Source: an uncultured bacterium
GTDB taxonomy: Bacteria; Hinthialibacterota; Hinthialibacteria; OLB16
Assembly: GCA_964581845.1 (NCBI GenBank)
Contig: CAZORO010000002.1
Location: 1-50,298, forward strand
Length of the DNA stretch: 50,298 nucleotides
Reading direction: 5' to 3'
The notes under the pieces were generated by a model. The model searched no databases. It was not told the origin of the DNA and worked only from the letters and a program-made list of their open reading frames with translations. A program made the position numbers and the translations under genes. Shown piece by piece: positions 1 through 50,298 of this stretch; within the stretch, counting starts at the first letter, position 1, and each line of letters begins with the position of its first letter.

Positions 1-816
1 CGATTCCGCCAGTGCCTTCTTGGTTGCAATTTCATCCAGCTCTACCCCCTTGACTCCCTCGAACTCCAGCGTGATAGGTCCCTTATAGTGGTGCTCCGCG
101 AGGATCTTCATAATGCGCGGCATATCGACTACACCCTGTCCCACCGGCGGGAAAGTCCAGCTCTCGAAATTCCCATCGTGATCCTTGAGCTCCACAGTGG
201 CGACATAATCGATGATTTTTTCGAGCTCTACGCAGGCATCAGCACCCTTGTTATAGAAGGTGATGTTGCCGGTATCAAAATTAACCCGCACATTCGGGTG
301 GTTGACAGCCTTCATGGTCTCCAGATGCACCTCGGCATTGGTTCCCAGTTGCGGGTGTGTCTCCAGCGAGATAATGACATTATGCCGTTGGGCGATTTCA
401 CCAGCATCCCGCAAACGTGCATACATCATTTCCTTCGGCGCATCCTGTCCCTTCACCGATAGAAACATGTAATGGACCCCCATTTTCTCGCAGATGGCCA
501 GCTGCGATTCCAGATCCTCCTTGTAGGTCTCGTTGGTTAACTTCAGATCTCCACGCACCACCAACGCCTTTAGGTGGCTGTCTTGCAAACGCGCGATGGT
601 GGCATCTACCTGATCCGGGGTGGGGACATTCATGAAGACATAGTGGACTCCTATTTGCGGCAAATGCGTCCATGCCGCCTCTGAAAACTTGCCATAGCTC
701 GCGAAACGGCAAGCTAGGGGATTAGAACCCTCATCCGCAACCACCATTCCGTCTCCAGAGATAAGAAGGACAAATACTGCTGTAATGAAAAGCAGGCTAT
801 GGTGTACAAGAGTCAT
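1..816 (-). CDS. Xylose-isomerase-like TIM-barrel protein (sugar phosphate isomerase/epimerase family), secreted; 3' end truncated by the window edge
   Basis: Absent from the ORF track because it runs off the left edge. Manual minus-strand translation from the ATG at 816 gives 272 uninterrupted codons (MTLVHHSLLFITAVFVLLISG...ISLETHPQLGTN...HPNVRVNFDTGNITFYN...VELKDHDG...). GGAGGA lies 8 nt upstream of the ATG. The N-terminus is hydrophobic. The plus-strand ORFs at 88-462 and 417-635 and the out-of-frame minus-strand ORF at 398-712 are shadow or overlapping frames. Confidence 0.75.
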   Translation of the reverse strand, partial: MTLVHHSLLFITAVFVLLISGDGMVVADEGSNPLACRFASYGKFSEAAWTHLPQIGVHYVFMNVPTPDQVDATIARLQDSHLKALVVRGDLKLTNETYKEDLESQLAICEKMGVHYMFLSVKGQDAPKEMMYARLRDAGEIAQRHNVIISLETHPQLGTNAEVHLETMKAVNHPNVRVNFDTGNITFYNKGADACVELEKIIDYVATVELKDHDGNFESWTFPPVGQGVVDMPRIMKILAEHHYKGPITLEFEGVKGVELDEIATKKALAES

Positions 817-864
817 TGGCAAATTCCTCCATACATGTAGGGTGGGGCTTGCCCCACCACCTGA

Positions 865-1104
865 TTACGCCACACTCGCAATTGCCATAATTACCAAACC
901 CACCCCGCAAACTGCTGCGGTGGTTTTGAGTGGTTTATGCCAACTGGCAGCGATCCGCGAAGGAAGAAAATAGTTCACGATCGCGGCGAATCCAGCGATT
1001 CCTGTGATCACCGCTCCAATCGGACCTGAACCCACAACCACCGCAATCAAACCGGCTATTTGTGTGATACTGACAATCAGGGTAAGAATATCGAGCTGGC
1101 TCAT
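865..1104 (-). CDS. Small hydrophobic membrane protein (79 aa), function unknown
   Basis: AAGGAG lies 9 nt upstream of the ATG. The product is Gly/Ala/Ile-rich with 2-3 predicted transmembrane stretches (IAGLIAVVVGSGPIGAVITGIAGFAAIV). It sits between two same-strand genes. Confidence 0.45.
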   Translation of the reverse strand: MSQLDILTLIVSITQIAGLIAVVVGSGPIGAVITGIAGFAAIVNYFLPSRIAASWHKPLKTTAAVCGVGLVIMAIASVA

Positions 1105-1190
1105 GCGAGTCGTCTCCTTCCAGCGGCAAGGCCCCGGAGTTCAACTCCGGGGCCAGCTGATACCTTCGATTTGGTGGGGCAAGCCCCATC

Positions 1191-2519
1191 CTACGCTTTG
1201 GCAATCTCCTGGCGGTGTGCCCAGACCTTCTCAAAGGCCTTGACATATTGCTCAATCAGCTCTGGTTGTTCTGAAGTGAAATACGGCAACGGGATCGCCG
1301 TGGCATTGGCCTTCTCGGAGCCAGGCAGGTCGGGGATCGTGGGGGGGTGATGCCACCACTGGGCCTCTGAATAAAATGGCAATTTATGCTGCAACCGGTA
1401 ACCGAAGGAGCTGGTTTTGACCCCCTCGGCCACAAGCGCCGCCACAGCCTGATCACGGGTCATTCCGGCTTCGTTCTCATCGATGAAGAGCATGTTCCAG
1501 GAATAATAAATCCGCTCCATGTCCTTTCGTCCGCTGGACTGTTCATAAAGGCCAGGCAGTTGCAGGAGTTGGTCATTGAGTTTTCTTACCTGGCCAGCGC
1601 CAGCGGCATTACGCTCATCGAGGCCCACCAACTGGGAGCGGATGATCGCCGCGGCGAGGGGGTGCATCCGGAACTTGAAGCCGAGACCCGACCCATAATA
1701 CTTGTGATAGGGGCTGCTCTCCTCCATGCCCGTGACCTGGTAATCGCTCACTGCATTCGCACGGTCATAGTCAGTGGTGTCCTGGTAGACTCCCATGCCT
1801 CCCTCGATCCCTGGTAATGGTTTGGTGGTCTGGTAGCTGAAGATTGACATGCGTCCCCAAGTCCCCATGTGTTTCCCCCGCAGCTTGGCTCCATGCGCAT
1901 GGGCAGCATCCTCCAGCACGATCAAACCCTTCTCCTTGGCCCACTCGGAGATGGCATCCATATCAGACGGCAGCCCGATCCAGTGAACCGGAAGCACTGC
2001 GCGGGTGTTCTTGGTCAGACGTTTCTTGGCATCCTCCAGATCGAAATTTAGTGTTCTCGGATTGATATCCACGAAGACCGGCACAAAACCGAAGAAACGC
2101 ATCGGGGCGATGGTGGCGAAGAAGGTGTAACTCGGTACCATGATCTCGCTGCCGGGGGGCAGATCGAGTGCGAAGAACATGGAAGTCAACGCGCTGGTGC
2201 CATTGCAAAAGGCCTTGGCATGAGGCGCGCCGAGAAAGGTTTTCCATTCAGCCTCAAGCTGATCGATGGGCGCATAGCTCGGATTCCGGATCAGTTCCAA
2301 CACCACTTTCTCTTCAGCCTCCCCATAAAGGGGCCAACGGTCTGCGCTATTGAATGGCGCTGTGACTGCGGGGGGACCGCCCTGAATCGCTAGCTTCTCC
2401 AGTGGTGCCGCGGAAAAAGCCGGAGCACCCAAGGTCAGCCCCGCCGCCGCCACTCCGCTTGCCTTCAAAAAATCCCGCCTTGTTGTCCGTTCGACTTCAT
2501 CAAATTTCATTTCTCCCAT
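1191..2519 (-). CDS. DegT/DnrJ/EryC1/StrS-type PLP aminotransferase with a twin-arginine (Tat) signal peptide
   Basis: The N-terminus MGEMKFDEVERTTRRDFLKASGVAAAGLTLGAPAFSA matches the S/T-R-R-x-F-L-K Tat consensus. The core carries DegT-like motifs (NGTSALT, LEDAAHAHGA, SIFSYQTTKPL with the candidate PLP lysine). I moved the start from the longest ORF (2603) to the ATG at 2519; the ATG at 2510 is also possible. Confidence 0.85.
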   Translation of the reverse strand: MGEMKFDEVERTTRRDFLKASGVAAAGLTLGAPAFSAAPLEKLAIQGGPPAVTAPFNSADRWPLYGEAEEKVVLELIRNPSYAPIDQLEAEWKTFLGAPHAKAFCNGTSALTSMFFALDLPPGSEIMVPSYTFFATIAPMRFFGFVPVFVDINPRTLNFDLEDAKKRLTKNTRAVLPVHWIGLPSDMDAISEWAKEKGLIVLEDAAHAHGAKLRGKHMGTWGRMSIFSYQTTKPLPGIEGGMGVYQDTTDYDRANAVSDYQVTGMEESSPYHKYYGSGLGFKFRMHPLAAAIIRSQLVGLDERNAAGAGQVRKLNDQLLQLPGLYEQSSGRKDMERIYYSWNMLFIDENEAGMTRDQAVAALVAEGVKTSSFGYRLQHKLPFYSEAQWWHHPPTIPDLPGSEKANATAIPLPYFTSEQPELIEQYVKAFEKVWAHRQEIAKA

Positions 2520-2710
2520 TTCGATCACCTCCAAGCAACGCTCGCCCGCATGCGGGTACCTCTTCAGGCAGTTGACCCTTCCACCACAATAGCAGAGTCC
2601 CACTGCCTCATATAGAAGAAAAAAAGGTTCCCCCTCTTTCCAGGAGCCTATGGGAGAAGGGGCAAAGTGGCGGCAACCACCTGATAATATAGTACTTATG
2701 TTTCCTGGAT

Positions 2711-2719
2711 TGGTATAAT
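2711..2719 (+). promoter_or_regulatory. Candidate extended -10 promoter element (TGGTATAAT) upstream of the BNR gene
   Basis: Exact TGnTATAAT match about 130 nt upstream of the ATG at 2852, in the divergent intergenic region. The -35 is weak, and promoter rules for this lineage are not established. Confidence 0.3.
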
Positions 2720-2851
2720 AAGATTAGATCCTTTTCTCACCTTGTCTTCAAGTATCGTAAAGCCCAGACTTTCGTCAACATCATTAACCACTGCTGTGGT
2801 GATAAAAATTTTTCAACCTCCAGCAGGTAGGAGGCACCAAAAACTTCAGAT

Positions 2852-4324
2852 ATGAAAGGTTTTGTCACTATGAGTCTCAAACATTCCATGATCAGGGGAT
2901 CGGTGGTCATTTCATCCATCCGTATGTTGTTGGTAGCACTCTGCATCAGTTCAGGAGCTATCTGGATTGTTTCCGCGCGGGAAGCGGTCAGCGTGGACGT
3001 CACATGGAAAACTGGATTCGGCCGGGCGGTCATCACTCCTGACAAGGATGTCTGGCTGGCTGGGTACGGAACGAAACTTTCACCAAATGGCAATCTCCAC
3101 GACATCTGGAAGAAGTCTCTCGAACGGCCCGTGCCCGCATTGTTGGCGGTGGGCGAGGTGTGGGTGACCTTCGCCGGATTGGTTGCCACGGTGGGACAAC
3201 CGGTCCTGGATAATGCTTTTTCAACGGTGGCTTCAGCCAGCGGAGCAAGCGCTAAAACAATCGTTACCGTGGCTACAAGCACCCCCGAATTTCCTCGGAA
3301 AAGCGAGGGGGATGTGATCGAAATGAAAGATGGCGGACTGCTTCTTGTCTACATGGAGTTTGGCGGGGATGGCGAGGACGATGCCAAGACACGGCTTGTG
3401 GCGCGGGAATCAGCCGATGGCGGTCTTTCCTGGGCCCGTCACCGGGTCGTTACCGAAACAGCACCGGGGGACATGAACGTATACTCGCCCAATCTCATCC
3501 GCTCAAAGGATGGCGGTATCCTTTTGGTATTCATGCGGCAACACCGCGTGGGAGTGCTCACCAACTATGTCTGGAAATCCATCGATGAAGGAAGAACCTT
3601 CTCGCCGTATGCCGAGTTCGCCGCCAAAACGGACCTTGCGTTATGCAACTCGACCGTGAGGCGGCTTGCTTCTGGACGGCTGCTGTTGCCGGTGAGCCCC
3701 GCTGTTCCCGGAGATCATGGGTCATGGGGAAAATACGCAGTCACCGTGCTCTACAGCGACGATGACGGACTGACATGGCGCGAGGCCGCCAACCGGCTCA
3801 CCCTCCCGATGCGCGGGGCCATGGAACCGCATGTCGAACAGGCTGGCGGTGGACGTGTCTTGATGGTGATGCGTAACCAGCTTGGCTCGATCCATCTGTC
3901 TGAGTCGTCCGACGATGGAGTGACGTGGTCCGAGCCAAAGACAACCGGTCTGATATCACCAGAATCCTGCCCGCAGCTGATCCGCATTCCTGTCACAGGC
4001 GATCTGCTGATGATATGGAATAACACTTACGACCCGAATTTCGCATCGCATTACGGAAAACGTAGTCCCCTGACAGCTGCGGTGTCGCAAGACAATGGCC
4101 TTACCTGGCGGCATGTTCGTGACATCGAGACCGATCCCAAACGGGCCTTTTCCAATCCAGGTTGCCGCTTCACAACCGGCGGGAAAGCAATTTTGAATTA
4201 TTGGACTTGTGAATATCTGTCGTCGTGGCTGATGCAGAACAACATCGATCTGCGTGTGGCAATCATCGACACGCCGTGGTTCTATGAGTCCCCGTCAGGT
4301 TCCATTGCCCCGCGCCAACAGTGA
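2852..4324 (+). CDS. BNR/Asp-box repeat sialidase-like (GH33-like) beta-propeller protein with a roughly 150-aa N-terminal extension
   Basis: Five Asp-box motifs: SADGGLSW, SIDEGRTF, SDDDGLTW, SSDDGVTW, SQDNGLTW. There is an N-terminal hydrophobic anchor. I saw no clear FRIP motif, so sialidase activity itself is unproven. The start is uncertain: AGGAGG lies 17 nt upstream of the ATG at 2852. Confidence 0.8.
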   Translation: MKGFVTMSLKHSMIRGSVVISSIRMLLVALCISSGAIWIVSAREAVSVDVTWKTGFGRAVITPDKDVWLAGYGTKLSPNGNLHDIWKKSLERPVPALLAVGEVWVTFAGLVATVGQPVLDNAFSTVASASGASAKTIVTVATSTPEFPRKSEGDVIEMKDGGLLLVYMEFGGDGEDDAKTRLVARESADGGLSWARHRVVTETAPGDMNVYSPNLIRSKDGGILLVFMRQHRVGVLTNYVWKSIDEGRTFSPYAEFAAKTDLALCNSTVRRLASGRLLLPVSPAVPGDHGSWGKYAVTVLYSDDDGLTWREAANRLTLPMRGAMEPHVEQAGGGRVLMVMRNQLGSIHLSESSDDGVTWSEPKTTGLISPESCPQLIRIPVTGDLLMIWNNTYDPNFASHYGKRSPLTAAVSQDNGLTWRHVRDIETDPKRAFSNPGCRFTTGGKAILNYWTCEYLSSWLMQNNIDLRVAIIDTPWFYESPSGSIAPRQQ

Positions 4325-4437
4325 GGCAATCACTCTTCCCAGGACTGCCACCGGTGTCTTTGGGAACCGGGGTGATAACGCAAGTAGGACTTAAAAAATC
4401 TCTATGATTATCTCCTCTAGTGGCCAAACACCTTGCG

Positions 4438-6897
4438 TTAAGGTTCTCTTGATGCTGCTTTGAGTACACGATCGACGAGTCCGCCTTCCTTACAGGGGAA
4501 GGAAAGGTCCTTCTGCTCAATCGCGGCAGGCAGGGACCAGATCATCATGTCCTGATAATAATCATGACCACCATTCATGAAACCGCGCTCTCCAGTGTCT
4601 TGGTCACCACGTATGATATTGGGCATGTCCCAGGTATAACGCCATTTGCAAAGAATGTTCTCCCAACACCTCTTAGATAGTTCAATCCCGAATTCTCTTT
4701 GCCCCTCGTACATATAATTCATCGCCAGCATCAAGACCTCGGGAGGGAACCAGCTGTAGGTTCCATATCCACCGACCGGGGCGGGAGTTCCATCTACCCT
4801 GGCGTAATTGACTACTCCGGTTTTTGAAATGGCGGCGTTACATCGCTGGATGGTCCGCAAGGTGGTTTTGACACGATCTTCTTGAAATACTCCGGGTAAA
4901 CCATGAGAATCCATGATCCACTCCCCATCCAGTTGAAAACCGAATACGAGATCATCCTTCCTTTCAGATAGTGGATCAAAGCAATTCAGATAATACGTCC
5001 CATTCCAGAGATCCTTCTCAAGTGCCTTCATCCCCACCTCTAGCCAATCCCCGCATTGTTTGGAAAAATCCATGTCGCCCGCTAGGTCAGAAAAGCGTTT
5101 GGCAATACGTAGTTGAGCAAGGTGCAGACCTCCGGCATGGGTAGTCATTCCAAACCAGGCGGGATTTCCTGCCTCAAACCATTCCGCGCCACGATCTCCA
5201 TCTGGCATCATGAGCAGGCGTTGCCCCATCGTGTATTCTGGTGAGGTTCTCAGATTAGCCGTGTAGACCATGTTTTTCTTGATGACAGGATGAAATTCTT
5301 TTACGAAATCGGGATATCCTTCACCCCAGCAAATCAGGAAACGGTCCAGCATTCCCGCCATGGAAATCCCGTTGGTGGTCCATTGATACCCTTTGGTGGG
5401 CATGGCGAAATCAATCGGAGGATTTCCAGCAGTCCACCCGCCCCATACCCACGGTGCGGCGCCATCTTCATACATGTATCCGGCATATCCCCGGTAAGTG
5501 GATAACGCTAATTCGGGAAAGAAATAGACCAGGGGCTGGTTTCCATAGAATCCGCAGGGAATACATTCGATCTGTGGACAGGTACGGGGGCATTCGTTCA
5601 TGCCGAACAACCCATCCTCTTCCTTCACCCATGCGGGCAGTGAGGGCCCCTTCTGAGCCCAGAGTCCAGTCTCAGTGATCATGTAAAGGGAATTGATGAG
5701 TGAATCCGCCAACCAGCCGGGGATATTCTTGTCGTTATAAATCGCCTCCTGCCAGGCAAGAATGCGTTTCAATAATGCTTCATGTTGTTTCGCCAGAAGC
5801 TTTGCGGTTTCAACTGCGGATGGGTAATACTTGGAATACATGTGAGTAAAGCTATTACCGCTGGTTGACCAAGGTTTGCCTCCACCGTTCCAGACCGGAG
5901 CGGACCAGCTGACTACAAACCGGACTATCCTGTTTTCTCCTGGTTTTAGGTGGAAATCAACAGCCGCGGAGGAACCTGATTCCTCAATCAGACATGTGGG
6001 AAGTGTTTCGCGGATTTTGGCCCATGATGAACTATCCGCCCCAAGTTCACCTCCCAGGCGGATCTTCTTCTCGTCAATCACCCCCAGGACATAGCTTGCG
6101 TTGGGCGATTGTACCTCAATTCCAGTCAGGTCACCTTTCACTGTGTGACGGCTGAAATCTTCGGTTCCCGCCTCGAGTACGGTTGGCCCCGGAAAGCTGA
6201 ACGCGATAGTTCCGGTCTGTTCTGAAAGGCTGTGGTTTCGGAGATGGACCTCGAAAATAATCCCCGGGATCATCGAATGCTGCGCATCCCCGGGAAGAAA
6301 TGGGGCCCAGGCGCGTAGACCCACACTCACGGGAGCATCCATTTCAAACTCCAGGTCGGCAACTGGGTAATGACCCCAATAATGAATCTCTGATGGAAAA
6401 GAAACACCCGGTAAATTCAGTTCCTGGAGATAGGGTTCGGCAAAAGGGTATCCCTGTTTTTCAAGGTATGCCACATGGTGCGGAAAATTGTAGCAGAAGG
6501 GGGGTTGAAAATTTCCCAGACCGGGTTTGGTCTGTTCCGGATCGCATAGAACCCAGATCCTGTCACCCACTGATAATCCGAGGAATGGGAGATTCATTGG
6601 CCCCCGCCGTGGGATTTGAGTGTTATATATAGTATTGAATCCCCACAGGCCGCTGGTCTCGAGGTCAATGCACCCAGTGTCAATACCGCCTAAAGCCAGA
6701 CCATTGGTCGCGGGCGAATCTCGACGGTAAATGATGCCAGTTACTGGGTTGGAGAAACCTTGGGCCTGCAGTTCAACCCACTGACTTGAGGGCTTATCGG
6801 TGGAAAACAGCTTATTGATGGTTTCAGCTTGCGACAACCCGATGGCGAAAAGAAACTCTATAACCAGAATGAGAAAAGCTGGAGAAACATGCTTCAT
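4438..6897 (-). CDS. GH116-like (GBA2/DUF608-type) beta-glucosidase family protein, secreted
   Basis: The N-terminal motif LGGIDTGCIDLETSG is typical of the GH116 N-domain, and the large C-terminal region resembles the six-hairpin catalytic domain. Signal peptide MKHVSPAFLILVIEFLFAIGLSQA. GGAGGA lies upstream of the ATG at 6897, so the longest-ORF start at 6978 was rejected. Confidence 0.85.
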   Translation of the reverse strand: MKHVSPAFLILVIEFLFAIGLSQAETINKLFSTDKPSSQWVELQAQGFSNPVTGIIYRRDSPATNGLALGGIDTGCIDLETSGLWGFNTIYNTQIPRRGPMNLPFLGLSVGDRIWVLCDPEQTKPGLGNFQPPFCYNFPHHVAYLEKQGYPFAEPYLQELNLPGVSFPSEIHYWGHYPVADLEFEMDAPVSVGLRAWAPFLPGDAQHSMIPGIIFEVHLRNHSLSEQTGTIAFSFPGPTVLEAGTEDFSRHTVKGDLTGIEVQSPNASYVLGVIDEKKIRLGGELGADSSSWAKIRETLPTCLIEESGSSAAVDFHLKPGENRIVRFVVSWSAPVWNGGGKPWSTSGNSFTHMYSKYYPSAVETAKLLAKQHEALLKRILAWQEAIYNDKNIPGWLADSLINSLYMITETGLWAQKGPSLPAWVKEEDGLFGMNECPRTCPQIECIPCGFYGNQPLVYFFPELALSTYRGYAGYMYEDGAAPWVWGGWTAGNPPIDFAMPTKGYQWTTNGISMAGMLDRFLICWGEGYPDFVKEFHPVIKKNMVYTANLRTSPEYTMGQRLLMMPDGDRGAEWFEAGNPAWFGMTTHAGGLHLAQLRIAKRFSDLAGDMDFSKQCGDWLEVGMKALEKDLWNGTYYLNCFDPLSERKDDLVFGFQLDGEWIMDSHGLPGVFQEDRVKTTLRTIQRCNAAISKTGVVNYARVDGTPAPVGGYGTYSWFPPEVLMLAMNYMYEGQREFGIELSKRCWENILCKWRYTWDMPNIIRGDQDTGERGFMNGGHDYYQDMMIWSLPAAIEQKDLSFPCKEGGLVDRVLKAASREP

Positions 6898-6964
6898 TGA
6901 GATTCCTCCTGGACTCGAATAACGGCGTATTCCGGGCTGGATTGAGAACCGTAACGTTAGGAAG

Positions 6965-7726
6965 TCACTTGATTTCACTGATTATCAGATCCAAACCTGC
7001 AAAGTCATCTCCATGCGAACTGCGTCCGTTGATGAGGACCCAGATGGAATCTCCTTTTTGAAGGACGACTTTTTTTAACATGGAGTCGTTGTAAGCGTAC
7101 CGGGTCTTAGCGGCATGGGAAAAGGTAAACGGGTTGTGGGAAGTAAAACCGGCATTTGGATAGGGAATGGGTGTTTCCTCCAGAATTGTAGTTGTTTCCC
7201 CTGATTCAATCGTGAACTTGCCAATACTGAATCCTAACAGCCGCTTGTTATCTCTCAGCATCCAGATGCCCCCGGAAATTTGGACTGCCGCATTGTGTGG
7301 GGCAGTCCAACGGATCAGAAAGGGAGAATGACCTCCCACACGGCCCTCCGGGAAATCAAGATTACTGACTCCCACGCTTTTGCAGATCCCATGTGCCTTA
7401 CCATCCTCCTCGTGCCAGGCTGGTTGAGGGCCGTCCGCAAAGTCCGGGGATGCCGGACCGAACCAGATGTTTGTATGCTTGGGAAGTAAATTTTGGATCC
7501 TTGCCTGCACATTCACTTCCTGGAGGGTGATATCTCCGGATTGAGTGGTGACCGTCTGACCATCACTCGCTGCTTTTTCCACGGGGCGCAGCTCATACGA
7601 CCAGACCCCATTGGGATTCATTGAATCGCTCCAGTCCTTTGCCAGATCCCAGGTCTGGGGCCAGGCGGAGTGGGGACCGAAAAGGAATAGAATCAAGATT
7701 GACAGACTAATTTTAATCAATCGCAT
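6965..7726 (-). CDS. Secreted hypothetical protein (253 aa)
   Basis: GGAGGA lies 9 nt upstream of the ATG. Signal peptide MRLIKISLSILILFLFGPHSAWP. I recognise no family motif. It lies between the two GH116-like paralogs on the same strand. Confidence 0.65.
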   Translation of the reverse strand: MRLIKISLSILILFLFGPHSAWPQTWDLAKDWSDSMNPNGVWSYELRPVEKAASDGQTVTTQSGDITLQEVNVQARIQNLLPKHTNIWFGPASPDFADGPQPAWHEEDGKAHGICKSVGVSNLDFPEGRVGGHSPFLIRWTAPHNAAVQISGGIWMLRDNKRLLGFSIGKFTIESGETTTILEETPIPYPNAGFTSHNPFTFSHAAKTRYAYNDSMLKKVVLQKGDSIWVLINGRSSHGDDFAGLDLIISEIK

Positions 7727-7840
7727 TCCCGAGCTCCTCCACAGTGCATTGGAAAATGGATTTCTTTCTTTCCCATTTGTGATTCATGGGAGGATGTTAA
7801 TCGATAATGCAGTTTTCCACTCGATTTGGCTGATAATCTA

Positions 7841-10318
7841 TTAATTACGTTTTCCAGCTGAGATCATCTTACTAACAAGGCCGTCCTTGGCCACTGGCCC
7901 GCGCATATCGGTGTTCATCAATGCCGCGGGCGCGCTCCAAAGCATCATGTTCTGGTAATAATCGGTACCGAATTTCGGAGCGCCATCGCCAACCCCCTCA
8001 CCGAAGGTCACAAAGCCTTCTCTACCCTCTTCGGCAGCTTCGGTGAAGGTTGGAGCACCGGAAACCATGTTGGGCATATCCCAACCGGCTCCATATTTGA
8101 TGACGAGGTTCTGCATACAGTCCTCAAGAACCTTCAATCCTGTCTCGCGGTCGTTCTCATACATGTAAGTGAACCCGAGCATCATAATCTCCGGGGGGAA
8201 AATGCCGTAGGTGACCAAGGGAGTCAGATCGGGTTTGGCGAAGCTGACTGCGCCAAAGTGGCAGAGGCAGCTTTTCTTAATGACCCCCAAGGCCCGGTCC
8301 AGACGTTCCTTCCTGTAAATTCCCGGCAGTCCATGGAAATCGTTATTCCATTCTCCATCGAACTGGTTGGACATGATGGTGTCATTTTCCTTTTTGAGAA
8401 CCTCGTGCTTGTAAAGCATGTAGGATCCCACCCCGTCGTTCCACATCTTGTTTTCCATGGAGTTGACCCCCTCCTCGCGCCAAAGGGAGGCTTGAGCCGC
8501 GAACTCCTTGTCACCCACGATCTCCGCCATCCGCGCCGCCATGTCCATGCAGGAAATGCGCAAGGCTCCCGCGTGGGCCGTCATTCCAAACCAATCAAAT
8601 CCCTCCCACCACTCACTACGGACATCATCCGGTATACTGATCACCCGGTCGGGACCAGTACTCATCTCGACTGTGTAGATGGTCGCTTTCTTGACTGCAT
8701 CAAAAAACTCGCTGACCACTGTGGGATCACCAGTACACAGCCACAGCCGGTCAACCAGGTCGACATAACACATGCTATTCAACCCCTTCTGCCAGTTGTG
8801 CGAGGGGGTGATGAATCCGATGTTGTTACAGCAGGGTCCTAGTTCGAACGGGATGGCTCCATCTTCGCGCTGAAAGAGTTTGTATGCGCGCAGGGTAGTC
8901 CGCGCCAGCTGCGGGAAGAAGTAATTGATGGGCATATTCCCGTACCAGGTGCAGGGAATACATTCAATGTGAGAACAGCCGCGCGGGCTCTCGTTCATCG
9001 CGAAATATCCATCGGGATAGCACCAATCCCCCAAGGGATCCTTTGGGGCCAGCCAGAATGTGGTCTCGGGGATCAGGCACAGGTTGTTGATCAGGCAGTC
9101 GCGAAGAAACATGGGCAGTCCTTCATCGGAGTAGATGACCTCTTGCCATTGAAGGATACGCTTCAGCAAGCTTTCATGTTCCTTCACCATCCGGCCGGCA
9201 ACTTCGGCCGCATCCTTGTAGCGCAGGGCATAATAATTGGTATAGACATTCCGGACAGGATCCGCTTTTAGAATTGGCGAATACCAGCTCAAGACGAACC
9301 GGATAGTTTTTTCCTTGCCTGCCTCAAGATCGAAGTTCACCGCGATCGAACTTCCAGAACGCTTTATGTCATGCGCCGGTAAGATTTCAGAGATTTTTGA
9401 CCAGGCGGCTCCATCTCCACTCAGCTCACACCCGGTGCGTACATCTGCCTCTCCGATGGTTCCAAGGAGATAACCGATCTGATAAGGTCCAACAACTGAC
9501 ACACCTTTGAGGGGTTCCTGGATCTCCTTTCGTTCATAGGTCTTGTCCCCAGCCACGAGCTGCGCGGGATTTGGATTACAGACTGGACTTGCCATAATCG
9601 CTTCAGGAGTTATAGGCACACTGTCATGAAGATCCGCGATTGGAGGCAGGCCAGGAAAACTGAAAGCTAATGTGCCCTTTTTTCCATTGGGGCTCTCGTT
9701 GCGCAAATGGACCTCAAAAACAGCTGCGGGTATGTTCGATGCTCCAATATCACCGGGAATGAAGGGCGACCAGGCACGTAACCCGGCCTTGATCGGCGCA
9801 TTTGTCACGTACTCCAGATCCACCACGGGGTAGTGTCCGAAATAATGGATATCCTCGGCTGGTTCCACCCCTTCCAGATGTATCAGATCAGAACTCCATG
9901 CGGCAGCATTTCCGCCGCAGTTGGGTTCAAAGGCTCCCTGTATTCTCCCGCCATCCACGTATTTCCTGGCCGCCAGGACATAAGTCTTTCCATCCACTGC
10001 CATTCCAAGGAAGGGAGTCAGCAACTGCGGGCTGCGCGGTTGCTGATTAAACAGGGTCTCAAAACCCAGGACACCTCCGGCCTCGATATCGAGACAACCC
10101 GTCCCGACTCCTCCCAAGGGAACACCGCAGACGGGGGGACGCTCCGCCTTGAAGATCACTCCACTGACCTTCTGGGAGTAACCCTCACAGCCAAACTGAA
10201 TCCACTTGTCATTTTCAAGTGTCAAAGGGAATAGACTGGATGCTGATGTGTCAGGGCTTGATATCAAAACCACCACCCAAGCTAGACCTGGAATACTCCT
10301 CAGTAGATGCTTCCTCAT
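7841..10318 (-). CDS. GH116-like (GBA2/DUF608-type) beta-glucosidase family protein, secreted; paralog of 4438-6897
   Basis: PLGGVGTGCLDIEAGG motif, and collinear similarity to the other GH116-like protein along the whole length (for example HYFGHYPVVDLEY vs HYWGHYPVADLEF, and ECIPCTWYGN vs ECIPCGFYGN). AGGAGG lies 6 nt upstream of the ATG at 10318; the TTG at 10324 in the ORF track is less likely. Confidence 0.85.
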   Translation of the reverse strand: MRKHLLRSIPGLAWVVVLISSPDTSASSLFPLTLENDKWIQFGCEGYSQKVSGVIFKAERPPVCGVPLGGVGTGCLDIEAGGVLGFETLFNQQPRSPQLLTPFLGMAVDGKTYVLAARKYVDGGRIQGAFEPNCGGNAAAWSSDLIHLEGVEPAEDIHYFGHYPVVDLEYVTNAPIKAGLRAWSPFIPGDIGASNIPAAVFEVHLRNESPNGKKGTLAFSFPGLPPIADLHDSVPITPEAIMASPVCNPNPAQLVAGDKTYERKEIQEPLKGVSVVGPYQIGYLLGTIGEADVRTGCELSGDGAAWSKISEILPAHDIKRSGSSIAVNFDLEAGKEKTIRFVLSWYSPILKADPVRNVYTNYYALRYKDAAEVAGRMVKEHESLLKRILQWQEVIYSDEGLPMFLRDCLINNLCLIPETTFWLAPKDPLGDWCYPDGYFAMNESPRGCSHIECIPCTWYGNMPINYFFPQLARTTLRAYKLFQREDGAIPFELGPCCNNIGFITPSHNWQKGLNSMCYVDLVDRLWLCTGDPTVVSEFFDAVKKATIYTVEMSTGPDRVISIPDDVRSEWWEGFDWFGMTAHAGALRISCMDMAARMAEIVGDKEFAAQASLWREEGVNSMENKMWNDGVGSYMLYKHEVLKKENDTIMSNQFDGEWNNDFHGLPGIYRKERLDRALGVIKKSCLCHFGAVSFAKPDLTPLVTYGIFPPEIMMLGFTYMYENDRETGLKVLEDCMQNLVIKYGAGWDMPNMVSGAPTFTEAAEEGREGFVTFGEGVGDGAPKFGTDYYQNMMLWSAPAALMNTDMRGPVAKDGLVSKMISAGKRN

Positions 10319-11080
10319 GATCAACCTCCTTCACGAAACCAGAGAACTTTTTATAGGTCAGGTTACCCCTGGCCAGTGGGGCCATCACAATCTCAGTCCC
10401 TAATCGTTTCCTTGGAAACCGGCTGGCTTCCCATCCCACGAGATCATGTCAACCCAGGATTAGGGTATAAAAAAGCAAATCCATTCAGATTCAGTATTGT
10501 GTATAATGCATAATATACGTCACGAGGTCAACCATCCTGATCTTCCTATCAAAAGATAAAGCGAATCCTTAATGATTTGCGGTAGCACTGCCGGAAACCT
10601 CCACTTCTTCTGTCATTCCGATCATTTCAATAATAAAAACATTAACTGGCGGAGAGAGTAGTTACCTGTGTTTGGTGGTGGATTTTGGAGAGTAATCAAC
10701 TCCTCATTAATCCGCTTTCCAAAGCGGTAAATGGAGGTCAACGATTTTCCCGCTTTCATCCGGCATCTGGTGATAGAAACGAGAGGTATTTGCGATGTAT
10801 GACTTCAGATCACGAATCTGGAGTTGTTCCATAGGAAGACTGGCCTACCGATGGCGCAAGAACGAAATACGTACATGAATGCAAGGGAGACTATGATATC
10901 TTCTTCCTAATGATGTAAACACTCCCCCTTCAAGAAGATCAAAAGAAACGGAATACTAGCAGCCTGTTGGAAAAAATGTCGGTGTCACAGTGGATTCCCG
11001 CCTTTGCCGGAATGATGATTTAGGAAAGATGATGCCCATTTGGTTATTCCCGCGAAGGGAATTCAATAGGAGGAATTGCG

Positions 11081-12382
11081 ATGGGAAAGGGAAATCGTAT
11101 ACGCCTTGGTCTGTTCGGAGTTGGGGCAAGCCTTGCTCATTCAGCTCGTGGCTATGGCCTGGCTCGCAAATTGGAGTCGATCTCGGGGCTTCAGCTTGTG
11201 GCGGTCTGCGATTGTGTGAAAGAAAAAGTTGAGGCTGCGGGTAGTGAATTTAATGTGCCGGGGTACACGGATTTTGATCGGTTTCTTGAGCATGAGATGG
11301 ATGCCGTGCTTCTCGCTAACTTCTTTCATGAACATGCCAGTTATGCTGTAAAGGCATTGGATGCGGGTAAACATGTTTTGTCGGAAACCACCGCTTGTTT
11401 TACTGGAGCGGAGGCTGTGGCCTTGGTTGAGGCGGTCGAACTGAACGGAAAAACTTATATGTTGGCCGAGAATTATGCTTATTTTGCATACAATCAAGAA
11501 ATGCGCCGCCTGTACCGGTCTGGAACAATGGGTGAGCTGAGATATGCTGAGGGTGAGTATGTTCACCCGATGCCATCCTCTTTTTATAATAGCATTTCTC
11601 CCGGCACCGGACACTGGCGTAACTGGCTCCCCATGACTTATTACTGCACTCATTCCCTCGCGCCTCTACTTTATATTACGGAAACTAATCCAGTCAGCGT
11701 TAATGCGTTGATCCATCCTTATGACTTTGAGGATATCGAACATTTTGGACGAACAGGCCGCCGTAATGATCTCGCCTCTGTCATCCTGGTGACTATGGGA
11801 AATGGTTCGATTGTCAAGCTTCTCTGGGGTCAGCTTCGTGGCCTGGGGGCTTGGGTTTCTTTACGCTGTACACGTGGATTGATGGAGAACCTTCGTACGG
11901 GTGAGCCACGCATGTTGCGTATCAAACGGGAACCCTTCGACCGCCTTAAAGGGGAGCCCCTTGAGAAGATTTATCTGCCAGAGTTTCCCAGTCCCTATGA
12001 TAAATTGGGGTTGGATGCCTACGAGGGAGCCAATCTCTGCATGTTCCACGATTTTGTAAAGGCCATCCGGAGCCAGAAACCGTCTGTATTCGATGTGTAC
12101 CGATCAGCCGCGATGTCCATGGTGGGAATCCAGGCTTACCGATCCGCTCTGGCCTCTGGTTCACCCATGGAAATCCCTGACCTACGATCCGAATCTGGGC
12201 GTAGGCGCTTTGCGAATGATCATTGGTCTCCTGACCCAGCAAAACACAAGAAGGGACAACCCTGGCCAAGTATTCTTGGAAACATTGAACCTTCCGCCTT
12301 TGCACTGGAAGCGGCGAGGGCGGATTGGGCACGGATAGGTTACCGGGAGAAAGCCGTATCACCGAAACGGGGAAGGATATGA
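11081..12382 (+). CDS. Gfo/Idh/MocA-family oxidoreductase-like protein with a non-canonical EKP motif
   Basis: N-terminal Rossmann start IRLGLFGVGAS...LVAVCD. AGKHVLSETT stands where the family normally has AGKHVxCEKP. AGGAGG lies 7 nt upstream of the ATG. Confidence 0.85.
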   Translation: MGKGNRIRLGLFGVGASLAHSARGYGLARKLESISGLQLVAVCDCVKEKVEAAGSEFNVPGYTDFDRFLEHEMDAVLLANFFHEHASYAVKALDAGKHVLSETTACFTGAEAVALVEAVELNGKTYMLAENYAYFAYNQEMRRLYRSGTMGELRYAEGEYVHPMPSSFYNSISPGTGHWRNWLPMTYYCTHSLAPLLYITETNPVSVNALIHPYDFEDIEHFGRTGRRNDLASVILVTMGNGSIVKLLWGQLRGLGAWVSLRCTRGLMENLRTGEPRMLRIKREPFDRLKGEPLEKIYLPEFPSPYDKLGLDAYEGANLCMFHDFVKAIRSQKPSVFDVYRSAAMSMVGIQAYRSALASGSPMEIPDLRSESGRRRFANDHWSPDPAKHKKGQPWPSILGNIEPSAFALEAARADWARIGYREKAVSPKRGRI

Positions 12383-12491
12383 CCAAAGACTAAAATGAAT
12401 CCCCAATCGACCCGCATGAATTATGATAGGTATTGCATATCAGGGCATTTTTTGAGGATTGAGTACAATTACTGGACAGGAGTGTCATCTG

Positions 12492-15059
12492 ATGACAGAG
12501 AAAATCGAAAATCCTTTTGTTCAACTCCGGGTGCATGAGGAGGGCACCTGCGGGATACGGGTGGATCCAAATGGAGAATCCAATTACCGTTGGATAGGAA
12601 TCAACCGTATCCAGCCACTTGGGATCCTCTCACAGGGCGGGGCGCGATGCACTCGAATCGATCCAAACAAGCTTCGAGTTGATGGTGTCTCATGCAGGCT
12701 GGAAGTCCCAAGGTTTCATGGAACAGACCTTCCGATCTACGAGGGTGTTCCGATATATGGTTGGCCAGACAAAGCCTGGAAGATTCCCGCCGGAACAAGG
12801 TTTGCCCAGACTTTCACAGCGGAACACACCTTCGTGCGTGCAGGTGTGTACATTTATGCCGCTGGCAGCCCACGGGATTGCAGGTACCGCGTGACATTAC
12901 GCAAGGAAGGACCCTCCGGGAAAATTCTGTCATCTATTGTCGAAAGCGGAGATAAAGCGTTTGGTTATCCAACCATCTGGAGCTTCATGGAAACTGAACC
13001 TCTCGAGGAGGGTATTTACTGTCTTGAGGTTTCTGAGACGGAGGGTGATATCCGTTGGTGGGGAACTGTTTCAAGGACATATTCCGGAGGTTGTGCCTTC
13101 ATCGATGGCGTGCCTGATGAGGATCGTGATTTCATCTTCCTGTATGGATATACGGACTCGGCCGTCGTGCCCTGTTCGTGGGAAATGACTATTCATGATT
13201 CGCAGATACTCCTGTCAATTCCTGAAATCCCCTCAAGGACCTCAGAAGGTGTGGTTCCAGAGCTGGGATTTGAGGTCCTCACTCCATGGCGCCGGGAAGG
13301 GTATGATATCTCGGATCTAGAAACAGCGCCTTTTTCAGCATTTCTGACAGACCGCTGGCAGTATGTTCCCATCGAGCAGTTCAAACGGTTTCATGTCGCC
13401 TGGCCATCCTACCAGAATCCCACAAGCCGGCCGGCCTTCGAATCATCGTCGTGGCTCCATGCGGTAGGCCGGATGGGTGTTGATCTTTCCTTCTCAGGTT
13501 ATCGCATGACAACACCCTGGCGGCTTTCGGAGAATACGATGCACCTGTCCTTTGTTGGTGAAACATTGCGCATGGAGATGAGACCATCCAAATCCTCTCT
13601 GCCCATCCAACTCCCCTCCTTCAAAAGCTCGGATACTGAATTTGTTGAACAGCAAAACCGGTTCTTCCGTGAACGTTCTCTTGGCCTGGGAGATGGTGGA
13701 GCGGGCGGTGAGTGGATACGCTGGATTGCTCCACAAAGCTGTTGGATAGGTCCACCCAGAAGTGAACGCCTTCGTAAAGGGATTCTCGAACAGAAGGTCG
13801 ATGCGGATGGGTATGTCTGGGTCATGCGGTATGATGGGGGATATCCGCATGGGTTGCGTTACGGAATGCCCCCGCGTGCACGCCGGCACTATGGAGCTAA
13901 TCCAGCGTTGATCATTGGGACCTATCTTTATTTCTGCTGGACTCGAGATCAAGAATTCTTGCGGGAGATGATGCCCAAGCTGCGCAAGGCTTACCAGTTC
14001 CTGAGAAACTCCGAGGATGTGGTCTGGAGGGATGACCTTTTTGTCATCGTTGAGCCTCACCATGATGGAACAGGAAAGGGGATGCCCTCGACCGATCTCG
14101 ACTGCCTTCCCTTTGGCTACAAATGTGCATTGACCAATGCCCATATTTATGAAGCGCTGGATTGTCTGGCGGAGTTGGAGACCTTCTGTCAAGAAGACCT
14201 AAATGCGGAAGAGATTCTGGAATGCCGTTCGCTGCTTCGCCGGTCTTATAACTCCCATTTCTGGGATGAAACCAAAGGCCGGTACATTGGCTGCATTGAT
14301 GTCCATGGAGAACGGCATGACTATGGTTTTGTGCTGCTGAACCTGATCGCCATGCAGGCCGGACTTGCGGATGGCGAGCAAGTCAGGAGAATCTATCAGT
14401 GGATGGAAGAGGAACCCACCGCGATGGGAGTTCCCGATACCTACTATTTCAAAATCGCCCCACGGGCAAACACCCAAGATATTCGTAACTGGTGGTATCT
14501 GGAGGGTGACAAGGAATGGCCAGGAGACATTTCCTTTGGCCTTGGTTTCCAGAATGGGGGGGCTTTCCTGTTCTCATCCTATTTCGACCTTCTTGCCCGC
14601 CTACGGTTCCTTGGCGCTGAGAATGCTTTCAAACGTTACCAAGAGATAATCGGCCGTTATACATTACCAGACCGTCTCTGTGGAGGAAATCCATTTTACC
14701 TGGGTGAGATTGATGGTTACCAGATTGGAGCTTCTGTTGTTTTCCCGGAGGCAGGATTAGTTCCTTGTGTTGTACTCCAGGGTTTTTTAGGCGTGGAGGC
14801 TGGTATTACAGGTCTGCGTATCTGTCCGCAACTACCAGAGTGTCTCCCTGATATCGGGCTTACCAATATTGTCTACTGTGGAAATAAATTTGAGGTGGAT
14901 GCCAAAAAAACGAAAACAGGATATCAAGTCTCTCTTTGGCTTTCCGAGGAAAATCCGAACAGTCCACTTCAGTTTAAGGGGAATAGAATTGGGGTTACAA
15001 AGACTCCCCTTACCGTTTCATTGAAGGCGGGCGAAACGCTGCATCTCTCGGTGGCATGA
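12492..15059 (+). CDS. Large hypothetical protein; the C-terminal half resembles a six-hairpin (alpha/alpha)6 glycoside-hydrolase fold
   Basis: Long uninterrupted ORF. AGGAG lies about 10 nt upstream of the ATG at 12492 (the ORF track starts at the TTG at 12459). The segment YGANPALIIGTYLYFCWTRDQEFLREMMPKLRKAYQFL and later aromatic-rich helices resemble rhamnosidase or debranching-type toroids. I saw no signal peptide. Confidence 0.6.
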   Translation: MTEKIENPFVQLRVHEEGTCGIRVDPNGESNYRWIGINRIQPLGILSQGGARCTRIDPNKLRVDGVSCRLEVPRFHGTDLPIYEGVPIYGWPDKAWKIPAGTRFAQTFTAEHTFVRAGVYIYAAGSPRDCRYRVTLRKEGPSGKILSSIVESGDKAFGYPTIWSFMETEPLEEGIYCLEVSETEGDIRWWGTVSRTYSGGCAFIDGVPDEDRDFIFLYGYTDSAVVPCSWEMTIHDSQILLSIPEIPSRTSEGVVPELGFEVLTPWRREGYDISDLETAPFSAFLTDRWQYVPIEQFKRFHVAWPSYQNPTSRPAFESSSWLHAVGRMGVDLSFSGYRMTTPWRLSENTMHLSFVGETLRMEMRPSKSSLPIQLPSFKSSDTEFVEQQNRFFRERSLGLGDGGAGGEWIRWIAPQSCWIGPPRSERLRKGILEQKVDADGYVWVMRYDGGYPHGLRYGMPPRARRHYGANPALIIGTYLYFCWTRDQEFLREMMPKLRKAYQFLRNSEDVVWRDDLFVIVEPHHDGTGKGMPSTDLDCLPFGYKCALTNAHIYEALDCLAELETFCQEDLNAEEILECRSLLRRSYNSHFWDETKGRYIGCIDVHGERHDYGFVLLNLIAMQAGLADGEQVRRIYQWMEEEPTAMGVPDTYYFKIAPRANTQDIRNWWYLEGDKEWPGDISFGLGFQNGGAFLFSSYFDLLARLRFLGAENAFKRYQEIIGRYTLPDRLCGGNPFYLGEIDGYQIGASVVFPEAGLVPCVVLQGFLGVEAGITGLRICPQLPECLPDIGLTNIVYCGNKFEVDAKKTKTGYQVSLWLSEENPNSPLQFKGNRIGVTKTPLTVSLKAGETLHLSVA

Positions 15060-15069
15060 TGGGGTAAGG

Positions 15070-16152
15070 TCACTTTTTGAAAAGTCTCAGGAAGAGCCTC
15101 TCCACTCCGGTACGGGCCCAGCAGTTCTCCATCTCAAGAGATAACTGTGCCTTTCCAAGATTCCTGGAAAGAGCATCGGCCAAGGATTGAGGAGCATTTT
15201 CAAGGTCTATTAGGGTGCTTACTCTTGCGTGGACATCAGACCAGGTGCCTGTTAGGGTCTGATTTCCAAGTTCAACAACCACCAGGGAGGCGGGACGGCC
15301 ATTCACTGGGAGTAAGGTTGAGGACTGCCATTTGGGGATCTCTAGGTGAATCCGGTGTAATTTCTCTTCCCGAGAGATGACAGCTAAAACTTCCATTTGG
15401 TCTATCTGGACCGTGCTGGTCATGCTGGCTACAGATATATGAGATTCGAGTGAGTGGAGCTTGTCCAGCGGAATCAGGGCATCCGCCTCCACATGGACAT
15501 GATCAATTTTCCCGGAGATCATGGCTGGTTCAAACTCAGGTATGCGTACCTCAAGGAAATCTCCTTGGGCAATGGTTACTCGGCCCTTGGGTGTGAAGCT
15601 TACCTCCATGGTGGCCGATTTCAGTGCCGCTATCTCGAAAAGAGAGTCTCCCTTCATATAAGACCGTGGTGTGTTTGTTGGAACCATTTGAGCGGTGGAG
15701 GAAAGGAACCAGCCATCCGCCGGTGAATGAAGGATTTCAGTGGGAGTATCAGCCGGGATGCGGGCGAGCAGCGTCGAGACTTCCGATTTGAGTTTCACTA
15801 TTGATTTCCCGGTGCTGAAGGGAATTTCAGCCATGGCCTTATTGAGATATTCACGAAGGGTCCAGTAAGCGATAGAGGTGGGTTGAGTGATGACATCGGC
15901 CAAGGCATCTCCCTCTTTAACCATGGAGCCTGATTGTTGATGGAACTTGAGGACAACCGTGTGACTACGAGCGATCATTCGTGAGGATTGAGGGACGATG
16001 CGGCATTTGGCGGAGACATACATGTCTGTCTTGACAAACCATGTGAATCCGGTGGCCAGAAAGATGCCAGCGCAGAAAAGATAACCAGCGCCCAGGATAA
16101 TCATCGGTGCGCGCTTAGCGAGATATTGGTTCCAACTTGTCATTGCCACCAT
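15070..16152 (-). CDS. HlyD-like membrane-fusion/periplasmic adaptor protein (short-hairpin variant)
   Basis: AAGGAG lies 6 nt upstream of the ATG. There is an N-terminal transmembrane helix (APMIILGAGYLFCAGIFLATGFTWFV). The split lipoyl-like halves are RIVPQSSRMIARSHTVVLKFHQQSGSMVKEGDALADV and ILHSPADGWFLS...MKGDSLFEIA. It is the last gene of the ABC operon. Confidence 0.65.
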   Translation of the reverse strand: MVAMTSWNQYLAKRAPMIILGAGYLFCAGIFLATGFTWFVKTDMYVSAKCRIVPQSSRMIARSHTVVLKFHQQSGSMVKEGDALADVITQPTSIAYWTLREYLNKAMAEIPFSTGKSIVKLKSEVSTLLARIPADTPTEILHSPADGWFLSSTAQMVPTNTPRSYMKGDSLFEIAALKSATMEVSFTPKGRVTIAQGDFLEVRIPEFEPAMISGKIDHVHVEADALIPLDKLHSLESHISVASMTSTVQIDQMEVLAVISREEKLHRIHLEIPKWQSSTLLPVNGRPASLVVVELGNQTLTGTWSDVHARVSTLIDLENAPQSLADALSRNLGKAQLSLEMENCWARTGVERLFLRLFKK

Positions 16153-16246
16153 CTTCGCTCCTTGTGGACCTCCTCCTCATAACACTACAGGATGTATTTC
16201 TTTATCCTTTCACCAGTTGCTACTTCAGCTCCCTGCATGGAGTGCC

Positions 16247-18016
16247 TTATGAAAGCAGCACCCGCGGATCACCATCCGCAATGATCCTGCCAGCATCCAG
16301 AACAAGAATCCTCTCGAGCTTCATGAGTGCCGCTGAGTTGTGAGATGCCAGGAGCAAAGTGGCTTTATTCCTGAGTGAAAGTATCCCTGTAAGAATTTTA
16401 GATGCGGAGTCTGGATCGACAGACGCAAAAGGTTCATCCAGCAGCAGAACACGTGGGGATCTGATAAGGGCACGCGCGATGGTGAGACGTTGCTTCTGGC
16501 CTCCCGACAAGTCACCTTTTTCCGACATGGCGGTTTCGATTCCCCTTGGGAGCGCGTTAATAAAATCGAGGCAGTCGGCTGTTTTTAGCACATTGGTTTG
16601 GAGATTTGGCAGGGTATGTGAGATCCCATAATAGAGATTTGATAGAACGCTGCCAGCGAATAGGCGGGGGTTTTGGGGGACAAATCCCAGTTGACGGCGA
16701 TAGGAATCGAGGTTGATTTCGCGAAGGTCCACACCATCCACCAGGATCGATCCTGAGACAGGGTCAAAAAAACGCAGCAGAAGAGCCAGAAGGGTTGTCT
16801 TTCCGGTTCCTGAACGTCCGGCTATTCCGGTTTGGGTTCCTGGTTCAATTATGAATGATACATTTTCAAGAAGAGGTGTGTCTTCACGGTAGCGGAAACA
16901 GACATCTCGAAACTCTATCTTTCCGATTAAGGGGGAAACCTGGACAGGATGCTTCGGAATTGAAACGGCGGGCTTGATTTCAAGGACTTCAATGACACGC
17001 TCCGCCGCGACCATCTCACGGCGCATACCTTGAAAATAAAGCGTGACACTTGAGGCGGGAATCAGGATGTTTCTGACTAGAATTTCAAGCCCTGTCCATT
17101 GTCCCAAGGTGAGCACCCCGGTAATATGAAAATAACCCCATAACCCTGTCGCCAGAAAAGCAAATGCCGAGGCAAGACCCGCCGGGTGAATGTAGGCTTC
17201 GCTAATACCTCCAAACACGCACCATTTGAAAAAAGCGCGTTGATATCCACTCAGAACATTGATATATCGATTGCGTTCTCCACGTTCCTGGGTATGGGCC
17301 TGGATCAAGGGGACAGCGGATAGTGTTTCCTGTAGATGTGCGGTTACCTTCTGGCGTTCCTCACGAACCATTCGATCAGTTATCCGCCACTGGGTCACAA
17401 CGCGATGGGAAAACAGGAAATACGGTGGCAGGAAGCAAATGAGTACAAGGGTCGCGCGCCAATCCAATAGAGAAGTCAGGATAATGGCATTGAGGCTTTG
17501 CATGCAAGTCGATATGGCGGTTGGCAATGATACTCCCATCACCCGGCTGGTATCCTGGACATCAGTAAAAGCGCGGAAGACTCTTTCGCCCACAGGATGA
17601 GACTTGTGATAATTCATCGAGAACCGTAACAAGTGTCCGTAAAAGGCACTGCCTACACGGCGATGGATCTCTCGAGAGAGATTGAAACGGATATAAGATT
17701 CGAGAAGGTAATTCAACTCACGCAGCAACGATGTGAAAAGGACGAGTACACACAGTAACAGCAGAAGTGTGGTGCTCTTTCTTGGGAAAGCGTCATCGAA
17801 TATAAGGGTTGAATATATGGGCAGGAGAGAGTTGATCAGAGTTGCCGAGAGGGGAGTTACAAGAAGAACCAGGAGATATTGTGCCCACAGTGGCTTGCAG
17901 TAGGGGAAATAGTAGCGCAGAAGGCGTAGGAGGTGCAGGAGTCCCCCCGATGCAGGTTGAATCTGCTCTGTCTCAAGTGGGAGGACGTAAGGGGAAAGAC
18001 CAGGCTGGGTTGTCAT
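16247..18016 (-). CDS. ABC exporter half-transporter (TMD-NBD fusion) with consensus NBD motifs
   Basis: Six-helix N-terminal half. Walker A GRSGTGKT, Q-loop VPQNP, signature LSGGQKQR, Walker B VLLLDEP, H-loop ASH. The ATG at 18016 overlaps the upstream stop as ATGA. Confidence 0.9.
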   Translation of the reverse strand: MTTQPGLSPYVLPLETEQIQPASGGLLHLLRLLRYYFPYCKPLWAQYLLVLLVTPLSATLINSLLPIYSTLIFDDAFPRKSTTLLLLLCVLVLFTSLLRELNYLLESYIRFNLSREIHRRVGSAFYGHLLRFSMNYHKSHPVGERVFRAFTDVQDTSRVMGVSLPTAISTCMQSLNAIILTSLLDWRATLVLICFLPPYFLFSHRVVTQWRITDRMVREERQKVTAHLQETLSAVPLIQAHTQERGERNRYINVLSGYQRAFFKWCVFGGISEAYIHPAGLASAFAFLATGLWGYFHITGVLTLGQWTGLEILVRNILIPASSVTLYFQGMRREMVAAERVIEVLEIKPAVSIPKHPVQVSPLIGKIEFRDVCFRYREDTPLLENVSFIIEPGTQTGIAGRSGTGKTTLLALLLRFFDPVSGSILVDGVDLREINLDSYRRQLGFVPQNPRLFAGSVLSNLYYGISHTLPNLQTNVLKTADCLDFINALPRGIETAMSEKGDLSGGQKQRLTIARALIRSPRVLLLDEPFASVDPDSASKILTGILSLRNKATLLLASHNSAALMKLERILVLDAGRIIADGDPRVLLS

Positions 18017-19806
18017 ATCGAAGCCCCCTCTTGAAGGGCCCAATAGGAGGCATAGAGTCCTCCTCTTTCAACCAGGTCTTCATGTGTCCCCGACTCCACG
18101 ATTACCCCTTGACTGAGGACATGAATTCGATCGGCATCCTTGACCGAATGGAGATCATGGGAGATAAGAACCGAGGTTCTGTCTCGTGTTACCTCCACAA
18201 GTGACTCAAGCAGGATCCGCCGTGATGCGGGATCCAACAGCGAGGTGGGTTCATCAAGAAGAATCAGCCGGGGATCATGCGCCAGGCAGCGTGCAACAGT
18301 AATTTGTTGTCTTTGTCCCAATGCCAGCTCGGTATCTTTCCCGAGGGTTGCCTCTATTCCCTCCGGAATAGTACGGATGATCTCGTCCACGCGTGCTGCT
18401 TGTGTGGCGTTCTTGAGAACTGATGGGGAAGGTTGACTGAGCCCATAACAGATATTCTGCTGAATTGTGCGTGTAAAAAGGACCGGTTCCTGCAAGACTA
18501 ATCCAGTCTGGCGGCGGAAGGAGGGCAAGTCGACATTCCGAAGATCGACACCATCGATCAGGACTTCACCGTTGTCAGGATCATAGAACCTGAGGATCAG
18601 GTTCATGATAGTTGTTTTGCCGATACCAGAGGGACCCACAAATGCCACTTTCTCTCCGGGTTCGACAACAAACGAAACACCCCTGAGTACAGGTTTTTCT
18701 GGTGTGTATTGGAAGTAGACATCGCGGAACTCGATCTTCCCATGGAGGGGATGGAGCGTGATTGCATTTGGAGGACTTTCGACACACTCACGAAGGTCCA
18801 ACAATTGAAGAATTCTCTCCGCTGGGACCATTCTTAGACGCAGGGATTGGTAGTAGCTGATCAGGATGCCAAGGGGGATGATCGCCTGAACGATGAGAAG
18901 CTTGATGGCGGTCCATTCTCCGATAGACATGTCTCCCCTTAAAACAAGGATTCCGGAATAGACACTGACGATAAAATCCGCAACCACGGCTGGCATGCCA
19001 CTCGGCCAGACAAAAACCACAACAACCTCGTTCAGGAAGCCATAGATCATGTTGAGATAAGTGTATCCCGAAAGGACACGGAGGTATGAAATGCCCTCAC
19101 GCTTTCTTGCTCCATGGGAATAGATGACATCGACGCCGGAAAGAGACTCCTCAAGACGGGCGGTAAGACGTTGGCCATGCTCCCTTCGTTTGAGATCCAC
19201 ATTCCGGTAGATGTTGAAAATGACTTGGGCGATGACGAAGAACACTGGAGCGCAAAGTCCGGCCAGGAGCACAGGCCTCCAATTGATGAAACACATGGTT
19301 GTGACTGTGACAAGGAATTGGAAAAAATACTGAACCATCATCGGAAGGTGGAGACCAAACATTTCCGAAGTATCAATGAGGTCGCTATCGCAGCGGAAAA
19401 TCTTCTCGCCTACCGGTGTGCGATTGTGGTAACGCATGGAAAAATTAAGAATACGATGGTAAAGATGTTTCCCCAGCGAGCCGAGGAAACGGATTCGAAG
19501 GTGACTTGAAACCGTGCTCCGTATAAACACAACCAGGGTTCTTTCAGTCAGGAGTGCTCCAAGGCCAAGGAAGGAGAGTATGAAGAGCAAGACAACGTCT
19601 TTACGGGGAAATGCGGCATCCAGAAAAAGCTGAGAACAAAAGGGGGGCACAACAACCAAGACCGAACCTGCAAATGGGAGTAGGATGAAAAGAAGAAATA
19701 ATTGGGCTTTATATGGCCAGAGCAGGGGGAGGTAACGGTAAAGAACCTGAATAAACCTGTGGATGGTAAGGGGAGGGATGCCCACAGTCTGGTTTTCCTG
19801 GTTCAC
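18013..19806 (-). CDS. ABC exporter half-transporter (TMD-NBD fusion) with a degenerate signature motif
   Basis: Walker A GPSGIGKT, Walker B LILLDEP, H-loop ISH. The signature is LALGQRQQ instead of LSGGQ. The GTG start overlaps the stop of the upstream gene as GTGA. Confidence 0.9.
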   Translation of the reverse strand: MNQENQTVGIPPLTIHRFIQVLYRYLPLLWPYKAQLFLLFILLPFAGSVLVVVPPFCSQLFLDAAFPRKDVVLLFILSFLGLGALLTERTLVVFIRSTVSSHLRIRFLGSLGKHLYHRILNFSMRYHNRTPVGEKIFRCDSDLIDTSEMFGLHLPMMVQYFFQFLVTVTTMCFINWRPVLLAGLCAPVFFVIAQVIFNIYRNVDLKRREHGQRLTARLEESLSGVDVIYSHGARKREGISYLRVLSGYTYLNMIYGFLNEVVVVFVWPSGMPAVVADFIVSVYSGILVLRGDMSIGEWTAIKLLIVQAIIPLGILISYYQSLRLRMVPAERILQLLDLRECVESPPNAITLHPLHGKIEFRDVYFQYTPEKPVLRGVSFVVEPGEKVAFVGPSGIGKTTIMNLILRFYDPDNGEVLIDGVDLRNVDLPSFRRQTGLVLQEPVLFTRTIQQNICYGLSQPSPSVLKNATQAARVDEIIRTIPEGIEATLGKDTELALGQRQQITVARCLAHDPRLILLDEPTSLLDPASRRILLESLVEVTRDRTSVLISHDLHSVKDADRIHVLSQGVIVESGTHEDLVERGGLYASYWALQEGASI

Positions 19807-21299
19807 TTAGGGCCCTCCGCGGCGGAGGAGGTGTAAACCAGGTCATCGAGATAGACTACACAGTGCTTGCTGTTGGCCCATGGTAGATTGAACACACCGA
19901 ATCGATCCAGTATTGCTCCTTTAGCCTTGTCCCCTTCAGCCAGCGGACGGGTGACGGATTGGCCGTTTATTGAGAATGTGATGGCGCCGAGGTTCCCGGT
20001 ACCTGCGGGATCATATTGCAGCGTCCACTCATAGTGGGTTCCATCCGGAAGAAATGTAACAAATCCACCATCACGTTCCTTGTTTCCCTCCGAGGTGCCA
20101 TACAACGGCTGGATGATGCGTCCCGTGTCCGATAGACTGTCGAAATAAACGCCGATGAAGTTCTTTAATGGCCAACCACGTTCAGAAGAGTTGAACCACC
20201 CCAAAGCGAAGGTTGAGTCAACCGAGAAGACCGGCGCTGCGAACTTCCCACGCGCTGACAATTTGTCATCAAGTGTCAGTGGACACACCCGGTCTCCGTA
20301 ATAACCTTGAAACTTTGTTTCCCAAGGATCAACACTGAAAAAGCGTCCACCCAGCTCGCCCGGCTTTCCTCCAGCGAAAAATGTGGGACTGAATCCGAAA
20401 TCCTGAGCACCATATTCCTGTGTGTCTTCAACCAGGTCCCGGTTGCCCTTCCCTTCCCAGCCCGGATCCTTCGATAAGTCCTCGGCTTCTCCATTTATGA
20501 TGAGGTTCTCGAAATAGGCTTCCATTTCCTGGCCCGGGATCTGGTTGTTGAAGATCCCAAAGCGGTCGAAGGCCGCTCCCTGTTCACGGTGATGGCGCGG
20601 GATTGTGAAAAGGGTTGTGACCCCGTCGAGGGTGAACCTGATTTCGCCTGAGCCATCCGCGCCTTTGGGGTTATATTTAAATTCCCATGCATGTGGTGAA
20701 CCATCTGGCGCAATCCGGCGCATAGCATCCTGGTCCAGCTCCTTGACCACCCGTTCCTGGGCCTGGCCGCTGGTATTGACATGAGCGCCACCGGCGGTCC
20801 ATCTGCATGTGCCGTAGCCAACCTCGGCCGCAGGACGGTTCTCGATCTCTTTCGCGTCTGTGTCGGTATGGGTTTCCAGACGAAAACCGAGGAAGTTGAC
20901 CGGGCGCCAACCTTGCTTGGCATGGTTGAAGAACCCCACGAAAATACTACTGCCAGTCTGCCAGCCGAACTGGGTCTGGGCTTGTTTCACCACGACTTTG
21001 CCGGAGGCGCTCAGTGCGTCATCCATCGAAAAAGGTCCGATGACCTTGCCATAATACGCTGGAGTGATACTGCGCCAGACAACACCGCCGATCTCACCCG
21101 GTTGGCCTCCAGTATGGCTGGACATCTGGTATCCAAAATCCTGCTGCTTGGAGACTGGTTTGAGTACAATCCGGTTGCGGAACGAATCCCAGCCAGGATC
21201 GCGATCAAATGACTCACTTTTCATATTCCCCTGTGCCCAAGCCATTAGACCTGGTGAGAGGAGGATCAATAGCACGAGCCCTAAAGACCTTTTGGACAT
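19803..21299 (-). CDS. Secreted protein built from two tandem copies of a roughly 230-aa domain, function unknown
   Basis: Signal peptide MSKRSLGLVLLILLSPGLMAWA. The two halves align, for example FDRDPGWDSF..GGQPGEIGG..MDDALSASGK..GFFN..GWRPVNFLGF..PDGSPHAWEF..GEIRFTLDG..AAFDRFGIFN against LSKDPGWEGK..GGKPGELGG..LDDKLSARGK..GWFN..GWPLKNFIGV..PDGTHYEWTL..GAITFSING..AILDRFGVFN. I moved the start from 21347 to the ATG at 21299. Confidence 0.8.
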   Translation of the reverse strand: MSKRSLGLVLLILLSPGLMAWAQGNMKSESFDRDPGWDSFRNRIVLKPVSKQQDFGYQMSSHTGGQPGEIGGVVWRSITPAYYGKVIGPFSMDDALSASGKVVVKQAQTQFGWQTGSSIFVGFFNHAKQGWRPVNFLGFRLETHTDTDAKEIENRPAAEVGYGTCRWTAGGAHVNTSGQAQERVVKELDQDAMRRIAPDGSPHAWEFKYNPKGADGSGEIRFTLDGVTTLFTIPRHHREQGAAFDRFGIFNNQIPGQEMEAYFENLIINGEAEDLSKDPGWEGKGNRDLVEDTQEYGAQDFGFSPTFFAGGKPGELGGRFFSVDPWETKFQGYYGDRVCPLTLDDKLSARGKFAAPVFSVDSTFALGWFNSSERGWPLKNFIGVYFDSLSDTGRIIQPLYGTSEGNKERDGGFVTFLPDGTHYEWTLQYDPAGTGNLGAITFSINGQSVTRPLAEGDKAKGAILDRFGVFNLPWANSKHCVVYLDDLVYTSSAAEGPK

Positions 21300-21310
21300 T
21301 TGCCAATCCG

Positions 21311-22408
21311 CTACTTCTGTATGGGAATAAAGCCGCTCAGATCCCACAATTTGATGGTTGGGTCTCCCCCCCCGCCACCATTGGCAAGGATCTTTCCATC
21401 AGGAGAGAATCCCAGTGATTCGATGCGCCCCGCATTGCCGGTTAGAACTGCCTTGGGTTCCCATGTCTCCACATCCCAGAGGGTGATGGTTTTATCTTTA
21501 TTACCGCTGGCCAGAACTTTCCCATCGGGCCGGAAGGCCAGGGAGTCACCCTCAAGCGTATGACCAGTCAGAGTCTTCAACAATCGGCCACTGGCGGTAT
21601 CCCACACGATGATAGGACCAAATGAACTATTGCCCGCTACGATCGATCCGTCAGGGGAGATGGTGACTGCTTCATATTGGCCCTCAGTACTTTCCAAGGA
21701 CTTCAAACACTCCCCAGTTTTGGCATCCCAGATGAGGATTTCCTTTCCGGATCCACCACTGACCAGAAACCTGCCATCAGTAGAAAACTCAACTGTTTTC
21801 ACCATTCCTGAATGTCCTTCCAGTGTTTGCCTCAGTCCTCCGCTGGCAACATCCCACAGTCTGACCTTGCTGTCCGCGCTACCGCTGGCGAGTGTCCTGC
21901 CATCGGGGGAAAACGCCACATTCCTCAACAATGAGCCAGTGGCGAGTGTCTGTTTCAACTCATAGGATGGAACTTTCCAGAGGATAATCTTGTTGTCGGC
22001 GCCACAGGAAGCCAAAAGGCTGCCATCAGGAGAGAACGCCACGCAATAAACATCCTCGGTATGCTCCATGAGGACCTTATGCGGCTTCCCCGCCGCCACA
22101 TCCCAAATGATGATGCTGTCATCCCGGCTGGAGCTGACCAGGGTTTTGCCATCGGCGGAGAATGTCAGCCACATCACGGAACCGTTATGGCGTTCAAGTA
22201 CTTGATGGGTGGGCTGGGGTCCGAGAGGGTCAGTCAGTGAGCGTGTGACCGGTGCCTGGGCCACCGATGGAACGAACGGATGGATGAGAGCCCATAATAA
22301 GATTGATTTTAGGATCAATAACCACCCTTGGTGAAGATCATTGGGTGTCTTCGTGGAGTGTTGAGATCCTGGCGGTAACTGGTTCTCCGGTAAGGCCGGC
22401 ATCTTCAT
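21311..22408 (-). CDS. Exported WD40-repeat beta-propeller protein (about 7 blades)
   Basis: Hydrophobic N-terminal segment ending in VAQA. Repeated units such as FSADGKTLVSSSRDDSIIIWD, FSPDGSLLASCGADNKIILW, FSPDGRTLASGSADSKVRLWD, FRPDGKVLASGNKDKTITLWD and FSPDGKILANGGGGGDPTIKLWD. Confidence 0.85.
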   Translation of the reverse strand: MKMPALPENQLPPGSQHSTKTPNDLHQGWLLILKSILLWALIHPFVPSVAQAPVTRSLTDPLGPQPTHQVLERHNGSVMWLTFSADGKTLVSSSRDDSIIIWDVAAGKPHKVLMEHTEDVYCVAFSPDGSLLASCGADNKIILWKVPSYELKQTLATGSLLRNVAFSPDGRTLASGSADSKVRLWDVASGGLRQTLEGHSGMVKTVEFSTDGRFLVSGGSGKEILIWDAKTGECLKSLESTEGQYEAVTISPDGSIVAGNSSFGPIIVWDTASGRLLKTLTGHTLEGDSLAFRPDGKVLASGNKDKTITLWDVETWEPKAVLTGNAGRIESLGFSPDGKILANGGGGGDPTIKLWDLSGFIPIQK

Positions 22409-22672
22409 GGTTTATCTCCTTGAAACCCGATCCGAGGTCTTCTCTTCTCAGCCCTCGTTCCAACACACGATCAGGGATTTCCCACCATGGCATATGCTTA
22501 TGAGGTGGATTGATCATGTCAGTGCTCGAAGAGTACAGGTTCTTTTCCCTATAGTGGAGACCGTTGCATGGGAACGGGCCTTTTTTATGACGGGGGTCAC
22601 CACGGAGCTATCGGTTGGGGTGCGGATCTTTTGCGAATGGCTATTAATGGGTTGAATTTACAGGAATTAGAA

Positions 22673-22748
22673 TGGAGCGGGAAACGGGGTTCGAACCCGC
22701 GACCCTCAGCTTGGGAAGCTGATGCTCTACCAACTGAGCTACTCCCGC
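22673..22748 (-). tRNA. tRNA-Gly (anticodon CCC), CCA encoded
   Basis: The reverse complement reads GCGGGAGTAGCTCAGTTGGTAGAGCATCAGCTTCCCAAGCTGAGGGTCGCGGGTTCGAACCCCGTTTCCCGCTCCA. It forms a cloverleaf with a 7-bp acceptor stem, a GCTC/GAGC D-stem, the anticodon loop TTCCCAA and a GGTTCGAA T-loop. It closely resembles E. coli tRNA-Gly. Confidence 0.9.
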
Positions 22749-22809
22749 TCCGTATCAATAAGGATTATCTCTCCCCGTGGAGGAGTGTCAAGAGTTTTCT
22801 TGTCCCGCT

Positions 22810-25800
22810 TTACCGTTCGAGGTTCCAGCCCTCAAGCCGTAAGCCCTTGGTTTCATTGACTCTCACTGTTTTCACCTCGCCCGGATTCAACCAGAAGAAA
22901 TTCTCGTCCGCCAGGAAAGTGTCCTCATGTCCCGGACATTGGATGTTCACCCCCACGGCGGGTAGGCTCCCCCGGTTCCTAATGGTCACTGTCTCTCCCT
23001 TTACCGTCATCAAAAGTTGTGTCTTGGGGAGGTCCATTAAGCAATCCTTCCTGGCCTCGTAATTGACCCAGTAGAAGGTTCGATCCTCCAACTTGCCATC
23101 TACCACAACCTCTACGGTGATGAGCAAGGGGGTTGTGTTGGTCTGTCCGCTGGTCAAGTGGAAACCGCCCAGATGCTTGACCCGGTCAATCTGATCCTTA
23201 CCTTTGAAGGAGGTGGTTTGAATCTCAAAGAGCTCCGAGTTGAAAGCCGAGACATTGACCTGCCAGTTATGGTCTTTAAGAGCATCTGTGTCATCCAATA
23301 AGAACACAGGCAGCGTGATCTCCTTTGAGACTGAATTCACTGTATCGAACAGGATACAGCCATGGAGAGGTGAGAAGGCGTTCTCATAGAAGTAGTGGCT
23401 CATCTTGGGGGCACCATACCAATCCGAGCATGCCCAAGAGGCGGCGGGGTAGTTGTCGTTGAGCTTGTAGTAGAGTGATCCGCTGCACTCGGGCCAACGG
23501 GTGCGTGCGCGTTCGAGGGTGTGGCGGACTGCGGTGGTTTGTGCTAGTTGAGAGCCGAGAATGAAATCCTCCATATTGTCAGGATTCATGAAATAGCCGG
23601 AATACTGGTAGAGGCGTGCCATGTCCTCCATCTTGTTGAACACCGGGGTGTGATGGGCGAAGGCGCTTTCATCGGTGGGAGGCCAGGCGGTTTTCTCTTC
23701 CTCGGGAAGGTAACGTAGTACGGACTCGAGGACTGGAAGACAAGCAATGCCGAACTCGCCGAAGAATCCAGCGGTCATAGTCAGGTTGTAGTCAAGATGG
23801 GCTTTTCCCCACCAGCAGCTGTAGTTGTGGATGCTTCCGCCGGCCCCCTCGCCGCGATGGAAGGGGCGAGTCCCATCCAGCTCGATACTCATTTTTCCCA
23901 TCATGTCGATAACCGGATGGAAGATGTCATCGGATTCATTGCCCGCGCCATACATGACCAGCGCGGGATTGTTTCGCAGCCGCAAGGTGTTCAAACGGAT
24001 GGTCTCCTTGAGCATGGGGGTGGGTTGCCAACGGTGACTGTTCCAGGCAGTCGGCCATTCCTGTATCACCATGATGCCCTTCCGGTTGCAGAGGTCGTAG
24101 AATTCATCGGTCTCCGGCATTCCGGCCCCCCAGGCGCGGATGATCTGAACATGTTGCTTTTCAGCGATGGTCAGAAAGCGGTCATACCGTTCCCTGGAAA
24201 AATTCATGAGCGGATCCATGGTGCACCATCCGGTACCCTTCACAAACATGGGGCGTTCATTGACGGTAAAGGTCCAGTTATATAAATTCTTCCTGGGACC
24301 ATCTGGCCAGGGAGTCATTCTGATGGTCCGGAGTCCAAAGGTAGTCTCCTTGTAGTCAGCGGTCCCTTGATTATGGGGAACAAAGGAGAGTTTCAGTTTG
24401 TAGAGGTTTTGCTCACCCAGATCATTAGGCCACCAGATCTTGGGGTCAGGGACCTTAAACTGTAAACGAGCTGTTGCCGTTGCGGATGAGGATTCAATGG
24501 GAATCTTGAAGTGACAGGATTTTCCAGAGAAATTCTCCGGCTGGATTATACCGGACAAGGTGCCGGAGAACGAATTCTTGTTGGCTTGGAGCAGGGTGGA
24601 GAAGTCGAGAAGGCCTTCATGCGCATTTTGTGTGGCGATAAAAGGATCAATGATGCGGACTGTTGGCGAGGTCTCGATCCTGACTGGACGCCAGATGCCG
24701 ATTGCGGGGATATTGCTGTAATGCCAGCCATAGACATTGTTGAAAACCACGGTACGCATCCAGCCGACATTCATACCCCGGAAGAAGTCGTTGGGGAGTC
24801 CCGCCCCTTCCTCGTAGGGCGCGGGAAAGATCTTCACAATAAGGGTATTCTCATCTTGAAGCGAATCCGTGATATCGAATTCCGGTCCTCCGAACATGCC
24901 CTCATGACTTCCCAGTTCCTTGCCATTAAGCCAGACTGTGGTCTTGACAGCGGCACCTCCAAACACCAGGCGGACAGGGGGGTTCCCCCTGGGACACGAG
25001 AAGGTTTTTTTGAACCACCAGGTTTTGAAGCTGTTTTCACGCGCAACGGTGTCATTTAATCCAAATGAAGGCTCAGGAATTTTTCCCGCCTCCACGAGGG
25101 CGGTGTGAACACTTCCAGGGACTCTGGCTGGGATAGTATCAGTCCATTGGGCCGTCAACCGTGCATTCTGATCGCCTTCTTCGGCCATTTCCCAAATTCC
25201 ATCCAGGGAAAGGATCTTCGGGCCTTGTGGCTGGTGAATAGTGCCAGGATTTAATTCAATGACTTGGGGAGTTGCATCCATCGGCGCGGGACTGGCTTTA
25301 AAAGCCTTTCGATCAGCATCATCCATTGACGTTCGAGTGACGGCGTGAGGGGTAAGTACATGACCCTTCGGGGAAGCATCAGGAAAAACACCATGATCCA
25401 GCCTGTCGAGATGCCAGAGAGCGATGGTCTGTGCATCATTTTCAAAAGGAGCGTTGGGGATGGATTCGATGGGCCGGATTCCTTTCGAAATCCGGATTTC
25501 ATCGATGAGACCATTGCAGGAAAATTCATACCCGGTTTGTTCAACCGTGCCGATGCGGAGTGAACCTGGTTTTGACTCCATGGTGTTCCGGGTAACCGCC
25601 TGGTTGGCCACCTCCTTGGCATCGACATATAAACGGACTGAGAATCCATCGAAGGCCATTGCGGCATAATGCCATTTTCCATCGGTGATATCGATGTTGG
25701 AGCGGACATCGGAGGGTGTGTATCCTGGAAGGTAAGCCGAGAAGAAACCCGTACCGCTATAGGTGTAGAGCTCCCAATGAGTTCCGGATTCCTTTGATTC

Positions 25801-26040
25801 ATTGGCGATTAGAAGGTTAAAATCTGTCTTGCTTTTGAGCTGAGTCCAGCACTCAAACGTGAGGGGAGGGTTCTGGAAATCCGTGCTTGCGGGGGTTTCC
25901 AAGGACCCGTTTGGAGCGTAAAGCGCCTTTCCGAAACATCCATCCTTCAAGAGTGTGGAAGTTGGAGTGGTATGGGTTGAGGATGCTCCATCTACCGTGG
26001 CAAATATTGAAAGAATCAATAAGGAATGAAACAATTGCAT
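22810..26040 (-). CDS. Secreted LamG-domain / GH2-family glycosidase (beta-mannosidase-like)
   Basis: AAGGAG lies 7 nt upstream of the ATG. Signal peptide MQLFHSLLILSIFATVDG. N-terminal LamG-like module (FECWTQLKSK...GTHWELYTY...DEIRISKG). GH2-like segments follow: VWLNGKELGSHEGMFGGPEFDITD, GIWRPVRIE, IRAWGAGMPE, YGAGNESD. Confidence 0.85.
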   Translation of the reverse strand: MQLFHSLLILSIFATVDGASSTHTTPTSTLLKDGCFGKALYAPNGSLETPASTDFQNPPLTFECWTQLKSKTDFNLLIANESKESGTHWELYTYSGTGFFSAYLPGYTPSDVRSNIDITDGKWHYAAMAFDGFSVRLYVDAKEVANQAVTRNTMESKPGSLRIGTVEQTGYEFSCNGLIDEIRISKGIRPIESIPNAPFENDAQTIALWHLDRLDHGVFPDASPKGHVLTPHAVTRTSMDDADRKAFKASPAPMDATPQVIELNPGTIHQPQGPKILSLDGIWEMAEEGDQNARLTAQWTDTIPARVPGSVHTALVEAGKIPEPSFGLNDTVARENSFKTWWFKKTFSCPRGNPPVRLVFGGAAVKTTVWLNGKELGSHEGMFGGPEFDITDSLQDENTLIVKIFPAPYEEGAGLPNDFFRGMNVGWMRTVVFNNVYGWHYSNIPAIGIWRPVRIETSPTVRIIDPFIATQNAHEGLLDFSTLLQANKNSFSGTLSGIIQPENFSGKSCHFKIPIESSSATATARLQFKVPDPKIWWPNDLGEQNLYKLKLSFVPHNQGTADYKETTFGLRTIRMTPWPDGPRKNLYNWTFTVNERPMFVKGTGWCTMDPLMNFSRERYDRFLTIAEKQHVQIIRAWGAGMPETDEFYDLCNRKGIMVIQEWPTAWNSHRWQPTPMLKETIRLNTLRLRNNPALVMYGAGNESDDIFHPVIDMMGKMSIELDGTRPFHRGEGAGGSIHNYSCWWGKAHLDYNLTMTAGFFGEFGIACLPVLESVLRYLPEEEKTAWPPTDESAFAHHTPVFNKMEDMARLYQYSGYFMNPDNMEDFILGSQLAQTTAVRHTLERARTRWPECSGSLYYKLNDNYPAASWACSDWYGAPKMSHYFYENAFSPLHGCILFDTVNSVSKEITLPVFLLDDTDALKDHNWQVNVSAFNSELFEIQTTSFKGKDQIDRVKHLGGFHLTSGQTNTTPLLITVEVVVDGKLEDRTFYWVNYEARKDCLMDLPKTQLLMTVKGETVTIRNRGSLPAVGVNIQCPGHEDTFLADENFFWLNPGEVKTVRVNETKGLRLEGWNLER

Positions 26041-26061
26041 GGTTTATCTCCTTTGGTTTGG

Positions 26062-29000
26062 TCAATAATGATGCCAGTTGTTCACTTTCAACGTACTGCC
26101 GCCAGGGCTTGGCGAATCGGCAATCCAATTGGTTGGGTTATTTCCGGAGATATGAGAAGACAAACGGTGCAGAGACTTTCCTTGCCCATCCGCTTCCTCC
26201 GGCCAGGGAGCTGCATGGAAATAGATGACCTCATCGATAACAGCCCATGCGGGGAGGTTCATTTTATCGCCGGTGAGCACAGGGGCCTCGATTGTGATTC
26301 GCTCACCTTTCCCAGAAAGGTGCCCTTCGTAAGGTCCAAGAAGAGTGATTGATCCGGTTGGAAGGTTGTAGGCCTGTTCAAATGTGGCGCGGTTCGATTC
26401 AACTAAGGGTTCAAAGCCGGCAACCAGGACACTGCTCCTTGCGGGAATCTCAAATCCGTTGGGGAAGGTAAAATCGATGCCACCCGAGAACCGCCATGGC
26501 CCCGCGGAATTGCCGCAGGAGACAGTTGAATCAGTGGAATTATGGATTTCAATGTATTCCAGATTCACTGGGCCAGTCTGTTGGGGATGATACATGACCT
26601 CGGAAATGATGAGGGGTGTGCTGCCAGGCTGGTTGTCACCTCCCTTGGTGGGTGCCATCAAGGTAAGGAAGGGTTCAGATACAGGATATCTGCCAGTGCT
26701 CTTGATACTCTCCAATGCTTTATATCTCATGCAATCCACCACGCGATCCTGATCTGTGGGAGGCATGTGTGTGAGAAACAGTTTCCCTCCTGTTGGATCC
26801 AGGTTAAATCCGGCGAGGGAGGTGGCATCCACAATCCAATGTGCTCCTGGTTGGAGTGTAGTTGGGGGGAGGGCCCATTTGTTTAGTTCATCCGCGGAGG
26901 TGCTCAAGAAAAGGTACTGGAAGCTGATGGGGGTTTGAGTGGGATTATGAAGCTCGGCCCAGGGGTGTTTGGCGGAAGCAGAAGCTTCACTGATGATCAG
27001 ACCGGGAATGGGTTCGGGATCCTCTGCTCCAGGAGAGCCGCCGAGGAAGGTGCTGCCACGCCAATTTCCGCCATAGTAAAGAGAACCCGAGGGTTCGTTT
27101 ACATAAGCCTCCGCCAGTGGGACCAGTGAATGTCCCGCGCCACAGGCCTCGCCGGGCCAACCGCGTCCATCGCTGTAGTCAAACTCAACAATGGAGCCGC
27201 CACGGGAATCGATGAGAGCTACATGTTCGCCATTCTTATCCAACCCCCCCTCGTACTCTCCAGCGATGGGAAGGCCAACGCCATAACGTGACTCAAAGGC
27301 GGAATGGTTACTGACAATAAGTGCGTATCCCCCAGGAGCCAGTGATGTGATGGAACCGCGGGAGAAAACGAAACTGACTCCATCCGAAAAAGTAATCCCC
27401 TCAAGATCGAGATTCTCACTTCCCGTATTCTGGAGTTCAATGAATTCAAAATCCCCTGGCGTATAGACACTTCCATCGGGGGGATTGCTGGGATCGAACA
27501 TGAGTTCTGATATGCGAAGCCATTGCTGCTGAGGACTTAATATGGGCTCTCCCTCATAGGTGCATATGATTGTCCCGATGGCGTTCTCCAAAGTGACCGG
27601 ATAGCCGGTATTAGTAAGGCTTCCAGAGTAATTTCCCTGGACAAACAATCCTTGACCCCCTGTGGGTGAAGTGGTTCTTTTCCGGAATCCATTCACATCC
27701 GGTGAGAGATAGAGCACATTGTGCGGTTCTGTACCAGGAATAACCGTGCCTGGTTGGAATTCAAATTCGATAGGACCAGAAATCCGCCATCCAGAAACAT
27801 CGGCGGCAAAATCATTTGGATTCACCAGGCGGATGTAGTCACCGGATTGCGTGTGTGTGACTGGGGCGATATGGATGGAGTCAATTAGTATGGTGGAATT
27901 ATTGGGTTGTGTATCAGGAATTTCCCCACTAGTACGGAATGGGATAGCGGGATTATTTTTAGGCGAGTCATCCGGGAAGGAGTTATCCTCCAAAGCGTCG
28001 AAATGGAAAAGCCCCAGGGTGGATGAATCACTAGTGAGAGGACCAGAGGGAACCGAGTTCATGGCACGGCTGGTATTGGAGATCCTCAAATCATCGATCG
28101 AGCCGGTTATGGGGAAATTATTGGGAGCCTCTTGGTCTGGTAGAGCGCCCACGATGACTGGGTAATTGTTAGAGGCGATGGTTCCGGTGACTGCTTGATC
28201 AATGACCTTGGTACCGTCTACGAAGAGGAGCAACTTTCCACTGGATATCCTGAACGAGATGAAATGCCACTGAGAATCGTTGATCGTGAGCGAAGAGGAG
28301 GAGGTATGGGGAGAGAGGTCTGGGGTGTAGAGGGAGATGAATCCGCTTGAGGGGGTGGTGTAGATTTCCCAATGTCCTGATCCCTTGGGCGCGCGGGAAA
28401 GAAGCACTTGGAAGGATGTAGAAAAACTGATCTTGACCCAGAATTCAGCGGAAAAAACCGAGGAATTAAATTGGCTCAAATAAGGAAGCTCAATTTTCCG
28501 GAGTCCACCATTACCATATTTCGCCGCCTCCGAGAACCTTCCCGTTGTGAGAATATCCTGGGGTGAGCCGCTGAAGTGTGTTTGGTAAAGATGTACCCGC
28601 CGTTGCTGGAAATAGTTGGTTTTCAGAATGCTGAAAGCGGCCGAGAGAGTCTGACTCTGGCCGAAGCCAGGCCCCCATTTGGCGAGATCGAGCGCGGCAT
28701 CGGCTTGAAGGAGGGGATAAAGGTCATCTAGACGTTTCTCGAATAGTAGATCTCTGTTGGCGGTTCCTGGTGGTTGAAGAAAATGGTCCATCAAGGTCCG
28801 TAGACGGCGTACAAACATTTCCCTCAATGCCGGGTGAGCGTATATGGCATCAAAAAGACGGTTGACGCCACAGCAGTTATGTGTGGCGTCGCCATAGAAA
28901 GGATGACTGATAGCTGGACCAGAATCATCGCTTCCAGTGATGTAGTCGCTCTGGAGACCTGATGCGCCAAAGGTCAAATCCTTATCCCAGGGGAAGATGG

Positions 29001-31197
29001 ACCATTCTCCAGTTCCATTGGTGTCTCGGTAGAGGTAGTAATTCTTGATGGCGCGGTCCCAATCCTGCGAGATAATACCCGATGCCAAGTAATTGATGAC
29101 GCACGGAACATTCAGGTTATCCATCAAGTAGTTATTACGATTCGAGTTGGCGGTCTGGATGGAATTCACGAATTGCTGCAAATCGGTGATTCCCTCGTCC
29201 TTGCGGGTTTTCTTTTCGTAGGTTCCAACGCTTACTCCGGTGAGACCATTGAAGATCTTGTATAACGCCCCCTCTGGATCAAGGTCCCAGGCCTCTAGGA
29301 AGTCATCATCGACTTGTTCAATCGCCAACGCCAGGCTGAAAAATTGATCGTTGCGTTGAACTCGCACCGGGAAGGCTTGACAGGCGGGTACACCGGAGGC
29401 CCGGTAGGTCTCAAAGGTGAGCACGGGACGGATATAGGCCTTATCCTGGAAAGTGCTGTTGAGGTTGAGCTCCTCGACCAGTTCCCTCCCATCCATGAGG
29501 TTGAAATGGTAGCCGCGGTTGAAGTCGAACTTGTAGGGTTTTTTGGGAACTTGAGCGGCGGTGGCGCCACGGACGCGCACGAAGATGTTGTCGTAGAAAA
29601 TGCCGTTGTAATAAACCGAGGCTCTCGCTCCAGTCTGGTTTGGGTTGTCTGCTCCGGCAGTGTCTTGGACAAACCAATGAAAGACGGGAAGGGGAGTCTG
29701 TAACGCTGAATCTGCGATCACTGTTCCGAAGTATTGTGGACTTACCGTGGGGTCGAGAAAAAGCGGAAGTCGTGACTCGGAATCCATGACATCCTTGGCT
29801 GTGATATAATAACGAACCATCTGTCCAGGAAGGGAGAGTGCGGCGGGGATAGCCGCGCCAAAAACGCCATCACCGGATGCTCCATCGCCATGGAGTCCAT
29901 CATCCAGCATCGTGGCTGTCCCTTCGGTTCCAAACATGATCCGGTAGTGGAGCATCACAGAAGCGACTGTCTCCAGGCTTTTCATGACACGTGCGGTAAC
30001 TTGAAGGGGTTCATTATCCAAGGGCTGGGAGGGTGTGTGTGTGGCCTCGAGAATTAGGGGGCCCAACGTGGTGGATGAGATGTTGTTGGATTCTCCTGGT
30101 GTTGGGGAGAGAAAGTATCCTAACGCCTCTTGAGAAGCCGAGACCGCTATTCCAGCCTCAAGGAGAGGCAAGATCAGGAAATCCGAGCTGTTGACTCCCC
30201 AGTTGAGTCCATGGAACGCAAGAACGTTCGTCCCGGAATGGAGAGCGGATTTATGGGCGGAGATATCGATATCCTCGTACACCAGGGCGAGGGGATCATC
30301 ATGATAGGTGACCGCCCCTGAGGACCAGCCTGGCTCTTCGGGCGCATTCCTTTCGGCAACTGGTTCGCCATTAAGGTAAACGATGAATCCATCATCGTAC
30401 TTCATGCGCAAGAGAAGGCTTTGAACTAGGCTCGGGTCCGTAACATTAAAAGGAAAACGGATGTAAATGGTCTGATTCTTTCCAAACATCATGCTTTCAG
30501 TATCCAGCCCGATCAGGGGCTCATATCCCGAATCTCTTTCATATCCCACTCCGGAGGTTCCTAAAGCCCAGGCTGAGTCCTCAAAGGTGGGATCGGTCCA
30601 GGTGAGAGCGAGATCCGCGTTGGAGGGGACAAGCGCCTTGGCGGGATCTGAGTCTCCGATCAATGTCTGGGTGGTCAGTGTCCGGCCAAATCCAAAGGAG
30701 ACATCGGAAACCTGAGGAGGGAAAGAGGGAGCGAACTCTGTGGCGATGGTCTTGCCATCCGGCTCCAGGAGCGCCAGATACTCCCCATCGGCGCTGAGTT
30801 TGAAGTTGGTGTGGAGGTTCTTTCCGGACACGCGGCGGTTTTTATCCGAGGCGAAGATCACCAGGTATTCACCAGGGTCGAGGCTCACATCGGGGAAGCG
30901 CCACTTGGTGGGATTCGATCTGGAATCGGTCAAGCACCAGTTCAGGAGAGACTGGGAGACAGCCCCCTCATTGGCGATCTCGATCCAATCCGGATAGTCT
31001 CCATCCTCATCCGGCAAGGTGCCTGAATTGGCAGCCATGAACTCCTGGATCACAACATCAGCGGCCGGACAGGAAGAGCCTGGACACAACAAAAATAAGA
31101 TAAAAACCCAAAAAAAAGGAAGAAAACAGGCATGTGACTTCACAAAAATCCAACCTTTCCACTCTCGGTCCCTTTGGCTACTGTAAGCATTCATCAT
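26062..31197 (-). CDS. Giant secreted multidomain protein with several lamin-tail domains, a CotH kinase-fold domain and a LamG domain
   Basis: LTD-like segments include VVIQEFMAANSG..DWIEIANEG, LRISELMFDP..FEFIELQNTG and LIISEVMYHP..LEYIEIHNST. The CotH-like core contains KKPYKFDFNRGYHF...DKAYIRPVLTFETYRASGVPA...GALYK. The LamG module is FSAEFWVK...GHWEIYTT...DDLRISNTS. The start is uncertain (the ATGs at 31263, 31197 and 31194 all have weak ribosome-binding sites). The stop is only 21 nt from the GH2 start. Confidence 0.85.
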   Translation of the reverse strand: MMNAYSSQRDREWKGWIFVKSHACFLPFFWVFILFLLCPGSSCPAADVVIQEFMAANSGTLPDEDGDYPDWIEIANEGAVSQSLLNWCLTDSRSNPTKWRFPDVSLDPGEYLVIFASDKNRRVSGKNLHTNFKLSADGEYLALLEPDGKTIATEFAPSFPPQVSDVSFGFGRTLTTQTLIGDSDPAKALVPSNADLALTWTDPTFEDSAWALGTSGVGYERDSGYEPLIGLDTESMMFGKNQTIYIRFPFNVTDPSLVQSLLLRMKYDDGFIVYLNGEPVAERNAPEEPGWSSGAVTYHDDPLALVYEDIDISAHKSALHSGTNVLAFHGLNWGVNSSDFLILPLLEAGIAVSASQEALGYFLSPTPGESNNISSTTLGPLILEATHTPSQPLDNEPLQVTARVMKSLETVASVMLHYRIMFGTEGTATMLDDGLHGDGASGDGVFGAAIPAALSLPGQMVRYYITAKDVMDSESRLPLFLDPTVSPQYFGTVIADSALQTPLPVFHWFVQDTAGADNPNQTGARASVYYNGIFYDNIFVRVRGATAAQVPKKPYKFDFNRGYHFNLMDGRELVEELNLNSTFQDKAYIRPVLTFETYRASGVPACQAFPVRVQRNDQFFSLALAIEQVDDDFLEAWDLDPEGALYKIFNGLTGVSVGTYEKKTRKDEGITDLQQFVNSIQTANSNRNNYLMDNLNVPCVINYLASGIISQDWDRAIKNYYLYRDTNGTGEWSIFPWDKDLTFGASGLQSDYITGSDDSGPAISHPFYGDATHNCCGVNRLFDAIYAHPALREMFVRRLRTLMDHFLQPPGTANRDLLFEKRLDDLYPLLQADAALDLAKWGPGFGQSQTLSAAFSILKTNYFQQRRVHLYQTHFSGSPQDILTTGRFSEAAKYGNGGLRKIELPYLSQFNSSVFSAEFWVKISFSTSFQVLLSRAPKGSGHWEIYTTPSSGFISLYTPDLSPHTSSSSLTINDSQWHFISFRISSGKLLLFVDGTKVIDQAVTGTIASNNYPVIVGALPDQEAPNNFPITGSIDDLRISNTSRAMNSVPSGPLTSDSSTLGLFHFDALEDNSFPDDSPKNNPAIPFRTSGEIPDTQPNNSTILIDSIHIAPVTHTQSGDYIRLVNPNDFAADVSGWRISGPIEFEFQPGTVIPGTEPHNVLYLSPDVNGFRKRTTSPTGGQGLFVQGNYSGSLTNTGYPVTLENAIGTIICTYEGEPILSPQQQWLRISELMFDPSNPPDGSVYTPGDFEFIELQNTGSENLDLEGITFSDGVSFVFSRGSITSLAPGGYALIVSNHSAFESRYGVGLPIAGEYEGGLDKNGEHVALIDSRGGSIVEFDYSDGRGWPGEACGAGHSLVPLAEAYVNEPSGSLYYGGNWRGSTFLGGSPGAEDPEPIPGLIISEASASAKHPWAELHNPTQTPISFQYLFLSTSADELNKWALPPTTLQPGAHWIVDATSLAGFNLDPTGGKLFLTHMPPTDQDRVVDCMRYKALESIKSTGRYPVSEPFLTLMAPTKGGDNQPGSTPLIISEVMYHPQQTGPVNLEYIEIHNSTDSTVSCGNSAGPWRFSGGIDFTFPNGFEIPARSSVLVAGFEPLVESNRATFEQAYNLPTGSITLLGPYEGHLSGKGERITIEAPVLTGDKMNLPAWAVIDEVIYFHAAPWPEEADGQGKSLHRLSSHISGNNPTNWIADSPSPGGSTLKVNNWHHY

Positions 31198-31452
31198 TTC
31201 TTGCCTTTGCCAACATCCACAGTCTTTGAACAGGAAAAAAAGGGTATTGACAAGCAAATTCATCTAATATATGGTTGTCATGTCAACCGAATCATAGGAT
31301 GATTCTTGACTCCAGGTCAACCCTGTGGAGTTTAGATGTTCTCATCTTGAGGTGTTGGGTGGGGCCCGTCCTAGTGGAACCCCATTGTCCGGATCTGTTC
31401 ATATGGTGAGCGTTCAACCACCTTTGAGATAACGGAAGGAGGCGAAGTGGAA

Positions 31453-34032
31453 ATGGTTAACTGTCGTGTTTTTCGTCGTATTCTATTCGTGGTGTTATTG
31501 GTTTTAAGTGGTTCATCACATGCGGCTACTCTTACGGTGGGGAGTGGGGGTGGGCATTCGACCCTGGCATCGGCTTTCGCGGCCGCCAATTCCAATGATG
31601 TGATTGAGATCATTGAAAGTGGCTTGGTGCTCAACGAACAGCTGAATGTCACCAAAACGAATATCACCATCCGGGGCCAGGCGGGATTGGCCGAGCAACC
31701 CACGATTACCGCAACGGGTGCCTTCGCATGGCCGGATGATGCGGTGATCCTGGTCGGAAATGGCAGTTTGGACTCTGGTAATGGCGCCGTGGGCGATGGA
31801 CTCGTCCTTCAAAACCTGACACTTCAGGGTGGGAATGGGTTGTTCGCCACGGTACGTATCATGGATGGAGCTAACACGAATGGTGTCAGCATCAGCGGCT
31901 GCACGATTCTAGCTCCCCCCTATCTGGATGGTGACGACAATTGGGATTCGTGTGTTAAGCTTTATCCCAATTCCAACGCGACTCTGACCAATTGCACATT
32001 GAAGGATGGCCGTTGGAATATCCGTGTTGGTGAACCGAATATCCAGTTTGGTGGTACCGCGAACCTGGTCATCAATGACTGCACTCTTGAGCACAAGGAG
32101 CGGTTAGGACGCAACATCGATGTGGTTACAGGTGGTTCGTTGAAGATCGATGGAAGCATCTTGCTCCAGCATACCGCTAGCGCTAGAAACATTGTATTAG
32201 CCAACGGTATTTTCGGTGAGGGAGTTGCTTTCGAACTACGCAATAGTATTATCGGAACCCACCCCGATGGACCGGGGTCAAGTGATGGAATCATTATCTG
32301 GCAGACTGGACCGGCCGGCGATCCTCAGAATTATTTCGCGGGACCGGGTTTGGATTTACCCAATTCGGCTATCATTGACAATTGCGACTTTATCGGCGGG
32401 ACAGGAAGCGGCCCAGGTGGTAATAATGCTACCTTTAATGCCCTGGTTTTCGTGGACACCTGTCCCACATGTTCTGTAAAAGACTGCATCTTCACTGGCT
32501 TCAGCCGATTCTGGTGGGTTCTAGGTTCAATGATCAATGTGGGTGATCTTGGCATTGGTGCCGAGGATTACAATGTTTACGCCTCCGCTGGCAAGGTGGG
32601 GGATGCAACTCAGGATGACCTTGATGACCTCAATTTCCTTCCCGAGGGCGCCAACAACCTGAATGATGTGGACCGCACGAACCTCTATACCGACCGCGCC
32701 GTGGGTGACTACACGCTCAAGGCAACATCCCCGGCCGCCTCACACAACTCTACGGGAACACCACCATATTCTGGTACCAACCGAGCCTATCGAACCTATG
32801 TCGAACCGCCACCACTACCGGTAACCAGAACAGTTCACCATACCCCCGGCATGGGTGATTACACCACGGTCACGGCTGCGGTTGGCGCGGCTAATCCTGG
32901 AGACACGATACTGATTATCGACAACTCCGCTCCCTTTGTCGGGAATATCATCATCAATGACGCCAGCCTTACTATCAAAGGGGACCCGACCCTCAATCCA
33001 CGTCCGACTATCGAGGGGGATGGCACTCCCGATCCAGTGTTTGGCGTCCTGGGTCAAGTGATCTTCCCACTTGCTGATAAACCGGTTATTGAGAACCTCA
33101 TTCTTGATGGACGTAACACTTCCATTGCACTGGCGGGATGGAATGGTGGGACCGGAGGTGTTTACAAGAATCTTCACATCATTGGGCCTACAGGAAATCC
33201 GGGAGATCCAGGATATTCCCACTCACAAAACTTCAATTCCTGGTTCCCGTGTACGGTGACTGACTGTGTGATCGAAGGGGGACGTGAGACGGTTGTGACT
33301 GAAGGCGGCGGATCACCTGGTACCATCTCCTTTACGAACTGCCAGATTCTTGGAGCAAGGTTGTCCGCTGTTCGAAACAATCCAGGCGTTGCTCGTACGA
33401 TGATCTTTAACAATTGCGATATCTCCCAGAATGGAACTGACCGGATGTTTGTCATGGCGGCCCCCAGCGCGTCACTGACTCTCAATGACTGCCTGATCCG
33501 CCCGGACAGCACCACTGGTGCCAGCACGGGAGACAGCACGATTCTCTTCTACGGTAGCGGTCCTGGTACATTGATTGTCGACAACTGCGACCTCATGGGG
33601 CCCGCCGCAACCACTCATAATGCTTTTACTTTCCTTCCGCCCATGACCAAGGTCAGTGTTACTGACAGCATTATGACCAACTATAACCGCTATTGGTGGA
33701 TCGAGGGTTCCTCCATTGGAAATCAGACTTTCTTGGATGGTTGCGAGGACTACAACTTCTATGGCAATGGTCTCCCCAACGATATTGCCACCGCCGATCA
33801 ACCCGATGATGTCTATCCCTATCCCGCCGGCGCACACAGCGTGAATCTCCTAGCGGAGGATCCACTTTACGGAAGTGTCCCAGCGGATGGGATTGGAGCC
33901 GATGCTGATGACTTCAAGTTGTTGTCGAACTCCCAAGCATCTACAACACCCCGCTCCTCCGTGGGAACCCAGACTTACGCTGGCTCCCAGGGTGGCGGTG
34001 GTACCGCTGTCGAGGGTTGGGAGTTATACTAA
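31453..34032 (+). CDS. Secreted right-handed beta-helix (pectate-lyase-fold-like) protein with an internal tandem duplication
   Basis: GGAAGGAGG lies 10 nt upstream of the ATG at 31453. Signal peptide MVNCRVFRRILFVVLLVLSGSSHA. NCTL, NCDF and DCIF-type repeat turns recur. The two roughly 400-aa halves align (for example DCIFTGFSRFWWVLGS..GAEDYNVY vs DSIMTNYNRYWWIEGS..GCEDYNFY). Confidence 0.8.
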   Translation: MVNCRVFRRILFVVLLVLSGSSHAATLTVGSGGGHSTLASAFAAANSNDVIEIIESGLVLNEQLNVTKTNITIRGQAGLAEQPTITATGAFAWPDDAVILVGNGSLDSGNGAVGDGLVLQNLTLQGGNGLFATVRIMDGANTNGVSISGCTILAPPYLDGDDNWDSCVKLYPNSNATLTNCTLKDGRWNIRVGEPNIQFGGTANLVINDCTLEHKERLGRNIDVVTGGSLKIDGSILLQHTASARNIVLANGIFGEGVAFELRNSIIGTHPDGPGSSDGIIIWQTGPAGDPQNYFAGPGLDLPNSAIIDNCDFIGGTGSGPGGNNATFNALVFVDTCPTCSVKDCIFTGFSRFWWVLGSMINVGDLGIGAEDYNVYASAGKVGDATQDDLDDLNFLPEGANNLNDVDRTNLYTDRAVGDYTLKATSPAASHNSTGTPPYSGTNRAYRTYVEPPPLPVTRTVHHTPGMGDYTTVTAAVGAANPGDTILIIDNSAPFVGNIIINDASLTIKGDPTLNPRPTIEGDGTPDPVFGVLGQVIFPLADKPVIENLILDGRNTSIALAGWNGGTGGVYKNLHIIGPTGNPGDPGYSHSQNFNSWFPCTVTDCVIEGGRETVVTEGGGSPGTISFTNCQILGARLSAVRNNPGVARTMIFNNCDISQNGTDRMFVMAAPSASLTLNDCLIRPDSTTGASTGDSTILFYGSGPGTLIVDNCDLMGPAATTHNAFTFLPPMTKVSVTDSIMTNYNRYWWIEGSSIGNQTFLDGCEDYNFYGNGLPNDIATADQPDDVYPYPAGAHSVNLLAEDPLYGSVPADGIGADADDFKLLSNSQASTTPRSSVGTQTYAGSQGGGGTAVEGWELY

Positions 34033-34085
34033 GGAGTGATTGTAACGCGAGTGCTTGCATATTCCGCGAGCGATGAATAGATAAT

Positions 34086-34118
34086 GGGGAGATGCTTCAG
34101 CGAATGGAGCATCTCCCC
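34086..34118 (+). terminator. Perfect 11-bp stem-loop downstream of the beta-helix gene; putative terminator or stabiliser with no U-tract
   Basis: GGGGAGATGCT-tcagcgaatgg-AGCATCTCCCC, located 54 nt after the stop at 34032 and followed by a C-run rather than a T-run. Confidence 0.3.
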
Positions 34119-34158
34119 CCCCCGGCCCCAAGGGGCGTACTATCGAGGGAGTCCTACC

Positions 34159-34749
34159 ATGAAAAAAAGCGGATTCACACTTATCGAGTTGTTGATTGTA
34201 ATCGCTATTATTCTGATCCTTATTTCGATTGCGCTTCCGAACTTCCTCGAGGCCCAGATAAGGGCGAAGGTGGTCCGGATGCGGGGTGATGTCAGGTCGA
34301 TGGCCATCGCCGCCATTTCATACCGGGGAGATTTTGGGAAATACCCTTACCCAACCGAGGAATTTTACCGGGGAAATCCTGATTGGATCTGCCGTCAACA
34401 GCGATTGACAACCCCTATCAAGTACATGACGACGCTTCCCAAGGATATCTTCCGGACTCCCCATGCCCACAACATGTTCGATCTCTTCGATTTTGAAGTG
34501 AATGGTGGGATCGATGCTTCCTGGTTTGTCCAAGACCCGCGGAATCCCCTGATTAAAAATGGAATTGATGTCTATATCCGGAGCTGGGGCCCCGACCGGA
34601 ATCAGGAATATCCATTCGCTGGAAGCTATGATGGCCTGGCGCACCGGTCCCGCGGTTGGAGCACCACCGAGGATGTTTACTCCGCAACCAATGGTACGGT
34701 CAGCCGTGGCGACTTGTGGGGACTATTGCCTGGTCCGATTTACTATTGA
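34159..34749 (+). CDS. Prepilin-type N-terminal cleavage/methylation domain protein (pseudopilin-like)
   Basis: MKKSGFTLIELLIVIAIILILISIALPNFLEAQIRAK is a canonical type IV pilin/T2SS pseudopilin N-terminus (G|FTLIE). I moved the start from 34084 to the ATG at 34159, which has GAGGGA upstream. Confidence 0.8.
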   Translation: MKKSGFTLIELLIVIAIILILISIALPNFLEAQIRAKVVRMRGDVRSMAIAAISYRGDFGKYPYPTEEFYRGNPDWICRQQRLTTPIKYMTTLPKDIFRTPHAHNMFDLFDFEVNGGIDASWFVQDPRNPLIKNGIDVYIRSWGPDRNQEYPFAGSYDGLAHRSRGWSTTEDVYSATNGTVSRGDLWGLLPGPIYY

Positions 34750-34818
34750 TCCCATGTTGTCCACTTTTATGGCCATCCAGTGGCCGTGCATGAACTCACA
34801 TTCGGCTGGAGGAAAACC

Positions 34819-35847
34819 TTGTCTTTTAGAATATGTCTAATTGGGGCGGGACGTGCTGGCCTTATACATGCTGAAAATGTCTCCAGGAACATCCAGGGGG
34901 CGGAGCTTCATGCGGTTTGTGATGCGGATTCCATGACCTTGAAACGCGCCGCTGATGAATATTCCGCTCCTTTACGGTTTACTGATTTCAAGGAAGCCTG
35001 CGCAAGTCCAGAGATCGATGCCGTGATTATTGTAACCCCCACGCATCTACACCGGAGGATTGCATGCGAGGCTGCTTCTCAAGGGAAGCATATTTTCCTG
35101 GAGAAACCCATGGCGATCACGGTGGATGAATGCCTTGAGATCAATGAAGCCGTGGAAAACGCGGATGTTAAACTACAAATTGGATTCATGCGCCGTTTTG
35201 ACCGCTTTTTCATGCGCGCTAAGGAGATTCTCGATTCGGGTGAACTTGGACGCATCATGGTGATCAGATCGACGGGACGCGGCCCGGGGCTTCCACCCCC
35301 ATGGATTTACGATATAGCCAAGAGTAATGGTATCCTGGCGGAAGTAAACAGTCATGATTTCGATTCGGTCCGTTGGCTGGCGGGTAGCGACATCGTGCGA
35401 GTTTATGCGGAGGCCGGTAATTTCAAGTGCCAGGATGCGGCCGCTGAGTGGCCGGATTTCTATGATAATGCAGTGGTATCACTCCGCTTTGAAAATGGAA
35501 CGATCGGAACCATCGATGGTACCTGCCCCTGCGGTTATGGCTATGACGCGCGCGTGGAGCTCCTCTGCGAGAAGGGGGTTCTCTTCATTGGAAATACCGC
35601 CGAGAAAGGCTTAACCGAAGTTCGTATCGACGGCAAGGTGGAGGAACGCGCGGTGAGAAGCTGGCGTGATCTTTTCAAAAGCGCATATCTTGATGAAATG
35701 AAACACTTCATCAGCTCCGTCAAGGAGAATTCCACCCCACGCGTGACTGGAATGGATGGCCTTAAGGCGGTTCAAGCAGTGGTTGCCGCGAACCGTTCTA
35801 TTCTATCAGGCACCCCTGTCTTGCCGATGGAGATGGCACACGTATGA
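34819..35847 (+). CDS. Gfo/Idh/MocA-family NAD(P)-dependent oxidoreductase (inositol/sugar dehydrogenase-like)
   Basis: Rossmann start FRICLIGAGRAG and a canonical GKHIFLEKP motif. The TTG at 34819 has GGAGGA 5 nt upstream. The GTG at 34780 (the ORF track start) is the alternative. The stop overlaps the next start as ATGA. Confidence 0.85.
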   Translation: MSFRICLIGAGRAGLIHAENVSRNIQGAELHAVCDADSMTLKRAADEYSAPLRFTDFKEACASPEIDAVIIVTPTHLHRRIACEAASQGKHIFLEKPMAITVDECLEINEAVENADVKLQIGFMRRFDRFFMRAKEILDSGELGRIMVIRSTGRGPGLPPPWIYDIAKSNGILAEVNSHDFDSVRWLAGSDIVRVYAEAGNFKCQDAAAEWPDFYDNAVVSLRFENGTIGTIDGTCPCGYGYDARVELLCEKGVLFIGNTAEKGLTEVRIDGKVEERAVRSWRDLFKSAYLDEMKHFISSVKENSTPRVTGMDGLKAVQAVVAANRSILSGTPVLPMEMAHV

Positions 35848-36893
35848 TCGCCGCCTCCTACACACAAGGATCTGGATTTGCGGTACGCGATGTCCCCATC
35901 CCGGCCATTTCTGAAGACGAAATCCTGTTGCGTATCCATGCTGCATCAATTTGTGGGACCGATCTCCGGATCGTCAGGAATGGGCACAGGAAACTGAAGG
36001 CTGGCCAAACTATTACTCTGGGTCACGAGTTTTCTGGGACCATTGAAAGGATCGGATCCCGGGTTGGCCGCTTCCATGTGGGACAACGTGTGGGAATCGC
36101 CCCTAATGTTGGGTGTGGCCAGTGTGGAATGTGTATTCGGGGGTTCACCAATATGTGCCCCGACTACACGGCGTTTGGCATCACATTCGATGGAGCACAC
36201 ACAGAGTTTGTCAGGATTCCAGCCGCCGTCATTTATCAAGGAAGCATTGTTTCACTTCCGGACACAATCTCATTCCGCGAGGCGGCTTTAATCGAACCTC
36301 TCTCGTGTGTCATTAATGGAGTCCGGGCGAGCAGGGTCGAAATCGGCGATTATGTAGTGGTTTATGGAGCGGGTCCCATTGGGCTGATGCATTTACTGGT
36401 GACCCTTCGTTCTGGAGTGGCCAAGGTGATTGTGGTCGATCCAGTAGAGTCAAGGCTTGAGGCCGCCAAACGGCTGGGCGCCAATGTGACGATCAATCCA
36501 GGAAATGAAAAAACGAAAGACCGTGTCCTTTCCCTTACCCATGGAAATGGAGCGGATGTTGTCATCACCGCCTGTTCTGTTGCATCTGTGCAGGAAGAGG
36601 CATTTCAGATACTTGCTCCCTATGGCCGCTTATGTCTGTTTGGCGGCCTTCCCAGTGATAAATCCACCATTCAAGCAAATTCAAACTTGATCCACTACAA
36701 AAACCTTTTGGTGACTGGTGTCACGGGGGGTCCGCCCGTCGACTTCCGGCGGGCCTTACGTCTTATGGAAGATAAGGCAATTGATGTTACTAGGATTACC
36801 TCGCATGTCTTCCAACTTGGTGATATTGGAAGAGCATACGAGACAGCGCTTAAAGGTGACTGTCTCAAGGTTGTGATTGTAAATGAGAATTAA
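35844..36893 (+). CDS. Zinc-dependent medium-chain alcohol/polyol dehydrogenase (sorbitol/threonine dehydrogenase-like)
   Basis: Motifs ICGTDL, GHEFSGTIERIG, CGQCGMCIRGFTNMC (structural zinc Cys cluster) and VVYGAGPIGL. Confidence 0.9.
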   Translation: MIAASYTQGSGFAVRDVPIPAISEDEILLRIHAASICGTDLRIVRNGHRKLKAGQTITLGHEFSGTIERIGSRVGRFHVGQRVGIAPNVGCGQCGMCIRGFTNMCPDYTAFGITFDGAHTEFVRIPAAVIYQGSIVSLPDTISFREAALIEPLSCVINGVRASRVEIGDYVVVYGAGPIGLMHLLVTLRSGVAKVIVVDPVESRLEAAKRLGANVTINPGNEKTKDRVLSLTHGNGADVVITACSVASVQEEAFQILAPYGRLCLFGGLPSDKSTIQANSNLIHYKNLLVTGVTGGPPVDFRRALRLMEDKAIDVTRITSHVFQLGDIGRAYETALKGDCLKVVIVNEN

Positions 36894-36905
36894 GGAAAGA
36901 TTCAG

Positions 36906-38447
36906 ATGGCGGGACTGCTCGTTGGAGTTGATATAGGAACTCAAGGTGTGAAGGGAGTTCTATTCAGCGGTGAGGGCCGGAGTCTTGCATCTTCTTTTCT
37001 TCCCTCGAACCTTTATCGTCCAGATTCTCTTACCGTTGAGGAGGATCCTGAGTTTCAGTTTGAATCCGCTTGCCGAGTGATTAAAAGCTGCATTTCTAAC
37101 TCGGGTGTGAATAAAAACGATATTGCCGCTGTTGGATTTGATGGACAAATGGCTGGAGTTATAGGACTCGGACGGGATGGCAAGCATGTAACACCTTACG
37201 ATTCGTGGTTGGATATGCGCTGCGCTCCCTATATCGAGAGGATGAACAGCCAAGCGGGAGACAAGATCCTGGCGAAAACAGGATGTGCCCCCAGCTTCAA
37301 CCATGGTCCGAAGATTCTGCGATGGAAGCAGGAATACCGCTCGATATACAAAAAGATTTTCTCCTTTGTTCAGCCAGGGTCATACATGGCGATGCGTTTA
37401 TGCGGTCTCAATGGGGTGGATGCATTTATCGATTCGACATATCTTCACTTTTCCGGATTTGCTAATAATCCCGATTGCTGCTGGGACAATGATTTATGTT
37501 CAGAATTTTCCATTGATGGAACCAGATTGCCCAGGATTGTTCCACCTTATACCGTCGTTGGTGAGGTTATTGGCGATGTAGCGCGTAAATGTGGATTGTC
37601 AGTTGGAACCCCAGTTATTGCGGGGTGTGGAGATACAGCCGCATCGTTTCTGGCCTGTGGTGCGATCCGCGAGGGCGTGTGTGTCGATGTCGCTGGAACC
37701 GCTTCCGTATTCGCCTCCACGACTACCTCATTTTGTCCCGATCAACGGAATCGTGTTCTCGCTTGTGGACGTGCGGCGGCACCTGGCCTCTGGCATCCCT
37801 ATGCGTATATCAATGGAGGTGGGATGAATCTGGAATGGTTCAGGAAGGAATTGGCGCGGTCGAAAAACGTTGCCCGGAAGACCGGGATTTCATTCGAGGA
37901 ATTGAACCAGGATGCCGCATCCTTGCCACTTTCCGAAGATGCCCCTTTGTTTATTCCACATCTCGGTGGAAGGGTGTGCCCAAGCCAGCCAAATCTTCGT
38001 GGAGCTTGGGTTGACCTGAATTGGTCGCATACAGGTGCGCACCTTTATCGGGCCGCGCTCGAAGGTGTCGCTCTTGAATATGGAATTTATAGGAACATCC
38101 TTTTGGAACTCTATCCAGATCTGAAATTACGCGAATTACGTATCACTGGTGGTGGTGAGAAGAGTGAACTCTGGAATCAGATGAAAGCGGACATTTTGAA
38201 TGCTCCCGTGGTTCAAATAAAGCGGTCGGAGGGGGCTCCCATGGGAGCCGCGCTCCTGGCTGGCTATGGGGTGGGCCTTTACAAAGACCTATCGAAAGCT
38301 GCAACGCTGTGGGTTGAAAAAGGGGATTCCCACAGTCCCAAAAAATCCAATCGAAAATATTATAGAGATAGGCTTATTAAGTATCAGGCTTTGCTGACAA
38401 TATTATCTGAATACGGCGATCGGTTCCGCCTTGATGAGTCATCATGA
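36906..38447 (+). CDS. FGGY-family carbohydrate kinase
   Basis: N-terminal LVGVDIGTQGVKGVLF, followed by GCGDTAAS and ITGGGEKSELWNQ motifs typical of xylulokinase/glycerol kinase-type sugar kinases. Confidence 0.9.
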   Translation: MAGLLVGVDIGTQGVKGVLFSGEGRSLASSFLPSNLYRPDSLTVEEDPEFQFESACRVIKSCISNSGVNKNDIAAVGFDGQMAGVIGLGRDGKHVTPYDSWLDMRCAPYIERMNSQAGDKILAKTGCAPSFNHGPKILRWKQEYRSIYKKIFSFVQPGSYMAMRLCGLNGVDAFIDSTYLHFSGFANNPDCCWDNDLCSEFSIDGTRLPRIVPPYTVVGEVIGDVARKCGLSVGTPVIAGCGDTAASFLACGAIREGVCVDVAGTASVFASTTTSFCPDQRNRVLACGRAAAPGLWHPYAYINGGGMNLEWFRKELARSKNVARKTGISFEELNQDAASLPLSEDAPLFIPHLGGRVCPSQPNLRGAWVDLNWSHTGAHLYRAALEGVALEYGIYRNILLELYPDLKLRELRITGGGEKSELWNQMKADILNAPVVQIKRSEGAPMGAALLAGYGVGLYKDLSKAATLWVEKGDSHSPKKSNRKYYRDRLIKYQALLTILSEYGDRFRLDESS

Positions 38448-39400
38448 ACATTGACGCTCAACTACATAAGGCCAGAGTCCCCACATTCTACTTCATTGGA
38501 GTCACGACTGGAAAGTCCTCCATCATGAAGGTCTTTCCAGAATGGGCACGGTTGCTTGGTTTGGGAGACTGCCCAATCAGGGGGATCGACTGTAAACAGC
38601 ATGATGATCCCATGGTTTACCGTAAAGTGGTTCAATTTCTGAAGAATGACCGGCTTTCCCTGGGTGGCTTGGTGACAACTCACAAGATCGACCTTTTCCG
38701 TGCCTGCCGCGATCTCTTCGAAAAAGTGGATCGTTACGCTGATATCCTTGGAGAGGCGAGCAGCATTTCCAAGGAAAATGGATCTCTGGTGGCGCATGCC
38801 AAGGATCCCATTACCAGTGGGCTTTCACTTGAGGCCATTGTTCCTCCGCGGTATTGGAGGGAGACGGGAGCGGAGCTTCTTTTGCTGGGCGCGGGGGGCT
38901 CATCACTTGCCTTGACCATGTACCTCATGGAAAAGAACGGTCAGGAAACATGGCCTAGTCGAATTGTTGTTACAAATCGATCCAATCCGCGCCTGGAGGA
39001 CATGATGAGAATTCACTCCAGGCTCAATCCTGGAATTCCTATCGAATACATTCATTGTCCATCGCCAGAGGACAACGATCGCGTGCTGGCGGGGATGGCT
39101 CCATACTCCGTGATCGTCAATGCTACGGGACTTGGAAAGGATGCACCGGGTTCCCCATTATCGGGAAATGTGGTTTTCCCGGAACATGCCATTGCATGGG
39201 ATTTCAATTACCGTGGTGATCTCGTCTTCCTCGAACAGGCTCGTGACCAACAAAAGAAACGAGATCTTCGAATTGAGGATGGCTGGATTTATTTTCTGCA
39301 TGGCTGGACACGGGTGATAGCCGAGGTATTCCATATTGATATCCCCACCTCGGGACCACGCTTTGAGGAGTTAAGCCGGGCCGCAGCGTCGGTACGCTAA
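38444..39400 (+). CDS. Shikimate/quinate dehydrogenase-family (AroE-like) protein
   Basis: The start overlaps the previous stop as ATGA. Motifs FIGVTTGKSSI, LLLGAGGSSLAL and VNATGLGKD fit the AroE-like fold. The substrate is unknown. Confidence 0.7.
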   Translation: MNIDAQLHKARVPTFYFIGVTTGKSSIMKVFPEWARLLGLGDCPIRGIDCKQHDDPMVYRKVVQFLKNDRLSLGGLVTTHKIDLFRACRDLFEKVDRYADILGEASSISKENGSLVAHAKDPITSGLSLEAIVPPRYWRETGAELLLLGAGGSSLALTMYLMEKNGQETWPSRIVVTNRSNPRLEDMMRIHSRLNPGIPIEYIHCPSPEDNDRVLAGMAPYSVIVNATGLGKDAPGSPLSGNVVFPEHAIAWDFNYRGDLVFLEQARDQQKKRDLRIEDGWIYFLHGWTRVIAEVFHIDIPTSGPRFEELSRAAASVR

Positions 39401-39425
39401 TATTATATAAGGACAGGCAACAAGA

Positions 39426-40007
39426 ATGATAGACCAATCCACCCTTGTAAGAACTTACTTCCCCCCCTTCGCCGTGGAATTTGATCTTGAAGCGGGGGTA
39501 ATGAAGGATCCAGCGCGCCATAAAATTACATGGACCTCCGCGATGAGAGGCTATTATTATGATGAAGAAGCCTTGGAAAAGCTCATCGATAAACACGGCG
39601 ATGTGATTCACTACGAGGTTTTCGAGAAGGATGTTCCAGAAGAATATGGTCATGTCCTTTTTTGTATCAGTAAACTACAACCGGGCCTTGTTGGAGAAGA
39701 GTGCTTCATGACCAAGGGGCATTATCATACGATTCTTGAAACGGGTGAGTTGTATTTGTGCCTGTCTGGCAAGGGCTTCATGATGATGAAAACGACTGAT
39801 GGAGATTGTGTGTGGGAACGATTTGAGCGTGGGCGGATGGTTTATGTCCCCCCTTGTTGGGCGCATCGTTCTATAAACACAGGAAAAACACCGCTCATAT
39901 CCTTTTGCGCTTATCAGGCGGATGCGGGTCATAATTATGGCGATATCGCCACTGAAGGATTTCCAAACCGTGTCTTTATCCGTAACGGAAAAGTAGTCGT
40001 CGAATAA
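39426..40007 (+). CDS. Cupin-type sugar-phosphate isomerase (glucose-6-phosphate isomerase, archaeal/cupin family-like)
   Basis: The cupin metal motif TKGHYHTILETGELYLCLSGKG....VYVPPCWAHRSINTG resembles the cupin PGI family. Confidence 0.65.
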   Translation: MIDQSTLVRTYFPPFAVEFDLEAGVMKDPARHKITWTSAMRGYYYDEEALEKLIDKHGDVIHYEVFEKDVPEEYGHVLFCISKLQPGLVGEECFMTKGHYHTILETGELYLCLSGKGFMMMKTTDGDCVWERFERGRMVYVPPCWAHRSINTGKTPLISFCAYQADAGHNYGDIATEGFPNRVFIRNGKVVVE

Positions 40008-40029
40008 TAGAGTTATTTAATCAGAAGAA

Positions 40030-40965
40030 ATGAAGTCTCGGATACTTGTTACACCCAGATCTCTCACACGAGATGGCCATTCCGCCCTGGAGAAACTTGA
40101 AAATGAGGGTTATGATGTGGTCCGGGCGGCTGCCGGTAAGCAACCAAGCGAGGATGAGCTGGTTGGCCTGGTGAAAGATTGCGTGGGTTATCTGGCTGGC
40201 GTGGAGCCAGTTAGCGCCACTGTAATCGAAGCCGCTACGGCATTACGAGTCATTAGCCGCAATGGAACTGGTATGGACAACATCGATCTGGCTGCTGCAG
40301 ATCGAGCGGGTATACGGATATGCCGTGCGGTGGGGGCTAACGCGCGGGGAGTAGCGGAGCTCACAATCGGCCTTCTACTAGCCCTCGCGCGCTCCATCCC
40401 TTATACCGATCACTGCTTGAAAAAGGGTCTTTGGGAGCGCCGGATGGGTTTTGAACTGCAGGGCAAAAATCTTGGACTTATTGGATGTGGGAAAATTGGC
40501 AGCCTGGTGGCGAGGATAGCAATTGCGCTTGACATGACCGTGATCGCCTATGACCCTTACCCGGTTGAATCTGAAGAAGAAAATAATCGGCCACGCCATA
40601 CTGGATTGGATGAAGTATTACGTACCTCGGATGTGATTAGTTTACACTGTCCCTCGCAACCCGGGAAAAAAGCGCTCATTGATTCATCGACTCTCTCTCA
40701 AATGAAGGCTGGCGTTTATCTGATCAATACAGCGCGAGCTGACCTTTTCAATCAAAAGGATGTTTTTGCTGGTCTTGAATCAGGACAAATCGCGGGTCTA
40801 GCTGTGGATGTGTTTGAAACGGAACCACCCATTGACGAGATGCTTGTTGCACATGATAAAGTCATAGCAACATCCCATATAGGGGGTTATACCACCGAGA
40901 GTGTCGACAGGGCAACCAATGAGGCCGTTGATAATCTGCTGGCTGCCTTGGCGGTTGTTTCTTGA
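40030..40965 (+). CDS. D-isomer-specific 2-hydroxyacid dehydrogenase (phosphoglycerate dehydrogenase-like)
   Basis: Motifs GLIGCGKIGSLVA (GxGxxG), NTARADL and ATSHIGGYT (catalytic His region). Confidence 0.9.
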   Translation: MKSRILVTPRSLTRDGHSALEKLENEGYDVVRAAAGKQPSEDELVGLVKDCVGYLAGVEPVSATVIEAATALRVISRNGTGMDNIDLAAADRAGIRICRAVGANARGVAELTIGLLLALARSIPYTDHCLKKGLWERRMGFELQGKNLGLIGCGKIGSLVARIAIALDMTVIAYDPYPVESEEENNRPRHTGLDEVLRTSDVISLHCPSQPGKKALIDSSTLSQMKAGVYLINTARADLFNQKDVFAGLESGQIAGLAVDVFETEPPIDEMLVAHDKVIATSHIGGYTTESVDRATNEAVDNLLAALAVVS

Positions 40966-40992
40966 AGTAGAATTTACAGCCGGTTTTAGACC

Positions 40993-41889
40993 ATGTCCTC
41001 CAATCAGGCGAAAATTACTGTCGCAGCATCTCCACGGGACGTGTTTGTTTCTGAAGACACCTGTGCTCGGTGTCTGCACATATGGTGGTTGGGGCAGGCT
41101 GGTTTTGCACTTCTGGTCAATGGGACTCGTATTCTTATTGATCCCTACCTCTCGGATTCACTCGCGTTTAAATATGCTGGGACTGACCTTCCTCACCTTA
41201 GAATGATGGCCCCGCCAATTCAGCCAGAGAAATTGGAACGAATCGATTTTGTTCTTTGTACTCACCACCATACCGATCACATGGATCCAGGAACTCTTCC
41301 GGCCATCTTCCATAATAATCCTCAATGCCGCTTCATTGTGCCTCGAGCCTCAATGGGACATGCCAATGCTCATGGACTTCTAAAGTCAGCAAAATGCCCA
41401 ATGAATGCGGGGGATTTCGAGAAACTCAATGAGACAGTCTCCGTGAAGGTGATCCCCTCCGCGCATGAGTCACTCATCGTCGATGAAGATGGATATCATT
41501 ATTATCTTGGTTACATTCTCATAACTCCCAATATGAAACTGTATCATTCAGGTGATTGTGTACCCTATGATGGATTGAAGGAAACACTTTTCAATGAATC
41601 CATTGATATAGCCCTACTTCCTGTAAATGGTAGAGATGAGTATCGTTCGAGCAAGGGTATACCTGGCAACTTTACCGTGCAAGAAGCCATCGGTTTGTGC
41701 AAGGAATCGGGGATTCATACCCTCATTCCTCATCACTTTGGTATGTTTGACTTCAATACGGTTCGTATGGATTTCCTGAAGAATGCCGCTGAAAAAGTAA
41801 AGAGTGAGATGCGCTTCATTATACCGGAAATTAATGTAATGTATACATTTGGTGACTCGTGTCAAAGTGTTGAAAGGAGAGCCCCATGA
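40993..41889 (+). CDS. MBL-fold metallo-hydrolase (UlaG/COG2220-like, possible lactonase)
   Basis: WWLGQAGFALLVNGTRILIDPY and the CTHHHTDHMD metal-binding motif. Confidence 0.85.
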   Translation: MSSNQAKITVAASPRDVFVSEDTCARCLHIWWLGQAGFALLVNGTRILIDPYLSDSLAFKYAGTDLPHLRMMAPPIQPEKLERIDFVLCTHHHTDHMDPGTLPAIFHNNPQCRFIVPRASMGHANAHGLLKSAKCPMNAGDFEKLNETVSVKVIPSAHESLIVDEDGYHYYLGYILITPNMKLYHSGDCVPYDGLKETLFNESIDIALLPVNGRDEYRSSKGIPGNFTVQEAIGLCKESGIHTLIPHHFGMFDFNTVRMDFLKNAAEKVKSEMRFIIPEINVMYTFGDSCQSVERRAP

Positions 41890-42755
41890 ACAAGATTGGA
41901 ATCTACTATGCATACTGGACACATGATTGGGATGCGGATTTCGTTCCATTTGTATCGAAAGTGAAAAATCTTGGATTCGACATTCTGGAGGTGAACGCGG
42001 GAACAGTCGCGAATTATTCACAAATTGAGAGAGACCGCCTCAGGAAGGAAGCCGATAAGGAAGGGATTGAACTCACCTACTGCATAGGAATGACCGCGGA
42101 TTATGATATTGCATCACCTGACTCGGAAAAACGCAAGGCGGGCATTCAGTTTCTGCGTAAGATGGCCGAGGCAATTCATTATATGGGCAATAAACAGCTG
42201 GGTGGAATTATATACAGCTCATGGCCCGGCAAACTCCCTGATGGCGCCAAAAGAGAAGAGTATGTCAACCGGAGCGTGGAATCCATGAAGGAGGCGGTTA
42301 AGGCAGCCGAGGACTATGGTGTCTACTTCAACCTGGAAGTTGTAAATCGTTTCGAGCAGTACATGTTCAATACATGTGCGCAAGCGGTGGAGTATGTAGA
42401 ACGTGTCGGTAGCGATCATTGCAAGGTGATGCTGGATAGCTTTCACATGAATATCGAGGAAGACAGCTTCCGTGAGGCGATCCTGAAAGCGGGAAAACAT
42501 CTTGGCCATTTTCACATTGGTGAAACTAACCGGCGTGCTCCGGGACGAGGAAGGATTCCCTGGGAAGATATTTTCACCGCGCTTAAGGAAATCAAGTATG
42601 CGGGAGCCATTGTGATGGAGCCCTTCTTGATGCAAGGAGGCGAGGTAGGACGAGACATCAGTGTTTTCCGCGATTTACAGGATGGAATGGACCTGGATGA
42701 AGAAGCTCGGCGTGCCTGCGCGTTTGTGCGTTCCATGACGAATGGAAAGGAATGA
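41886..42755 (+). CDS. D-psicose (D-allulose)/D-tagatose 3-epimerase family ketose 3-epimerase
   Basis: Near-collinear similarity to characterised DPEase/DTEase sequences recalled from memory: MNKIGIYYAYWTHDWDADF, LEVVNRFEQYMFNT, MLDSFHMNIEEDSF, LGHFHIGETNRRAPGRGRIPW, AIVMEPF. The start overlaps the previous stop as ATGA. Confidence 0.9.
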   Translation: MNKIGIYYAYWTHDWDADFVPFVSKVKNLGFDILEVNAGTVANYSQIERDRLRKEADKEGIELTYCIGMTADYDIASPDSEKRKAGIQFLRKMAEAIHYMGNKQLGGIIYSSWPGKLPDGAKREEYVNRSVESMKEAVKAAEDYGVYFNLEVVNRFEQYMFNTCAQAVEYVERVGSDHCKVMLDSFHMNIEEDSFREAILKAGKHLGHFHIGETNRRAPGRGRIPWEDIFTALKEIKYAGAIVMEPFLMQGGEVGRDISVFRDLQDGMDLDEEARRACAFVRSMTNGKE

Positions 42756-42818
42756 AGGGATGAGTTTCCATGCCTTCATCCTAACGGAGATGAATGATCG
42801 GGCAGTTGATTGGAAAGG

Positions 42819-44243
42819 ATGAATAACATGCGTAAAACGAAAGTTGGAATTCTTACCTTCTCGGATGGCAGAAAGTATATTCATGAAAGCCTCCTGGACT
42901 TGAACTGGCGTTACCAAAAGAGTCTTGCGGAAGCATTAAGGGCGAGTGGTGAGGTGGATGTTGTCGAGGGAACAGAGATTATCGGCGATCCAAGGGTCGC
43001 GGGAGAGCAGGGGCGCTTAATTGCTCAATCTGGTTGCGATCTGACGATCTGCAACTACGCTATCTGGTGTTATCCGCATTTCACGGCCCTGGCGACTGCA
43101 TTCGCGCCAGGTCCATACCTGATGTTTTGCAATGTCCATCCCTCCGAGCCTGGTATGGTAGGGATGTTGGCGGCCTCGGGCGCGCTTGATCAGCTGGGAA
43201 GGAAGCACCACAGGATCTGGGGGAAGATTGAGAATCCCGATGTTTTGAAAAAAGTACTCTCCTTCATCCGTGCCGCTGGAGCGCTCTCCAAGTTAAAGGG
43301 ACAAACTTACGGACTGTTTGGCGGACGGCCTCTAGGGATGTACACCGCCGTATCCAACCTGGACCAGTGGCAAAAAATGTTCGGTCTCGATATCGAACAT
43401 ATCGAACAACAGGATGTCGTCGAATATTCCAAGAAAGTTGACGTTTCAAAGGTTGAAAAAGCTTTCAAATGGCTTGAAAAACACGTGGGGTCAATCAAGT
43501 ATGATGCGGAAGGATTGACACCGGAGAAGCTCAAACTCCAGATCCGTTCGTACTATGCATACCGGCGGATTATCGAGGAGCGCCGCTTGGATTTTATTGG
43601 CACGAAGGCGCATGGAGACTTGACTGACACATTCGTGACGGTTGACATCGCGGAGGCTTTTCTCAACGATCCCTATGATTGGGATGGCCCCCATGAACCC
43701 ATTGTTGCCGCCACCGAGGCTGACATGGATGCGGCCCTGACCATGCAGATCTTCAAGCATATCACTGGTCAACCAGTGTTATTTTCCGATGTACGGCATT
43801 ACGATGCCGAGGACGAGGTCTGGTATTTCTCGAATTCAGGAACCCATGCAACTTTCTTCGCCGCCGCAAGCTACGACCCCGTGGAGAACCTGAAGCTTGT
43901 AACCTTTTATCCAGAGGCGGGTTATTACCCTGCTGGTGGAGCCTCGGTGCATCATTTCGCCGCTCCGGGCAAGGCCACTTTGGCCCGTCTAGCACGTAAA
44001 GATGGACGTTATTGGATGGCCATCGTTCCTTGTGAATTTGTTCAATTCTCACGTGAAGTCATGCTTCAGAAGGGCTCGGCGGTGACTCCAGAATGGCCCA
44101 TCGCTTTCGCTAAATTGCAGTGTTCTGGAGATGATTTCCTGGCAAGTTTCCCCTGTAACCATATTCATGGCTGTTATGGAGACTGGATTCAAGAATTGTT
44201 GCATGTTGCCAAGATCCTCGACATCGAGGCCAAGGTTTTCTAG
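42819..44243 (+). CDS. L-fucose/L-arabinose isomerase-family protein
   Basis: KVGILTFSDGR..., GLFGGRPLGMYTA and a C-terminal domain typical of the roughly 475-aa FucI-like family. The start is ambiguous (TTG at 42810, ATG at 42819, ATG at 42828). Confidence 0.8.
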   Translation: MNNMRKTKVGILTFSDGRKYIHESLLDLNWRYQKSLAEALRASGEVDVVEGTEIIGDPRVAGEQGRLIAQSGCDLTICNYAIWCYPHFTALATAFAPGPYLMFCNVHPSEPGMVGMLAASGALDQLGRKHHRIWGKIENPDVLKKVLSFIRAAGALSKLKGQTYGLFGGRPLGMYTAVSNLDQWQKMFGLDIEHIEQQDVVEYSKKVDVSKVEKAFKWLEKHVGSIKYDAEGLTPEKLKLQIRSYYAYRRIIEERRLDFIGTKAHGDLTDTFVTVDIAEAFLNDPYDWDGPHEPIVAATEADMDAALTMQIFKHITGQPVLFSDVRHYDAEDEVWYFSNSGTHATFFAAASYDPVENLKLVTFYPEAGYYPAGGASVHHFAAPGKATLARLARKDGRYWMAIVPCEFVQFSREVMLQKGSAVTPEWPIAFAKLQCSGDDFLASFPCNHIHGCYGDWIQELLHVAKILDIEAKVF

Positions 44244-44263
44244 ATAAGGCTGGGTCAATCACC

Positions 44264-45688
44264 ATGGCTGTTCAGTCCGCCGCTGTATCCTCGGATGCAT
44301 CCCGTGAGCGGGGAAGCACCATCTATCTGACCTTCGTATGCGTGGTATCCGCCTTGGGCGGACTTCTTTTTGGGTTTGACACTGTAGTCATTTCAGGCAC
44401 GGTGACATCGGTGACAAGCCAATTTGAGTTGAATGAATGGCTCAAGGGGCTCTTTGTAGCCGCCGCGCTCGTGGGATGCATGTTGGGCGCGGGTGTGGCT
44501 GGTTCACTAAGCGACGCTTTTGGGCGGAAGAAGGTACTGATATTATCTTCCATCCTGTTTCTCGCGACAGCCATTGGTTGCGCCATCGCCTGGGATAAAT
44601 GGTCGCTGCTTATTTTCCGCTTCATCGGGGGCATGGGCATTGGCGTCGCTTCCATGGTATGTCCACTGTACATTTCGGAAATATCTCCTGCGAATCTACG
44701 GGGTAGAATGGTGACTTTGTTTCAGTTCGCGATCACGATAGGAATCTGCTTGTCGCTATTCTCCAATGCTTTTTTGGAATCCCTCTCAAGAGCGGGAGCT
44801 GGTCAGGCCAATTCTAGCTGGTATCAATGGATTGTGGTCGATCAAGTATGGAGATCCATGTTTTTCGCGGCGACAATCCCCTCGGTGGCATTCGCGTTGC
44901 TGACGCTCTTCATTCCTGAGAGCCCACGCTGGCTGGTGAAGAGTGGTAGGGAAAGCGAGGCCTTGAGCATCTTGTCGCGTGTGGCGGGATCGAAGGCGGC
45001 TTCACGCTCGATGGAGGAGATACGGGCCACCATCGCCGAGGAAACCGGTGCTCTCTCGGAGCTTTTCCGTCCGGGACTGCGTAAAGCTCTTTTTGTGGCC
45101 TTGTTCCTGTCGATGGTGTCTGAATTCAGCGGGGTCACCGTGGTGCTGTATTATGGACCAGACATTCTCAACAATGCCGGGGTCCGTCTGGGCGAGGCGC
45201 TGGGCGGTTTTGTCGTGATTGGTATTGTCAACATGGTCTTTACCGTGATCGCTTTATGGTTGATGGATCATGCGGGCCGAAGGCCGCTCTTGTTTTGGGG
45301 AAACCTGGGATGCTGTCTAGCGCTGGCATCGATCGGTACCTTGTTCGCGACAGGGAAAAATGAGGGGGCCCTGGTTGTGGCCCTGATCTGCCTCTTCATG
45401 GCATGTTTTGCCTTCTCTATTGGACCGATCAAATGGGTGGTGATGTCCGAGATTTTCCCCACCCGTATCCGTGGACGCGCGGTGGCGATCGCGACCGTGG
45501 CGGTGTGGCTAGCTGATGCCATATACAACGTCATTTTCCCCTGGGCCGAGAGGAGACTGGGTGTCGCGGCCTGTTTTTTTGTCTTCGCGGCTGTGCTCAT
45601 ACCTCAGTTTTTCTTTGTGCTGTATGTCATGCCAGAAACCAAGGGCCGTACGCTTGAGGAAATCGAGAAATCCTGGACCCGTCACTAG
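44264..45688 (+). CDS. MFS sugar porter (sugar:H+ symporter family)
   Basis: Motifs LLFGFDTVVISG, GRKK, PESPRWL, GRRPLL and PETKGRTLEEIE, with about 12 hydrophobic segments. Confidence 0.9.
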   Translation: MAVQSAAVSSDASRERGSTIYLTFVCVVSALGGLLFGFDTVVISGTVTSVTSQFELNEWLKGLFVAAALVGCMLGAGVAGSLSDAFGRKKVLILSSILFLATAIGCAIAWDKWSLLIFRFIGGMGIGVASMVCPLYISEISPANLRGRMVTLFQFAITIGICLSLFSNAFLESLSRAGAGQANSSWYQWIVVDQVWRSMFFAATIPSVAFALLTLFIPESPRWLVKSGRESEALSILSRVAGSKAASRSMEEIRATIAEETGALSELFRPGLRKALFVALFLSMVSEFSGVTVVLYYGPDILNNAGVRLGEALGGFVVIGIVNMVFTVIALWLMDHAGRRPLLFWGNLGCCLALASIGTLFATGKNEGALVVALICLFMACFAFSIGPIKWVVMSEIFPTRIRGRAVAIATVAVWLADAIYNVIFPWAERRLGVAACFFVFAAVLIPQFFFVLYVMPETKGRTLEEIEKSWTRH

Positions 45689-45697
45689 TGTTTTGTT

Positions 45698-45838
45698 GGG
45701 GTGAGGTGGCAACAGAAACCTCACCCCTAAATCCCCTCTCCCTATCGCACGCACTCGTGTGATACAAGAGGGCGAGGGGACTTGTGACTCCCCCTTCGCC
45801 CTCTCCCAAACAGAGATGGGGTTGGGGGGGTGAGGTCC
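45698..45838. repeat. G/C-rich nested-palindrome intergenic repeat, copy A (full length with extra hairpins)
   Basis: Begins 10 nt after the MFS stop. Contains the perfect hairpin GGGGTGAGGT-N10-ACCTCACCCC (45698-45727), the left arm ACCTCACCCCTAAATCCCCTCTCCC, inner hairpins (TATCGCAC-N6-GTGTGATA and AGAGGGCGAGGGGA..CTCCCCCTTCGCCCTCT), and the right arm GGGGTTGGGGGGGTGAGGTC. Confidence 0.75.
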
Positions 45839-46082
45839 AATTGATTTCGAAAGTAACCTGCTGAAAACTGAACAGCAAGTCAGCTTGCCAAGATCCAAGA
45901 AGCTCATCAAGTCCAGATCTTCACGCGGGAAACATCTCCAATTCACTTTTCCATCCAAGAAATAACTTACTCAAAACACAAGGGTTAGTGTGGTTTTGGG
46001 CTGTTCCTTCTGGATTTGGCAAGAATCCTGTTCACAGGGAACGCCGCAGTTGATTACCGAGGCGAAATGACGGAGGTACACG

Positions 46083-47402
46083 ATGAGGAAGTTTGGGATA
46101 ATAGGGTCATTCTGCGTGTTGGGTGTTTTTTCTTGTCTTCCAGCCTATGGACAAGATGCGGCCTCGGGTCCATCCGTGGATGGAGCCGACACGGCTTGGA
46201 TTTTGGCTTCGAGCGCCTTGGTGTTGTTCATGACACCGGGGTTGGCCTTGTTTTATGGCGGTTTGGTACGGGCGAAGAATGTGCTTTCCACCATGATGCA
46301 CAGTTTCACGGCCATGATGGTGGTGACCATCGTGTGGGCTTTGTGGGGATACAGCTTAGCCTTTGGTTCGGATGTGGGTGGCGGGCTGCTTGGCAATTTG
46401 GAATACATCGGGCTGCGTGGAGTGGCCTGGGATACACCGCGCTCTGACCTGGGAACCACCATTCCGCACCTCCTCTTCTGTATGTACCAGTTGATGTTCG
46501 CGATCATCACCCCCGCTCTGATCTCGGGTGCTTTCGCGGAACGGATGAAATTCTCCAGCTTCATGGTCTTTCTGATCCTCTGGTCGACATTGGTCTATAG
46601 CCCGGTATGTCACTGGGTCTGGGGACCGGGAGGTTGGCTGGGAGCATGGGGAGTTCAGGACTTCGCTGGCGGAACAGTCGTCCATATCACCTCGGGTATC
46701 GCCGCATTGGCCTCGGCCCTGGTGATAGGAAAAAGGAAAGGGTATCCCCACACCCCCATGCTTCCGCACAACATGCCCTGGTGTGCGCTGGGCGCGGGGA
46801 TCCTCTGGTTCGGATGGTTTGGCTTCAATGGCGGTAGTGCTTTGGCCGCAAATGGAGTTGCGGCGGTGGCTTTTGCGAACACCCATCTCGCGGCGGCTTC
46901 CGCGGCATTGGCCTGGTTCGCCGCGGAGTGGATCTTCAGGGGGAAGGGAACCATGCTCGGACTTGCCACGGGTGCTGTTGCCGGGTTGGTGGGGATTACC
47001 CCCGCGGCTGGTTTTATCGCTCCGTTCTCGGCGATCGTGTTGGGTGCCATTACCAGCTGGGTGTGCTATTGGTTTGTGTCGCACAAGGAGAAGTTTGGCT
47101 ATGATGACTCCCTGGATGCCTTTGGCGTGCATGGAGTAGGGGGAACCACGGGGGCGATTCTGACGGGAGTTTTCGCGGTCCAGGTCCTGGGGCTGGCGCC
47201 CTACAAGGATGGCCTCATCAGCCAAGGCACCTTGATCCTTCGCCAGATCGCGGGAGCGGGGATCACCATCCTCTATGCCTTTGTGGTCAGCTTCATACTG
47301 TTAAAAATTATCGATGCGATTTTGGGATTACGTGTCCGCGCGGATGCCGAGGACACAGGCCTGGATGTGGATCAACATGGTGAAAGTGGATATTCGCTCT
47401 AG
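46083..47402 (+). CDS. amtB: Ammonium transporter (Amt family)
   Basis: Signal peptide, then DTAWILASSALVLFMTPGLALFYGG, DFAGGTVVHITSG, GWFGFNGGS and VHGVGGTTGAILTG, which are hallmark Amt motifs. GGAGG lies 7 nt upstream of the ATG. Confidence 0.95.
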   Translation: MRKFGIIGSFCVLGVFSCLPAYGQDAASGPSVDGADTAWILASSALVLFMTPGLALFYGGLVRAKNVLSTMMHSFTAMMVVTIVWALWGYSLAFGSDVGGGLLGNLEYIGLRGVAWDTPRSDLGTTIPHLLFCMYQLMFAIITPALISGAFAERMKFSSFMVFLILWSTLVYSPVCHWVWGPGGWLGAWGVQDFAGGTVVHITSGIAALASALVIGKRKGYPHTPMLPHNMPWCALGAGILWFGWFGFNGGSALAANGVAAVAFANTHLAAASAALAWFAAEWIFRGKGTMLGLATGAVAGLVGITPAAGFIAPFSAIVLGAITSWVCYWFVSHKEKFGYDDSLDAFGVHGVGGTTGAILTGVFAVQVLGLAPYKDGLISQGTLILRQIAGAGITILYAFVVSFILLKIIDAILGLRVRADAEDTGLDVDQHGESGYSL

Positions 47403-47482
47403 GATCCACGCCGGAGCGCTTAATGAGCTGTTTGGGAACTGAGAATCCTTAAAAAAAAGAGGAAAAAACAAGGAGAAACCTC

Positions 47483-47821
47483 ATGAAGATCATTACCGCT
47501 ATCATCCGTCCCAGCAAACTGGATGATATTAAGAGCACCCTTTCCGAGATGGGAATCACCGGATTGACCATTACCGAGGTGCGTGGACATGGACGTCAGA
47601 AAGGACACAAAGAGCTCTTCCGCGGCAAGGAGTATGTAGTGGACCTGGTACCCAAAATACGCTTGGAGATTGCCCTTCATGAATCCAAGGTCGAGGCGGT
47701 TGTCTCGGCCATCGAAAAGGCCGCGCGAACTGGCGAGGTCGGTGATGGCAAGGTTTTTATCATGGACCTCGAGAACTGTGTCCGCATACGTACTGGAGAA
47801 CGTGGCGAATCGGCATTGTAG
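47483..47821 (+). CDS. glnK: Nitrogen regulatory protein P-II
   Basis: 112 aa: MKIITAIIRPSKLDDIKSTL...TEVRGHGRQKGHKELFRGKEYVVD...GDGKVFI. The T-loop Tyr51 is conserved. It lies directly downstream of amtB. AAGGAG lies upstream of the ATG. Confidence 0.95.
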   Translation: MKIITAIIRPSKLDDIKSTLSEMGITGLTITEVRGHGRQKGHKELFRGKEYVVDLVPKIRLEIALHESKVEAVVSAIEKAARTGEVGDGKVFIMDLENCVRIRTGERGESAL

Positions 47822-47850
47822 TTCTCTGATGGGTTACTGAAGCCATAGAA

Positions 47851-47890
47851 GACCTCTCCCCCAACCCCTCTCCCAGCGGGGGAGGGGGGC
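47851..47890. repeat. G/C-rich palindromic intergenic repeat, copy B (left arm plus inner hairpin only)
   Basis: GACCTCTCCCCCAACCCCTCTCCCAGCGGGGGAGGGGGGC starts 30 nt after the glnK stop. The left arm matches copies A and C. CCCCTCTCCC-AGC-GGGGGAGGGG can fold. Confidence 0.65.
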
Positions 47891-47972
47891 TTTAGTGGCT
47901 GTTTTCAACCACATTCCTCTTGCTCTTCGAGTAGATTCCCCTAGAATTAAAGGGAACCAACACGGAAAGCAG

Positions 47973-49460
47973 ATGAAATCCATGCCCACAGCCTCTCCTG
48001 AATCCCACCCTGCCGAAAAAGTCACCAAAACCCTTTCTCTCCATGACCTGGTGGAGAATGCTATTGATGGTATCTTCATCATTGACCGGAACCGTCGTCT
48101 GGTTGAATTCAACCGGACCTGTGAGTTGATGACCGGTTACTCGCGCGAGGAGGTGATTGGAAAGAATGTCTTCTGTGCGCGAGCGATCCAGTGTCAAAAC
48201 GCGGCGCGAGAGTCGATGGCGGGGACCCTTTGTCCCAGTCTGACCGTGTTCCAGTCGGATTTGAGCCGTCAATCTGAGCGCATGAGGGCGATCGCGCGCG
48301 ATGGTTCCGAGAAGTGGGTCGAAACCCATTACACCCCCATCTATGACTCCGATGGCAAGGTCGAGTATGTCCTTGGGATCATACGGGATATCACCTCCCA
48401 AGTGACTCTCGAAGAGGAACATGCCCGGCTGGGGGAGGAGCTGGACAACTACCGTCAGGAAATCGAAAGCCGTTATGACTTTGCAAAGCTGATCGGTAAC
48501 AGCAAGCCGATGCTGGAGGCCCTCGAACTGGCGGGAGAGGTGGCGGGAACAAATACGACAGTTCTCATCACCGGCGAAAGTGGGACTGGGAAGGAGCTCC
48601 TGGCACGTGCCATCCATTTCAATAGCAACCGGAAAGGCGGGCCGCTGGTGGCGGTCAACTGTGCCGCCTTTCCGGAACAGCTTTTGGAAAGCGAGCTCTT
48701 CGGTTATGACCGCGGCGCTTTCACCGGTGCCGACCGTACCAAGCCGGGACGCTTCGAGTTGGCTCATGGAGGCACCCTTTTCCTGGATGAAATTGCCGAA
48801 ACCAGCCTCACCACCCAGGCCAAGCTGCTGCGTGTGATCCAGGAGCGTGAGGTGGAGCATCTGGGCGGGACACGTCCCATCCCCGTGGATGTCCGTTTGG
48901 TCACTGCCACCAACCGGAACCTGGAGGAGATGGTACGCGAGGGTCAGTTCCGCCAGGATCTCTTCTACCGGATCAGCGTCTTCCCCATCCGCCTACCCGC
49001 TTTGCGTGAACGTAAACAGGACATCCTCCCTTTGGCGGGTCATTTCCTCGAGCGGTTCGCCATGGAGACTGGTAAGAAGGTTCCCGGTATTAGCCGTGAG
49101 GCTCGCAAGCTTCTGCTCGAACACCGTTGGGAGGGAAATGTCCGTGAGCTCCAGAATGTCATAGAGCGTGCGGTGATCCTCTGCCGTGGGGATCTGATCA
49201 CCTCAGCGCACCTTCCCATTGGGGCAAAAAACCCAGCCAGGAACCTCTCCCATCGTCAGCAACCTTACAACGGTGTTCCACTTCCCGAGGAGGGGTTGAA
49301 CCTCGAGGAGGTTGAGAAATCCCTGCTCCTGCAAGCCCTTGCCAGAGCACGCAACAACAAGACCCGCGCCGCTTCACTTCTGGGATTGACTCGCTCCACC
49401 TTGCGGTACCGTCTCCAAAAGTTCGGCCTGGAAGAGGCTGAGGCGAGCCAGAACGGTTGA
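47973..49460 (+). CDS. Sigma-54-dependent transcriptional activator (PAS - AAA+ - Fis-type HTH), no receiver domain
   Basis: PAS segment ([22 protein letters not shown]...GIIRDIT), Walker A GESGTGKE, the GAFTGA motif (DRGAFTGAD), and a C-terminal [24 protein letters not shown] moved the start to the ATG at 47973; the ORF track begins at 47895, inside repeat-flanking sequence. Confidence 0.9.
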
Positions 49461-49580
49461 TAACAACCACTCTTAAACTCGCCTAAGGCATCTATAGGGA
49501 CTGAAATCGAACCATCTGAATGGACACAACCGTCTGTGATCATTGATCTTAGTATTAGTAAGGGGATGAGTCAAAGGATC

Positions 49581-49596
49581 TGGCTTGAATTCTGCT
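49581..49596 (+). promoter_or_regulatory. Candidate sigma-54 (-24/-12) promoter
   Basis: TGGCTTGAATTCTGCT fits TGGCAC-N5-TTGCW: GG and GC are at the correct 10-nt spacing, with TGGC, G7, A8 and TGCT matching. It lies between the activator gene and the small ORF. Confidence 0.4.
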
Positions 49597-49779
49597 AGTG
49601 AAATGGAGGAAGGAAACCACTCAAGACCGGTTGAAATGATCGGCTGGTGAGTTGAGACCATCATTTCCGTCTTCGCGGGAATGATGGTTCAAAAAGAAGA
49701 CCCCCATTACTCACTGCCGCAAAGGCGGGAATCCATGGACATGGAACGGGTCTTAAGGGGAAATAGAAAGCGAGACACC

Positions 49780-50112
49780 ATGAGCCAGGAATCAGTTGAG
49801 ATCCTGTTAGGTAAGATCATCACCGATGATGAAACTCGTGCCCGATTCTTTCGTATTCCGGAAGAAACTTGCCGGAATCTGGGCTTGGATCTTACGGAGG
49901 TTGAGATGGCGGCTTTACGCCGTGTGCCAAGCCATGCGGTACGCCAAATGGCCATGAGCCTCGATCCACGGATTATACGGGCTACTCTTGGCCACCGGGA
50001 ATCGGCCACCGCGCGCAGAACTGGAGAGAGACAACATCCGCTCAGGTATTCCGTTAAACCATCCGAGGATCTGGCCTCAAAAATCGTGGAATTGGTTACA
50101 GCGGAACATTAG
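49780..50112 (+). CDS. Small helical protein of unknown function (possibly 143 aa if it starts at 49681)
   Basis: The ORF has three possible ATG starts (49681, 49735, 49780), none with a strong SD. The core MSQESVEILLGKIITDDETRARFFRIPEETCRNLGLDLTEVEMAALRRV resembles the short helical domain of NHLP-clan or Os1348-like small proteins. That resemblance is from memory and is unverified. Confidence 0.5.
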   Translation: MSQESVEILLGKIITDDETRARFFRIPEETCRNLGLDLTEVEMAALRRVPSHAVRQMAMSLDPRIIRATLGHRESATARRTGERQHPLRYSVKPSEDLASKIVELVTAEH

Positions 50113-50113
50113 A

Positions 50114-50202
50114 GACCTTACCCCCCAACCCCCCTCTCCCGCTGGGCGAGGGGAGGGGGCTCCCCCTTCTTCCCTGGGGAGAGGGGGTTGGGGCGTGAGG
50201 TC
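50114..50202. repeat. G/C-rich nested-palindrome intergenic repeat, copy C (full length)
   Basis: GACCTTACCCCCCAACCCCCCTCTCCC...GGGGAGAGGGGGTTGGGGCGTGAGGTC gives imperfect inverted arms of about 27 nt around an inner GAGGGGAGGGGGCTCCCCCTTC hairpin. It starts 2 nt after the stop at 50112. Confidence 0.75.
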
Positions 50203-50225
50203 TACCGGAAGAGAAGGAGAAACAT

Positions 50226-50298
50226 ATGAGTCATCAGCAAGCCAAGGATACGGTCATCTATATGGATAACCACGCTACCACTCCGATGGATCCGCGTG
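50226..50298 (+). CDS. Cysteine desulfurase (NifS/IscS-like), N-terminus only; truncated by the window edge
   Basis: AAGGAGAAACAT precedes the ATG. MSHQQAKDTVIYMDNHATTPMDPRV matches the IY(L/M)D-x-x-ATTP-x-DPRV N-terminal signature of class V aminotransferase cysteine desulfurases. Confidence 0.7.
   Translation, partial: MSHQQAKDTVIYMDNHATTPMDPR

Follow-up and report, generated by a model that had tools for sequence, protein, structure and literature searches.

The window analysed here, a stretch of 50,298 nucleotides from an uncultured bacterium, carries five tightly packed genes on the minus strand and, beyond them, a convergent gene on the plus strand. The features are listed from the highest to the lowest coordinate.

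22673-22748, minus strand, tRNA-Gly(CCC), detected with ARAGORN; where the gene block ends upstream in this genome
21311-22408, minus strand, WD40 gene; open reading frame of 365 aa as the longest frame, true start uncertain
19803-21299, minus strand, gene of the duplicated-domain protein (498 aa); open reading frame
18013-19806, minus strand, ABC1; open reading frame of 597 aa with a GTG start
16247-18016, minus strand, ABC2; open reading frame of 589 aa counted from the ATG
15070-16152, minus strand, adaptor gene; open reading frame of 360 aa
12492-15059, plus strand, p866-A; convergent to the adaptor gene with 10 nt between the stops, outside the region that the first-pass annotation had delimited

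Reading the sequence directly confirmed the coordinates of the five genes and every junction described in the first-pass annotation. The TAG stop of the WD40 gene is followed after 11 nt by the ATG at 21299. This gap implies a product of 498 aa, and the same form (P0001) is found in the public collection. The length of 514 aa given previously had to be corrected, since it belongs to the longest frame, which starts at GTG 21347 and overlaps the WD40 gene by 37 nt. The 498-aa gene and ABC1 share a GTGA overlap at 19803-19806 with a GGAGG about 10 nt upstream, and at 18013-18016 the ATG of ABC2 overlaps the ABC1 stop in an ATGA. Between ABC2 and the adaptor gene lie 94 nt, with an AAGGAG 6 nt ahead of the adaptor ATG. 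In the relatives L005 and L006 the pattern of 4-nt or 1-nt overlaps and the 11-nt gap is retained, and the GTGA overlap is common to all three. Since this pattern is kept at 45-81% protein identity, the comparison indicates that the five genes are real and constrained and not chance reading frames.

The five-gene order is limited to this one clade (the window, L005 and L006), which is probably Ca. Hinthialibacterota/OLB16. The block from the WD40 gene to the GFO gene is kept in all three members, and upstream of the WD40 gene the synteny is broken: L005 and L006 lack the tRNA-Gly(CCC) and have a malectin-domain gene ahead of the WD40 gene. A near-consensus promoter-like site (11/12) lies at 22791-22764 of the window. 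The five genes are probably co-transcribed. The GC3 shows a small step, with 0.59 for the WD40 and 498-aa genes versus 0.50-0.55 for ABC1, ABC2, the adaptor and p866. As had been noted from the sequence alone, C39 peptidase, precursor and TolC genes are missing: the scanned window ORFs of at least 200 aa (25 of the 30 listed) contain neither a C39 nor an OEP/TolC domain, and no small ORF outside the large genes is conserved across lineages.

The WD40 product matches the Pfam WD40 family (E=1e-59) with 6 repeat stretches, and its L005 and L006 orthologues share 75% and 71% identity with it. A heuristic prediction places a hydrophobic segment at 28-46, ending in VAQA, so this appears to be a secreted or periplasmic beta-propeller with a Sec-type N-terminus. 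The same heuristic finds a hydrophobic N-terminus ending in AQA or AWA on the 498-aa protein, in line with the Sec-type N-termini proposed earlier for both. The 498-aa protein has no match in Pfam, NCBIfam or PDB sequences. More than 762 homologues of the 498-aa protein form a large family without a Pfam model. Its AF2 model is of high confidence (pLDDT 92, pTM 0.88), and the top Foldseek matches were laminin LG4-5, neurexin, V. cholerae sialidase lectin domains, Aap lectin, galectin-8, legume lectins and PL7 lyases. Compared with each other, its halves share 28% identity (E=2e-29). The model thus indicates two homologous ConA-like/LamG-type beta-sandwich domains behind a Sec-type N-terminus, and the description as a lectin-like tandem-domain protein was right at the level of the fold. 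The protein resembles the ConA-like lectin/glucanase superfamily (LamG, L-type lectins, galectins, PL7 lyases) in its two tandem jelly-roll beta-sandwiches, an arrangement also seen in laminin LG4-5, neurexin and galectin-8, but at the sequence level neither a Pfam family nor a PDB chain is detectably similar to it. Because some homologues carry PEP-CTERM or dockerin domains, the family seems to have an extracellular life.

The designation of the last three genes as an exporter-plus-adaptor set was borne out by Pfam for the ABC subunits and by a family profile for the adaptor. ABC1 is an ABCB-type half-transporter with ABC_membrane and ABC_tran domains (TMD plus NBD), and its closest solved half-transporters are TM_0288 and TmrA. 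ABC1 and ABC2 are 33-38% identical, and ABC2 orthologues are 44-80% identical across lineages. ABC2 has a canonical Walker A, LSGGQ, Walker B and H-loop, whereas the ABC1 signature is degenerate (LALGQ; L[AS]LGQ in 7/7 orthologues). The Walker B glutamate is retained in both subunits of every orthologue, and the H-loop histidine is present in every ABC1 and in all ABC2 orthologues but that of L034 (Tyr). From these motifs, the canonical ATP site would be formed by the ABC1 Walker A/B and the ABC2 LSGGQ, and the degenerate site by the ABC2 Walker A/B and the ABC1 L[AS]LGQ. TM287/288, TmrAB and TAP1/2 likewise combine two ABC_membrane-fold half-transporters with a non-canonical signature motif in one nucleotide-binding site, adjacent half-transporter genes are a further shared feature, and among solved structures these half-transporters match best. 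Those systems, however, have no adaptor protein, and in the window only the ABC1 signature is degenerate (LSGGQ to L[AS]LGQ). No NCBIfam equivalog reaches its cut-off for the exporter set, the best scores being about 1/3 to 1/2 of the cut-offs, which agrees with the proposal that this is not a standard exporter type.

The 360-aa protein can be recognised as an adaptor only through its family profile, which matches EmrA (2e-6), MacA (2e-4) and MexJ (2e-3); the window sequence alone gives HlyD_D23 at E=0.007. HlyD_3 and HlyD_D23 are each matched by 14/16 family members. The protein has a short cytoplasmic N-terminus, a single TM segment at 15-33, a split lipoyl domain, a short helical insert and a beta-rich C-terminal part with the conserved motif CW..G..RLF.RLF.K; its AF2 model is poor (pLDDT 60). 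It is a very divergent membrane-fusion protein of the MFP superfamily with a short hairpin. The family is rare, with 33 representative clusters among 1.84 billion proteins. Within the window clade the adaptor has diverged far more rapidly (48% identity) than the two ABC subunits (80-81%).

The ABC-ABC-adaptor trio was also found in four distant lineages (L030, L034/L035, L036 and L037), so it is a conserved yet uncharacterised module, as had been suspected. Compared with the window, these loci show 50-58% identity for ABC1, 44-55% for ABC2 and about 21% for the adaptor, with overlapping or tight junctions. The adaptor at L034/L035 is named 'Candidatus Sumerlaeota bacterium' in one source. None of the four lineages has a WD40 or 498-aa homologue. 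Conversely, the exporter is absent from all four independent lineages that have a 498-aa homologue outside the clade: Fontivita pretiosa with at least 7 tandem paralogues, Planctomycetaceae MAGs, an Armatimonadota MAG and a JGI contig. At L002 a WD40 homologue (54% identity) adjoins a gene of the 498-aa family, and there is no exporter there. Only five independent lineages with the trio, and four with the 498-aa family but no exporter, made up the sample. Because the trio and the 498-aa family occur apart in distant lineages, the gene order is conserved within the clade but not beyond the family level, and the distribution does not support the idea that the WD40 and lectin-like proteins are built-in components of the ABC/adaptor machine.

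Across lineages, p866 is the gene that recurs beside the trio, and the conserved partner p866-A had been left out of the region first described. Homologues of p866 lie beside the trio in 3/4 distant lineages. Subfamily A occurs in the window clade, L034 and L037, with 46-51% identity in the latter two loci; subfamily B, with a signal peptide, lies directly upstream of ABC1 in L030, L034 and L037. The window p866-A, listed as an 866-aa ORF, is an 855-aa protein with 2.3% Cys and no N-terminal hydrophobic segment. It resembles six-hairpin glycosidases only weakly (GH94 E=1.4e-3, MGH1-like GH 4e-5, trehalase 1.7e-4, GH65 C-terminal domain 2.5e-3). Every trio locus sits in rhamnose/fucose-type glycan catabolism, with genes for GH106, fucose isomerase, FGGY kinase, RhaD-like aldolase, GFO/IDH and AP_endonuc_2. 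The gene just before ABC1 has a tight junction with it in every trio lineage, and its product is secreted in 4/5. In L030 and L034 it ends 9 and 168 nt before ABC1, and in L037 the two genes overlap by 26 nt; all three products have signal peptides. In L036 the overlap with ABC1 is 4 nt and the 179-aa product of the upstream gene shows no signal peptide; here ConA-like (Laminin_G_3) secreted proteins flank the trio on both sides.

Taken together, we modestly favour the view that the cluster is a lineage-specific composite transcription unit in a deoxyhexose-glycan catabolic region and not a dedicated five-part machine. The sequences suggest that two unrelated modules were joined, a rare conserved ABC exporter with its adaptor and a secreted WD40/tandem-lectin pair found elsewhere without the exporter. 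Several observations count against this and for the first-pass model of one dedicated envelope export or assembly module, in which the WD40 and tandem-lectin proteins would be scaffolds or post-Sec substrates of the ABC/adaptor machine. The tight junctions are kept in three clade members, and the conserved GTGA overlap could reflect a real stoichiometric or physical link. A signal-peptide protein lies tightly upstream of ABC1 in 3/4 distant lineages, and this slot is the cargo-gene position in classical T1SS and bacteriocin operons. The LamG-type proteins flanking the L036 trio point the same way, and the fast adaptor evolution (48% versus 80-81% for the ABCs) would fit a variable periplasmic partner. 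The dedicated module nevertheless seems unlikely to us: all four distant trio lineages lack WD40 and 498-aa homologues, the 498-aa family occurs without the exporter in four further independent lineages, and ABCB-type exporters are established to load from the cytoplasm or inner leaflet, not from the periplasm. Its closest analogy is Aat of enteroaggregative E. coli, a composite of ABC transporter and adaptor by which a Sec-exported protein reaches the cell surface (PMC7943197); with MacAB-TolC, it is a precedent for such machines acting on Sec-exported substrates. These two use MacB-type (type VII) ABC permeases and a TolC-like duct, and Aat also has an acyltransferase, whereas the window has an ABCB-type fold and neither acyltransferase nor outer-membrane duct. 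That the five genes are simply packed together by genome compaction, with no shared function, is quite improbable. The separate distribution of the modules and the GC3 step would fit this, but the block and its overlaps survive a divergence to 45-48% adaptor identity while the upstream flank changed, and all modules share a glycan-related theme.

Two known export routes were weighed for the trio itself. Leaderless six-hairpin glycosidases and phosphorylases are usually cytoplasmic, which speaks against a type-I-like secretion device for p866-A, although an N-terminal signal is absent in 5/5 orthologues and three independent lineages have p866-A linked to the trio. The ABC subunits with their adaptor, lacking a C39 domain, fit a PrtD/PrsD-type architecture, and Rhizobium PrsDE, which also lies beside glycan-active and lectin-like proteins, exports glycanases (PlyA/B) and lectin-like Rap proteins (PMC9298526, PMC2275737, PMC5061743). 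However, the window ABC is a heterodimer with a degenerate site. HlyB and PrtD are more distant from it than ABCB-type exporters, TM287/288 and TmrAB among them, its adaptor has a short hairpin, no outer-membrane factor is linked, and the window has no TolC gene. Sec-type signals are found on the WD40, 498-aa and p866-B proteins encoded nearby. The p866-A orthologues are Cys-rich (17-21 Cys, 2.0-2.5%), their C-termini are unconserved and beta-strand-like without a recognisable signal, the pI ranges from 5.4 to 8.6, and Gly-Asp-rich (RTX-type) repeats were not evident on reading the translated sequence. We regard this device as rather doubtful, and a peptide or bacteriocin exporter of the NHLP/Nif11 kind with a missed precursor gene as very improbable. 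The three-gene architecture of the latter (TIGR03794 HlyD with TIGR03796 and TIGR03797 ABC), two different ABC subunits and an HlyD-type adaptor with no TolC gene alongside, is identical, and NHLM_micro_ABC2 (243 bits for ABC2) is among the better NCBIfam matches. But the scores reach only about 1/4 to 1/3 of the cut-offs (243 versus 709 and 195-225 versus 853), neither ABC subunit has a C39 domain, no precursor peptide gene is present and no small ORF beyond the large genes is conserved between lineages, and the context is glycan catabolism in every lineage.

For the composite unit, we propose that the core is a rare exporter in which two dissimilar ABCB-type half-transporters combine with a small adaptor that spans the membrane once and has a short helical insert; no gene for an outer-membrane duct is linked. 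By analogy, transport would be in the export direction. ATP turnover at the consensus site would switch the heterodimer from inward to outward, and a cytoplasmic or inner-leaflet substrate would then enter a short adaptor-lined periplasmic chamber, from which it may be freed into the periplasm or handed to an unlinked outer-membrane partner. The leading candidate for the substrate, at somewhat less than an even chance, is a non-protein or small peptide tied to glycan catabolism, such as a hydrophobic aglycone, a lipid-like molecule or a glycoconjugate. The preference for a non-protein substrate is weakened because known PF00664-type ABC exporters paired with adaptors mostly export polypeptides. 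Leaderless p866-A as the substrate, and post-Sec handling of the exoprotein encoded upstream as the role, each have a small chance, and something else takes the remainder. Cargo status is unlikely for the WD40 and lectin-like proteins, which, because both carry Sec-type N-termini, would reach the periplasm or exterior independently of the exporter. They would be an independent secreted pair, probably glycan-binding, that was put in this clade into the slot upstream of ABC1 and translationally coupled there, a slot that other secreted proteins fill in other lineages. In conclusion, the pair may act with the exporter as co-expressed partners in one glycan-handling programme, as neither cargo nor structural subunits.

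The five minus-strand ORFs of the first-pass annotation and the junctions stated for them were confirmed, each junction being read directly from the sequence. The genes lie as follows.

21311-22408, minus strand, WD40 gene, 365 aa
19803-21299, minus strand, duplicated-domain (498-aa) gene, 498 aa
18013-19806, minus strand, ABC1 gene, 597 aa
16247-18016, minus strand, ABC2 gene, 589 aa
15070-16152, minus strand, adaptor gene, 360 aa

The TAG stop of the WD40 gene is followed by 11 nt and then by ATG 21299 of the 498-aa gene. This gene and ABC1 share a GTGA overlap at 19803-19806 with a GGAGG upstream, and ABC1 and ABC2 share an ATGA overlap at 18013-18016. ABC2 and the adaptor gene are separated by 94 nt, with an AAGGAG 6 nt ahead of the adaptor ATG. 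The duplicated-domain protein had been given as 514 aa, a length that belongs to the longest ORF from GTG 21347 and clashes with the 11-nt gap; the gap itself stood and leads to 498 aa, which is also the form of the public version (P0001). The GC3 was 0.59 for the WD40 and 498-aa genes (19803-22408) versus 0.49-0.55 for ABC1, ABC2, the adaptor, the convergent 866-aa ORF and the GFO gene (11081-19806). The plus-strand GC skew switches sign near 20000. The GC3 step and the skew change would fit modules with two separate histories, yet they remain inside the range of the window. The GC3 step is small and gives no evidence of recent transfer.

The five genes had been proposed to form one envelope export or assembly module. 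Their order and junction pattern were kept in two metagenomic relatives, L005, whose contig is labelled p_OLB16, and L006/L007. The convergent 866-aa gene was also kept in both, and the GFO/IDH gene beyond it in L005 and L006; the L007 contig stops inside the 866-aa gene. When the window was compared with L005, the identities were 75% for the WD40 protein, 78% for the 498-aa protein, 81% for ABC1 and 80% for ABC2, whereas the adaptor (15070-16152 versus L005 7437-8519) was only 48% identical. Outside this clade the order is not conserved and each half occurs without the other. The distant loci L030, L034/L035, L036 and L037 have the ABC1-ABC2-adaptor trio, again with overlapping junctions, at 50-58% identity for ABC1, 44-55% for ABC2 and about 21% for the adaptor, and no WD40 or 498-aa homologue was found in these loci. 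For the L034/L035 adaptor, the name given by one source is 'Candidatus Sumerlaeota bacterium'. Genes of the 498-aa family with no ABC or adaptor gene nearby were found in Fontivita pretiosa, in a JGI contig and in two MAGs, one from Planctomycetaceae and one from Armatimonadota. In the first of these MAGs a WD40 homologue (54% identical) adjoins the 498-aa-family gene, and therefore WD40 and the 498-aa protein may be a pair of their own.

The family that accompanies the ABC-ABC-adaptor trio across phyla is p866, named after the 866-aa ORF. In the window this ORF and the adaptor gene converge, 10 nt lying between their stops, and the true start of the ORF, judged from the orthologues, is probably ATG 12492 (MTEKIENPF...). 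The family genes were located at these positions.

12492-15059, plus strand, window, p866-family gene
98-2773, L034, p866-family gene
2902-6162, L034, p866-family gene
376-3582, L030, p866-family gene
2023-6327, L037, p866-family gene
18595-21090, L037, p866-family gene

Subfamily A is leaderless, measures 855-891 aa with members 46-73% identical, and occurs in the window clade, L034 and L037. Subfamily B proteins are about 1070-1430 aa long and carry Sec-type signals, in L034 after extension of the ORF to an upstream start. The subfamily B genes lie directly upstream of ABC1, with a 9-nt gap in L030, an overlap in L037 and a 168-nt gap in L034. A tight junction between ABC1 and the next gene upstream was observed in every lineage; the product of that upstream gene is secreted in four of the five. 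The Cys content is 2.0-2.5% in subfamily A versus 0.7-1.1% in subfamily B, which fits a cytoplasmic A and an exported B. A conserved C-terminus was not found in the leaderless proteins. Several weak, mutually consistent matches of the family (GH94 1v7v, E=1.4e-3; rhamnosidase B, 0.04; an MGH1-like GH, 4e-5; trehalase, 1.7e-4; the GH65 C-terminal domain, 2.5e-3) point weakly to six-hairpin (alpha/alpha)6 glycosidases or phosphorylases.

ABC1 and ABC2 are each a half-transporter with an ABC_membrane and an ABC_tran domain (Pfam), and their TMDs begin at about residues 20-40. The nearest solved structures are ABCB-type exporters, with TM_0288 and TmrA as the best half-transporters. The signature motif was L[AS]LGQ in all seven ABC1 orthologues and LSGGQ in all seven of ABC2. 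Both subunits have canonical Walker A and Walker B motifs. The H-loop histidine is likewise retained, with a tyrosine in its place only in ABC2 of L034. This conserved asymmetry of the NBD motifs argues that the pair is built with one consensus and one degenerate site. As distinct half-transporters with such an asymmetry, the two subunits can be assigned from their sequences to a heterodimeric ABCB-type exporter with a degenerate site. No NCBIfam equivalog came near its cut-off, and TAP-like, MsbA-like and HlyB-like models scored about alike. When ABC1 was searched against about 185,000 species-representative genomes, nothing above 32% identity was observed, and hence no orthologue is present among these by this method. 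A metagenome scan with the alignment of ABC1 orthologues gave generic NBD matches only, at 25-45% identity.

The adaptor on its own was the weakest of the five assignments, with HlyD_D23 at E=0.007 and 16 bits against a Pfam cut-off of 30. Its family is rare. Word-indexed searches gave only 3 and 7 proteins, and it took an exhaustive HMMER run over 1.84 billion representatives to recover the family, in only 33 clusters. The profile of 16 members matched EmrA (2e-6), MacA (2e-4) and MexJ (2e-3), in alignments that take in the two lipoyl half-motifs and reach the beginning of the beta-barrel. A split lipoyl domain (halves 'v..G..V..G..La' and 'aP.dG.v') and a beta-barrel were recognisable in it. 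HlyD_3 and HlyD_D23 were each matched by 14 of the 16 members, with a best E of 4e-8. The protein has a single hydrophobic (TM) segment at residues 15-33, conserved across the family alignment as an anchor, and is otherwise hydrophilic. The long alpha-helical hairpin for docking to an outer-membrane factor was not found in it: the lipoyl halves are only about 45-55 residues apart, with predicted helices at 99-109 and 116-131. This length comes mainly from the alignment, as the AF2 model (pLDDT 60, from a 3-sequence alignment) has low confidence here. With this model no Foldseek match passed E<=1e-3, EmrA and MacA coming up only at E about 0.02. From the family profile we take the 360-aa protein for a genuine membrane-fusion protein that is very divergent and has a short hairpin. 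Across lineages the adaptor falls to about 21% identity where the ABC subunits stand at about 50%. A short cytoplasmic N-terminal motif and the C-terminal CW..G..RLF.RLF.K stay conserved.

An orphan gene of the adaptor family was observed in L038 (6791-7849) with no ABC genes nearby, following a DeoR regulator and arabinose-isomerase/FGGY genes. Integrase and transposase fragments lie close to it, and L038 is suggested to be a rearranged locus. In several lineages pseudopilin-like genes follow the adaptor gene directly or lie near it (L030 8576-9688; L035 11304-11936; L037 14040-14675; L038 1050-2114), and one lies in the window at 34084-34749. Their proteins have an N-terminal methylation motif, and SBP_bac_10 was matched in two of the five. 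This family may be abundant in such genomes, and the proximity to the adaptor gene could be due to chance.

The WD40 product is a canonical WD40 propeller (Pfam E=1e-59) whose hydrophobic N-terminal segment ends with VAQA. The N-terminus of the 498-aa protein, MSKRSLGLVLLILLSPGLMAWA followed by QG, is by inspection a classical Sec signal. Its two halves are homologous (28% identity, E=2e-29). Searches of Pfam, NCBIfam and the PDB by sequence gave no match for the family even with 50 members scanned, and none of these showed even a weak Pfam similarity of the DUF1080 type (3-keto-glycoside) or to LamG. Characterised ConA-like members were likewise not matched by sequence in Pfam or the PDB. The family has more than 762 homologues, from Planctomycetota, Verrucomicrobiota and Armatimonadota, and every one of them carries the annotation hypothetical. 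An AlphaFold2 model from a 50-sequence alignment (pLDDT 92, pTM 0.88) showed two beta-sandwiches. With Foldseek, both domains led to the ConA-like superfamily, at a probability of 1.00 to LamG, L-type lectin, galectin and PL7 and a best E of 6e-10. The matches included laminin LG4-5, neurexin LNS, the lectin domains of the V. cholerae sialidase, the Aap lectin, galectin-8, legume lectins and PL7 lyases. The model places the protein, as a jelly-roll beta-sandwich, in the ConA-like lectin/glucanase superfamily at the fold level. The residues conserved in the family include H203, Y209 and R246. Since some homologues bear PEP-CTERM or dockerin domains, the family acts outside the cytoplasm. Head-to-tail arrays were observed in F. 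pretiosa CP191258.1 (L001 3925-13123, at least seven paralogues) and in the Planctomycetaceae MAG (L002 4944-15031, three). The arrays suggest a diversified family of secreted, putative glycan-binding or glycan-active proteins.

All trio loci lie among genes of rhamnose/fucose-type glycan catabolism: GH106, fucose isomerase, FGGY kinase, RhaD-like aldolase/dehydrogenase, GFO/IDH oxidoreductases and AP_endonuc_2. In the window the following flanking features were noted.

2852-10324, glycan degradation and deoxyhexose catabolism
22810-34032, glycan degradation and deoxyhexose catabolism
34780-45688, glycan degradation and deoxyhexose catabolism
6965-7726, minus strand, 253-aa ORF, no Pfam match, 14-nt overlap with the GH116-like gene 4438-6978
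38444-39400, plus strand, 318-aa ORF, no Pfam match, 4-nt overlap with the FGGY kinase gene 36906-38447
22673-22748, minus strand, tRNA-Gly(CCC), between the GH2 gene and the operon, just upstream of WD40

The flanks encode a BNR sialidase-like protein, two GH116-like proteins, a GH2 with a LamG domain, a 1733-aa CotH/LTD/LamG protein and a beta-helix protein. Their catabolic genes are those of GFO/IDH, ADH, FGGY kinase, 2-hydroxyacid dehydrogenase, AP_endonuc_2, L-fucose isomerase and an MFS sugar transporter. The synteny upstream of WD40 breaks at the GH2 gene and the tRNA: at the corresponding position in L005 and L006 the tRNA is missing and a malectin-domain gene precedes WD40. A promoter and terminator scan gave counts equal to the shuffle expectation, with a near-consensus (11/12) sigma-70-like site at 22764-22791, upstream of the tRNA, as the sole standout. 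OLB16 corresponds to Ca. Hinthialibacterota, a phylum once classified with Omnitrophota within the PVC group and inferred to be a specialist for complex and sulfated polysaccharides (PMC9324843). The genes of the window agree with this specialisation.

The known export systems were compared with the five genes. PADLOC gave only generic WD40 and ABC-ATPase matches, and a defence system was rejected. The absence of C39 and OEP/TolC domains in the first-pass annotation was borne out among the window ORFs of at least 200 aa that were scanned (25 of 30). TolC genes are often unlinked. An exporter of peptides of the NHLP/Nif11 type would have a C39 peptidase on one ABC subunit and a precursor gene. 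Here Peptidase_C39 was not matched, the scores of the ABC subunits with TIGR03796 and TIGR03797 were far below the cut-offs, and no small ORF was conserved across the lineages, as all matches were shadow frames of large genes without a precursor candidate, so that this type is unlikely. Type I secretion uses cargo without a Sec signal and with a C-terminal signal or RTX repeats, whereas WD40 and the 498-aa protein have Sec-type N-termini. For the HlyB/PrtD family, the two subunits reached 288 and 248 bits with TIGR01846 (cut-off 726) and 169 and 165 with TIGR01842 (cut-off 510). The leaderless p866-A proteins are possible cargo of a type I-like export, for which Rhizobium PrsDE, secreting glycanases and Rap lectins (PMC9298526, PMC2275737), is a precedent. 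However, these proteins are rich in Cys and share no conserved C-terminus, the pump is an ABCB-like heterodimer and the adaptor hairpin is short, all of which speaks against it.

WD40 and the lectin-like protein are themselves unlikely cargo of the exporter because of their Sec-type N-termini, because ABCB-type exporters receive their substrates from the cytoplasm or the inner leaflet, and because the association is not conserved. A handling of clients by the exporter after Sec translocation, in loose likeness to the Aat system (PMC7943197), would agree with the tight junction between ABC1 and an upstream gene whose product is mostly secreted and with an adaptor that evolves much faster than the ABC subunits; by this analogy we give it a small chance. 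Another long shot is that the trio serves Ca. Hinthialibacterota, Sumerlaeota and related uncultured phyla as a new device by which glycan-active exoproteins are secreted or delivered to the surface, the client being encoded by the gene translationally coupled upstream of ABC1. If so, p866-B would be the client in most lineages, and in the window clade the tandem-lectin protein together with its WD40 partner; they would be handled despite or after Sec targeting, and the fast-evolving adaptor would be matched to each client.

We favour a mosaic, in which the secreted WD40/tandem-lectin pair would fill, in one clade, the slot upstream of an exporter made of an ABCB heterodimer and an adaptor. 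This conserved, uncharacterised exporter belongs to glycan-utilisation loci. The proposed envelope module is supported in part: the exporter is real and uncharacterised, but its coupling to WD40 and the lectin-like protein is restricted to one lineage, and p866, its conserved partner, is encoded outside the five genes. Translational coupling inside one clade was here no predictor of a conserved functional module. Three families deserve description, none of which reached a Pfam gathering cut-off: the tandem ConA-like family with its arrays in Planctomycetota and p866 with its leaderless and secreted forms, both without a significant Pfam match, and the rare short adaptor. An ABC exporter with a membrane-fusion protein is a known kind of set, and the pairing described here is a new version of it. 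ABCB-type heterodimers are normally studied as stand-alone exporters. Here a conserved ABCB subfamily would be permanently paired with a minimal adaptor in the glycan-catabolic loci of barely studied phyla, which points to an export step in polysaccharide use, either efflux or protein delivery, that is lacking from current models.
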